Positions 1 to 32,000 of a stretch of DNA of 32,000 bases are shown here, piece by piece. The DNA comes from Candidatus Arthromitus sp. SFB-mouse-Japan (GTDB taxonomy: Bacteria > Bacillota > Clostridia > Clostridiales > Clostridiaceae). The notes under the pieces are model-generated. The model did not search any database. It was given only the letters and a program-made list of their open reading frames with translations, and had not been told where the DNA came from. Numbering within the stretch: the first letter of the stretch is position 1; every line of letters starts with the position of its first letter. The stretch spans positions 120,001-152,000 of the forward strand of contig NC_015913.1 in assembly GCF_000270205.1 (NCBI RefSeq), written 5' to 3'. A program made the translations under genes and the position numbers.

Positions 1-90
1 CGGATACCTAAAGTAAACATCGCATTAGATATAGCAAAAGCTCTTAACACAACGGTGGAAGAACTATTTAGTAATGATAAATTACAATAA
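1..90 (+). CDS. 3' end of an XRE/Cro-type helix-turn-helix regulator (5' truncated by the window edge)
   Basis: Frame 1 reads RIPKVNIALDIAKALNTTVEELFSNDKLQ then TAA at 88-90. The L.IAKAL..tvEELF tail is typical of the end of an HTH_3 (XRE) domain. Confidence 0.5.
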   Translation, partial: RIPKVNIALDIAKALNTTVEELFSNDKLQ

Positions 91-144
91 ATTACGTTAA
101 GTAATGATAAGTAACATAATAACACAAAAAGGAGATTAGGACAA

Positions 145-363
145 ATGGCAAATGATATTTTATACACTGTACCCGAGGTATCAAAATTGATTAAAACCAA
201 TCCATCTTATGTTTACACATTAATAAGATTAGGATTACTACCAGCGCTAAAACTTGGGAGTTTAAAAGTAAGGAGGACAAGCCTATTAGATTTTTTAGAG
301 AGATTTGAAGGCAAGGATTTAACAGATTTGGAACATATAAGAGATTTAGAAACAGGAGTGTAA
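145..363 (+). CDS. Excisionase-family (HTH_17, MerR-like) DNA-binding protein
   Basis: 72 aa. The stretch YTVPEVSKLIKTNPSYVYTLIRLGLLPALKLGSLKVRRTSLLDFLE matches the helix-turn-helix plus wing pattern of excisionase-type HTH domains. RBS AAAGGAG lies 9 nt upstream of the ATG. Confidence 0.7.
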   Translation: MANDILYTVPEVSKLIKTNPSYVYTLIRLGLLPALKLGSLKVRRTSLLDFLERFEGKDLTDLEHIRDLETGV

Positions 364-367
364 AAGT

Positions 368-547
368 ATGATAAGAAAACAAATTGAATCTTTAATTGGA
401 CAAGTTGATGATAGGACTTATGCCGAGGCTCTGAAAATGACCGAGGCAGATATTAAAGCTAACAGGTTAAGCTTTAATCTGAAAACACAAATAGAAGACT
501 TTATTTTAATCCTTATTAACTCTATTAAGATAATAAGGAGAAAATAA
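368..547 (+). CDS. Small hypothetical protein (59 aa; below the ORF-track cutoff)
   Basis: Hand translation: ATG at 368, MIRKQIESLIGQVDDRTYAEALKMTEADIKANRLSFNLKTQIEDFILILINSIKIIRRK, TAA at 545-547. It is tightly packed 4 nt after the previous stop. No recognisable domain. Confidence 0.35.
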   Translation: MIRKQIESLIGQVDDRTYAEALKMTEADIKANRLSFNLKTQIEDFILILINSIKIIRRK

Positions 548-632
548 AATCTCCAAAAATAAAAAACCAATATGATTGTACCAAATATTTAATAATAAGA
601 AAAGTTTTTTAACAAATAAAAATGTATGAGGT

Positions 633-899
633 ATGGATCCGTTAACTGATGAGTTGGTAATAGCTTATAGTGTACAACCAAACGATACAGAGGTAAAAAT
701 AGTCAAACTAAAACTAGAAGAATGGGACAAGGATGAATTAAAAGATATACTTGCGGGGGATTTTGTAACCTTTGAGACGTTAGAGGTAGTCACACCAGAG
801 GAACTATCAGATGTAGTATCTGATTGGATAAGCTTTAATGATGATCTGACAGATGATGAGTTTATAGATTCTTGTGTAAAAAATATAACTAAACAGTAA
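633..899 (+). CDS. Small, strongly acidic early protein, function unknown
   Basis: 88 aa. Hand count gives 14 D + 10 E versus 7 K + 0 R (net about -17). The RBS GAGG is very close to the ATG, so the start is uncertain. Confidence 0.55.
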   Translation: MDPLTDELVIAYSVQPNDTEVKIVKLKLEEWDKDELKDILAGDFVTFETLEVVTPEELSDVVSDWISFNDDLTDDEFIDSCVKNITKQ

Positions 900-915
900 T
901 GGAGGACTGAAATTT

Positions 916-1215
916 ATGATATTAACTTTTAAGCTAGATTCTAATGATACTAACGGGATTAAAAAATTAATAACTTTATGTGAAAATTTACTAAGTTTTG
1001 AAGAAACAGCTACCCCGGAACTTGAATTTGTTAGGGAAGAACCTAAAACAGATATTAAAATTGATGACTTGAGGAATGCATTAATAAAGTTAGCAAAGGA
1101 TAAAGGGAAAGAAACTGCCAAAGAATTACTAAATGAATTTAAGGTTGAAAAACTTACAGATGTAAATACATCTGACTATGATAGATTATTACAGCGTATA
1201 CGTGAGGTGCAATAA
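916..1215 (+). CDS. Hypothetical early protein
   Basis: 99-aa ORF with GGAGG 10 nt upstream. Its stop overlaps the next start (TAATG). No recognised domain. Confidence 0.55.
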   Translation: MILTFKLDSNDTNGIKKLITLCENLLSFEETATPELEFVREEPKTDIKIDDLRNALIKLAKDKGKETAKELLNEFKVEKLTDVNTSDYDRLLQRIREVQ

Positions 1216-2351
1216 TGTTACATGCTAAATTATCAGCAAGTGGTGCTAAAAAGTGGATTAATTGTCCTTTATCAGTAGTGCTGGAAAGTAAGATGCCGAA
1301 TGAAGAAACACCATATGCAAAAGAAGGAACTTTAGCCCACGAATTAAGTGAATTAAAGCTTAGAAGGGAATTAAATCTAATAGGTAAAGAGGCTTATGAT
1401 ACCGAAGTTAGTAAACTTGATTATGATGATGAGATGGACAAGTATACAGATTATTACTGTGATGTAGTGATGGAGATTGTAAATAAATATGATCGCAATT
1501 ATAGCACGGTCAGACTAGAGGAAAAGGTCGATTTTAGTCCATGGGTGCCAGAGGGATTTGGGACATCTGATGTAATCATTATATCGGATAACACCGCGGA
1601 AGTAGTTGATCTCAAATATGGTAAAGGTGTTAAAGTATCTGCAGATAACAACCCTCAATTAATGCTCTATGCACTAGGTGTATTAAACGATTACAATTAT
1701 ATTTGTGATATTAAAGAGGTTAATTTAACAATTGTACAACCTAGGCTGGATAGTATATCTAGTTTTAAGATAAATGTTTATGATCTGCTTGAGTGGGGCG
1801 AGACTATAAGAGTTAAAGCATTAAAAGCTTTTAATGGTGAAGGAGATTGTGTAGTAGGTAAGCATTGCGATGATGGATTTTGTAGAGCTCGCCCTATCTG
1901 TAAAGCCTACGCTGATGAGAGACTAAAGATAGCCAAATATGATTTTAAAGATCCAGCGGAATTAAGTGCTGATGATATAGCAGATATCCTCGGGACTGTA
2001 GATGAGCTAGTTAGATGGAGTAAAACAATTAAGGATTATGCTTTAACTAAGGCTTTAAGCGGTGAGGAGTATAAGGGATTCAAACTGGTTGAGGGGAGGA
2101 GTAATAGAACATTTAACATAGATGATTCTAAAGTTCTTGAGATTTTAAAAGGTGGAGGTTTTAAAGAATCTGAGGTTTGTGAGACAACTCTTAAGAGTCT
2201 AAGTAGTCTCGAAAAAATGATAGGTAAAAAGGATTTCAAAACTATGCTGGGCAGTCATGTTATTAAACCTATGGGCAAACCTACCCTAGTACCAATAGAT
2301 GATGTAAGACCTGTATACAATAGTGCAGTTAACGATTTTAATAACATTTAA
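1215..2351 (+). CDS. PD-(D/E)XK nuclease, Cas4/RecB-like (DUF2800 family)
   Basis: N-terminus LSASGAKKWINCP; nuclease core SDVIIISDNTAEVVDLKYGKG (D...D-x-K) followed by QLMLYA; C-terminal Cys cluster CDDGFCRARPIC. Position ahead of DUF2815 and PolA matches the known conserved phage replication module. Confidence 0.8.
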   Translation: MLHAKLSASGAKKWINCPLSVVLESKMPNEETPYAKEGTLAHELSELKLRRELNLIGKEAYDTEVSKLDYDDEMDKYTDYYCDVVMEIVNKYDRNYSTVRLEEKVDFSPWVPEGFGTSDVIIISDNTAEVVDLKYGKGVKVSADNNPQLMLYALGVLNDYNYICDIKEVNLTIVQPRLDSISSFKINVYDLLEWGETIRVKALKAFNGEGDCVVGKHCDDGFCRARPICKAYADERLKIAKYDFKDPAELSADDIADILGTVDELVRWSKTIKDYALTKALSGEEYKGFKLVEGRSNRTFNIDDSKVLEILKGGGFKESEVCETTLKSLSSLEKMIGKKDFKTMLGSHVIKPMGKPTLVPIDDVRPVYNSAVNDFNNI

Positions 2352-2366
2352 TAAGGAGAGTAAGAC

Positions 2367-2927
2367 ATGGAAAATTTGAATACAAAAGTAATCACAGGGA
2401 AAGTAAGATTTAGTTATGCAAATGTATGGGAGCCAAAAAGTATAAACGGGAGTAATCCTAAATATTCAATATCTTTACTAATTCCAAAATCGGATACTCA
2501 AACATTAAATAACATAAAACAAGCAATCGAAAATGCAAAGAAAATAGGATTGAGTGTTTTTAACGGTAAAGTACCAGCCAATATTAAAACACCACTAAGA
2601 GATGGAGATATTGAAAAACCAGATGATGAGATTTACGCAGGTTGTTATTTTGTAAATGCAAATAGTGTTAATAAACCAGGTATGCTGGATAAATATAAAA
2701 ATCCAATTACTAACCCAGAGGATTTCTATAGTGGCTGTTATGGATATGCATCAATCAATTTTTATGCTTTTAATACTAACGGTAACAAGGGTATTGCTTG
2801 CGGACTTAACAACCTCATGAAGATAGAGGATGGAGAACCACTAGGAGGACGAGTAAGTGCTGAGATAGATTTTGAGGGAATTGATGCAGCGACTCTAAAC
2901 GCAGAAATGGATGAGATATTAGGATAA
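2367..2927 (+). CDS. DUF2815-family ssDNA-binding-like replication protein
   Basis: 186 aa. The opening VITGKVRFSYANVWEPKS and the acidic C-terminal tail (DAATLNAEMDEILG) fit the DUF2815 / SSB-like pattern. Synteny between DUF2800 and PolA supports the call. Confidence 0.7.
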   Translation: MENLNTKVITGKVRFSYANVWEPKSINGSNPKYSISLLIPKSDTQTLNNIKQAIENAKKIGLSVFNGKVPANIKTPLRDGDIEKPDDEIYAGCYFVNANSVNKPGMLDKYKNPITNPEDFYSGCYGYASINFYAFNTNGNKGIACGLNNLMKIEDGEPLGGRVSAEIDFEGIDAATLNAEMDEILG

Positions 2928-4846
2928 TGAGAACACTCGCGATAGATATTGAAACTTATAGCGATATAGATATTAAAAAAGCAGGGGTCTATGCTTACGC
3001 AGGATCTACTGCTTTTACTATACTCTTATTCGCCTATAGGTATGATGACGAAGAAGTAAAATTAATTGATTTAACAGAGACAAAAACATTACCTCAAAGC
3101 ATTATAGATGATCTTATTAATCCTAATATTATTAAGACAGCATATAATGCAAATTTTGAGAGGGTATGTTTATCTAAATTTTTAAATATTAAATTACCAA
3201 TTGATGATTGGAGATGTACAGCAGTGCAAGCATCAATGTTAGGATTACCTAACAACCTCAAAGATGTAGCTAAGGTATTAAACCTAGAATCTCAAAAGGA
3301 TTCTAAGGGTACAAGGCTTATAAATTATTTTTCAGTTCCTTATAAAGGGCAAAGACGTATGCCTAGTGAGGATATTATAAAGTGGGAGGAATTTAAAAGT
3401 TATTGTATCCAGGACGTAAAAGTGGAGTCTGCAATAAGAGATAGATTAAGTAAGTATCCAATATCAGACTCGGAGCAAGAGTTATACATAATAGATCAGA
3501 TTATTAATGACAGAGGTATCAAGGTGGATGAGGTTTTTGTGGATAATGCCATAAGATTTGATGCAATCCACACAGACATATGTAAGCAAGCTTTTAATGA
3601 GTTAACTGGAGGAGTTAATCCTAAGTCAAGCACTCAAATCAAAGAGTATTTAATTAATAGAGGTCTTAAGGTATCAAACGTTGATAAATCGACTATAGCC
3701 GATATCATAAAAGATACAGATGATAAAGGGTTAAAACAAATACTTGATTTAAAACTAAAGCTTGGTAAGACATCAGTTAAAAAGTACGAGGCTATGAAAA
3801 GATGTACTTGTAGCGATGGGCGTATAAGAGGCTTATTACAGTTCTATGGAGCAAATCGTACAGGTAGATGGGCAGGGAGATTAGTACAAGTACACAACTT
3901 ACCACAAAATCATTTGGATAATCTAGAGGATGTTAGGGGTTTAATAGTTAATGGGGATTATGATCTGTTAGAGATGCTCTATGATAACATCCCAGATGTA
4001 TTATCTCAACTTATAAGGACAGCTTTTATTCCAAGTGAGGGGAAAAAGTTTATAGTATGCGATTTTTCAGCGATTGAAGCTAGAGTAATAGCATATCTAG
4101 CCGATGAAAAATGGAGGATAGATGTATTTAATACTCATGGGAAAATCTATGAAGCCTCAGCCGCTCAAATGTTTAAAGTACCTATTGAATCTATAACAAA
4201 ATCCAGTCCACTCAGGCAAAAAGGAAAAATTGCTGAGCTTGCACTCGGTTACGGAGGTAGCGTTGGAGCATTAAAGCAAATGGGAGCTACTAACATGGGA
4301 TTAGATGAAGATGAACTTCAAGGACTCGTTGATAGTTGGAGATTGGCTAACCCTAATATAACCAGATTTTGGAAAACTGTTGAAAAATCTGCAATAAACG
4401 CTGTTAAAGGCATAGCGTCTATCATAGATAAAGGTATAAAATTTAAGAGAGAGGATGGGATATTATTTATAACCCTTCCATCTGGTAGGAGATTAGCATA
4501 TGTAAAACCCCGAATTGTATTAAATAGCTTTGGCAGTGAATCTATAGCTTATAATGGGGTAAATGGAACAACCAAAGTTTGGGAAGAGATCGAAACCTAC
4601 GGGGGAAAGCTTGTTGAAAATATTGTACAAGCAGTGGCAAGAGATTGCTTAGCAGAGAGTATTAAAAGATTACATAAGAGAGGGTATAGGATAATATTCC
4701 ACGTGCATGATGAGGTTATCCTCGAATCTGATAAAGATATTAAAGTTGAAGATATAGAGAGTATTATGGCTGAGCCTATTAAGTGGGCAGAAGGTTTAAA
4801 TTTAAGTGCTGCTGGATTCGAAGCAGATTTTTATAAAAAAGATTAA
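2927..4846 (+). CDS. Family A DNA polymerase with 3'-5' exonuclease domain
   Basis: Exo I motif AIDIETYS; Pol motif A CDFSAIEARVIAYLA; motif B RQKGKIAELALGYGGS; motif C IFHVHDEVILE. Confidence 0.92.
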   Translation: MRTLAIDIETYSDIDIKKAGVYAYAGSTAFTILLFAYRYDDEEVKLIDLTETKTLPQSIIDDLINPNIIKTAYNANFERVCLSKFLNIKLPIDDWRCTAVQASMLGLPNNLKDVAKVLNLESQKDSKGTRLINYFSVPYKGQRRMPSEDIIKWEEFKSYCIQDVKVESAIRDRLSKYPISDSEQELYIIDQIINDRGIKVDEVFVDNAIRFDAIHTDICKQAFNELTGGVNPKSSTQIKEYLINRGLKVSNVDKSTIADIIKDTDDKGLKQILDLKLKLGKTSVKKYEAMKRCTCSDGRIRGLLQFYGANRTGRWAGRLVQVHNLPQNHLDNLEDVRGLIVNGDYDLLEMLYDNIPDVLSQLIRTAFIPSEGKKFIVCDFSAIEARVIAYLADEKWRIDVFNTHGKIYEASAAQMFKVPIESITKSSPLRQKGKIAELALGYGGSVGALKQMGATNMGLDEDELQGLVDSWRLANPNITRFWKTVEKSAINAVKGIASIIDKGIKFKREDGILFITLPSGRRLAYVKPRIVLNSFGSESIAYNGVNGTTKVWEEIETYGGKLVENIVQAVARDCLAESIKRLHKRGYRIIFHVHDEVILESDKDIKVEDIESIMAEPIKWAEGLNLSAAGFEADFYKKD

Positions 4847-4861
4847 TGAGGTGTTGTTTAT

Positions 4862-7048
4862 ATGATTATGTATGTTGCTAATAGCAGAAAAAATAAATTT
4901 TGGACTAAAGTGGAGTTAACTTGGGATGATTTTGTAGAGAATCTTAGGAAACCAATCAGAACAGATGAAACACAAGAAGAATATTTCAGTATGCCTAAGG
5001 ATAAACAAGATGATATTAAAGATGTTGGTGGGTTTGTTGGAGGTGAATTAAAAAAGGGGTTACGTAGATCAGGTAATGTAATAAACAGATGTTTATTAAC
5101 ATTAGACGCTGACTATGCAACCCAAGACTCAATAAAATATTTGGACGAATGTGCAGATTTTAGTTACTGCCTATACTCGACGCATAAGCACACGAGGGAT
5201 AATCCTCGCTACAGATTAATTATACCACTTTCTCGGCCGTGTATCACGGATGAATATGAAGCTATAGGAAGAAAAGTCGCTAGCCAATTAGGGATTGATA
5301 TGTTTGACGATACAACATATCAACCACATAGACTTATGTATTATCCGAGTGTTAGTAAAGATGGGGAGTATGTATTTAAACATAAAAACGGAACCTTTTT
5401 AGATGTAGATAAGACATTAAAATTATACGGTATTAGTTGGAAGAATAGAGCTAATTGGCCAGTATCTGACAGGGAACAAACAAAAATAAGAGTGTCTAAA
5501 AATAAGCAGCAAGACCCGCGAGAAAAAGAAGGATTAATAGGAGCTTTCTGCAGAGCTTACAACGTGCATGAGGTAATCGAAGAATATTTATCAGACGTCT
5601 ATAAAGAGTGTGGGAATGATAGATATACATATCGCAAGGGTAGTACATATGGAGGGGTGCTGGTATATGATGATGGATTATTCACATACTCAAATCATGC
5701 GACTGATCCAACATGTGGCAGATTGTGCAACGCTTTTGATTTAGTTCGTATCCATATTTTTGGACATTTGGACGAGGGATTTAAACAAACGATAAATGTA
5801 AAGTATCTGCCTTCTTTTAAAGCTATGAACTATTTGGCGTACAAAAATAAAAAAATAGACCCAAGAGAAGTAGAAAGTTTTAAAAAATACAAGGGTAAAC
5901 TTAAAAAGCGCGAGGAACATATAGCTATAAAGTATGGAGATCATGTCATGATATTCGAGGGAGCTGGTAACGGAGCATGTAACACGAAAGAATGCGGGTT
6001 TGAAGTACTTAGAAATACCGTTACTAGCTATGCAGAAAAGCATAAAAAACAAGAAAAAATAAGACCTGATGAATTATGGAAAAATGAATTAAAATACAAT
6101 AAAAAAAGAATAATTATGCATTCTATTGATAATATTGAACTTATTTTATCTAACGATAAAAATTTGAAAAATAAATTTGCGTTAGACACTTTTGATAGTA
6201 AGATTTGGGTCCATGGGGAGTTACCTTGGGATAGAAAACATAAGACTAAGAGACAATGGGAAGATTTTGACGATGCGGGATTGAGAGCGTATCTCGAAAA
6301 GAATTATGGTATAAATCACCGCAATAATACTTATGATGCGTGGGAAGTAGTTGTAAGAAAAAATAAATATAACTCAGTCGCAAAGTATTTAATATCTCTA
6401 AGGCATGATGGGATCAAGCGTTTAGATACACTGTTTATTGATTACTTGGGTGTTGAAGATAATATATATTCAAGATCCGTAACACGCAAATCACTTGTTG
6501 GGGCTGTTGCTAGAGTATTCGAGCCAGGTATAAAGTTAGATACGAGTATAGTACTGGTAGGAGACCAAGGTGTTGGTAAAAGTCAGATAATTAATAGGTT
6601 AGGTAAAGAATGGTACAGCGATAGTATAACGACACTCAAAGGTCGAGAGGCATGCGAGCAGATACAAGGCTTTTGGATTATAGAGATCGCAGAACTTGCG
6701 GCAATGGCAAGGACGGAAATAGAAACCATAAAACAATTTATGACAAAACAAGAGGACACATATAGGAGTGCATACGCACGGAATGTAAAGAGCCACAAGA
6801 GGCAGTGTATTTTTATCTGTACTACCAACAACCACGATTGTCCAAGAGATACGACAGGTAATAGAAGATTCTTGCCACTAGATGTTGATGCTAACAAAGC
6901 TACAAAGAATATATGGAGAGAATTAAACTCTTATGAAGTAGATCAAATATGGGCGGAGGCAGTGAAATATTATAAGGCTGGCGAATCATTAATATTGGAT
7001 AAAGAGGCTAATGATCTAGCAAAAGAGCAGCAAAGAGAGTCATACTAA
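4862..7048 (+). CDS. Primase-polymerase / VirE-family primase-helicase (main ORF; C-terminal part displaced by a frameshift)
   Basis: N-terminal Prim-Pol-like motifs LTLDADY and YSTHKHT..PRYRLIIPL. VirE/D5-like NTPase with Walker A VGDQGVGKSQ and Walker B-like FWIIEIAEL. RBS GAGGTG lies 8 nt upstream of the ATG. Confidence 0.85.
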   Translation: MIMYVANSRKNKFWTKVELTWDDFVENLRKPIRTDETQEEYFSMPKDKQDDIKDVGGFVGGELKKGLRRSGNVINRCLLTLDADYATQDSIKYLDECADFSYCLYSTHKHTRDNPRYRLIIPLSRPCITDEYEAIGRKVASQLGIDMFDDTTYQPHRLMYYPSVSKDGEYVFKHKNGTFLDVDKTLKLYGISWKNRANWPVSDREQTKIRVSKNKQQDPREKEGLIGAFCRAYNVHEVIEEYLSDVYKECGNDRYTYRKGSTYGGVLVYDDGLFTYSNHATDPTCGRLCNAFDLVRIHIFGHLDEGFKQTINVKYLPSFKAMNYLAYKNKKIDPREVESFKKYKGKLKKREEHIAIKYGDHVMIFEGAGNGACNTKECGFEVLRNTVTSYAEKHKKQEKIRPDELWKNELKYNKKRIIMHSIDNIELILSNDKNLKNKFALDTFDSKIWVHGELPWDRKHKTKRQWEDFDDAGLRAYLEKNYGINHRNNTYDAWEVVVRKNKYNSVAKYLISLRHDGIKRLDTLFIDYLGVEDNIYSRSVTRKSLVGAVARVFEPGIKLDTSIVLVGDQGVGKSQIINRLGKEWYSDSITTLKGREACEQIQGFWIIEIAELAAMARTEIETIKQFMTKQEDTYRSAYARNVKSHKRQCIFICTTNNHDCPRDTTGNRRFLPLDVDANKATKNIWRELNSYEVDQIWAEAVKYYKAGESLILDKEANDLAKEQQRESY

Positions 7049-7364
7049 ACACAACCCTCTTGAGGGTATTGTTAATGAGTATTTGGAAATGCCCGTACCA
7101 GATGATTGGTATGAGAAAGATACTTTTGAAAGGATCAACTATATAAGAAATGAGAAGAGAGTAGGAAAACCTAGAAACAAAATATGTGTTATTGAGGTGT
7201 GGTGCGAATTACTCGAGGGGGACAAAAAAGATTTAGATCAACGCAAAAGTCGTGAAATAACAACCCTGATACTTAAAAGCGGAGAGTGGGAGAGAGCAAG
7301 TATGATAAGAACTGGATATTTATACGGGAGACAAAGAGGATTCAAAAGGAAAAATTCATCCTAA
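7020..7364 (+). pseudogene. Displaced C-terminal segment of the VirE primase-helicase (+1 frame relative to 4862-7048)
   Basis: This frame is open from 7020 and reads ..ESHTKHNPLEGIVNEYLEMPVPDDWYEKDTFERINYI...ICVIEVWCELLEG...GEWERASMIRTGYLYGRQRGFKRK. From memory, that pattern forms the contiguous C-terminus of full-length VirE proteins. There is no convincing RBS before ATG 7089 or TTG 7083. Confidence 0.6.
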
Positions 7365-7640
7365 GTGTCAACACTTGCAACACTTGGAGCAACTGATATA
7401 TTGAAAAGTGTTGCTTCTCATAAAGCTTAAAATATAAGGCTTATAACTATATAAGCAACAATGTCAACACTTATATATATAAAAGAGTATAAATAATAAA
7501 AATATATAGATATACAGAAATATAGATATATAAAAAATATATAACTATATAGAAAAAGTGTTCCTAGTGTTGCTCTGTTGACATTAAACGCTTGAGAATA
7601 GATAATACATAGGTTTGGGAGAGCAACACTTTCAGTTGAT
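7365..7640. repeat. Iteron-like array of (T/G)CAACACTT boxes flanking a ~10% GC core; candidate origin of replication or regulator-binding array
   Basis: Direct copies at 7368-7376, 7377-7385, 7464-7472 and 7623-7631. Inverted copies AAGTGTTGC at 7406-7414 and AGTGTTGC at 7566-7573, with a partial copy at 7556-7562. The core 7473-7555 has 8 G/C in 83 nt and contains the palindrome TATAGATATA twice (7505-7514, 7521-7530). Confidence 0.55.
7578..7606 (+). promoter_or_regulatory. Sigma-A-type promoter for the VRR-NUC/SNF2 operon
   Basis: TTGACA (7578-7583), 17-nt spacer, GATAAT (7601-7606). It is bracketed by the perfect inverted pair AGTGTTGCTC (7566-7575) / GAGCAACACT (7621-7630). Confidence 0.5.
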
Positions 7641-7658
7641 AATTTTAATGGAGTTTTT

Positions 7659-7967
7659 ATGTTAGAAAAAACTATTGAGAATTACTTTAAAATCAAAATT
7701 GAATCTAATGGAGGTTTGTGTATAAAACTAAATGGGTTTGTTGGCATACCAGATAGGTTGATCCTATTACCTAGTGGTAGAATATTTTTTGTAGAATTTA
7801 AGCAAAAAGGTAAAAAACCTCGTAAGATTCAAAGTTTTATACATGATAAATTAAGGAGTTTAGGTTTTAGAGTTTATGTTATAGATAATAAGGACAAAAT
7901 AGAGGAGGTTTGCAGGGAGTGGAATTTAGACCTCACAAATACCAAGAAGAAGCAATTAACAAGATAA
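7659..7967 (+). CDS. VRR-NUC domain nuclease
   Basis: 102 aa. GIPDRLILLPSGRIFFVEFKQKGKKPRKIQ carries the D...E-x-K signature of VRR-NUC. Confidence 0.85.
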   Translation: MLEKTIENYFKIKIESNGGLCIKLNGFVGIPDRLILLPSGRIFFVEFKQKGKKPRKIQSFIHDKLRSLGFRVYVIDNKDKIEEVCREWNLDLTNTKKKQLTR

Positions 7968-9259
7968 TTAAGATTGATAGATGTGGTTTATTTTTAGATA
8001 TGGGATTGGGTAAAACGGTTATAACTCTAACAGCTATTAATGATTTAATGTTTAATCGCTTTGAAGTCAATAAGGTTGTAATAATAGCACCTTTAAAAGT
8101 AGCAGAAGATACATGGGTTAAAGAGTTATCTAAGTGGGATCATTTAACTAATTTAAGCATGTCTCTTGTATTAGGAGATAAGAATAAGAGGATTAAGGCA
8201 TTAGAGACACAAGCAGATATATATGTGATCAATAGGGAGAATGTGTCTTGGCTTGTTACATATTTAGGTAGAGATTGGGATTTTGACATGGTGGTTATTG
8301 ATGAGTTATCCAGTTTTAAAAATCCATCTGCTAGTAGATTTAAGTCTCTTAAGAAAGTTATAGGTAAAAGTTCCAGGGTTGTTGGGTTGACGGGTACACC
8401 TAACCCTAATGGGTACATAGACCTTTGGGGTCAGATATACCTACTTGATAGTGGTGAGAGACTTGGTAAGACCTTGACTAGATTTAGGGATACTTATTTT
8501 GTACCTGATAAGAGAGATAGTTATAGGATATTTACCTATAAATTAAAATCTGGAGCGGATAAATTGATTAATAAAGAAATATCTGACATTTGTATAAGCA
8601 TGAAGGCTGATGATTATTTGGATCTACCAGATAAGATATTTGTTAATCACGAAATAAGTTTAGAAAATAGGCGGTCTTATGATGAATTAGAGAAAGAATT
8701 TTATTTTGAGTTTGATAAAGGATCTGAAGTTACAGCTGCATCTAAGTCAGTTTTAATTAATAAGTTATTGCAGTTATGTAATGGTGCAGTTTATACGGAT
8801 GGAGATAAATATCAGGTAGTGCATGATGATAAATTGGACAAGTTGGAGGAGATAGTTGAGAGTACTCTAGATAGTCCTATTTTATGTTTTTATCAGTATA
8901 AGCATGATCTGGATAGGATAATAAATAGATTTGATTTTGCGAAAGAGTTATCACAAGATAATATCGATGCTTGGAATAAGGGTAAAATTAAATTACTACT
9001 TACCCATCCAGCGTCTAGTGCTTATGGACTTAATCTACAAGATGGCGGCAATGTTATTGTGTGGTTTGGTCTTCCTTGGAATCTAGAGCTATACCAGCAA
9101 GCTAATGCCAGATTACACAGACAAGGACAAAGGCGTAATGTGTTTATACATCATTTGATTTGTGCAAATACTGTTGAGGAGAGAGTGCTAGATACACTAC
9201 AGCGTAAAGGTATAGTGCAGGATGAGTTATTAGATTACCTTGCTTTTAAATATAGATAA
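7910..9259 (+). CDS. SNF2-family (DEAD-like) helicase
   Basis: HKYQEEAI, Walker A DMGLGKT, DExx box VVIDELS, TGTP, and the C-terminal helicase motif QANARLHRQGQ. The start is TTG 7910 or, better spaced from GAGGAGG (7902-7908), GTG 7919. It overlaps the end of the VRR-NUC gene. Confidence 0.9.
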   Translation: MQGVEFRPHKYQEEAINKIIKIDRCGLFLDMGLGKTVITLTAINDLMFNRFEVNKVVIIAPLKVAEDTWVKELSKWDHLTNLSMSLVLGDKNKRIKALETQADIYVINRENVSWLVTYLGRDWDFDMVVIDELSSFKNPSASRFKSLKKVIGKSSRVVGLTGTPNPNGYIDLWGQIYLLDSGERLGKTLTRFRDTYFVPDKRDSYRIFTYKLKSGADKLINKEISDICISMKADDYLDLPDKIFVNHEISLENRRSYDELEKEFYFEFDKGSEVTAASKSVLINKLLQLCNGAVYTDGDKYQVVHDDKLDKLEEIVESTLDSPILCFYQYKHDLDRIINRFDFAKELSQDNIDAWNKGKIKLLLTHPASSAYGLNLQDGGNVIVWFGLPWNLELYQQANARLHRQGQRRNVFIHHLICANTVEERVLDTLQRKGIVQDELLDYLAFKYR

Positions 9260-9262
9260 GGA

Positions 9263-9697
9263 GTGTTTGATTTGGAATCGATTAAAGATTTGTTAGAGCA
9301 TATAAGATTTGCGGATCTAGAGATAAAGAGTTTGATGACTTTGAAGGATAGATTAGGAGCGAGAGCTCTAGCTATAACATCAAACATTTCGGAGAGAGTT
9401 AGCGGTAGTAAGGATATAGATGGTGTCTATAGTATTGTGGATGAGTATGTAGATTTAGAAAAAGTTATAATTGATAAATCTAAAGGATTACTAGAAGATA
9501 AGAAAAAAGCTTTTGATATTATTAATGGCTTGGATGATAATATGCATAGAATAGTCTTAATTGAGCGTTATTTCAATTCTGAGCCTTGGAAATCTATAGC
9601 TATACATATTAGTCGAAGTGAAAAAAGAACTCGTCAGATCCATGATAAAGCGATTAAATTATGTGAGATAAGGAGAGAGACTGATGTACGATTATGA
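9263..9697 (+). CDS. Sigma-70 region-4-like phage transcriptional activator (DUF1492/ArpU-RinA-like), probable late regulator
   Basis: The C-terminal IVLIERYFNSEPWKSIAIHISRSEKRTRQIHDKAIKL is a region-4-type HTH. Its position just upstream of the packaging genes is typical of late activators. The start is uncertain (GTG 9263 or TTG 9272). Confidence 0.6.
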   Translation: MFDLESIKDLLEHIRFADLEIKSLMTLKDRLGARALAITSNISERVSGSKDIDGVYSIVDEYVDLEKVIIDKSKGLLEDKKKAFDIINGLDDNMHRIVLIERYFNSEPWKSIAIHISRSEKRTRQIHDKAIKLCEIRRETDVRL

Positions 9698-9896
9698 TAA
9701 ATTGATAGATTTGGTAGTTGAAAAGCGAAAAGAGAAGGGTTGGTATCAGTATGATTTAGCTAATGCAGTTTATATGAATGCTAGGATTATATCTAGGATT
9801 GAGAGTAAGCGGAATGTGGTTAAGTTAGATACGTTTTTATTAATGCTTGAAGCTTTAGATTGTGAAATTGAAATAAGACCTAAGAAAAAATTTTAG
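9684..9896 (+). CDS. XRE-family HTH protein
   Basis: 70 aa. KGWYQYDLANAVYMNARIISRIESKRNVVKLDTFLLMLEAL fits the HTH_3 pattern. It overlaps the upstream gene by 14 nt. Confidence 0.7.
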   Translation: MYDYDKLIDLVVEKRKEKGWYQYDLANAVYMNARIISRIESKRNVVKLDTFLLMLEALDCEIEIRPKKKF

Positions 9897-9898
9897 CG

Positions 9899-9927
9899 TT
9901 GCTTGAGATGTAAAATCTTGATAAAAT
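9899..9927 (+). promoter_or_regulatory. Candidate sigma-A promoter of the Zn-ribbon/SHOCT gene
   Basis: TTGCTT (9899-9904), 17-nt spacer, TAAAAT (9922-9927), immediately after the stop of the preceding gene. Confidence 0.4.
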
Positions 9928-9973
9928 ATCCGTAACAAATATTTAACATTTATATTTGAGAGGATGTGTTTTT

Positions 9974-10690
9974 TTGGGGTTATTTGGTTCTAAGAAAAAA
10001 TGTGTAGCTTGTGGTGTAGGTGATGCTAAGCATAAAATAGCAAATAAAGAAGAGATATGCAAAACGTGTACTAGTAGATTAAGGGTAAATATTTTTAGCT
10101 TGAAGAAATTAACGTCTCGAGAGATTAAAGAATTTTTGTGTGATTTGGACTCATTTACTGTTACTAAAAGTGTATCGTTTTATCTGGAAGTTGATGAAAA
10201 AAATAAGAAGTTTTTAGCACCTTTATCCAAGCGTAAAATTTATGACTTTTCTCAATTAGTTGATTTTGAATTGCTTGAAGACGGCGAATCACTTGCAAAG
10301 GGAGGCTTAGGTAGAGCCTTAGTGGGAGGTGCTCTCTTTGGAGGGGTTGGTGCTATTGTTGGAGGTGTCACTGGTAAGCGTAAGGGTAAAAACATATGCA
10401 ATAGTCTGAGGATAAAAATAACTTTAGATGATATTAGCGATCCTGTTTTATACATAGATTTTATTAATGTGAGGACAGATACAAACAATCCTTTTTATAA
10501 AAATATTTTTAATTCTGCCCAGGAGTGTTTATCTATTTTGCAAGTTATATCTAATAATACACCTGATGTTTCTGTCGATACTGGTGTATCCAGTGCTGAT
10601 GAGATTCTTAAGTTCAAAGATCTATTAGATAAAGGAGTAATAACACAGGAGGAATTTGATTTAAAAAAGAAGGATTTATTAGGATTATGA
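9974..10690 (+). CDS. Zinc-ribbon (DUF4428-like) / glycine-zipper / SHOCT-domain protein, function unknown
   Basis: Preferred start is TTG 9974, with GAGAGGA 9 nt upstream, giving MGLFGSKKKCVACG...CKTC (CxxC...CxxC). Central glycine zipper GGLGRALVGGALFGGVGAIVGGVTG. C-terminal SADEILKFKDLLDKGVITQEEFDLKKKDLL matches the SHOCT motif. Confidence 0.7.
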   Translation: MGLFGSKKKCVACGVGDAKHKIANKEEICKTCTSRLRVNIFSLKKLTSREIKEFLCDLDSFTVTKSVSFYLEVDEKNKKFLAPLSKRKIYDFSQLVDFELLEDGESLAKGGLGRALVGGALFGGVGAIVGGVTGKRKGKNICNSLRIKITLDDISDPVLYIDFINVRTDTNNPFYKNIFNSAQECLSILQVISNNTPDVSVDTGVSSADEILKFKDLLDKGVITQEEFDLKKKDLLGL

Positions 10691-10699
10691 GTATGTTAG

Positions 10700-10745
10700 A
10701 GAGAGGAGATTTTTTTAATGGGATCCTCTCTTTTATATTTTTTTA
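10700..10745 (+). terminator. Rho-independent terminator
   Basis: The stem AGAGAGGA (10700-10707) pairs with TCCTCTCT (10724-10731). It is followed by the T-rich run TTTATATTTTTTT. Confidence 0.6.
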
Positions 10746-10752
10746 AAAACAC

Positions 10753-10797
10753 TTCCGTAAATTTCCCAAAAGTTCCGTAAATTTCCCATCATTTCCA
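10753..10797 (+). repeat. Helically phased direct repeats upstream of terS (candidate pac/TerS-binding or late-promoter element)
   Basis: TTCCGTAAATTTCCCA occurs at 10753-10768 and again at 10773-10788, with a partial copy ATTTCCA at 10791-10797. The TTCC core recurs at 10753, 10763, 10773, 10783 and 10793, an exact 10-bp period. Confidence 0.7.
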
Positions 10798-10853
10798 TCT
10801 TGCGTTGTGAGATAATTAGAATGTGAAAATTTGTGATAACGAGGAGGTGAGGT

Positions 10854-11276
10854 ATGACTAAGAAGCAAGAAAGATTTATAATTGAATATCTAATTGATTT
10901 GAATGCGACTCAAGCTGCAATTAGATCAGGTTATAGTAAAAAGACTGCGTACTCGATTGGGAGTGAACTGCTGAGCAAACCTGAGATAAAATCACGCATT
11001 GAGGGGTATATGCAAGAAATGAAGAGTGCTAGAGTAGCAGAACTTGAAGAAGTACTTGAGTATCTCACGTCTGTTATGAGGGGAGAATCTAGGGCTTGTG
11101 TAGTTGCTGTTGAGGGTACTGGTGATGGATGCTCATCTGCCAATATAATTAGTAAACCTCCAGATGAGAGAGAAAGATTGAAAGCTGCTGAGTTACTTGG
11201 TAGGAGATATGGGATGTTTAATGATAAACTTAAGGTTGATAGTGTTATACCTGTTGTTATAAAGGAGGACTTATGA
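10854..11276 (+). CDS. terS: Terminase small subunit (P27/Terminase_2 type)
   Basis: MTKKQERFIIEYLIDLNATQAAIRSGYSKKTAYSIGSELLSKPEIKSRIE is the classic N-terminal HTH of this family. RBS GAGGAGGTGAGG precedes the start. Confidence 0.9.
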   Translation: MTKKQERFIIEYLIDLNATQAAIRSGYSKKTAYSIGSELLSKPEIKSRIEGYMQEMKSARVAELEEVLEYLTSVMRGESRACVVAVEGTGDGCSSANIISKPPDERERLKAAELLGRRYGMFNDKLKVDSVIPVVIKEDL

Positions 11277-11704
11277 GGACTTTTGCAAGTGGAGCTATAA
11301 GAGATGACAATGATTGTAAGGGTAGATGCGATTTGATACCCCTTGATATTGTGATTAATGTAAAAGAGGATAAGCCTTTAAATTTAATACATAATTTTAA
11401 AGTATCGGGAGAAGTAGAGCATCTTATTGATTTATTAAAATTAGAAATGAATGAAGATATATATAATGTTTTGTTGGATGTTAGTCATAGGTTTGGCTTA
11501 GGTGCAATTAAATATGGAGACCATAATTGGCAAAAAGGTATACCAGCTAATGTGTATATTGATAGTGGTACTAGGCATTATCTTAAGTACATGAGGGGTG
11601 ATGATGATGAAGATCATCGTGCTGCGTATATCTGGAATATTATGTGTTGTATTTGGACATGCGAGCATTTACCAGAGCTAAATATATATGCTAAAATCGC
11701 CTAG
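11273..11704 (+). CDS. DUF5664-like protein (domain related to the N-terminal domain of dATP/dGTP diphosphohydrolases; MazG-like all-alpha fold suspected)
   Basis: FASGAIRDDNDCKGRCDLIP ... GAIKYGDHNWQKGIP...DSGTRHYLKYMRGDDDEDHRAAYIWNIM matches my recollection of the KYG..NW.kG...RH....G...EDH.aA..wN signature. The ATGA start overlaps the terS stop. Confidence 0.55.
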   Translation: MRTFASGAIRDDNDCKGRCDLIPLDIVINVKEDKPLNLIHNFKVSGEVEHLIDLLKLEMNEDIYNVLLDVSHRFGLGAIKYGDHNWQKGIPANVYIDSGTRHYLKYMRGDDDEDHRAAYIWNIMCCIWTCEHLPELNIYAKIA

Positions 11705-11715
11705 AAGGCGTTGAT

Positions 11716-12966
11716 TTGATGGTAGAGATATCTTTAAAAGATGTTGTAGGTAAGGGGTATAAGGATTTTTGGAAGTTTACAGGACGGTATAGAGTTGTTA
11801 AAGGTAGTAGAGCTAGTAAGAAATCTAAGACTACAGCTTTGTATTATATAGTTAATCTTGTGAAGCATCCTAAAGCTAATCTATTGGTTGTACGTAAAAC
11901 TTATAGGACACTTAAGGATTCGTGTTTTACGGAGCTTAAATGGGCTATAAATAGATTAGGTGTACAGGATTATTTTGATATTAAAGAGAGTCCTTTGGAG
12001 ATTATATACATACCTACAGGGCAAAGGATTTATTTTAGAGGTTTAGATGATCCATTTAAAGTAACATCGATCACAGTTGAGGTTGGTTATTTATGTTGGA
12101 TGTGGCTTGAGGAAGCTTATGAGATCAGCAATGAAGATGATTTTAATGTTTTGGACGAATCTATAAGGGGTAGCTTAGAAGCTGCTCCTTTTTTATTTAA
12201 ACAAATAACTCTCACACTAAATCCTTGGAATGAAAAGCATTGGATTAAGAAAAGGTTTTTTGACACTAAGGATGATGAAATTTTAGCTATGACGACAAAT
12301 TATATGTGTAATGAGTGGCTAGATAAATCTGATTTAAGAGTGTTTGAGACTATGAGTATCAATAATCCTAAAAGATATAAAGTCGCTGGATTAGGTGAGT
12401 GGGGTATAGTTGATGGACTTGTATATGATAATTGGGTAGAGCAGAGTTTTGATTTGAATGAAGTGCTAAAAATATCAGGTATACAATCAGCGTTTGGATT
12501 AGATTTTGGTTACACCAACGATCCATCAGCTTTGTTTTGTGGACTTATTGATAATGCTAATAAGATTATTTATGTATTTGATGAGATGTACCAAAAGAGT
12601 ATGTCTAATGAGGATATATATAATGAGATATTGAAACAGGGGTATGCAAAAGAAAGAATAATAGCTGATAGTGCTGAACCTAAATCTATTGATAGGCTTA
12701 GAGTATTAGGTCTCCATAGGATTAGAGGAGCTAGAAAAGGTCGAGATAGTGTTAATAATGGTATTGATTATATACAGGGATTTAAAATTGTAATACATCC
12801 CAAATGTGTGAATTTTTTGATTGAGATCAACAACTATACTTGGGATGTCGATAAGAGGACAGGTCAAAAGATTAATAAGCCTATTGATGATTTTAATCAT
12901 TTGATGGATGCTATGAGATACGCACTAGAAGGGTTTATAAGAGGTGATATATTTAGTTTTGATTAA
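11716..12966 (+). CDS. terL: Terminase large subunit (PBSX/XtmB family)
   Basis: Walker A-like VVKGSRASKKSKT; Walker B-like WMWLEEA; C-terminal RNaseH-like nuclease region GLDFGYTNDPSA ... DDFNHLMDAMRYAL. The start is TTG 11716 or ATG 11719. Confidence 0.93.
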   Translation: MMVEISLKDVVGKGYKDFWKFTGRYRVVKGSRASKKSKTTALYYIVNLVKHPKANLLVVRKTYRTLKDSCFTELKWAINRLGVQDYFDIKESPLEIIYIPTGQRIYFRGLDDPFKVTSITVEVGYLCWMWLEEAYEISNEDDFNVLDESIRGSLEAAPFLFKQITLTLNPWNEKHWIKKRFFDTKDDEILAMTTNYMCNEWLDKSDLRVFETMSINNPKRYKVAGLGEWGIVDGLVYDNWVEQSFDLNEVLKISGIQSAFGLDFGYTNDPSALFCGLIDNANKIIYVFDEMYQKSMSNEDIYNEILKQGYAKERIIADSAEPKSIDRLRVLGLHRIRGARKGRDSVNNGIDYIQGFKIVIHPKCVNFLIEINNYTWDVDKRTGQKINKPIDDFNHLMDAMRYALEGFIRGDIFSFD

Positions 12967-12973
12967 TAATAGG

Positions 12974-13005
12974 GGCTATTGCAAAAAAACGCAACAGCCG
13001 CTTTT
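12974..13005. terminator. Probable bidirectional terminator between convergent terL and the antisense cassette
   Basis: GGCTATTGC (12974-12982) pairs with GCAACAGCC (12991-12999) with one mismatch, around an A-rich 8-nt loop. T-run on the right and A-run in the loop. It follows the triple stop TAA TAA TAG of terL. Confidence 0.45.
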
Positions 13006-13006
13006 A

Positions 13007-13486
13007 TTAATCTTGTTCTTTTTTAGAGGATTTAGGTATTATTTTTAATTCACATCCTAAAATATCTATTATTTTGAGTAGAGTGTTTAATTGTGGGGAA
13101 GAACTTTTGTTTTCGATTCGGGCTATAGCTGATTGAGGTAAATTACAAGCAGTGGCTAGATCATGTTGAGTCATATTATTTGATTTTCTTTGTTGGATAA
13201 AATCGTAGATAAATTGGTTGTATGTATGGTTTGGAGAGTCTATTATAGTGCTGTTTTCATATAAGTGTTCTGGAGATATATCTAAATCGTCGTTCCACAC
13301 GACAGTACCACACTCTATTTTGGCTTTAGAAAATAGCACGGGGTTTTTTAGAGGTTCAAATATTTTTGTATCTAATAGAGGATTAAAATCAAAAATTCTT
13401 GTTGATCCGTCAGAAAAATTAAGTATTAGCCTGTAATCAGGTGTAGGTTCTACTTTTGTAACAACCCACATGGGTATATTGTTCAT
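13007..13486 (-). CDS. DUF2442 domain fused to a C-terminal XRE-type HTH
   Basis: The N-terminal VEPTPDYRLILNFSDGSTRIFDFNPLL...FEPLKNPVLFSKAKIECGTVVWNDDLDISPEHLY matches the DUF2442 pattern. The C-terminal MTQHDLATACNLPQSAIARIENKSSSPQLNTLLKIIDILG is an HTH_3. RBS AAGGAG lies 8 nt upstream of ATG 13486. Confidence 0.8.
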   Translation of the reverse strand: MNNIPMWVVTKVEPTPDYRLILNFSDGSTRIFDFNPLLDTKIFEPLKNPVLFSKAKIECGTVVWNDDLDISPEHLYENSTIIDSPNHTYNQFIYDFIQQRKSNNMTQHDLATACNLPQSAIARIENKSSSPQLNTLLKIIDILGCELKIIPKSSKKEQD

Positions 13487-13514
13487 GGCATAGACTCCTT
13501 TTTGTATTGTTTGT

Positions 13515-13547
13515 TAAATAGATCCACTATCGTAGTGGATCTATTTT
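13515..13547. repeat. 33-bp perfect palindrome (15-bp arms, 3-nt centre)
   Basis: TAAATAGATCCACTA tcg TAGTGGATCTATTTA. It spans the stop codon of the DUF4160 gene (13527-13529) and the short spacer before the DUF2442-HTH gene. Confidence 0.9.
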
Positions 13548-13781
13548 AAAATAATCTCCTTCTCTCATTAAGCTCCAATTTGCTATGAGTTCATCTTGGT
13601 GTATCTCAATCCACGCGACAATAAGTTTTTGATGCCTGGTGCTCATTTCTCCATCAGTTAATTTACCATCAAAGTTAAATACAGCTTTATAATTTTGATA
13701 CTCAGCGTGTAAATGCGGCGGATTGTGTTCATTCCAGTTCATGCGTATGATTATTCCGTAAAATGATGATATGACTGGCAT
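13527..13781 (-). CDS. DUF4160-family small protein
   Basis: From Met 13781 the ORF reads MPVISSFYGIIIRMNWNEHNPPHLHAEYQNYKAVF, the family-typical start and PPH.H motif. RBS GAGGT lies 7 nt upstream. The ORF-track extension to 13841 begins inside the -35 box of the promoter and is rejected. Confidence 0.8.
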   Translation of the reverse strand: MPVISSFYGIIIRMNWNEHNPPHLHAEYQNYKAVFNFDGKLTDGEMSTRHQKLIVAWIEIHQDELIANWSLMREGDYFKIDPLR

Positions 13782-13812
13782 TTTTGTACCTCGCTTTCGA
13801 TTTAATAATTTA

Positions 13813-13841
13813 ATTATATCAAATTCGATATAATTTGTCAA
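13813..13841 (-). promoter_or_regulatory. Consensus sigma-A/sigma-70 promoter with extended -10, driving the antisense cassette
   Basis: On the minus strand: TTGACA (13841-13836), 17-nt spacer, TGaTATAAT (-10 hexamer 13818-13813). The inverted repeat AATTATATC-N6-GATATAATT (13812-13835) overlaps the -10 and spacer. Confidence 0.7.
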
Positions 13842-13876
13842 TGTAGAGGTCTATAAAATGGGAGGGAGTTGGTTAG

Positions 13877-15265
13877 TTGGACAAAAGAATTGTAGAGCTT
13901 GATATAGCAAGGTGGAGGACAAGTCTTAAACGTAAGATAATGATTGATGGAGAAAGGTATTATAGAGGAGATCATGATATTTTAAGGCGTAAGAGGACTG
14001 TCATAGGGGATAACGGAGATCTTAAAGAAGTTGATAATCTACCTAATAACCGTATTGTAGATAATCAGTATAAAAAGATGGTTAACCAGAAGGTTGATTA
14101 TTTACTTGCCAAGCCTTTAACTCTTGAATGTGACAATAAAAAATATTTAAGTTTGCTTAAAACAATTTTTAATAAACGATTTCAAAGGATTTTGAAAAAT
14201 GTTGCCGAAGATGCCCTTAATTGTGGTCTAGGTTTTTTATTTGTCTATTATGATGATCTTGGAGAGCTTAATTTTAAGAGATTTAAGCCCTATGAGGTTA
14301 TACCGCATTGGTTAGATGACGAGCATACTAAATTAGACTATTTAATTAGGTGTTTTAGCGTCGAGATTTTTGAAAATAATATGTATCGTTTAGTTGATAA
14401 AGTGGAAGTGTATTCTTCTAACGGGATTGATTATTATGAATATACAAATGGTAATTTAAAACCCGTTGAACCTTATCATAATAATTATTTTACACGAGTT
14501 GTAGATGGCGTGGAAAATCATTATACGTGGGATAAGATACCTGTCATATCTTTTAAATATAATCATAAAGAAATACCTCTTATTAAAATGGTCAAAACCC
14601 TTCAAGATGGGCTTAATCTCATCGAATCTAATTTTCAAAATCAGATGGAAGAGGACGCAAGAAATACAATCCTGATACTTAAAAATTATGATGGTGAAAA
14701 TCTAGGAGAGTTTAGACGCAACTTAGCTACTTACGGAGCTATTAAGGTTAGGACTGAGTCTGGAGCTGATGGTGGTGGAGTTGATGCCTTGCAGGTTGAA
14801 ATCAATGCAGATAATTATAGGACACTCTTAGATGTGTTTAAGAAAGCCATTATTGAGAATGCTATGGGTTATGATGCTAAAGATGAAAGACTCTCAGGTA
14901 CTCCTAATCAGATGAATATTTTATCTATGTATTCGGATATTGAATTAGATGCGAACTCTATGGAAACTGAGTTCCAAGCCTCTCTTGAAGAATTATTGTG
15001 GTTTGTTAATGTGCATTTTGGACTTAAGGGATTAGGTAATTACGATAGCAGTATAGTTGATATTATTTTTAATCGAGATATTTTAATATCTGAGAGCGAT
15101 GTAATTGATAATTGTGTTAAATCGATAGGTATTTTATCCAATGAAACTATATTATCTCAACATCCTTGGATATCTGATGTTGATTTAGAGCTTAGGAGAC
15201 TTGATGAGCAAAAACAGATGGAGTTAGATTCTTTTGGATTTGGAGAAACTCCTGAGGATGAATAA
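13877..15265 (+). CDS. Portal protein (SPP1 gp6-like)
   Basis: MIDGERYYRGDHDILRRKRTVIGDNGDLKEVDNLPNNRIVDNQYKKMVNQKVDYLLAKP matches the SPP1-type portal N-terminal signature. TTG start, with GGGAGGGA upstream. Confidence 0.92.
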   Translation: MDKRIVELDIARWRTSLKRKIMIDGERYYRGDHDILRRKRTVIGDNGDLKEVDNLPNNRIVDNQYKKMVNQKVDYLLAKPLTLECDNKKYLSLLKTIFNKRFQRILKNVAEDALNCGLGFLFVYYDDLGELNFKRFKPYEVIPHWLDDEHTKLDYLIRCFSVEIFENNMYRLVDKVEVYSSNGIDYYEYTNGNLKPVEPYHNNYFTRVVDGVENHYTWDKIPVISFKYNHKEIPLIKMVKTLQDGLNLIESNFQNQMEEDARNTILILKNYDGENLGEFRRNLATYGAIKVRTESGADGGGVDALQVEINADNYRTLLDVFKKAIIENAMGYDAKDERLSGTPNQMNILSMYSDIELDANSMETEFQASLEELLWFVNVHFGLKGLGNYDSSIVDIIFNRDILISESDVIDNCVKSIGILSNETILSQHPWISDVDLELRRLDEQKQMELDSFGFGETPEDE

Positions 15266-16841
15266 TTATTGGAAAGATAGATTTCTTTCCTTAGAAAAAG
15301 CATCCCATAAAATAGGTGTTGAAACTTATAAAGAGATAGAAATTGCATTTGATAGAGCTCAAAGAGAGATAGAAAAAGAGATTGAATCCTGGTATGGTAG
15401 ATTTGCTAAAAATAATAATATCGATATGGTTGAGGCCAAGAGAATCCTAAATACAAAAGAGCTTAAAGAACTTAAGTGGGATGTTAATGAGTACATAGCA
15501 AAGGGACGAGAAAATGCAATTAATCAGAAATGGATGAAAGAACTAGAAAACGCATCTGCTAGATTTCATATAAATCGACTTGAAGCTTTAAAACTTAGGA
15601 TGCAACAATCTGCTGAATTAGCTTTTGGCAATCAACTAGATTTAGTTGATGGCTTAGTTCATAAGGTATTTACAGAGAATTATTACCGGAGTATATTTGA
15701 AATCCAAAAAGGGTTCAATGTAGGTTTTAAGGTTTCTGAGATTGATGATAATTTACTCAATAAAATAATATCTAAACCTTGGGCTAAAGATGGTAAAACT
15801 TTTTCTGAGAGAATATGGGGATCTAAGGATAAATTAATTAATGAGCTGCATGCTGATTTAACTCAGAATGTTTTATTAGGCAAACCACCTAAGGATCTTA
15901 TAAATAATCTTGTTAAAAAATTTAATACAACTAAAGCTAACGCTAGCAGGTTGGTGATGACCGAGCTAGCGTTTTTTCATACAGTTTCGCAGAGGGATGC
16001 CTTTAAGGAGCTTGGTTCTGAGCAATATACGATACTAGCAGTACTTGATAATAAAACATCCTTAGTTTGTCAAGATTTTGATGGTAAGGTATTTGATACA
16101 AAGGATATGTCTATTGGTATAAATGCACCTCCTTTCCATCCTAATTGCAGGAGTGTAATCTTACCTTATTATGATGACGATTACGAGATTGGTGAGAGAA
16201 TAGTAAGTGGTGATGATGGTAAGTCAGTGTATTACGTGCCAGAAGATATGAATTATAAGGAATGGCATGCTAAATATGTTGATGGAGTTAGCGTTAAAGG
16301 AGTAAAGCCTCCTGAGAAGAATTATAAGACAATCTCTATTAGTGATTTAACTAGGTTCCAGGATTTAAGTAATTTGTGTTTCAAAGCGTTTATGGAAAGT
16401 GAAAAGGATACTTTACGATTTTATACAGATGATGGTTATAGTGTTATAAATGCCTCGCTTCAAAGTGGCGATATATCTGACGATATTTGGGATAAAGTTA
16501 AAAATATAGATGACTCTATAGAACGCTTTGAATTATCCGAAGATATAATAGTTTACAGGGGAACTAAGATGGATTATTATAAAGATGTTAAGGTTGGAGA
16601 TATAATTGATGCTAAAGTGTTTTATAGCACTTCGTTTTTAGAATATATAGCTCAGGATTTTGCCGATCAACTTAATAATCCAGTTATGTTAGAAATAAAG
16701 GTTCCTAGCGGCACTAAATCCCTTTACATAGGCTATAATAGTTCTGTAGGTGATGAAGCAGAATTATTACTCAGCAGGCATTTAAAATATAGAGTTTTGA
16801 AAATGGAACTTGGAAGATTATTTTTAGAAGTGGAGGAGTAG
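15258..16841 (+). CDS. Head morphogenesis protein (Mu F / SPP1 gp7 family) fused to a C-terminal ADP-ribosyltransferase (R-S-ExE, exoenzyme C3/Alt-like)
   Basis: Mu-F core: SERIWGS...RLVMTELAFFHT...LDNKTSLVCQDFDGKVF...PPFHPNCRSV. ART domain at about 16401-16838: YSVINASL, VYRG (Arg codon 16557-16559), YSTSF (S-T-S 16626-16634), DEAELLL (E-x-E 16755-16763). ATG 15258 overlaps the portal stop. Confidence 0.88.
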   Translation: MNNYWKDRFLSLEKASHKIGVETYKEIEIAFDRAQREIEKEIESWYGRFAKNNNIDMVEAKRILNTKELKELKWDVNEYIAKGRENAINQKWMKELENASARFHINRLEALKLRMQQSAELAFGNQLDLVDGLVHKVFTENYYRSIFEIQKGFNVGFKVSEIDDNLLNKIISKPWAKDGKTFSERIWGSKDKLINELHADLTQNVLLGKPPKDLINNLVKKFNTTKANASRLVMTELAFFHTVSQRDAFKELGSEQYTILAVLDNKTSLVCQDFDGKVFDTKDMSIGINAPPFHPNCRSVILPYYDDDYEIGERIVSGDDGKSVYYVPEDMNYKEWHAKYVDGVSVKGVKPPEKNYKTISISDLTRFQDLSNLCFKAFMESEKDTLRFYTDDGYSVINASLQSGDISDDIWDKVKNIDDSIERFELSEDIIVYRGTKMDYYKDVKVGDIIDAKVFYSTSFLEYIAQDFADQLNNPVMLEIKVPSGTKSLYIGYNSSVGDEAELLLSRHLKYRVLKMELGRLFLEVEE

Positions 16842-16844
16842 CAA

Positions 16845-17051
16845 ATGAGCAGAGCTTGGTTTGATATTACTGAGTATTTTAGGCAACGTGGGAAAAACTG
16901 GAGCAACTTGAATGATCAAGAGAGAGAGGTTTGGAGGGCTGCTTATAGAGAACAGTTTGGGAAAGAGTACAAACCTAGAACTCTTGCAGATCGTTGGGCT
17001 AGAGAGGATCTGACACCTACCATAATCCATAGAGAAAAGAGAGATTCGTAA
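16845..17051 (+). CDS. Hypothetical 68-aa Trp/Arg/Glu-rich protein
   Basis: The ORF begins 4 nt after the ART gene stop. Hand count gives 87 G+C in 207 nt (42%), versus 18/60 (30%) in a nearby line. No recognised domain. Confidence 0.5.
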   Translation: MSRAWFDITEYFRQRGKNWSNLNDQEREVWRAAYREQFGKEYKPRTLADRWAREDLTPTIIHREKRDS

Positions 17052-17083
17052 TATAAATATGATTGTGTATTGGGGTGGTAGTT

Positions 17084-17425
17084 TTGGCAAAAGATGATTA
17101 TTATGTGATTGTATATAAGCTTTTATCTTATTTGTATAGTTGTTTGAAAAAAGGCACATATGTAGACATTGAGAATCTAAGAGATGTTATAAAGGTAGAT
17201 ATAGTAGATTCGTATTGGAATTACATAATTCTAGAGTTATATAAAGAGGGATATATTGATGGAATTACTAAAATTAAATATATAGGTGATATCAATGAGA
17301 ATGTTAAAATTAACAAAAATATCAGAATTAAGCCTAAAGGAATTGAATTTTTAGAGAGCAATTCATTTGTTGCTAAAGCTAAAGAGTTTATAAAAGAAGC
17401 GGGGGAAATATTATTTTGGTTGTAA
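17084..17425 (+). CDS. YjcQ-family protein (winged-helix-like, function unknown)
   Basis: (M)AKDDYYVIVYKLLSYLYSCLKKG...YWNYIILELYKEGYIDGIT...IRIKPKGIEFLESNSFVAKAKEFIKE matches my recollection of phage YjcQ-family proteins. Preferred start is TTG 17084 after GGGGTGG; the ORF is open from 17063. Confidence 0.6.
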   Translation: MAKDDYYVIVYKLLSYLYSCLKKGTYVDIENLRDVIKVDIVDSYWNYIILELYKEGYIDGITKIKYIGDINENVKINKNIRIKPKGIEFLESNSFVAKAKEFIKEAGEILFWL

Positions 17426-17458
17426 ACACTACTAATTGATTCGGTAGTGTTTTAATTT
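17424..17458 (+). terminator. Hairpin terminator after the YjcQ-family gene
   Basis: AAACACTAC (17424-17432) pairs with GTAGTGTTT (17444-17452) around an 11-nt loop, followed by TTTTAATTT. Confidence 0.5.
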
Positions 17459-17485
17459 GATTAAATTGTGATATAATTATATGAT
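17457..17485 (+). promoter_or_regulatory. Candidate promoter of the Panacea-domain gene
   Basis: TTGATT (17457-17462), 17-nt spacer, TATGAT (17480-17485). An alternative extended -10, TGaTATAAT, lies at 17469-17477. Confidence 0.45.
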
Positions 17486-17510
17486 ACTTGTTTGCAGAAG
17501 GAGGTTTGTT

Positions 17511-18188
17511 ATGAGAGGTGTTATGGAGTATGCAAAGTATTTTATGCAAAAGGCTACTGGGTTAGATAATACTCTTGATGGTAATATGAAATTGCAAAAA
17601 CTCTTAACGTTTGCTAATTTAATAAATATCGCTCTAAACGATGAACCTTTATTTAGTGAGACAATGCGAGCATTTAAGAATGGATGTGTAATAGAAACTG
17701 TACGTTTAAATTACCGTGAATGCTATCAATCTTTGAAAGAGGCTAGTAAGACATTTAAACCTAATTTTTCAAATTCGGAATTTGAAATTTTAGATTTGAC
17801 TTTAGGTATATTTGATAAGCTGTCTGCAAAAGAATTATCGAATTTAAATCATGAGTTTGAGTTTTGGGAAAATGCTTATAAAAGATATAAAAGTACCAAT
17901 GATAGCGTAGACTCAAATATAAGCGAAGATGAAATAAAAAATGAACTTCATGTGATAAAATCCATTATAGATAGTTACAAGAATAGAGATAATAGTATGC
18001 TTGTAGAGAGGGTTAATGGTATTGATTTTTTTTATGATCCTAAGAATTTAGATATAGATGGATTTGTTTTTGTATCCGGAGAAGAAGTAAGCATTTTAGA
18101 TGAACTTTATGAGTTTTCTTTGTCTGAAGAGGCTGAAGATAATTGTTATACTATTTATTTAGATGAAGGGGAGCTTGTTATATTTTGA
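17511..18188 (+). CDS. Panacea (DUF4065 / GepA / SocA-like) domain protein with an unrecognised acidic C-terminal domain
   Basis: ATG 17511 lies 6 nt after AAGGAGG. The N-terminal EYAKYFMQKATGLDNTLDGNMKLQKLLTFANLINIALNDEPLFSETMRAFKNGCVIETV fits the KLQKLLYfa...lf.e.f.Aw..GPV pattern of the family. The C-terminal ~95 aa are D/E-rich with no recognised motif. Confidence 0.7.
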   Translation: MRGVMEYAKYFMQKATGLDNTLDGNMKLQKLLTFANLINIALNDEPLFSETMRAFKNGCVIETVRLNYRECYQSLKEASKTFKPNFSNSEFEILDLTLGIFDKLSAKELSNLNHEFEFWENAYKRYKSTNDSVDSNISEDEIKNELHVIKSIIDSYKNRDNSMLVERVNGIDFFYDPKNLDIDGFVFVSGEEVSILDELYEFSLSEEAEDNCYTIYLDEGELVIF

Positions 18189-18266
18189 ATTTTAAGGATG
18201 AAATATTATTAAGATTAGATCAATATGAATTAGAACAAGCTTATATTGATTTAGGTATTGATTTTT

Positions 18267-18296
18267 AAACACTGTTTATTTAGCAGTGTTTTTTTA
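18267..18296 (+). terminator. Rho-independent terminator
   Basis: AAACACTG (18267-18274) pairs with CAGTGTTT (18284-18291) around a 9-nt loop, running into a T7 tract. Confidence 0.65.
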
Positions 18297-18384
18297 TGCC
18301 TTTTTGGTATTGTAGGCGAATAAAGAACAAGACAAAAAGAACTGGACTGAACCAGGTGAAAAATGATTTTGAAAGGATTTTACT

Positions 18385-18984
18385 ATGAAGAAAGATGATT
18401 TTTTAAAATTAGGGTTAGATGACGAAATAGCGAAAAAGTGTGAGGCTGCATCGCTTGAAGAACTTAAAGAGTATATACCAAAAAGTAGGTTTGACGAAGT
18501 TAATAGTGCTAAGAAGAAATTTGAATCTGATGTAAAAGATAGAGATAAACAATTGGAGGATCTTAAGAAATCTACAGGTAATATTGAAGATCTTAAAAAG
18601 CAGATTGAATCTTTACAAAAAGAAAATAAAGAGAAGGCTGAGCATTATGAATTAGAGATGCAAAAACTTAGAGTAGATACAAAAATAGAGTCTACCTTAT
18701 CTAATTTTGGTGCGAGGAATATTAGATCTGTTAAAGCATTACTTGATGGGGTTGATAAATTTAAATTTGACAAAGATGGAAATATTGAAGGGTTAGAGGA
18801 TCAGATTAAGCAAATTAAGAAATCTGATCCTTATTTATTTGCTAATAATGATACATCGTCTGTTAAAGGTGTAAAGCCTGTCGAATCTACAGCTGAGGCT
18901 AAATCAGTTGATGTAAATAATATGACGTACTCTGAGTTAGTGTCTTATATGTCTAATAACCCAGATTTTAAACTTAATAATTAG
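18385..18984 (+). CDS. Scaffolding protein (phage GP20-like)
   Basis: MKKDDFLKLGLDDEIAKKCEAA... followed by a long coiled-coil-like K/E-rich region (DRDKQLEDLKKSTGNIEDLKKQIESLQKENKEKAE). It lies immediately upstream of the capsid gene. Confidence 0.8.
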   Translation: MKKDDFLKLGLDDEIAKKCEAASLEELKEYIPKSRFDEVNSAKKKFESDVKDRDKQLEDLKKSTGNIEDLKKQIESLQKENKEKAEHYELEMQKLRVDTKIESTLSNFGARNIRSVKALLDGVDKFKFDKDGNIEGLEDQIKQIKKSDPYLFANNDTSSVKGVKPVESTAEAKSVDVNNMTYSELVSYMSNNPDFKLNN

Positions 18985-18992
18985 GAGGTATT

Positions 18993-20051
18993 ATGAGATT
19001 TGATTCAAAACTTTTTAATCCACAAGCATTTGGTAGTTATGTAGACCGTATACCAAATGTGACTAAAAATGAATTAGCAAGGAGTGTTGCAGTTGGAACA
19101 AATGAGCAAGCAGCGAGATCATTATCCACTCAAACAGGATCTTTATATACGAGAGTACCTTATTTCGGAAGGATAAGTGCTCAAACATCTCAAAACAATG
19201 ATGGTGCTACTGATATAACATCTACAAATACATCAACTTATTCTCAGGGATTTGTTGTTGCTAGCAGGATGGATGGCTGGACAGAGCGTAGTTTTAGTAA
19301 AAATATTACTGCAGGCGTTGATTTTATGGATAACGTTGCTAAGCAAATAGCAGATTATAAAATGGAAGTTAAGCAAAATATATTGTTAGCTATGCTTAAA
19401 GGTATTTTTTCTATGTCTGTTGGTACAAGTACAATAGAGGAGCAAGCGGCTAAAGAATTTATTGAAAAGCACACTTATGATTTAAGTGCTAAAACAGGTG
19501 ATGACAGCAAGGTTAGCTCATCCACTTTAAATAAAGCTATACAGCAAGCTTGTGGAGATAATAAAAATATTTTTAAACTCGTTATTATGCATTCCGAGGT
19601 GGCAACTAACTTGGAAAACATGAAGTTACTTAAATATATGACTCAAACAGATGCTAATGGTATTGAGAGGGAACTATCTCTTGGGACTTGGAATGGTAGG
19701 ATTGTACTAATAGATGATAATATGCCAGTTGATAGTACGACTAAAAACACACCTACGTATACAACTTATGTGCTAGGTGAAGGATCTATTATTTTAGATG
19801 ATATTGGTGATGCCTTACCTTATGAAATGTATAGAGACCCTAAAACCAAGGGAGGTCAGGATACGTTATATGTTAGAGATAGATTTGTTTGTGGAGTAGA
19901 CGGGATTAGCTTTGAAAAACCAGCTACGATAACTGCATCAGCTTCTAATACCGATTTATCTACAGGAGCTAATTGGTGTGTTATAAATGATGGCGTTAAA
20001 TCTATACCGCATAAAGCTATAGCAATCGCTAGAATTTTATCTAAGGGATAA
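18993..20051 (+). CDS. Major capsid protein
   Basis: 352-aa ORF directly after the scaffold gene, with RBS AGGAGG. Size and position are typical. The family was not resolved by eye. Confidence 0.75.
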   Translation: MRFDSKLFNPQAFGSYVDRIPNVTKNELARSVAVGTNEQAARSLSTQTGSLYTRVPYFGRISAQTSQNNDGATDITSTNTSTYSQGFVVASRMDGWTERSFSKNITAGVDFMDNVAKQIADYKMEVKQNILLAMLKGIFSMSVGTSTIEEQAAKEFIEKHTYDLSAKTGDDSKVSSSTLNKAIQQACGDNKNIFKLVIMHSEVATNLENMKLLKYMTQTDANGIERELSLGTWNGRIVLIDDNMPVDSTTKNTPTYTTYVLGEGSIILDDIGDALPYEMYRDPKTKGGQDTLYVRDRFVCGVDGISFEKPATITASASNTDLSTGANWCVINDGVKSIPHKAIAIARILSKG

Positions 20052-20057
20052 ACAGCT

Positions 20058-20438
20058 GTGTTAAATTTGGTAATTGAGAGATTAAATTATTTAAATTATA
20101 AGGTTACTCAGAGTGATCTCTATATTATTAAATTCCTAATCTTAAAAGAGGGAAATATTATTAGGATCGATTGCAATATAACTGATATACCTGAGGAGCT
20201 ATCTTATATTCTTGTAGATAGGATAGTAGGTGCTTTCCTCCGTGAGAAGAAAATTGTTGATCCTGAGAGCCTTATTGGTATTGATTTAGATACTCAAATT
20301 AAACAGATACAAGAGGGAGACACCAATATTACATTTAGCGATAAGTCTAAGACCCCTGAAGAGCGTTTTGATGAGCTGATTAACTATTTGGTTAATAAGG
20401 AGGTAGATTTAGCATGCTATCGCAGGCTCAGATGGTGA
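20058..20438 (+). CDS. Head-tail connector/adaptor protein (by position)
   Basis: 126-aa ORF after the capsid gene, in the usual gp6/gp15-like slot. GTG start. Confidence 0.45.
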   Translation: MLNLVIERLNYLNYKVTQSDLYIIKFLILKEGNIIRIDCNITDIPEELSYILVDRIVGAFLREKKIVDPESLIGIDLDTQIKQIQEGDTNITFSDKSKTPEERFDELINYLVNKEVDLACYRRLRW

Positions 20439-20788
20439 GAATAAGAAAAGCAAAAGAGATAATGTATATTGGTTTGTGTACCATCGTTGAATACCATAAG
20501 GTTAAGCAAGCAAACCAATCTACAGGATTTACTGAGGTAGCTGTGTTTGAGGATATACCTTGTAAGTTATCTTTTAAGAGTGCACCTAGCGTACTCGAGA
20601 GTGATAAGGCTTCGGCTTTAACTCAATCCATAAGCTTGATATTAGCTCCGGAGATTGAAATAAATCCTGGAAGTAAAATTATAGTGACTCAAAATGGAGT
20701 TACTAAGGCTTATAAAAATAGTGGAGTACCTGCTGTATATACGACTCACCAAGAAATAATGCTTGATATTTTTAAGGGGTGGAGCTAG
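20414..20788 (+). CDS. Head closure / head-tail joining protein (by position)
   Basis: 124 aa. AAGGAGG lies 9 nt upstream of ATG 20414. The size and beta-rich sequence are typical of SPP1 gp16-like proteins. Confidence 0.5.
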   Translation: MLSQAQMVRIRKAKEIMYIGLCTIVEYHKVKQANQSTGFTEVAVFEDIPCKLSFKSAPSVLESDKASALTQSISLILAPEIEINPGSKIIVTQNGVTKAYKNSGVPAVYTTHQEIMLDIFKGWS

Positions 20789-21195
20789 TGAGCGGATTTA
20801 ATTTTAATGATTTGATAGCATTGAGAGATAAGATGGGTAAGGCTCTAGCAGACACAGAAATTAACAACTGCTTATTAGATACAACCAAGGAGCTTGGAGG
20901 TAGACTTTATTCGGGTGCTGTACGAAATACAATCCATCGACCTAAAGGTACAGGTACTCTTAAGAGGGGTTGGAAATCTCAGGTTAATAGTGTTGCAAAT
21001 AACAAGTGTAGTGTTGACGTGTTTAATAATGTACCTTATGCGATTTACGTTGAAAAGGGGCATAGGACTCGAAATCATAAAGGGTGGGTTGAAGGTCAAT
21101 TTATGCTTGAGAGGGCTGAAAATGAAGTTAAAAAGGTTATGCCTCGGCTAGTTAAAAGTAAAATTGATAAGCTTTTAAAGGGAGGATTTAAGTGA
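20779..21195 (+). CDS. HK97 gp10-family tail-head connector protein
   Basis: TGTLKRGW...VFNNVPYAIYVEKGHRT matches the HK97 gp10-family signature (..YA.yvE.G.). Confidence 0.75.
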   Translation: MELVSGFNFNDLIALRDKMGKALADTEINNCLLDTTKELGGRLYSGAVRNTIHRPKGTGTLKRGWKSQVNSVANNKCSVDVFNNVPYAIYVEKGHRTRNHKGWVEGQFMLERAENEVKKVMPRLVKSKIDKLLKGGFK

Positions 21196-21620
21196 TAGTA
21201 AATAGTATTATAGATGCTATCTGCATTACTATTAACGATGAGTTTAGTGATGCTTATACGATATATACGGAATCTATAAAACAGGGTTTTGAAGAGCCCT
21301 GTTTTTTTATACACAATTTTAGTGCTACTAATAATTTGTTTTTGGGCAATCGGTATTTTCGTGAGTCTATGTTTTGCATAAATTATTTCCCTCTCGAAAT
21401 TAATAAGAAGAATAAAGAGTGCCATGATATAGCTGAGAGATTGTATGAGTGTTTGGAGTGGTTGGATGTTGGTGATAATTTGTTACGTGGTATAGGATTA
21501 AAGCATGATATTTTAGATGGAGTGCTTAATTTTTATGTTAATTACAATTCGTTTGAATATAAACCAAAAGGTACTACGCCGATGGGCGAGGTTGTGAAAA
21601 ATTTGAGAGTGAAGGAGTGA
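21192..21620 (+). CDS. Tail completion / tail terminator-like protein (by position)
   Basis: 142-aa ORF with a GTG start after AGGGAGGA, in the slot preceding the sheath gene in PBSX-like clusters. Confidence 0.4.
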   Translation: MIVNSIIDAICITINDEFSDAYTIYTESIKQGFEEPCFFIHNFSATNNLFLGNRYFRESMFCINYFPLEINKKNKECHDIAERLYECLEWLDVGDNLLRGIGLKHDILDGVLNFYVNYNSFEYKPKGTTPMGEVVKNLRVKE

Positions 21621-21624
21621 TAGT

Positions 21625-21813
21625 ATGGACAAGAAAAAGATCAAGGAGCCAGAAGAAATCGAAGTTGCATTTAGTAAGGAACAAATTTTAAAAAGTTCCC
21701 GGTACGTAGATAAGAGAGATATCTTAAATGCTTTATTAGAGGATGATAAAAGGTATAAACTCAAAGAGGTAGATACGTTTATTAGTGATTTTTTAAAGAA
21801 AGAGGTGATTTAG
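21625..21813 (+). CDS. Small hypothetical structural-module protein
   Basis: 62-aa ORF tightly packed between neighbouring genes, with RBS GGAGTG. Confidence 0.45.
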   Translation: MDKKKIKEPEEIEVAFSKEQILKSSRYVDKRDILNALLEDDKRYKLKEVDTFISDFLKKEVI

Positions 21814-21814
21814 T

Positions 21815-23116
21815 ATGGCTTTAGGTGGAGGTACGTTTATTACTCAAAATAAAGTGTTACCAGGTACTTATATCAATTTTATATCTGTTAATTCTGCAAG
21901 CCCTAGTTTATCTGATAGAGGCGTTGTAACTATGCCACTAGAACTTGACTGGGGTATAGAGGATGCCATTTTTGAAGTTACTCCAGAGAGTTTAGAAAAG
22001 GATGCTGTTAAACTTTTAGGATATGAATATACGCATGCGAATCTTAAAGGGCTAAGAGATCTATTTAAAAATATAAAGCTGCTCTACGCTTATAGGTTAA
22101 ATGGGGGAGGTATTAAAGCATCTAACATTTACGCTACAGCTAAATATTGTGGATTAAGAGGTAATGATTTAAAAATAGTCATTAAGAGTAACATAGATAA
22201 TCAAGGGCATTACGATGTTATGACTTATCTTGATAATGTACTTCTCGACACCCAAACAGTAGATGATGCTAGTAAATTAGTCTCTAATGATTTCGTGGAT
22301 TTTAAGAGTTCGGCTACCCTACAGGAGGAAGCTGGAGTTGCGTTAACTGGTGGTACTAATGGTACAGTTAACGGAGCATCTCATCAAAATTATTTAGACA
22401 GAGTTGAAGCTTATACATTTAACGCTATGGGAGTTACATCCACAGATGATGATATTAAATCTTTGTATGTTAGTTTTACGAAACGTCTTAGGGAAGATGT
22501 CGGAGCTAAATTTCAAACTGTAATCTACAATAAATCTGCTGATTATTTGGGGGTTGTTAATCTTAAAAATAGAGTGCTAGATGCTCCTGAGTCCTCCCTT
22601 GTATATTATGTTACTGGATTGATTGGTGGGTGTGCTGTTAATAAATCTAATCGTAATAAGATATATAATGGAGAGTTTGAGGTTGACACGAATTATACTC
22701 AAAATCAATTAGCGACATGTATTAAGTCGGGAGAGTTCGTCTTGCATAGAGTTGGGGATGATATACGGGTCCTTGACGATATAAACTCGATGGTATCAAT
22801 AACGGATGAGCAAGGAGATGTGTTTAAGGACAATCAAACTGTACGAATTATTGATCAGATAGCTAATGATATAGCTGTTATATTTAATACTAAGTATCTA
22901 GGGGAGATACCAAATGATAGTGCAGGTAGAGTGTCCTTATGGAGTGATATTGTTAAGCACCACGAGGAATTGCAAAAGATTAGAGCAATTGAAAATTTTA
23001 GCGCTGAAGATGTTACGGTTATACAAGGGGATACAAAAAAAGCAGTTGTTGTAAGTGATGCTATAACTGTGGTTAATACTATGGCTAAATTATACATGAC
23101 TGTTAAGGTTTCTTAG
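21815..23116 (+). CDS. Tail sheath protein (XkdK-like)
   Basis: MALGGGTFITQNKVLPGTYINF is the characteristic sheath N-terminus. 433 aa, followed by the tube gene. Confidence 0.9.
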   Translation: MALGGGTFITQNKVLPGTYINFISVNSASPSLSDRGVVTMPLELDWGIEDAIFEVTPESLEKDAVKLLGYEYTHANLKGLRDLFKNIKLLYAYRLNGGGIKASNIYATAKYCGLRGNDLKIVIKSNIDNQGHYDVMTYLDNVLLDTQTVDDASKLVSNDFVDFKSSATLQEEAGVALTGGTNGTVNGASHQNYLDRVEAYTFNAMGVTSTDDDIKSLYVSFTKRLREDVGAKFQTVIYNKSADYLGVVNLKNRVLDAPESSLVYYVTGLIGGCAVNKSNRNKIYNGEFEVDTNYTQNQLATCIKSGEFVLHRVGDDIRVLDDINSMVSITDEQGDVFKDNQTVRIIDQIANDIAVIFNTKYLGEIPNDSAGRVSLWSDIVKHHEELQKIRAIENFSAEDVTVIQGDTKKAVVVSDAITVVNTMAKLYMTVKVS

Positions 23117-23127
23117 GGGGTGATTAA

Positions 23128-23604
23128 ATGGAAAATAATGTTAAGATGCATTCGCGCGATACAATATCTGCAGCACTCGCAGAGTGTTTTATAACTATAG
23201 ATGGCAGTAGATATAATTTTATGCAAGCCATTAATTTAGAGGCAAAGTTTGAAACATCTAAATCAGAGGTACCAATACTTGGAAAGCCCGGTAAAGGTAA
23301 TAAAAAAACTGGGTGGAAAGGTACTGGATCTGCAACTTTTCACTATAACACGTCTATTTTTCGTAAGCTTATGGAACGTTACAAGGATACAGGAGAGGAT
23401 ATATATTTCGATATACAAATTACTAATTACGATCCTTCGAATAGACTTGGAAGGCAGACAGTTATTTTATATGATTGCAATCTAGACAATGGGATTTTAG
23501 GTAAATTTGATGCGTCAGGAGAATATCTAGATGAGGATATGGATTTTACTTTTGAAGATTTCAAAATTCCAGAAGAATTCAATATGTTAGAAGGGATGAT
23601 TTAA
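23128..23604 (+). CDS. Tail tube protein (XkdM-like)
   Basis: 158 aa. ISAALAECFITIDGSRYNFMQAINLEAKFE...GWKGTGSATFHYNTSIFRKLM fits the XkdM-type tube pattern. Confidence 0.85.
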   Translation: MENNVKMHSRDTISAALAECFITIDGSRYNFMQAINLEAKFETSKSEVPILGKPGKGNKKTGWKGTGSATFHYNTSIFRKLMERYKDTGEDIYFDIQITNYDPSNRLGRQTVILYDCNLDNGILGKFDASGEYLDEDMDFTFEDFKIPEEFNMLEGMI

Positions 23605-23605
23605 T

Positions 23606-24037
23606 ATGTCTAAATTTGCTAGGTTTATGAAGAAAAATAAGATCTTAAAAGAAAATACTACATACGCTCCAACTAAGTCTTTACTTGATGAGAATGGAGA
23701 ACCTGTAAAGTTTACTATAAGACCTTTATCTACGCGGGAAGAAGGAGATATAAGAGATGCTTGTACGATTGATGTGCCTATTACAGGCAAACCTAATATG
23801 TACAGACCAAGACTTAATACCACAAAATATTTAGCTAAAACTCTTTGTGCTTGTATTGTTGATCCGGATCTCCACAATAAAGAGTTACAGGATTCTTATG
23901 GAGTTATGAGCCCAGAAGAGTTGATAAAAGAGATGATAGATGATCCAGGAGAGTATCAAGACTTTGCCAATTTTGTTCAGACTTATACAGGCATTGATAA
24001 GAGTTTAGAAGATGAGGTGGAAGAGGCAAAAAACTAA
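23606..24037 (+). CDS. Tail assembly chaperone, short (G-like) form (XkdN-like)
   Basis: 143-aa ORF between the tube and tape measure genes. It ends on the slippery site. Confidence 0.8.
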   Translation: MSKFARFMKKNKILKENTTYAPTKSLLDENGEPVKFTIRPLSTREEGDIRDACTIDVPITGKPNMYRPRLNTTKYLAKTLCACIVDPDLHNKELQDSYGVMSPEELIKEMIDDPGEYQDFANFVQTYTGIDKSLEDEVEEAKN

Positions 24038-24225
24038 TTGAAGAGGGGGATGCAGAAGCTAATTATGCTTATTATGCCCTTCTCAAACTTAAGGTGCTTC
24101 CGTCTGTGTTTTTGAACATGGATAAACAAGAAAAGGCTTTTGTTATCGCTTGTATAAAAATAAAGATTGAGCAGGATAAAAAAGAGCAGAAAAAACTAGA
24201 GAGCCAAGCTCGTAGAAAGAGGTGA
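23606..24225 (+). CDS. Tail assembly chaperone, -1 frameshift-extended (GT-like) form
   Basis: Hand translation of the -1 frame after the slip: LIEEGDAEANYAYYALLKLKVLPSVFLNMDKQEKAFVIACIKIKIEQDKKEQKKLESQARRKR*. There are no stops, and it ends 7 nt before the tape measure start. Confidence 0.65.
24028..24034 (+). promoter_or_regulatory. -1 programmed ribosomal frameshift slippery heptamer A_AAA_AAC
   Basis: The zero-frame codons AAA (24029) and AAC (24032) are followed directly by TAA. The -1 frame is open from 24016 to TGA at 24223-24225. Confidence 0.7.
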
Positions 24226-24231
24226 TAAATA

Positions 24232-26892
24232 TTGATAAAAACATCTATCGAATTACAAGATAACTTTAGTGCTACCATACATAGAGTTATCCAGTCTGTT
24301 AGTCTTAGTGTTAGTGCTATGCAAGAGTTACATAATAGTGTCAGCACACCTGTTGATGTAAGGGCTATGGATGCTGTACGTGATAATTTAAATCAAGCCA
24401 CAATTGATGCTCAAGCATTGGATAGAGCTTTTAAACAAATTAGTACTGAACATATAGCAGCTCCTAAACTAGATAATATCAATTGGGTATCACCTAATTT
24501 TGAGGTTTTTACTAACTCTGGAATTGATAGATTTAATCAGGAGATATCAAGTGCTAATAGTTTATTAGATCAGTTGAATCAACAACAACTTAAATTATCG
24601 ACTACTGCATCTCAGATAGATATATTACCTGATAATATGATATCTGATATTACATCTGTCCAATCGAGGATTGACGGTATAAGAAATAAAATAATCGAGC
24701 TGGAGAAGATACCACTTTGGCAGGTTGATGATTCGACCAATGCTCAATTAGAAACATTAAGAGGTAAACTTGCTCAAATGGTATCCGAACAACAGGCTCT
24801 TAATAATGCAGTGGATAATATGGATTTTGAGTCAGCTAATAGATCATGTTTACAATTATCTAATACACTAGATGGAGCTGAGCAGCATATTCGGGATAAT
24901 ATGAATGGTCAGGATAAGTTTAATAGGAAAATCCAGGAAGGACAGAATCAAGCTAGTAGATTAACGGGTTTGATTAAAGGGGCAGTAGGAGCGTATTTAG
25001 GTATTGCTGGGATGAAAAGTGTACTTGATTTATCTGATACTATGACCTCAACTACAGCTAGACTTGATTTGATGAATGATGGGCGGCAAGACATAGAAAC
25101 ATTACAAAATATGATATATTTGTCGGCGGAGAGATCTAGAGGATCATACCAAGATACTGCAGATGCCGTATCTAAATTAGGACTTATGGCTGGAGATGCA
25201 TTTAGTTCGTCGGAGGAGATAATCGCTTTTACCGAGCAGCTTAATAAACAGTTTACTATTGCTGGTACAGATGCTGCGGGGATATCGGCGGCGATGTTAC
25301 AATTAACTCAGGCTATGGGATCTGGAGTTTTAAGAGGCGAGGAGTTTAACAGTATTTTGGAGCAAGCTCCAAACATTATAGAGTCAATTGCTGAATATAT
25401 GGATGTACCTAAAGGAGCTCTTAAAGATTTAGCAGGGGAGGGTAAAATTACAGCCAATATTGTTAAAAATGCAATGTTCGAGACTGCAGAGAAAACTAAT
25501 GCTAAATTTAATTCCATGCCTAAGACTTTTTCTCAGATTGCGACGTCAGTACAAAATACCGCTCTTATGGCTTTTCAACCCGTGCTTGAAAAGTTAAATG
25601 ACGTTATGAATAGTGATGCCTTTAATACTGTAATACAAAATATAATAAATGGATTATCAACCCTTGCCAATATAGCCACTAATGCTTTTAATGTATTGAT
25701 AGCCATTGGCAGTTTTGTTGCTGATAATTGGTCGATTATTAATCCTATTATTTATGGGGTTGTAGCAGCTTTTGCTGTTTATTACGGTAAAATATTACTT
25801 GTTAAGGGAGCTACATTAGCTATGGCTGCAGTTAATGGCGTTGTTGCAGTAGCTAAGGGTGTGTTGGCCGCTGTAACCTGGGTTGCAACTAGTGCAACAT
25901 GGGCTCAAGTTACGGCTCAGCATGGATTAAATGCAGCTATATATGCATGCCCTATAACATGGATAATAATAGCTATAATCGCCTTAATAGCAGTTGTATT
26001 TATGGTAGCAAATGCAATAGCTAAGTTTACTGGGATTGCTACTAACGGTTTTTCTCTGATTTGTGGTGGGATTAATGTAGTCATACAGTTTTTTTGGAAT
26101 TTATTTAAAACTGTTCTTAATATTGGTTTGGGTATCAGTAATGTTGTATTTGCTTTGGGTCATAACATCCAAACCGCTTTTGGTAATTCGATTGCAAATG
26201 TGCAGTCGTTTTTTTACAATTTATTGTCTACTGCACTAAATGTAATTGCTAGTATTGCCGAGCAGCTAAATAAGCTACCATTTATCAGCTTTGATTTTTC
26301 AGGTATAACCTCTCAGGCTAATGATTATGCGAGCAAAGCAGCGGCATTGCAAGCGAATAAAGGTGAGTATAAATCATTAACAGATGCGTTTAATAGTGGC
26401 TTTAACACATTTGAGACTTTTAAGGACGGATGGGATTCAGATGCGTTTAATAGTGGAGCTGCTTGGGGTGATTCTGTTGGTGATAAGATATCAGGATTAT
26501 TAGATGGTTTTGGGGGAAACAGCAATATACCTAACCTTAATGATTATGCGGATCTAAGTAATTATGGTGGTGCTGGTAATACTGATATAGGGGCTGGATT
26601 AAATGACATAGGCAATGGCTTAAATGATATAGGTAGTGGTGTTAAAGATACAGCAGGTAATACGGGTGCTATTAAAGATTCTCTTGAAATAACTGAGGAG
26701 GATCTAAAATATTTAAGAGATTTAGCTGAGAGAGATGTTATCAACAGGTTTACGACTGCCGCTATTAGTGTAAATCTAGGTGGTGTTACAAATAACGTAA
26801 ATAACGGCATGGATCTGGATGGGATCATAGATAAAATCGCTACAGGTGTAACGGAAGCGGTTGAAGTTGCAGCAGAGGGGGTACACGTATAA
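24232..26892 (+). CDS. Tail tape measure protein (TP901-type core)
   Basis: 886 aa. Core region TARLDLMND...AMLQLTQAMGSGVLRGEEFNSILEQAPNI, a central block of hydrophobic helices and Gly-rich C-terminal repeats. TTG start after AAGAGGTG. Confidence 0.92.
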   Translation: MIKTSIELQDNFSATIHRVIQSVSLSVSAMQELHNSVSTPVDVRAMDAVRDNLNQATIDAQALDRAFKQISTEHIAAPKLDNINWVSPNFEVFTNSGIDRFNQEISSANSLLDQLNQQQLKLSTTASQIDILPDNMISDITSVQSRIDGIRNKIIELEKIPLWQVDDSTNAQLETLRGKLAQMVSEQQALNNAVDNMDFESANRSCLQLSNTLDGAEQHIRDNMNGQDKFNRKIQEGQNQASRLTGLIKGAVGAYLGIAGMKSVLDLSDTMTSTTARLDLMNDGRQDIETLQNMIYLSAERSRGSYQDTADAVSKLGLMAGDAFSSSEEIIAFTEQLNKQFTIAGTDAAGISAAMLQLTQAMGSGVLRGEEFNSILEQAPNIIESIAEYMDVPKGALKDLAGEGKITANIVKNAMFETAEKTNAKFNSMPKTFSQIATSVQNTALMAFQPVLEKLNDVMNSDAFNTVIQNIINGLSTLANIATNAFNVLIAIGSFVADNWSIINPIIYGVVAAFAVYYGKILLVKGATLAMAAVNGVVAVAKGVLAAVTWVATSATWAQVTAQHGLNAAIYACPITWIIIAIIALIAVVFMVANAIAKFTGIATNGFSLICGGINVVIQFFWNLFKTVLNIGLGISNVVFALGHNIQTAFGNSIANVQSFFYNLLSTALNVIASIAEQLNKLPFISFDFSGITSQANDYASKAAALQANKGEYKSLTDAFNSGFNTFETFKDGWDSDAFNSGAAWGDSVGDKISGLLDGFGGNSNIPNLNDYADLSNYGGAGNTDIGAGLNDIGNGLNDIGSGVKDTAGNTGAIKDSLEITEEDLKYLRDLAERDVINRFTTAAISVNLGGVTNNVNNGMDLDGIIDKIATGVTEAVEVAAEGVHV

Positions 26893-27593
26893 TGTATAGT
26901 TTTTATTTGGATAAAATTATGTTGCCTGTCGCTCCATCTAAACTCAAAATAGGTTTTGCTAGCCAAAATAAAACGCTGAATCTAATAAATGAGGGTGAGA
27001 TTAATATTTTAAAAGATCCAGGATTACTAGAGATAGAGTTTGATGCAATGTTACCTAATACGCAATACCCTTTTAGTATTTATAAGGATGGTTTTGTTAA
27101 AGCTGATGATTTTATAGCTAAGATAAATAAGCTTAAGATGGATAAAAAACCTTTCCAATTTATCGTGACGAGGACACGACCTGATGGTACTGCCCTTTTT
27201 AACACTAATATCAAGGTATCTTTGGAGGAGTATGAAATGGCAGAAGATGCCGATGAGGGATTTGATGTTATATTGTCTATTAAACTTAAGCAGTATAAGG
27301 TTTATGGGACTAAAAAAATTAAGCTTGAGAAATCTACTAATAATGAAAAAGTTAAAACTCAAGAAGTCAAAGAAAGAGAATCAGATGCTAGCGAAATTAT
27401 GATAGGATCTGATGTTATTGTTAATGGTAGATTGCATAGAGATAGCTATGGTAAGGGACCCGGACAGACAAGAACTAATTATAAAGGTAAGATAAATTTG
27501 ATAAATGAAAAAGGATCACATCCCTATCATGTAACAACTCCTGGAGGGTCTCATCTTGGTTGGGTTACTAAAGATAGTGTTAAAGGGGTGTAG
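26892..27593 (+). CDS. XkdP-position tail/baseplate protein with an SH3-like C-terminal domain (no LysM seen)
   Basis: The N-terminus MYSFYLDKIMLPVAPSKLKI is typical of XkdP-slot proteins. The C-terminal GSDVIVNGRLHRDSYGKGPGQTRTNYKGKINLI...HPYHVTTPGG.HLGWV looks like an SH3b-type binding domain. Confidence 0.65.
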   Translation: MYSFYLDKIMLPVAPSKLKIGFASQNKTLNLINEGEINILKDPGLLEIEFDAMLPNTQYPFSIYKDGFVKADDFIAKINKLKMDKKPFQFIVTRTRPDGTALFNTNIKVSLEEYEMAEDADEGFDVILSIKLKQYKVYGTKKIKLEKSTNNEKVKTQEVKERESDASEIMIGSDVIVNGRLHRDSYGKGPGQTRTNYKGKINLINEKGSHPYHVTTPGGSHLGWVTKDSVKGV

Positions 27594-27595
27594 GT

Positions 27596-28555
27596 ATGGA
27601 TTATGAAATCATTATACAAAATATTGATGAGCTTTATATACCTATAACTGAAGAGGGCATCATTTGGAAGACTGAGAGGAAGGGTGTACCAGGACAGCTT
27701 GATTTTAAAATTTTAGATGACGGTGAGATCAAAATCGAGGAAGGTAATGCAGTCAGTTTTAAGGTTAATGGAGAGAAAGTATTTTATGGGTTTGTTTTTA
27801 CGCTTAAAAGAGATAAGGATAAGCTTATAAGTGTCACTTGTTATGATCAATTGAGATACCTCAAAAATAAAGACACATATGTTTATAATAATAAAACTGC
27901 AGGTGAGATAATTAAGATGATTGCCGAGGATTTTGAAATGAATTGTGGAGATATTGAAGATACGGGATATAAAATTCCGTCGAGGGTCGAAGATAACACA
28001 ACCCTGTTTGATATGATACAGAATGCTCTTGATTTAACACTTGAAAATAAAAAAGAGATGTATGTTTTATATGATGATTTTGGTAAGCTTACTCTTAAAA
28101 ATATCTCCTCTTTGGCTTTAGATATTCTTGTCGATGCGGAGACTGGAGAAAATTTTGACTACTCATCAAGCATTGATTCCGATACGTATAATAAAGTTAA
28201 GCTTACTTTTGATAATGAAGACACAGGAAAACGAGATGTCTATATATCTCAAGATCGCGAGAATATGAATAAATGGGGTGTGCTACAATACTTTGATACT
28301 CTCTCGGAAGGAGAGAATGGAAAAGCTAAAGCTGATGCACTTCTGTCTTTATATAACCAAAAGACTAAAACTCTATCTATTAATAATGTCTTCGGGGATA
28401 TACGAGTTAGAGGTGGATCTATGCTTATTGTAAAACTGGATTTAGGTGATGTAGTAGTAGATAATTTTATGATAGTTGATAAATGTAAGCATGAATTTAA
28501 TAAAGATGAGCATTTTATGGATTTAACTTTAAGAGGAGGAGATTTTATTGCTTGA
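27596..28555 (+). CDS. XkdQ/YqbQ-like baseplate hub-associated protein
   Basis: 319 aa. IIWKTERKGVPGQLDFKIL...VSFKVNGEKVFYGFVF...CYDQLRYLKNKDTY matches the XkdQ-family pattern. Confidence 0.8.
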   Translation: MDYEIIIQNIDELYIPITEEGIIWKTERKGVPGQLDFKILDDGEIKIEEGNAVSFKVNGEKVFYGFVFTLKRDKDKLISVTCYDQLRYLKNKDTYVYNNKTAGEIIKMIAEDFEMNCGDIEDTGYKIPSRVEDNTTLFDMIQNALDLTLENKKEMYVLYDDFGKLTLKNISSLALDILVDAETGENFDYSSSIDSDTYNKVKLTFDNEDTGKRDVYISQDRENMNKWGVLQYFDTLSEGENGKAKADALLSLYNQKTKTLSINNVFGDIRVRGGSMLIVKLDLGDVVVDNFMIVDKCKHEFNKDEHFMDLTLRGGDFIA

Positions 28556-28868
28556 TGCTAATGATTTGTTAGTTGCTATAAAAAGAGCATCGATAGATGC
28601 AATTGAGAGTGTAAAACCTGTAAATATAGTTTATGGTAAGGTTGAGAGTGTTAGTCCTCTTAAGGTTAGCGTTGAAAATAAATTAACCCTTACTAAGGAT
28701 CAATTAATTGTGCCAAATAGATTTAAAATTTATGAGATTGATTGTGAGATTGAAAGTAAAATTGGGATAGCTAAATACGATAACACCCTCAAACCTGGAG
28801 AAAATATAATTTTATTTAGGATGCAAGGTGGTCAACAGTATTTAGTTATAGATAGGGTGGTTAAATGA
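28548..28868 (+). CDS. DUF2577 (XkdR-like) baseplate protein
   Basis: 106 aa. VYGKVESVSPLKVSVENKLTLTKDQLIVP is the typical motif. Supported by synteny. Confidence 0.7.
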   Translation: MLDANDLLVAIKRASIDAIESVKPVNIVYGKVESVSPLKVSVENKLTLTKDQLIVPNRFKIYEIDCEIESKIGIAKYDNTLKPGENIILFRMQGGQQYLVIDRVVK

Positions 28869-29272
28869 TACCTAAGATTAATATTAATCTATCTAAAGTT
28901 AATTTAGAGTCTACGATTGCTCCTAGTAAAAATTATAGGATGGATATAAAAAAAGAATATATCAATGGCTACAATGATTTGATTGAAGGTGTTAAACAAG
29001 CAGTGTTTAAAATATTAAATACTGAAAGATATAAGCACTACATATACACTAAAAATTATGGAGTTGAATTGGATGATTTGTTTGGGGAGCCTATATCCTA
29101 TGTGTGCCCTGAGATTGAGAGACGCATATTAGAAGCTCTTAAGATGGATGATAGAATTGAGTCAGTTGATACTTTTAATTTCGAGATATTAGGTAAAGGG
29201 ATTTTACATGTAACTTTTACCGTACACAGTATTTTTGGAGATTTTAATACCTCTAAGGAGGTGTATTTTTGA
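28865..29272 (+). CDS. DUF2634 (XkdS-like, gp25/W-like) baseplate wedge protein
   Basis: 135 aa. NYRMDIKKEYINGYNDLIEGVKQAVFKILNTERYKHYIY. It sits upstream of the baseplate J gene. Confidence 0.7.
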   Translation: MIPKININLSKVNLESTIAPSKNYRMDIKKEYINGYNDLIEGVKQAVFKILNTERYKHYIYTKNYGVELDDLFGEPISYVCPEIERRILEALKMDDRIESVDTFNFEILGKGILHVTFTVHSIFGDFNTSKEVYF

Positions 29273-30342
29273 TGTATGATAACATTAGTTACGATTTAAT
29301 ATTAAAGCGTATGCTAGATAGAGTTCCGAGTGGTTTTGATAAGCGGGAGGGGTCTATCATTTATGATGCTCTTGCTCCAGCTGCGATGGAATTGATGGGT
29401 ATGTATATTGAACTTAATATAATTTTACGAGAGACCTTTGGCGATACTGCGTCAAGGGATTTTTTAATTAGGAGAGCGAAAGAAAGAGGACTAACACCTC
29501 AACCAGCAACACAAGCAATACTCAAAGCCATAAGCAAACCAAGCACATTAGATATTAAACTTGGATCCAGATTATCTTTAGAGGATCTTAACTACGAGAT
29601 CGTCGAAAAAATACAGGATGGAGAATATAAAGTTAGATGTGAAACCCTAGGAGTATTAGGTAATAAATATTTCGGCTCTGCGATACCAATAGATTACATT
29701 CAGGGGCTCGAGTCCATAGAAATAACTGAGTTGCTAATACCTGGAGAAGACGAGGAAGATACAGAAATATTTAGGAAAAGATATTTTGATTCCTTTGATT
29801 CTAAAGCCTATGGTGGTAATGTTGAGGATTATCTACGTAAAACTAATTCCATACCTGGAGTGGGTTGCACTAAGGTAATTCCTGTTTGGGACGGTGGTGG
29901 CACAGTAAAACTCACTATATTAGATGCTAATTTTGACAGAGCTAATGATACTCTTATTGAGTATGTGCAAGATATTATAGATCCTACAATGGATGCTACA
30001 GGTATTGGGATTGCTCCAATAGGGCATATTGTAACCGTTGATACGGCAGAAGAAGTAGCAGTTAATATTAGTAGTGTTATTGTTTGTGATACAGGTTATA
30101 CTTTTGCTAGCTTAAAATCAAAATTAATGACTGTGTTGGAGGAATATCTATTAGAAATCCGTAAGAGTTGGGCAGACCAAAATAATCATGTAGTACGTAT
30201 CGCTCAGATTGAATCAAGGATATTAGCTGTAGAGGGTATAGTAGATATCACAAATACTAAGATTAACAGGGTTGAGAACAATCTTACACTAGATAAGTAT
30301 CAGATACCTATTATAGGAGATATAACAAATGAGGCAAATTAG
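29269..30342 (+). CDS. Baseplate J-like protein (XkdT-like)
   Basis: 357 aa. FDKREGSIIYDALAPAAMELMGMYIELNIILRETFGDTASRDFLIRRAKERGLTP matches the baseplate J N-terminal pattern. Confidence 0.88.
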   Translation: MMYDNISYDLILKRMLDRVPSGFDKREGSIIYDALAPAAMELMGMYIELNIILRETFGDTASRDFLIRRAKERGLTPQPATQAILKAISKPSTLDIKLGSRLSLEDLNYEIVEKIQDGEYKVRCETLGVLGNKYFGSAIPIDYIQGLESIEITELLIPGEDEEDTEIFRKRYFDSFDSKAYGGNVEDYLRKTNSIPGVGCTKVIPVWDGGGTVKLTILDANFDRANDTLIEYVQDIIDPTMDATGIGIAPIGHIVTVDTAEEVAVNISSVIVCDTGYTFASLKSKLMTVLEEYLLEIRKSWADQNNHVVRIAQIESRILAVEGIVDITNTKINRVENNLTLDKYQIPIIGDITNEAN

Positions 30343-31018
30343 TCTAATAGAATGGATACCTAAATATCTACAAGAATATAGAGAACTTAAAAAAATAATG
30401 GATGTTGAGAATCCTGAAATTAAGCAGTTGTATGATGAAATAGCAATCCTTATGGATAATCTATTTATACATACCTGTAACGAGGATGGCATAGCAAGAT
30501 TTGAAAAACTCCTAGATATCAATCCAGATGTGGATGATACTCTAGATATACGTATAACTAGAGTATTAAGTAGATGGACGGATTCCATCCCTTACACTTA
30601 TAAAGGATTACTCCGTAAACTTGATATCTTGTGTGGCGAAGGTAATTATGAGATTGAACTTGATAATAATGCTTATACTCTAAAACTAGATGTTTTATCG
30701 ATGACAATAAAGCAATTACAAGAGTTAAAGTATATGTTATCATACATGATACCAGCTAATATAGCAATGGATTTAGAAGCCCGAAGGGAAGTTAATATAT
30801 CTATATACACTGGCATTGGTATTAACAGGATCAAAAATTCAAAAGTTAATATAAGCCCCCACGTAGAAGACTTAATCAAGGCTTCTTTTTTTGTTGGTGC
30901 GGGTGTTAAGAGATGTAAAAAAATTAAAGTGCAAATTAATCAAATAAATTATAAAGCTGTTTTAGGACGTTTTGTGTGTGGGGCAATGAAGGTAGGTGAG
31001 ATAAATGATAATACATAG
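30329..31018 (+). CDS. DUF2313 (XkdU-like, P2 gpI-like) baseplate/tail-fibre adaptor
   Basis: 229 aa. WIPKYLQEYRELKKIMDVENPEIKQLYDEIAILMDNLFIHTCNEDGIARFEKLL is the family-typical start. Confidence 0.75.
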   Translation: MRQISLIEWIPKYLQEYRELKKIMDVENPEIKQLYDEIAILMDNLFIHTCNEDGIARFEKLLDINPDVDDTLDIRITRVLSRWTDSIPYTYKGLLRKLDILCGEGNYEIELDNNAYTLKLDVLSMTIKQLQELKYMLSYMIPANIAMDLEARREVNISIYTGIGINRIKNSKVNISPHVEDLIKASFFVGAGVKRCKKIKVQINQINYKAVLGRFVCGAMKVGEINDNT

Positions 31019-31769
31019 TTTTAGATTATTAAGTGATAATCTACGCATGAGACCTAAATTATTTTTTAGGGGCAAAAATATAGAGAATTTAGACCAATTC
31101 CCACGCGGCGGCATATCTGTATCTTGGACTGGAGATCCAGAGGTAGTAGATAATGGTATAAAAACTGTACCTGGTACATATGGTATGTTTAACTATGCCA
31201 TGAGCGGCTGGCAAGAATTTACAATGTGTTACACATTTAAGATACATGCCAAGGCGGAATGGAGAGGATTTTTAAATTTAGCTTGGGGGCGCTCTACAGT
31301 AGGTATGCGGATTGAGAACGGATCTGGAGATAGAGCACGTGAAACCTATTTGTGGGGTATCAACAATGATGACAAAGCTATAGTATCAATAGTAGGTGGT
31401 CCACCTTGTTTTGTAACTGATGTTGATAAAATTTATAACTTAATTGTAGTCGTGTCAAAAACAGAGCCTGTTAAGATATACGTAAATGGTAATCAAACAC
31501 ATGAGCTTATACAACCTGATGATAAAAAAGGGTTTAACGGTAAGGGCCATGCTAATATAGACACTCATGCTTTTAATAGGCGATTATCCGCTAATAGATC
31601 TGATGATAATGTAACACATTATGCTCTACGAGTTTGGGATAAGGCTTTAACATATGATCAGATAATGCAAGAGGTGTTAGAAGATGCCAAAGATTATGGT
31701 ATTGATATTACAATACATAGATCTGTCGTAAATAAATTCCGTGTGAATGAATATAAAGTTGGGGAGTGA
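31005..31769 (+). CDS. LamG/concanavalin-A-like lectin-fold protein, probable receptor-binding tail protein
   Basis: 254 aa. ...IYVNGNQTHEL... and ALRVWDKALTYDQI resemble the terminal strands of Laminin_G_3-type jelly rolls. Its position is distal to the baseplate genes. Confidence 0.55.
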   Translation: MIIHSFRLLSDNLRMRPKLFFRGKNIENLDQFPRGGISVSWTGDPEVVDNGIKTVPGTYGMFNYAMSGWQEFTMCYTFKIHAKAEWRGFLNLAWGRSTVGMRIENGSGDRARETYLWGINNDDKAIVSIVGGPPCFVTDVDKIYNLIVVVSKTEPVKIYVNGNQTHELIQPDDKKGFNGKGHANIDTHAFNRRLSANRSDDNVTHYALRVWDKALTYDQIMQEVLEDAKDYGIDITIHRSVVNKFRVNEYKVGE

Positions 31770-31773
31770 GAAA

Positions 31774-32000
31774 ATGAGTTATACAAAAACTGAGTGGATT
31801 GATAATGTTACTATAGTTGATGCTGCAAAACTTAATAAGATTGAGGATCAATTGGAGACTTTAGATACTCAAAAAGTGAGTAGGGATGGGAATAAAGGAC
31901 TGTCCAGTAATGATTTTACAGATGCTTATAAAACTAAGCTTGATAATTTAGAGGATACGATATCAACATCGACGGAAGATAAAGTCGACAAAGAGGATGG
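31774..32000 (+). CDS. Tail fibre protein, 5' part (3' truncated by the window edge)
   Basis: Hand translation: MSYTKTEWIDNVTIVDAAKLNKIEDQLETLDTQKVSRDGNKGLSSNDFTDAYKTKLDNLE... The T.W.d...v.a..lNkIE..l opening and the LSSNDFT..K.KL motif are typical of Firmicutes phage fibres. Confidence 0.6.
   Translation, partial: MSYTKTEWIDNVTIVDAAKLNKIEDQLETLDTQKVSRDGNKGLSSNDFTDAYKTKLDNLEDTISTSTEDKVDKED

Follow-up and report, generated by a model that had tools for sequence, protein, structure and literature searches.

What is a pair of genes that face against all their neighbors doing in the middle of a phage packaging module? The DNA analyzed here, a 32-kb window that represents a prophage of mouse segmented filamentous bacteria (SFB) and that is nearly identical over 12 kb to SFB-mouse-Yit, carries a two-gene minus-strand cassette between the gene for the terminase large subunit, terL (11716..12966, plus strand; Terminase_3 E 2e-57, Terminase_3C E 7e-30), and the portal gene (13877..15265, plus strand; SPP1_portal E 3e-88). 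The original prediction described the cassette as a self-promoted insert with the layout of a toxin-antitoxin (TA) module and proposed it as a candidate for an undescribed system.

An antisense insert at the terL-portal junction

The pair are the only minus-strand genes of the window, as had been stated: the ORF list agrees, and independent gene calls for the near-identical 16.5-kb loci L002-L004 also place this pair alone on the opposite strand. The claim that the cassette separates two normally adjacent genes was borne out by the spacing of terL and portal in viral contigs. Among 80 contigs with a terL 58-98% identical to that of the window, the portal gene mostly lies 50-170 nt after the terL match, and the 910-nt gap with this cassette occurs in only two, both of SFB type; because most related phages, with a terL 58-75% identical, have the two genes next to each other, we regard the cassette as an insert. 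The junction holds other cargo in loci L067, L071 and L087, and in a chicken-gut relative the site also carries HicA/HicB, a Dam methylase and a Sequestin-domain gene.

Comparison of positions 11000-16000 with 50,697 phage records at the nucleotide level gave no match, so no cultured-phage reference exists for this region, and tblastn of both cassette proteins against phage records returned only 4-5 matches, all distant. Over and beside the cassette, Rfam yielded only a sub-threshold chance match (RF02615, 25 bits vs a gathering score of 155). A literature search on TA systems of SFB prophages found nothing relevant.

A DUF4160 gene followed by a DUF2442-HTH gene

Profile searches matched all three families originally named, DUF4160, DUF2442 and HTH_3. 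The first gene (13527..13781, minus strand) encodes an 84-aa, single-domain DUF4160 protein homologous to the DhiT family, and is the putative toxin gene (PF13711 E 9e-22, covering residues 9-69 of 84). It begins with an ATG at 13781, preceded by GAGG 8 nt to its 5' side, and ends with a TAG at 13529-13527; the minus-strand DUF4160 gene was correctly recognized, and its length is to be revised from 85 to 84 aa. A 104-aa ORF starting from a TTG (13527..13841) was rejected because that TTG belongs to the -35 box of the promoter. For this reason, and because all 33 of the 33 homologs in alignment A1 begin with MP (most of them with MPVIS), the start was assigned to the ATG. The NCBIfam model toxin_DhiT aligns over positions 1-79 of 84 (E 8e-16) at 58.4 bits, below its equivalog cut-off of 100 bits, and phrog_14333 also matches (E 3e-41). 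The AF2 model (pLDDT 93) has five strands and two helices. Searches with this model in the PDB and BFVD gave no structural match, and phmmer against PDB sequences gave chance matches only; since the fold is without a recognizable relative, no activity is readable from the structure. The residues invariant in A1 are M1, P2, S5, F7, G9, H19, P22, H23, H25, G44, W57, I60, W69 and L83. Among them, the Met-Pro at the N-terminus and the clustered H19/H23/H25 hint at a small enzyme or a metal site. None of the models in PADLOC-DB 2.0.0 matches the toxin.

The second gene (13007..13486, minus strand), with AAGGAG 9 nt before its ATG, encodes a 159-aa putative antitoxin and autorepressor in which a DUF2442 domain (residues ~9-79; PF10387 E 1e-16) is followed by an XRE HTH_3 domain (residues ~98-147; PF01381 E 1e-12). 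It matches phrog_29047 (E 1e-113), and alignment A2 comprises 21 further full-length homologs of 147-181 aa. When the AF2 model (pLDDT 91) was compared with PDB folds, the best match, spanning both domains, was 2AUW (NE0471; Foldseek 2auw_A/B, 155 columns, E 3.9e-6, probability 1.00), followed by HipB and HigA2. The best PDB sequence matches of the HTH were HigA, HipB and HigA2, and profile A2 found HigA 6AF3 at E 1e-21. By these matches the C-terminal XRE HTH is of the HigA/HipB antitoxin type, and the N-terminal DUF2442 domain is presumed to be the toxin-binding part. PADLOC-DB 2.0.0 matches the antitoxin solely through its HTH (HTH_VI, RmrA, controller proteins and CapH). The NCBIfam DhiA model matches weakly, at 17.3 bits vs a cut-off of 200, and only in the DUF2442 part (model positions 3-73 of 160). 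Because both proteins score below the NCBIfam equivalog cut-offs, the assignment of the pair to DhiT/DhiA is one of homologs at the family level and not of orthologs.

Promoter, operator and hairpins

The cassette has its own SigA/sigma-70-type promoter (13813..13841, minus strand), TTGACA-17 nt-TATAAT, with the -35 box at 13841-13836, the -10 box at 13818-13813, an extended -10 TG at 13821-13820 and an expected transcription start near 13806. The claim of a consensus promoter holds: all 12 of 12 positions match, and it is the sole exact match in the window, where the sites number 2 vs 0.71 expected by chance when one mismatch is allowed. The chicken-gut relative L184 has the same 29 nt throughout, although its toxin shares only 74% identity and its flanks have diverged. 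The -35 box lies only 35 nt from the portal start, and a promoter scan of 13000-13877 found no promoter-like site on the plus strand.

The inverted repeat reported over the promoter is likewise present, as a 24-bp palindrome at 13812..13835 with 12+12 nt arms, AATTATATCGAA and TTTGATATAATT, that are 92% complementary and that occupy the promoter spacer and the -10 box. In L005, L092 and L093 a TTC replaces TTT and makes the palindrome perfect; L183 and L184 retain the core, and L184 has promoter and palindrome unchanged despite its diverged coding sequence. A search that tolerated up to 3 mismatches gave 1 copy in the window vs 0.03 expected, and among 195 loci the core is found at the cassette promoter in 20, plus one further site in L158. 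We presume that the palindrome is the binding site for a dimer of the antitoxin HTH domain; the HTH, the position of the palindrome over the -10 box, its conservation across diverged cassettes and its uniqueness in the window give sequence-level support to a putative autorepression of the operon promoter. A role of the HTH protein as a global phage regulator was considered and rejected, there being no further operator copy in the window.

A long hairpin (12961..13012; 22+22 nt inverted repeat, G+C core 12974-12999) lies between the convergent stops of terL (12966) and the antitoxin gene (13007). Its folding energy is -25.7 kcal/mol (z -7.6) in the minus-strand RNA and -23.2 kcal/mol (z -6.6) in the plus-strand RNA, where a G-U pair of the minus-strand RNA becomes an A-C mismatch, and an analogous hairpin is present in L184. 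The original prediction of a hairpin terminator on the terL side is right as to the strong hairpin. It was flagged as terminator-like on the minus strand, where the tail lacks a clean U-run, so that a terminator is plausible but uncertain; the element is probably a bidirectional terminator or insulator. A perfect 14-bp stem with a 3-nt loop (13516..13546, minus strand; -17.8 kcal/mol, z -7.65) takes in the final codons and stop of the toxin gene along with 14 nt of the toxin-antitoxin spacer, with no U-run after it. This stem is kept in L005, L183 and L184, and has been deleted with a few flanking bases in L092 and L093. It was rejected as a family-wide feature because stems at the stop in 79 other DUF4160 genes did not exceed the control. 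As a whole, the architecture supports the description of an antisense cassette inserted into the packaging module as an autonomous unit.

Pairing and variation of related cassettes

The reported co-occurrence of the two families was upheld on a wider scale: of 80 genomic DUF4160 loci, 69 have a DUF2442 ORF immediately downstream in the same orientation, and a 2025 study likewise states that DUF2442 genes come after most DUF4160 genes (PMC12065111). Fused DUF2442-HTH homologs (P0123, P0125, P0130 and P0168) each have DUF4160 upstream, outside phages too. Two solo DUF2442-HTH proteins, P0136 and P0243, have no DUF4160 remnant upstream, so the fused protein can exist without the toxin. Antitoxins occur naturally in a fused form, as in the window, and a split form, as in L184, that differ by an in-frame stop codon. 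The two-gene unit is also found on chromosomes and plasmids without phage genes, for example beside ruvAB in L188, and homologs are carried by 36 plasmids, 27 of them non-mobilizable. The window toxin shows 35% identity, across 99% of its length, to the DUF4160 proteins of two small Thermus thermophilus plasmids, AP025612 and AP025599, which may or may not be the plasmids tested experimentally (PMC12724237).

Within SFB prophages, compact DUF4160/DUF2442 cassettes sit at several gene junctions, and the late region of related prophages carries AAA_21+RloB and SocA_Panacea genes along with up to three such pairs. The pairs with an HTH-less DUF2442 protein are co-directional inside the packaging operon, one with only ~15 nt upstream, and the HTH-bearing partner is that of the self-promoted antisense pair. 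In L001, which has three pairs, the toxins are 45-54% identical to each other and to that of the window, and the antitoxins are at most 35% identical or without detectable similarity. With toxins alike but antitoxins diverged, these paralogous pairs appear to be mutually insulated.

Six loci carry the 921-bp cassette at 100% identity. We rejected this as a sign of special conservation among mouse SFB: the surrounding 12 kb is equally identical, with differences from SFB-mouse-Yit at 2 positions, and identity among mouse strains is therefore uninformative on selection. More distant cassettes, L183 (78% nucleotide identity) and L184, retain intact ORFs, promoter, operator and both hairpins, and the substitutions between these cassettes avoid the palindrome and the invariant toxin residues. 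Other variants have a broken toxin: in L093/L011 an early TAA interrupts the toxin frame, and 34 nt at the toxin end are missing from both L092/L012 and L093/L011; their antitoxins are 98-100% identical to that of the window. A broken toxin beside an intact antitoxin looks like TA-like decay, and these variants show the toxin to be dispensable in some lineages.

Function of the cassette

The cassette is probably a toxin-first type II TA operon of the DhiT/DhiA family that resides, as an autonomous accessory cassette or 'moron', in a terL-portal insertion hotspot of a mouse SFB prophage. The TA-like layout first recognized stands, with a toxin-like gene, a DNA-binding partner, a promoter of its own and a palindrome, but the idea of an undescribed system falls, since DhiT/DhiA has already been tested experimentally; the pair is a new example of a known TA family. 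The statement that DUF4160 and DUF2442 are without experimental function is contradicted by the NCBIfam DhiT and DhiA models and by two studies (PMC8198452, PMC12724237). DhiTA of Dickeya dadantii 3937, described in 2021, is a co-transcribed, toxin-first DUF4160/DUF2442 pair in which DhiT is toxic when overexpressed and is neutralized by its partner; the antitoxin represses the promoter, and the complex does so to a greater degree (PMC8198452). In Thermus thermophilus, a plasmid pair of DUF4160 (87 aa) and DUF2442 (92 aa) proteins raised plasmid persistence, had the same effect when moved to another vector, and could not be introduced into Thermus on a plasmid without the second ORF (2025; PMC12724237). 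Toxicity and neutralization, known for these Dickeya and Thermus homologs, would apply to the window pair by analogy, with indirect support from the natural toxin-null variants whose antitoxin is intact.

In the mechanism that we propose, the host sigma-70/SigA polymerase would transcribe both genes into one mRNA from 13841-13813, independently of and against the late operon. The DUF2442 domain of the antitoxin would bind and neutralize the DUF4160 toxin, and a dimer of the HigA/HipB-like HTH would shut the promoter by occupying the 24-bp palindrome over the -10 box; the toxin-antitoxin complex would probably repress more tightly, as was measured for DhiTA. Should synthesis stop, the antitoxin would decay and the toxin would arrest growth. 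Such a stop could come about if the prophage is lost, if an infecting phage shuts off the host, or if late transcription runs head-on into the cassette after induction. The benefit is most likely prophage retention, abortive-infection-type competition with other phages, or both.

What selects for such an operon can be read in more than one way. It is possible, if doubtful, that the cassette is a dedicated anti-phage module that protects the lysogen by abortive infection or superinfection exclusion, its DUF4160 effector being released when host expression is shut off. The Menshen antiphage system is reported to have DUF4160 as an effector domain at the C-terminus of its protein NsnC (PMC12065111), the constitutive-type promoter would be expected to fire in the lysogen, and the neighborhood is suggestive, from the HicA/HicB, Dam methylase and Sequestin-domain genes at the chicken-gut junction to the AAA_21+RloB and SocA_Panacea genes and multiple DUF4160/DUF2442 pairs of related SFB prophages. 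However, this neighborhood evidence is circumstantial, the toxin has no PADLOC counterpart, and the literature found holds no phage-challenge data for any DUF4160/DUF2442 pair. The anti-phage reading concerns what the cassette is for and can coexist with the TA mechanism. Only tentatively can the cassette be seen as a selfish addiction module, which would persist because cells or phage genomes that lose it are killed or outcompeted, and whose only benefit would be retention of the prophage segment. The transferable persistence effect of the Thermus pair (PMC12724237), the homologs on largely non-mobilizable plasmids and the spread of compact pairs over several SFB prophage junctions fit this reading, as do the toxin-dead variants with intact antitoxins, which match anti-addiction dynamics. 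Yet only ccdAB2 is reported to improve plasmid maintenance in the Dickeya study (PMC8198452), and because an integrated prophage is rarely lost, selection for addiction should be weaker here than on plasmids.

Two further readings would set aside a functioning TA operon. That the cassette is a phage regulatory pair, in which DUF2442-HTH represses phage genes for immunity or late timing and DUF4160 is a non-toxic cofactor, is very unlikely. An XRE HTH does occur in phage repressors, weaker matches to RstR, DicA and CI-type PHROGs were seen, the location is antisense inside the late region, and solo DUF2442-HTH genes exist; but the operator palindrome occurs in the 32 kb only at the cassette's own promoter, across the 195 loci its core lies at a cassette promoter in 20, with one site in L158 besides, the two-gene unit is found apart from phage genes, related phages with adjacent terL and portal manage without the cassette, and homologs were toxic in two experimental systems (PMC8198452, PMC12724237). 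We consider it extremely unlikely that the pair is an inactive remnant, a decaying hitch-hiker whose conservation reflects the recent common ancestry of mouse SFB strains. The toxin-broken variants and the six identical copies could be read in that way, the latter no more so than the equally identical surroundings; the preservation of every element in L183 and L184, and the distribution of substitutions among these cassettes, speak against it.

The TA operon favored here calls for a corrected annotation, a DhiT/DhiA-family type II TA module in place of two DUFs. It supplies a phage-borne example of a barely studied family in SFB, an immunologically important and hard-to-culture gut symbiont, and a clear operator candidate for the subtype with an HTH-fused antitoxin. 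It also adds natural history, in the form of fused and split antitoxins, toxin-null variants and prophages with as many as three paralogous pairs. For the central question about the family, the action of DUF4160 toxins, this compact, well-delimited cassette is a convenient test object. A bolder proposal, which we consider unlikely, is that prophages of SFB and related gut Clostridia use DhiTA-type pairs as a phage-encoded conflict system, with up to three mutually insulated paralogs per packaging module, and that the antisense, self-promoted copy is a switch that reads late transcription. After induction or superinfection, polymerase arriving head-on from the late operon, together with antisense RNA, would then silence the cassette; decay of the antitoxin would free a toxin whose His-cluster fold and biochemical activity would both be new. 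If so, the locus would offer a useful way into the mechanism of a widespread toxin family.

Comparison with known systems

The Menshen protein NsnC contains the same toxic domain family as its predicted effector. NsnC, however, combines several domains, with an inactive PIN (inPIN) at its N-terminus, and is encoded beside NsnA and NsnB, whereas the window protein is a stand-alone 84-aa DUF4160 with a DUF2442 partner and has terL and portal, not NsnA/NsnB, for neighbors.

NE0471 of Nitrosomonas europaea (2AUW) resembles the window antitoxin in joining a DUF2442-like N-terminal domain to a lambda-repressor-like HTH in one chain. The two differ in sequence (19% identity), and their whole-chain TM-score is 0.41, a low value because the domain orientation differs. 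The 2AUW entry is a structural-genomics 'putative DNA binding protein', and its title gives no function or partner toxin.

HigBA and HipBA are linked to the cassette by the C-terminal domain of the antitoxin, whose nearest relatives are the HTHs of HigA, HipB and HigA2. HigBA is also toxin-first, and the standard scheme of TA autoregulation has an HTH dimer bound to an operator palindrome that overlaps the promoter. The differences lie in the toxin, DUF4160 being neither RelE-like nor a kinase, and in the presumed toxin-binding part of the antitoxin, which in the window is a separate DUF2442 domain.

The Thermus module shares the toxin family and the toxin-first order, and its second gene is needed to tolerate the first (PMC12724237). 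Its antitoxin is a bare DUF2442 protein without an HTH, and the module is plasmid-borne, with a role in plasmid persistence.

The closest likeness is to DhiT/DhiA of Dickeya, with which the comparison was made through the NCBIfam profiles NF048015 and NF048016. Both systems pair a DUF4160 toxin with a DUF2442 antitoxin, toxin first on the same strand, and the antitoxin model is 160 aa long vs 159 aa in the window. Neither window protein exceeds the equivalog cut-offs, so the kinship is at the family level. The genes are separated by 40 nt with a hairpin between them in the window and overlap by 3 nt in dhiTA, and the setting is an antisense position in the packaging module of a Firmicute prophage vs a proteobacterial chromosome. 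The repression of dhiTA by antitoxin and complex matches the HTH and candidate operator of the window cassette. A protein that matches positions 9-150 of the DhiA model has an HI1420-type antidote HTH at its C-terminus, which suggests that DhiA, too, consists of DUF2442 and a DNA-binding tail.

An antisense gene pair in a mouse SFB prophage

ORF listing and domain search revealed two minus-strand ORFs between terL (11716-12966, plus strand; Terminase_3 and Terminase_3C) and the portal gene (13877-15265, plus strand; SPP1_portal). The first (13781-13527) encodes an 84-amino acid DUF4160 protein (PF13711, E 9e-22), hereafter the toxin; the second (13486-13007) encodes a 159-amino acid protein, hereafter the antitoxin, with a DUF2442 domain at residues 9-79 (E 1e-16) and an HTH_3 domain at residues 98-147 (E 1e-12). 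These matches agree with the original prediction of a minus-strand DUF4160 gene and DUF2442-XRE HTH gene, except that the first product had been given 85 residues. We placed the toxin start at the ATG at 13781 because all 33 homologs in our toxin alignment begin with Met-Pro (most with MPVIS); the 104-amino acid ORF of a mechanical ORF list was rejected, its TTG start being the -35 box.

The exact antitoxin is recorded in 137 sample blocks, and one carrier is AP012209.1, the complete SFB-mouse-Yit genome, from a mouse segmented filamentous bacterium (SFB; PMC3371716). Positions 9501-21486 of the window differ from this genome at only two positions; thus, the window is a prophage of a mouse SFB strain. 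A sharp mosaic boundary lies near 9500, and the replication region at 5001-9500, which encodes a VapE-like primase/helicase and an SNF2 helicase, is a diverged mosaic relative to SFB-mouse-Yit (2-19% divergence per 500 bp). No nucleotide-level resemblance was found among cultured-phage records with 11000-16000 as the query.

Several other genes of the window were recorded, all on the plus strand. A gene with a dATP/dGTP diphosphohydrolase N-terminal domain (PF18909; 11273-11704) lies between terS and terL and is kept in SFB and chicken-gut prophages. The Mu F-like head morphogenesis protein (15234-16841) ends in an ADP-ribosyltransferase exotoxin domain (ADPrib_exo_Tox, E 3e-23), which is absent from the 594-amino acid version of some related prophages (loci L001 and L007). 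Inserted between the head-morphogenesis and scaffold genes are a YjcQ-domain gene (17063-17425) and a gene for a 235-amino acid SocA_Panacea protein (17481-18188; antitoxin-type Panacea domain), which could be a further TA-like or defence pair among the accessory genes of the late operon. Some SFB prophage variants (L001 417-2059; also L006-L009) have AAA_21 ATPase and RloB-domain genes, which resemble an AbiL-like pair, downstream of scaffold, where the window and the near-identical loci L002-L004 have the major capsid region.

The terL-portal junction holds different accessory genes

Among 80 retrieved viral contigs whose terL is 58-98% identical to that of the window, the portal match starts 50-170 nt past the terL match in most of those with a portal, and a 910-nt gap holding the cassette occurs only in two SFB-type contigs. 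The cassette is therefore an insert between normally adjacent genes, as had been proposed. A few relatives carry other cargo at this junction: a 263-amino acid ORF (L067 5291-6082), about 2.6 kb of ORFs (L071 5220-7716, and L072), and a 123-amino acid ORF (L087 5214-5585), all unrelated to the cassette and co-directional with the late genes. Thus, the junction is an accessory-gene hotspot of which the cassette is one occupant.

A conserved promoter overlaps a probable operator palindrome

The promoter scan gave the cassette a promoter, TTGACA-17-TATAAT, that matches the consensus at 12 of 12 positions, has a TG before the -10 box, and is the sole exact consensus match in the 32-kb window. A 12+12-nt palindrome, AATTATATCGAA|TTTGATATAATT, occupies the spacer and overlaps the -10 box. 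Both the cassette's own promoter and the inverted repeat over it had been anticipated correctly. The 29 nt comprising promoter and palindrome are identical in the chicken-gut relative L184, although flanks and coding sequence have diverged, and in three loci (L005, L092, L093) a change of the central TTT to TTC makes the 24-bp palindrome perfect. The palindrome occurs once in the window at up to three mismatches (0.03 expected), and among 195 fetched loci its core is found at the cassette promoter in 20, plus one further site in L158. This conservation and near-confinement to cassette promoters argue, at the sequence level, for the antitoxin being a dedicated autorepressor rather than a general phage regulator.

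The predicted hairpin terminator on the terL side is present as a strong hairpin (12961-13012) between the convergent stop codons of terL and the antitoxin gene, with folding energies (-25.7 kcal/mol for minus-strand and -23.2 kcal/mol for plus-strand RNA) far below shuffled controls. Its U-run is not clean on the cassette strand, however, and it resembles a bidirectional terminator or insulator more closely than a simple terminator of the cassette. A separate stem of 14 perfect base pairs, closed by a 3-nt loop, lies across the toxin stop codon (13516-13546, minus strand; dG -17.8, z -7.6) and has no U-run 3' of the stem. It is kept in SFB-type cassettes and not in other DUF4160 genes, may have a role in mRNA processing, mRNA stability or toxin-antitoxin translational coupling and, as a palindrome, is deletion-prone.

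Structure and architecture of the two proteins

The AF2 model of the antitoxin (pLDDT 91) finds its best PDB match, over both domains, in 2AUW (E 4e-6), a structural-genomics structure of Nitrosomonas europaea NE0471 deposited in 2005. HipB and HigA2 rank next among the fold matches, and in a sequence comparison the HigA antitoxin 6AF3 is hit by a profile of the fused family (E 1e-21). Thus, the C-terminal half is an XRE HTH of antitoxin type, and the two-domain architecture has structural precedent. An exhaustive HMMER search returned 2917 relatives of the antitoxin. Within the 150 best cluster representatives, about 22 cover nearly the whole query and were taken as DUF2442+HTH proteins, and 21 such proteins (147-181 amino acids) were aligned. 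A DUF4160 gene lies upstream of each of four fused homologs (P0123, P0125, P0130, P0168), one of which adjoins ruvAB on a chromosome; two others whose upstream regions were examined (P0136, P0243) are solo, without a toxin remnant.

The toxin model (pLDDT 93) comprises five strands followed by two helices and has no significant structural match in PDB or BFVD, in agreement with the statement that DUF4160 has no confident structural homolog (PMC12065111). HIT-hydrolase matches, at E 3-6, were too weak to serve as evidence of relationship. Fourteen residues are invariant in the toxin alignment (M1, P2, S5, F7, G9, H19, P22, H23, H25, G44, W57, I60, W69, L83), and the N-terminal Met-Pro together with the His cluster suggests an active or metal-binding site.

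Natural variants and paralogous pairs

A diverged cassette, with a toxin 74% identical to ours, lies at the terL-portal junction, likewise antisense, in a prophage of 'Candidatus Dwaynia gallinarum' from chicken gut. Its antitoxin is split (L184 6296-6763; also L185-L187) into an 83-amino acid DUF2442 ORF and a 70-amino acid HTH_3 ORF, 59% and 67% identical to the respective halves of the window antitoxin, which share one frame, with only a stop codon and one further codon between them. In an IMG/VR contig retrieved as both L092 (variant at about 4990-5270) and L012, the toxin gene begins with GTG and has lost 34 nt at its end, including the final codons, the stop codon and the hairpin over them, which brings it in frame with the antitoxin as a 247-amino acid ORF; a second contig, retrieved as L093 (variant at about 4990-5270) and L011, has the same deletion plus a premature TAA within the toxin. 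The antitoxins of these variants remain 98-100% identical to that of the window, and toxin decay with antitoxin retention is as TA biology predicts. The cluster P0121 (202 amino acids, 36 members) is probably the extended antitoxin ORF of such variants.

Related SFB prophages hold two extra DUF4160/DUF2442 pairs inside the packaging operon, co-directional with it (L001 9759-10335 and 11716-12445; also L006-L009): one between the dGTP_diPhyd_N gene and terL, the other upstream of terS. The corresponding site in the window, at 11704-11716, is empty. The extra antitoxins (100 and 122 amino acids) lack the HTH, and one pair has only about 15 nt upstream, with no room for a promoter. The HTH-bearing antitoxin is that of the self-promoted antisense pair, a distribution that fits autoregulation. 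The toxins of the three L001 pairs are 45-54% identical to one another and to the window toxin, the antitoxins at most 35% or not detectably so (for the two extra pairs, at most 30%), and in the third toxin Arg replaces His25, which is otherwise invariant.

Proposed mechanism and role

Anatomy, domain-level family membership, insertion and promoter/operator conservation are observed here. In the proposed mechanism, host polymerase would transcribe both genes into a single mRNA from the consensus promoter. Neutralisation of the toxin would fall to the DUF2442 domain, and an HTH dimer would bind the palindrome and close the promoter, probably more firmly when in complex with the toxin; a stop in synthesis would then release the toxin. 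The scan found no plus-strand promoter-like site between 13000 and 13877, and only 35 nt separate cassette and portal; RNA polymerase expressing the portal gene must hence pass through the hairpin and run antisense over the entire cassette. Once the prophage is induced, late transcription would collide with the cassette and silence it, a plausible link between the TA module and the phage cycle.

The benefit may be prophage retention or abortive-infection-type defence. The neighbourhood leans toward conflict functions: a chicken-gut relative has HicA/HicB, a Dam methylase and a Sequestin-domain gene at the same site on the late strand, related SFB prophages carry the AAA_21 and RloB genes, and the window itself has the SocA_Panacea gene. 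Against such a role, the toxin has no match in PADLOC.

Relationship to the DhiT/DhiA family

The NCBIfam model 'type II toxin-antitoxin system toxin DhiT' aligns with almost the entire toxin (E 8e-16, 58 bits) and the DUF2442 part of the antitoxin matches 'antitoxin DhiA' weakly, both scoring under the equivalog cut-offs. The expected co-occurrence of the two families was borne out: of 80 genomic DUF4160 loci, drawn from many phyla, 69 have a DUF2442 ORF directly 3' on the same strand, and most DUF4160 genes are reported to have a DUF2442 gene next (PMC12065111). The same study describes DUF4160 as an effector domain of Menshen NsnC proteins.

The original prediction knew of no experimental function for either family and proposed an undescribed system; the first statement is out of date and the second does not hold, since DUF4160/DUF2442 pairs from Dickeya and Thermus have been tested. 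The founding study found that the toxin-first, co-transcribed pair of Dickeya dadantii 3937 encodes a toxin, DhiT, that inhibits growth of Dickeya and E. coli unless its partner is co-expressed, and that repression of the dhiTA promoter reaches about 50% with the antitoxin and 70-99% with the complex (PMC8198452). A DUF4160 (87 amino acids)/DUF2442 (92 amino acids) pair carried by Thermus thermophilus plasmids increases plasmid persistence, and a plasmid without the second ORF could not be introduced into Thermus (PMC12724237). In our searches, DUF4160 genes of two small T. thermophilus plasmids showed 35% identity to the window toxin across 99% of its length.

The observation is thus confirmed and its interpretation partly supported. 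What remains of interest is the biochemistry of DUF4160 toxins, the several pairs per prophage and the antisense placement. A protein aligning to positions 9-150 of the DhiA model has an HI1420-type antidote HTH at its C-terminus, which suggests, from sequence comparison, that the layout of DhiA itself is similar to that of the window antitoxin. The cassette belongs to the DhiTA family of TA modules, in the subtype with an HTH-fused antitoxin, and is carried by an SFB prophage.

Follow-up and report, generated by a model that had tools for sequence, protein, structure and literature searches.

The window, that is, the whole 32,000-nt stretch of Candidatus Arthromitus sp. SFB-mouse-Japan DNA that was analysed, comes from a segmented filamentous bacterium (SFB), an important immunomodulatory symbiont of the mouse gut. 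Between its MuF/YjcQ genes and its scaffold gene lies a small unit built around the gene panA, and the features of this unit are collected in Table 1. The 225-aa ORF, its strong ribosome-binding site (RBS) and the flanking hairpin terminators, which a first-pass annotation had proposed from the sequence, are all present. The product of panA begins with MRGVMEY. Because the N-termini of the homologues agree with ATG 17511, this start was preferred over the alternative longer start, ATG 17481.

Table 1. Features of the panA unit in the window (L004 and L073 are loci in sibling SFB prophages)
Feature	Position	Strand	Description and basis
Upstream terminator-like hairpin AAACACUAC...GUAGUGUUU with U-rich tail	17424..17458	+	Sets the panA unit apart from the yjcQ-like gene
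Extended -10 element TGATATAAT	17469..17477	+	Candidate panA promoter, read from sequence
RBS GAAGGAGG	17498..17505	+	Read from sequence, 5 nt 5' of ATG 17511; invariant in L004 and L073
panA	17511..18188	+	Encodes 225-aa long-form Panacea antitoxin; Pfam, phrog_1281, AlphaFold, homologues
SocA_Panacea-matched stretch	17592..17867	+	Residues 28-119; includes invariant G58-C59-V60
PanA C-terminal domain	17988..18185	+	Residues 160-225: hairpin, inserted hairpin, helix, hairpin (AlphaFold)
panT remnant	18185..18268	+	27-codon ORF, codons 1-5 and 108-129 of a 129-aa MazF-fold gene
Deletion junction	18196..18197	+	306 bp (102 codons, in frame) of sibling phages missing; alignment A2
Intrinsic terminator closing the unit	18267..18298	+	Scanner: 10 pairs and T-run; conserved in the L004 and L073 alignment

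RNA folding gave the upstream hairpin (17424-17452, followed by UUUUAAUUUG) 10 bp and -9.9 kcal/mol (z -3.2), and the stem of the downstream terminator (18267-18291) with its U-tract -10.8 kcal/mol (z -4.9). The upstream hairpin, which is inverted repeat I2 and is identical in L004, was not called by the consensus terminator scanner because its loop of 9-11 nt is too long. The downstream terminator originally ended a panA-panT operon, and in the sibling phages it stands after an intact toxin gene. The consensus promoter scan placed TTGATT-17-TATGAT at 17457-17485 with a score of only 9/12; since promoter-like matches in this AT-rich region were no more frequent than in shuffles (25 vs 22 +/- 5), the scan is uninformative. 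The extended -10 element TGATATAAT appears to be the better candidate for a panA promoter. An imperfect 13-nt palindrome (I1, 17464-17489) is centred on it, and L073, the relative with 86% identity, keeps GTGATATAAT unchanged while the remaining intergenic region has diverged (alignment A2).

Pfam searches bore out the neighbours that had been named, with YjcQ (PF09639, E 2e-13) upstream beyond the hairpin and the scaffold protein (PF06810, E 9e-41) downstream, and the 27-codon TTG ORF exists as described. Two genes 5' of panA, the MuF gene (15234-16841) encodes an ADP-ribosyltransferase (ART) toxin domain (PF03496 ADPrib_exo_Tox, E 3e-23). The first-pass annotation had overlooked both this domain and the nature of the 27-codon ORF, a remnant of a toxin deletion. 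When the region was compared with GenBank phages by megablast, no match was found, and the context was taken from protein-level searches. PADLOC found no match for PanA, PanT, YjcQ, the 68-aa ORF (orf68) or MuF-ART.

The assignment of PanA to the DUF4065/Panacea family was confirmed by the HMM search. Pfam PF13274 (SocA_Panacea) matched residues 28-119 with 42.5 bits (cut-off 25.7; E 1.4e-10), covering profile positions 1-112 of 113. PanA also matched phrog_1281 (E 8e-41), and 155 full-length homologues were found. In the AlphaFold model (pLDDT 92.4), a helical Panacea domain (~1-157) is followed by an acidic, beta-rich C-terminal domain (~160-225). The short phage Panacea proteins found by Foldseek matched the N-terminal ~145 residues only (TM(target) 0.73-0.80); the whole model had no fold match in the PDB, and the viral fold library matched the Panacea part only. 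According to Kurata et al. (2022, PMC8832971), a G-P-V-type motif in a small beta-sheet beside the central helix is conserved in Panacea. Residues G58-C59-V60 of PanA are invariant in 24 family members (alignment A1) and sit in model strand 58-60; judged by position, rather than by alignment to a published PanA, they may be the counterpart of this motif.

The C-terminal part had been described as unassigned, and structure prediction delimits it as an acidic domain of ~65 aa (~160-225). Pfam gave no match to it for 14 members at E up to 10, and no meaningful sequence match was found in the PDB. The domain contains 18 acidic and 2 basic residues and is conserved across the family. It is confined to protein C-termini, in that the 134 matches among 1.84 billion representatives were all the ends of PanA proteins. 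In an hhalign comparison, its last helix and hairpin resembled the swapped-hairpin domain of MazE/AbrB (65% probability over 30 columns); this match to a set of MazE/AbrB/SpoVT/Kis/ChpS N-domains is weak and is taken as a lead only.

We then examined what lies beside panA in other genomes, in loci recovered using PanA alone as the query. An intact partner gene of ~110-160 aa was found directly 3' of panA in 72 of the 80 long-form homologue loci, and these pairs span Clostridia, Bacilli and phages. The partner starts no more than a few bases from the panA stop codon and usually overlaps it (offset 0 or -3 in 58 loci). Truncated partner copies occur in a further 3 of the 80, and three of the four loci scored as having none keep recognisable fragments. 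Among the 49 short PanAs, 43 lack a MazF-like gene, 2 lie at a contig end and 4 have one, including a long form cut by a contig end (L007). The closest relatives are sibling SFB prophages, with PanA 99% (L004) and 86% (L073) identical and a partner of 129 aa; L132-L135, L147-L156 and L073-L074 all have panA and this 129-aa gene at the same place, ahead of the scaffold gene. Other phages carry the pair at different sites: it follows the endolysin gene in phiCT19406B and the Mammaliicoccus phages, and in L005 and L007 it precedes the portal gene. The idea of an inherently partnerless or non-canonical Panacea antitoxin, which the first-pass annotation would have given up if homologues always stood beside a known toxin, is contradicted by the survey of homologue neighbours. 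Essentially this was seen, the gene next door in most long-form loci being one with a MazF fold.

The identity of the partner comes from profile and structure comparisons. Its family profile matched S. aureus MazF structures in the PDB over nearly the full length (E 1.7e-4), and its AlphaFold model (pLDDT 89.9, pTM 0.85) retrieved MazF, Kid, PemK or EndoA in all of the top 50 Foldseek matches to the PDB (probability 1.0, TM 0.6-0.75). In the alignment, invariant Arg25 stands opposite the Arg in the ...RP... motif of MazF; invariant Ser45 lies near the MazF catalytic Thr but is not aligned to it. Pfam gave no PemK/MazF match for 8 members, the sole match being to DUF1093, below the cut-off, in one member, and NCBIfam gave no meaningful match for 3 members. 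The partner, PanT, is a distinct, unannotated sequence family with a predicted MazF/PemK fold (an SH3-like barrel of the MazF/CcdB type plus a C-terminal helix), and this fold suggests RNase activity. The acidic C-terminal domain of long-form PanA probably contributes toxin contacts. A small sub-clade with a 176-aa PanA that lacks this domain (L127, L129 and L130) is paired with the same toxin family; therefore, the domain is not strictly needed for pairing.

In the window itself, there is no intact toxin ORF, and the partner is reduced to the 27-codon ORF. The TTG start of this remnant overlaps the panA stop codon as TTGA, and phmmer matched it to the 129-aa genes of L004 (E 2e-10) and L073 (E 3e-7). 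Alignment of the window DNA with L004 and L073 (A2) revealed a single 306-bp gap that preserves the frame and the C-terminal 22 residues. The same breakpoint was obtained by blastn, with L132 3899-5023 corresponding to window 17072-18196 and L132 5330-6645 to window 18197-19512. Codons 6-107 of the 129 have been lost, including all invariant residues. The statement that panA has no toxin partner accordingly holds in the sense that none is functional in the window, but the gene is not inherently partnerless: its partner was deleted from a conserved pair.

Short-read assemblies can collapse repeats, which is a general point and not one specific to this locus, and we considered whether the missing 306 bp could be an assembly artefact. 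We regard this as extremely improbable, because no repeat flanks the junction in alignment A2 and the same junction recurs in independent data. A 25-mer spanning it was found in 11 loci, carried by the complete genome AP012209.1, three single-cell SFB assemblies, six Logan assemblies and one metagenome contig; the 25-mer occurred once in the JGI/ENA metagenome collection and was absent from IMG/VR. AP012209.1 differs from the window by 2 mismatches in 12.7 kb. Ten of the 11 loci, including that of the SFB-mouse-Japan genome, encode an identical PanA. The deletion allele stands on at least three phage backgrounds whose flanking genes differ by 1-2%, and the segment from the MuF C-terminus to the scaffold gene is near-identical among the carriers, as though a single recent haplotype had been moved by recombination. 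As read from these sequence comparisons, the orphan state of panA is the outcome of one very recent deletion.

The sibling loci also bear on two other proposals for what PanA pairs with. One is that PanA serves as the immunity protein for the ART domain of the MuF head protein. MuF polymorphic toxins need nearby immunity genes, the arrangement being a small ORF directly downstream (Jamet et al. 2017, PMC5576092), and Panacea pairs with many toxin folds according to Kurata et al. (2022, PMC8832971); these points and the PF03496 domain of MuF speak for the proposal. However, siblings L133 and L074 have unrelated, non-ART MuF C-termini and keep the same PanA and PanT, and neither MuF nor ART was seen within 6 kb of panA in ~75 further loci. 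It is the small ORF just 3' of the MuF gene that changes together with the MuF C-terminus, being of 68/74 aa with ART and an unrelated 53 aa otherwise. PanA, which stays unchanged when the MuF C-terminus and the 68-aa/53-aa ORF are swapped, was rejected as the MuF immunity protein, a role that we consider highly improbable.

The other proposal, made in the first-pass annotation, is that PanA is paired non-canonically with either YjcQ or the 68-aa ORF, or else that the regulated effector is its own acidic C-terminal domain. The points in its favour are proximity in the window and a C-terminal domain without annotation. Against it, homologues were found in SFB phage loci only (of YjcQ in 2 and of orf68 in 1 of ~130 loci), and the other ~75 loci have neither. 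L074 has PanA-PanT without YjcQ, a hairpin separates yjcQ from panA, and the small ORF tracks the MuF C-terminus, not PanA. With no co-occurrence outside SFB phages, YjcQ and orf68 were dismissed as partners. The effector version meets the difficulty that the domain is known only as the C-terminus of PanA and stands almost always beside a MazF-like toxin gene (72/80). We consider every form of this proposal highly improbable.

We put at roughly 0.8 the probability that panA is the antitoxin gene of a two-gene PanA-PanT type II module that lost its toxin by deletion and was recently orphaned. In a family of SFB myovirus-type prophages, the module would form an insert complete in itself, with a promoter and a terminator of its own, where the MuF/YjcQ genes meet the scaffold gene. 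In the intact relatives, panA is followed by the gene for a basic 129-aa protein with a predicted MazF/PemK endoribonuclease fold, and the TTGA overlap would couple the two genes translationally. By analogy with the validated PanA:MazF-like pairs (Kurata et al. 2022), direct binding by PanA would keep PanT inactive. The in-frame 306-bp deletion removed toxin codons 6-107 and left a dead 27-codon ORF behind; the antitoxin gene remains intact, is probably still expressed and presumably has no current target. Toxin loss is harmless, and loss of the antitoxin first would be lethal. The orphan panA is read as the likely first step of ordinary toxin-antitoxin (TA) decay, of which the expected toxin-first order would be documented here at single-deletion resolution. 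An apparently partnerless Panacea antitoxin would then be an ordinary PanA-PanT module, not to be counted as a new orphan system or a novel pairing.

Kurata et al. [quoted passage not shown] The PanA-PanT pairs of Pseudomonas moraviensis and Bifidobacterium ruminantium described there resemble the SFB module in having the Panacea antitoxin first, a small MazF-like toxin directly downstream, a location in prophages, and a toxin without a standard domain-database match that is recognised by structure or profile only. The window differs in that the toxin is deleted, and PanA here differs in its extra acidic ~65-aa beta-rich C-terminal domain, whereas the extensions that appear in the accessible text of PMC8832971 are N-terminal HTH extensions only. 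The module shares with MazE-MazF, PemI-PemK and Kis-Kid the toxin fold, a basic toxin with an acidic antitoxin, and antitoxin-first overlapping genes; it differs in that the antitoxin is Panacea and not of the MazE/AbrB type, and the toxin falls below any Pfam PemK model. The Pfam family of PanA carries the name of SocA, the founding DUF4065/Panacea antitoxin, which in the type VI system SocA-SocB of Caulobacter is the ClpXP adaptor for SocB. However, PanA scored 18.8 bits against a cut-off of 190 with NCBIfam SocA_antitoxin (NF047745) and is no equivalog, and its partner is MazF-like, not SocB. Long-form PanA with its acidic C-terminal domain and the MazF-fold toxin missed by Pfam, NCBIfam and PADLOC define a coherent, unannotated subfamily with a wide distribution among gut Clostridia and the phages of these bacteria.

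Orphan antitoxins are known as products of TA locus decay, as anti-addiction modules and as phage counter-defence proteins. T4 Dmd is a phage antitoxin that acts in counter-defence. Orphan DarG-like enzymes of T4-like phages act likewise, and orphan antitoxins on phages defeat TA defences such as DarTG1 (PMC11825919). Like these, panA is an intact antitoxin gene on a phage genome without its cognate toxin, and the first-pass annotation had suggested use against a host toxin-based defence. Applied to this locus, the orphan PanA, made from its own promoter, might be kept since it neutralises the near-identical PanT of sibling SFB phages or prophages and so allows the prophage or its host to escape PanAT addiction, exclusion or abortive infection. 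The cases on other phages speak for such a role, and so do the intact panA ORF, promoter element, RBS and terminator, an in-frame deletion that leaves the unit architecture untouched, and the spread of the allele over at least three phage backgrounds and many samples. Sibling phages in related samples carry PanT, which an orphan PanA 99% identical to the cognate PanA should recognise. An intact PanA, promoter, RBS and terminator and an allele on several phage variants would also be expected if the orphan were useful.

Nevertheless, we consider this reading unlikely. The orphan state here stems from one very recent deletion, and close relatives keep the toxin. No panA substitutions were found among the deletion carriers, so there is no selection signal on the orphan gene, and a decaying relic and a retained function therefore fit alike. 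In a comparison directed at counter-defence, no conservation of the orphan was seen across diverged phages: the orphan allele occurs on a single near-identical haplotype only, all more distant relatives keep the toxin, and a long-lived orphan was seen in no lineage. Sporadic toxin decay beside an intact PanA elsewhere (L077, L099, L100, L101, L110, L122 and L127) fits neutral decay, and the role of SFB PanAT as a defence or exclusion system is itself putative. The suggestion of an orphan directed at host defences is therefore compatible with the locus, yet nothing points to selection. A stronger form, in which the panT deletion was adaptive and a module that had served addiction or exclusion became a stand-alone anti-addiction or counter-exclusion shield against the PanT of sibling SFB phages and prophage remnants, is similarly unlikely; if it were correct, the acidic C-terminal domain would act as a toxin-specific plug, of a kind not described before, in the RNA groove of MazF. 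The intact and toxin-deleted alleles of the SFB prophages form a near-isogenic natural pair that could be used for probing the roles of phage-borne TA systems.

In its layout, the panA unit resembles the phage morons, which are independent promoter-gene-terminator inserts between the late genes of phages such as HK97/HK022 and lambda. It is likewise a self-contained unit, with a promoter-like element and a terminator, wedged between head genes.

The window's Panacea gene, panA, encodes an antitoxin that matches the Pfam model SocA_Panacea (PF13274) over residues 28-119 with an E-value of 1.4e-10, above the curated cut-off, and that also matches phrog_1281. The first-pass annotation had described an insulated Panacea-domain gene lying between a YjcQ-family gene upstream and a scaffold gene downstream. 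Domain and neighbours were as described, and panA is insulated by its own hairpin, ribosome-binding site, candidate promoter and terminator (see the table). A generic sigma-70 scan was uninformative in this AT-rich DNA (25 matches versus 22 +/- 5 in shuffles). The extended -10 element is unchanged in an 86%-identical relative despite diverged intergenic surroundings, as seen by DNA alignment. The candidate -10 box also lies at the centre of a 13-nt imperfect palindrome (AATTGTGATATAA / TTATATGATACTT, 17464-17489, 77% complementary), which could be an autoregulatory operator or a chance occurrence in AT-rich DNA.

Table. Coordinates of the features discussed, in window positions
Feature	Position	Strand	Remarks
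159-aa ORF	13007-13486	-	
104-aa ORF	13527-13841	-	
MuF-ART, minor head protein	15234-16841		C-terminal ADP-ribosyltransferase (ART) exoenzyme domain, PF03496, E 3e-23
68-aa ORF (phrog_28390)	16845-17051		directly after MuF-ART
10-bp hairpin with U-rich tail, upstream of panA	17424-17452		-9.9 kcal/mol, z -3.2
Extended -10 element TGATATAAT	17469-17477		candidate panA promoter
panA ribosome-binding site GAAGGAGG	5 nt 5' of ATG	+	
panA ORF	17511-18188	+	225 aa
27-codon TTG ORF	18185-18268		toxin codons 1-5 and 108-129, in frame
Canonical intrinsic terminator with U-run	18267-18291		3' of panA

With PanA as the sole query, about 130 loci were gathered from IMG/VR, GTDB genomes and GenBank phages, and their ORFs were screened with the window proteins and with the genes 3' of three distant phage PanA homologues. 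In 72 of the 80 loci with long-form PanA (at least 200 aa), the PanA stop codon coincides with, or lies only a few bases from, the start of an intact gene of one homologous family, about 110-160 aa long. Truncated copies were present in three more, one locus reached the contig end, and the partner went undetected in four, three of which held recognisable fragments. Among 49 short Panacea proteins lacking the C-terminal domain, 43 were without the partner gene, two ran off the contig and four had it, one of these (L007) being a long form cut at the contig end. The lack of a toxin noted at first thus stands for the window, where a 27-codon remnant is all that is left, but the gene is not partnerless by nature. 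It had also been proposed that PanA pairs with YjcQ or the 68-aa ORF, or that its C-terminal domain is the effector. Both genes, like MuF and its ART domain, were seen again in just a few loci of segmented filamentous bacteria (SFB) phages, and neither the pairings nor an effector role found comparative support, leaving these proposals very improbable.

The partner family had no match in Pfam, NCBIfam or PADLOC. Its 35-member profile aligned over almost the full length with the Staphylococcus aureus MazF structures 4of1 and 4mzm (E 1.7e-4), followed by PemK/MoxT and Bacillus subtilis EndoA. The AlphaFold model of the 129-aa SFB partner was confident (pLDDT 89.9, pTM 0.85), and all 50 PDB matches listed by Foldseek were MazF, Kid, PemK or EndoA (probability 1.0, TM up to 0.75). 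In the alignment, the invariant Arg25 falls on the arginine of MazF's 'RP' motif. The partner, PanT, is basic (pI 9.3) and PanA acidic (pI 4.5). Kurata et al. 2022 (PMC8832971) validated two PanA-neutralised toxins that inhibit translation, reported that PanA complexes with its toxin, and recognised both toxins as EndoA/PemK/MazF-like by structure prediction only; here, too, the MazF-like identity is visible only via structure or profile. Given these validated pairs, the window Panacea gene belongs to an already known kind of toxin-antitoxin pair.

In the closest relatives, L004/L132 (PanA 99% identical) and the Ca. Arthromitus MAG L073 (PanA 86%), panA precedes a 129-aa gene, after which come the same terminator as in the window and then the scaffold gene. 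DNA alignment with them revealed one gap of 306 bp, in the window, with blastn breakpoints at 18196|18197. All conserved toxin residues are lost with it (G18, R25, S45, K50, E51, K53, N60, P68-P69, F75, K77 and D79). The intact pair occupies the same slot in many other SFB-phage contigs (L133-L135, L147-L156 and L074). An assembly artefact was ruled out as the source of the gap, since the junction 25-mer is held by 11 independent loci, one of them a finished genome.

We therefore consider it probable (about 0.82) that the locus represents a type II toxin-antitoxin insert of the canonical PanA-PanT kind (Panacea/MazF-fold), seen just after toxin loss; such a module would have been inserted in SFB prophages, losing the toxin and leaving the antitoxin. 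Decay of a toxin-antitoxin pair is expected to remove the toxin first, and this order is recurrent in the family, as frameshifts, truncations or partial deletions arose independently beside intact PanA in seven loci from unrelated Clostridia, Peptococcaceae and other genomes (L077, L099, L100, L101, L110, L122 and L127). Phage orphan antitoxins can serve as counter-defences (PMC11825919), and PanA might have been kept as a shield against the PanT of sibling phages. However, the present data do not favour this over recent neutral toxin loss, and with independent toxin decay in several unrelated loci we regard retention as a shield as unlikely.

Three or more phage backgrounds carry the deletion allele, and their portal, capsid and sheath genes lie 1-2% apart. 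In contrast, the carriers hardly differ between the MuF C-terminus and the scaffold gene, and not at all in panA, which suggests a single haplotype of recent origin, disseminated by descent or by recombination. Comparison of 15234-18984 with L137 and L140 showed mosaic divergence: the stretch between MuF C-terminus and scaffold has 0-3 mismatches to L137, whereas the genes flanking it, among them those for portal, capsid and sheath, diverge by 1-2%, mostly at synonymous sites, suggesting that this stretch, and the deletion with it, spread recently by recombination.

The AlphaFold model of PanA was confident (pLDDT 92.4) and comprised a helical Panacea domain (about residues 1-157), matching short phage Panacea proteins, and a small C-terminal domain: a hairpin (164-175), a clade-specific inserted hairpin (185-194), a helix (195-204) and a last hairpin (212-224). 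The C-terminal domain had no Pfam or PDB match, is highly acidic (18 D/E versus 2 K/R) and is conserved throughout the long-form subfamily. Its 134 hits among 1.84 billion representatives lay solely at protein C-termini, full-length carriers having 200-240 aa. The acidic tail of MazE touches the basic RNA-binding face of its toxin; the acidity of the PanA domain and its tight association with a MazF-like toxin suggest, by analogy, a similar contact. It is not indispensable, since a small sub-clade of PanA of about 170-176 aa without it (L127, L129, L130 and L101 3337-4275) is followed by the same toxin family; in L101 there is a PanA-PanT pair of each PanA type, with 2.3 kb between the two. 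The helix and last hairpin gave a weak profile match to MazE/AbrB-type domains (hhalign 65%, against approximate reference sequences), a resemblance that is only a lead.

That PanA might be the immunity protein for the MuF ADP-ribosyltransferase is scarcely credible, as siblings with unrelated MuF C-termini retain the same PanA-PanT, and it is the ORF right after MuF that co-varies with the C-terminus (68 or 74 aa long beside ART, 53 aa and unrelated beside other C-termini). In the sibling L133, MuF is about 97% identical up to about residue 345 and unrelated beyond, as is its next small ORF, whereas in the ART-bearing L073 the 68-aa ORF has a homologue of 74 aa (41% identity). Judged from these sequences, the difference is a swap of toxin C-terminus plus immunity cassette, and the 68-aa ORF is likely the ART immunity protein. 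This is the polymorphic-toxin/immunity arrangement of Jamet et al. 2017 (PMC5576092), from which the MuF-ART protein is already known as a MuF toxin; in Pamp et al. 2012 it appears, for phage element 1 of SFB, as 'ADPRT Type-1'.

The prophage in the window is of the myovirus type and encodes a terminase, an SPP1-like portal, MuF, a scaffold, a capsid, a sheath and a tube. The exact PanA protein occurs in AP012209.1 (Candidatus Arthromitus sp. SFB-mouse-Japan; 130.8-143.5 kb, 2 mismatches to the window in 12.7 kb), in single-cell SFB assemblies and in several Logan assemblies. In L132 (5330-7768), L135 and L004, the prophage breaks off near codon 173 of the gene for the major capsid protein, and homology of L132 to the window stops at 19512; next come AAA_21 and RloB-family genes, followed by bacterial housekeeping genes. 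The intact PanA-PanT here is in a prophage remnant, and the toxin has been lost from the apparently complete prophage of the window. A second accessory insert of the head module, two minus-strand genes between terminase and portal (13007-13841), is shared with L136, L138 and L139 and missing from the sibling L137, whose portal gene is longer and comes directly after the terminase. The identical L136 genes carry the Pfam labels DUF2442+HTH_3 and DUF4160, and the insert may be another small TA-like pair.
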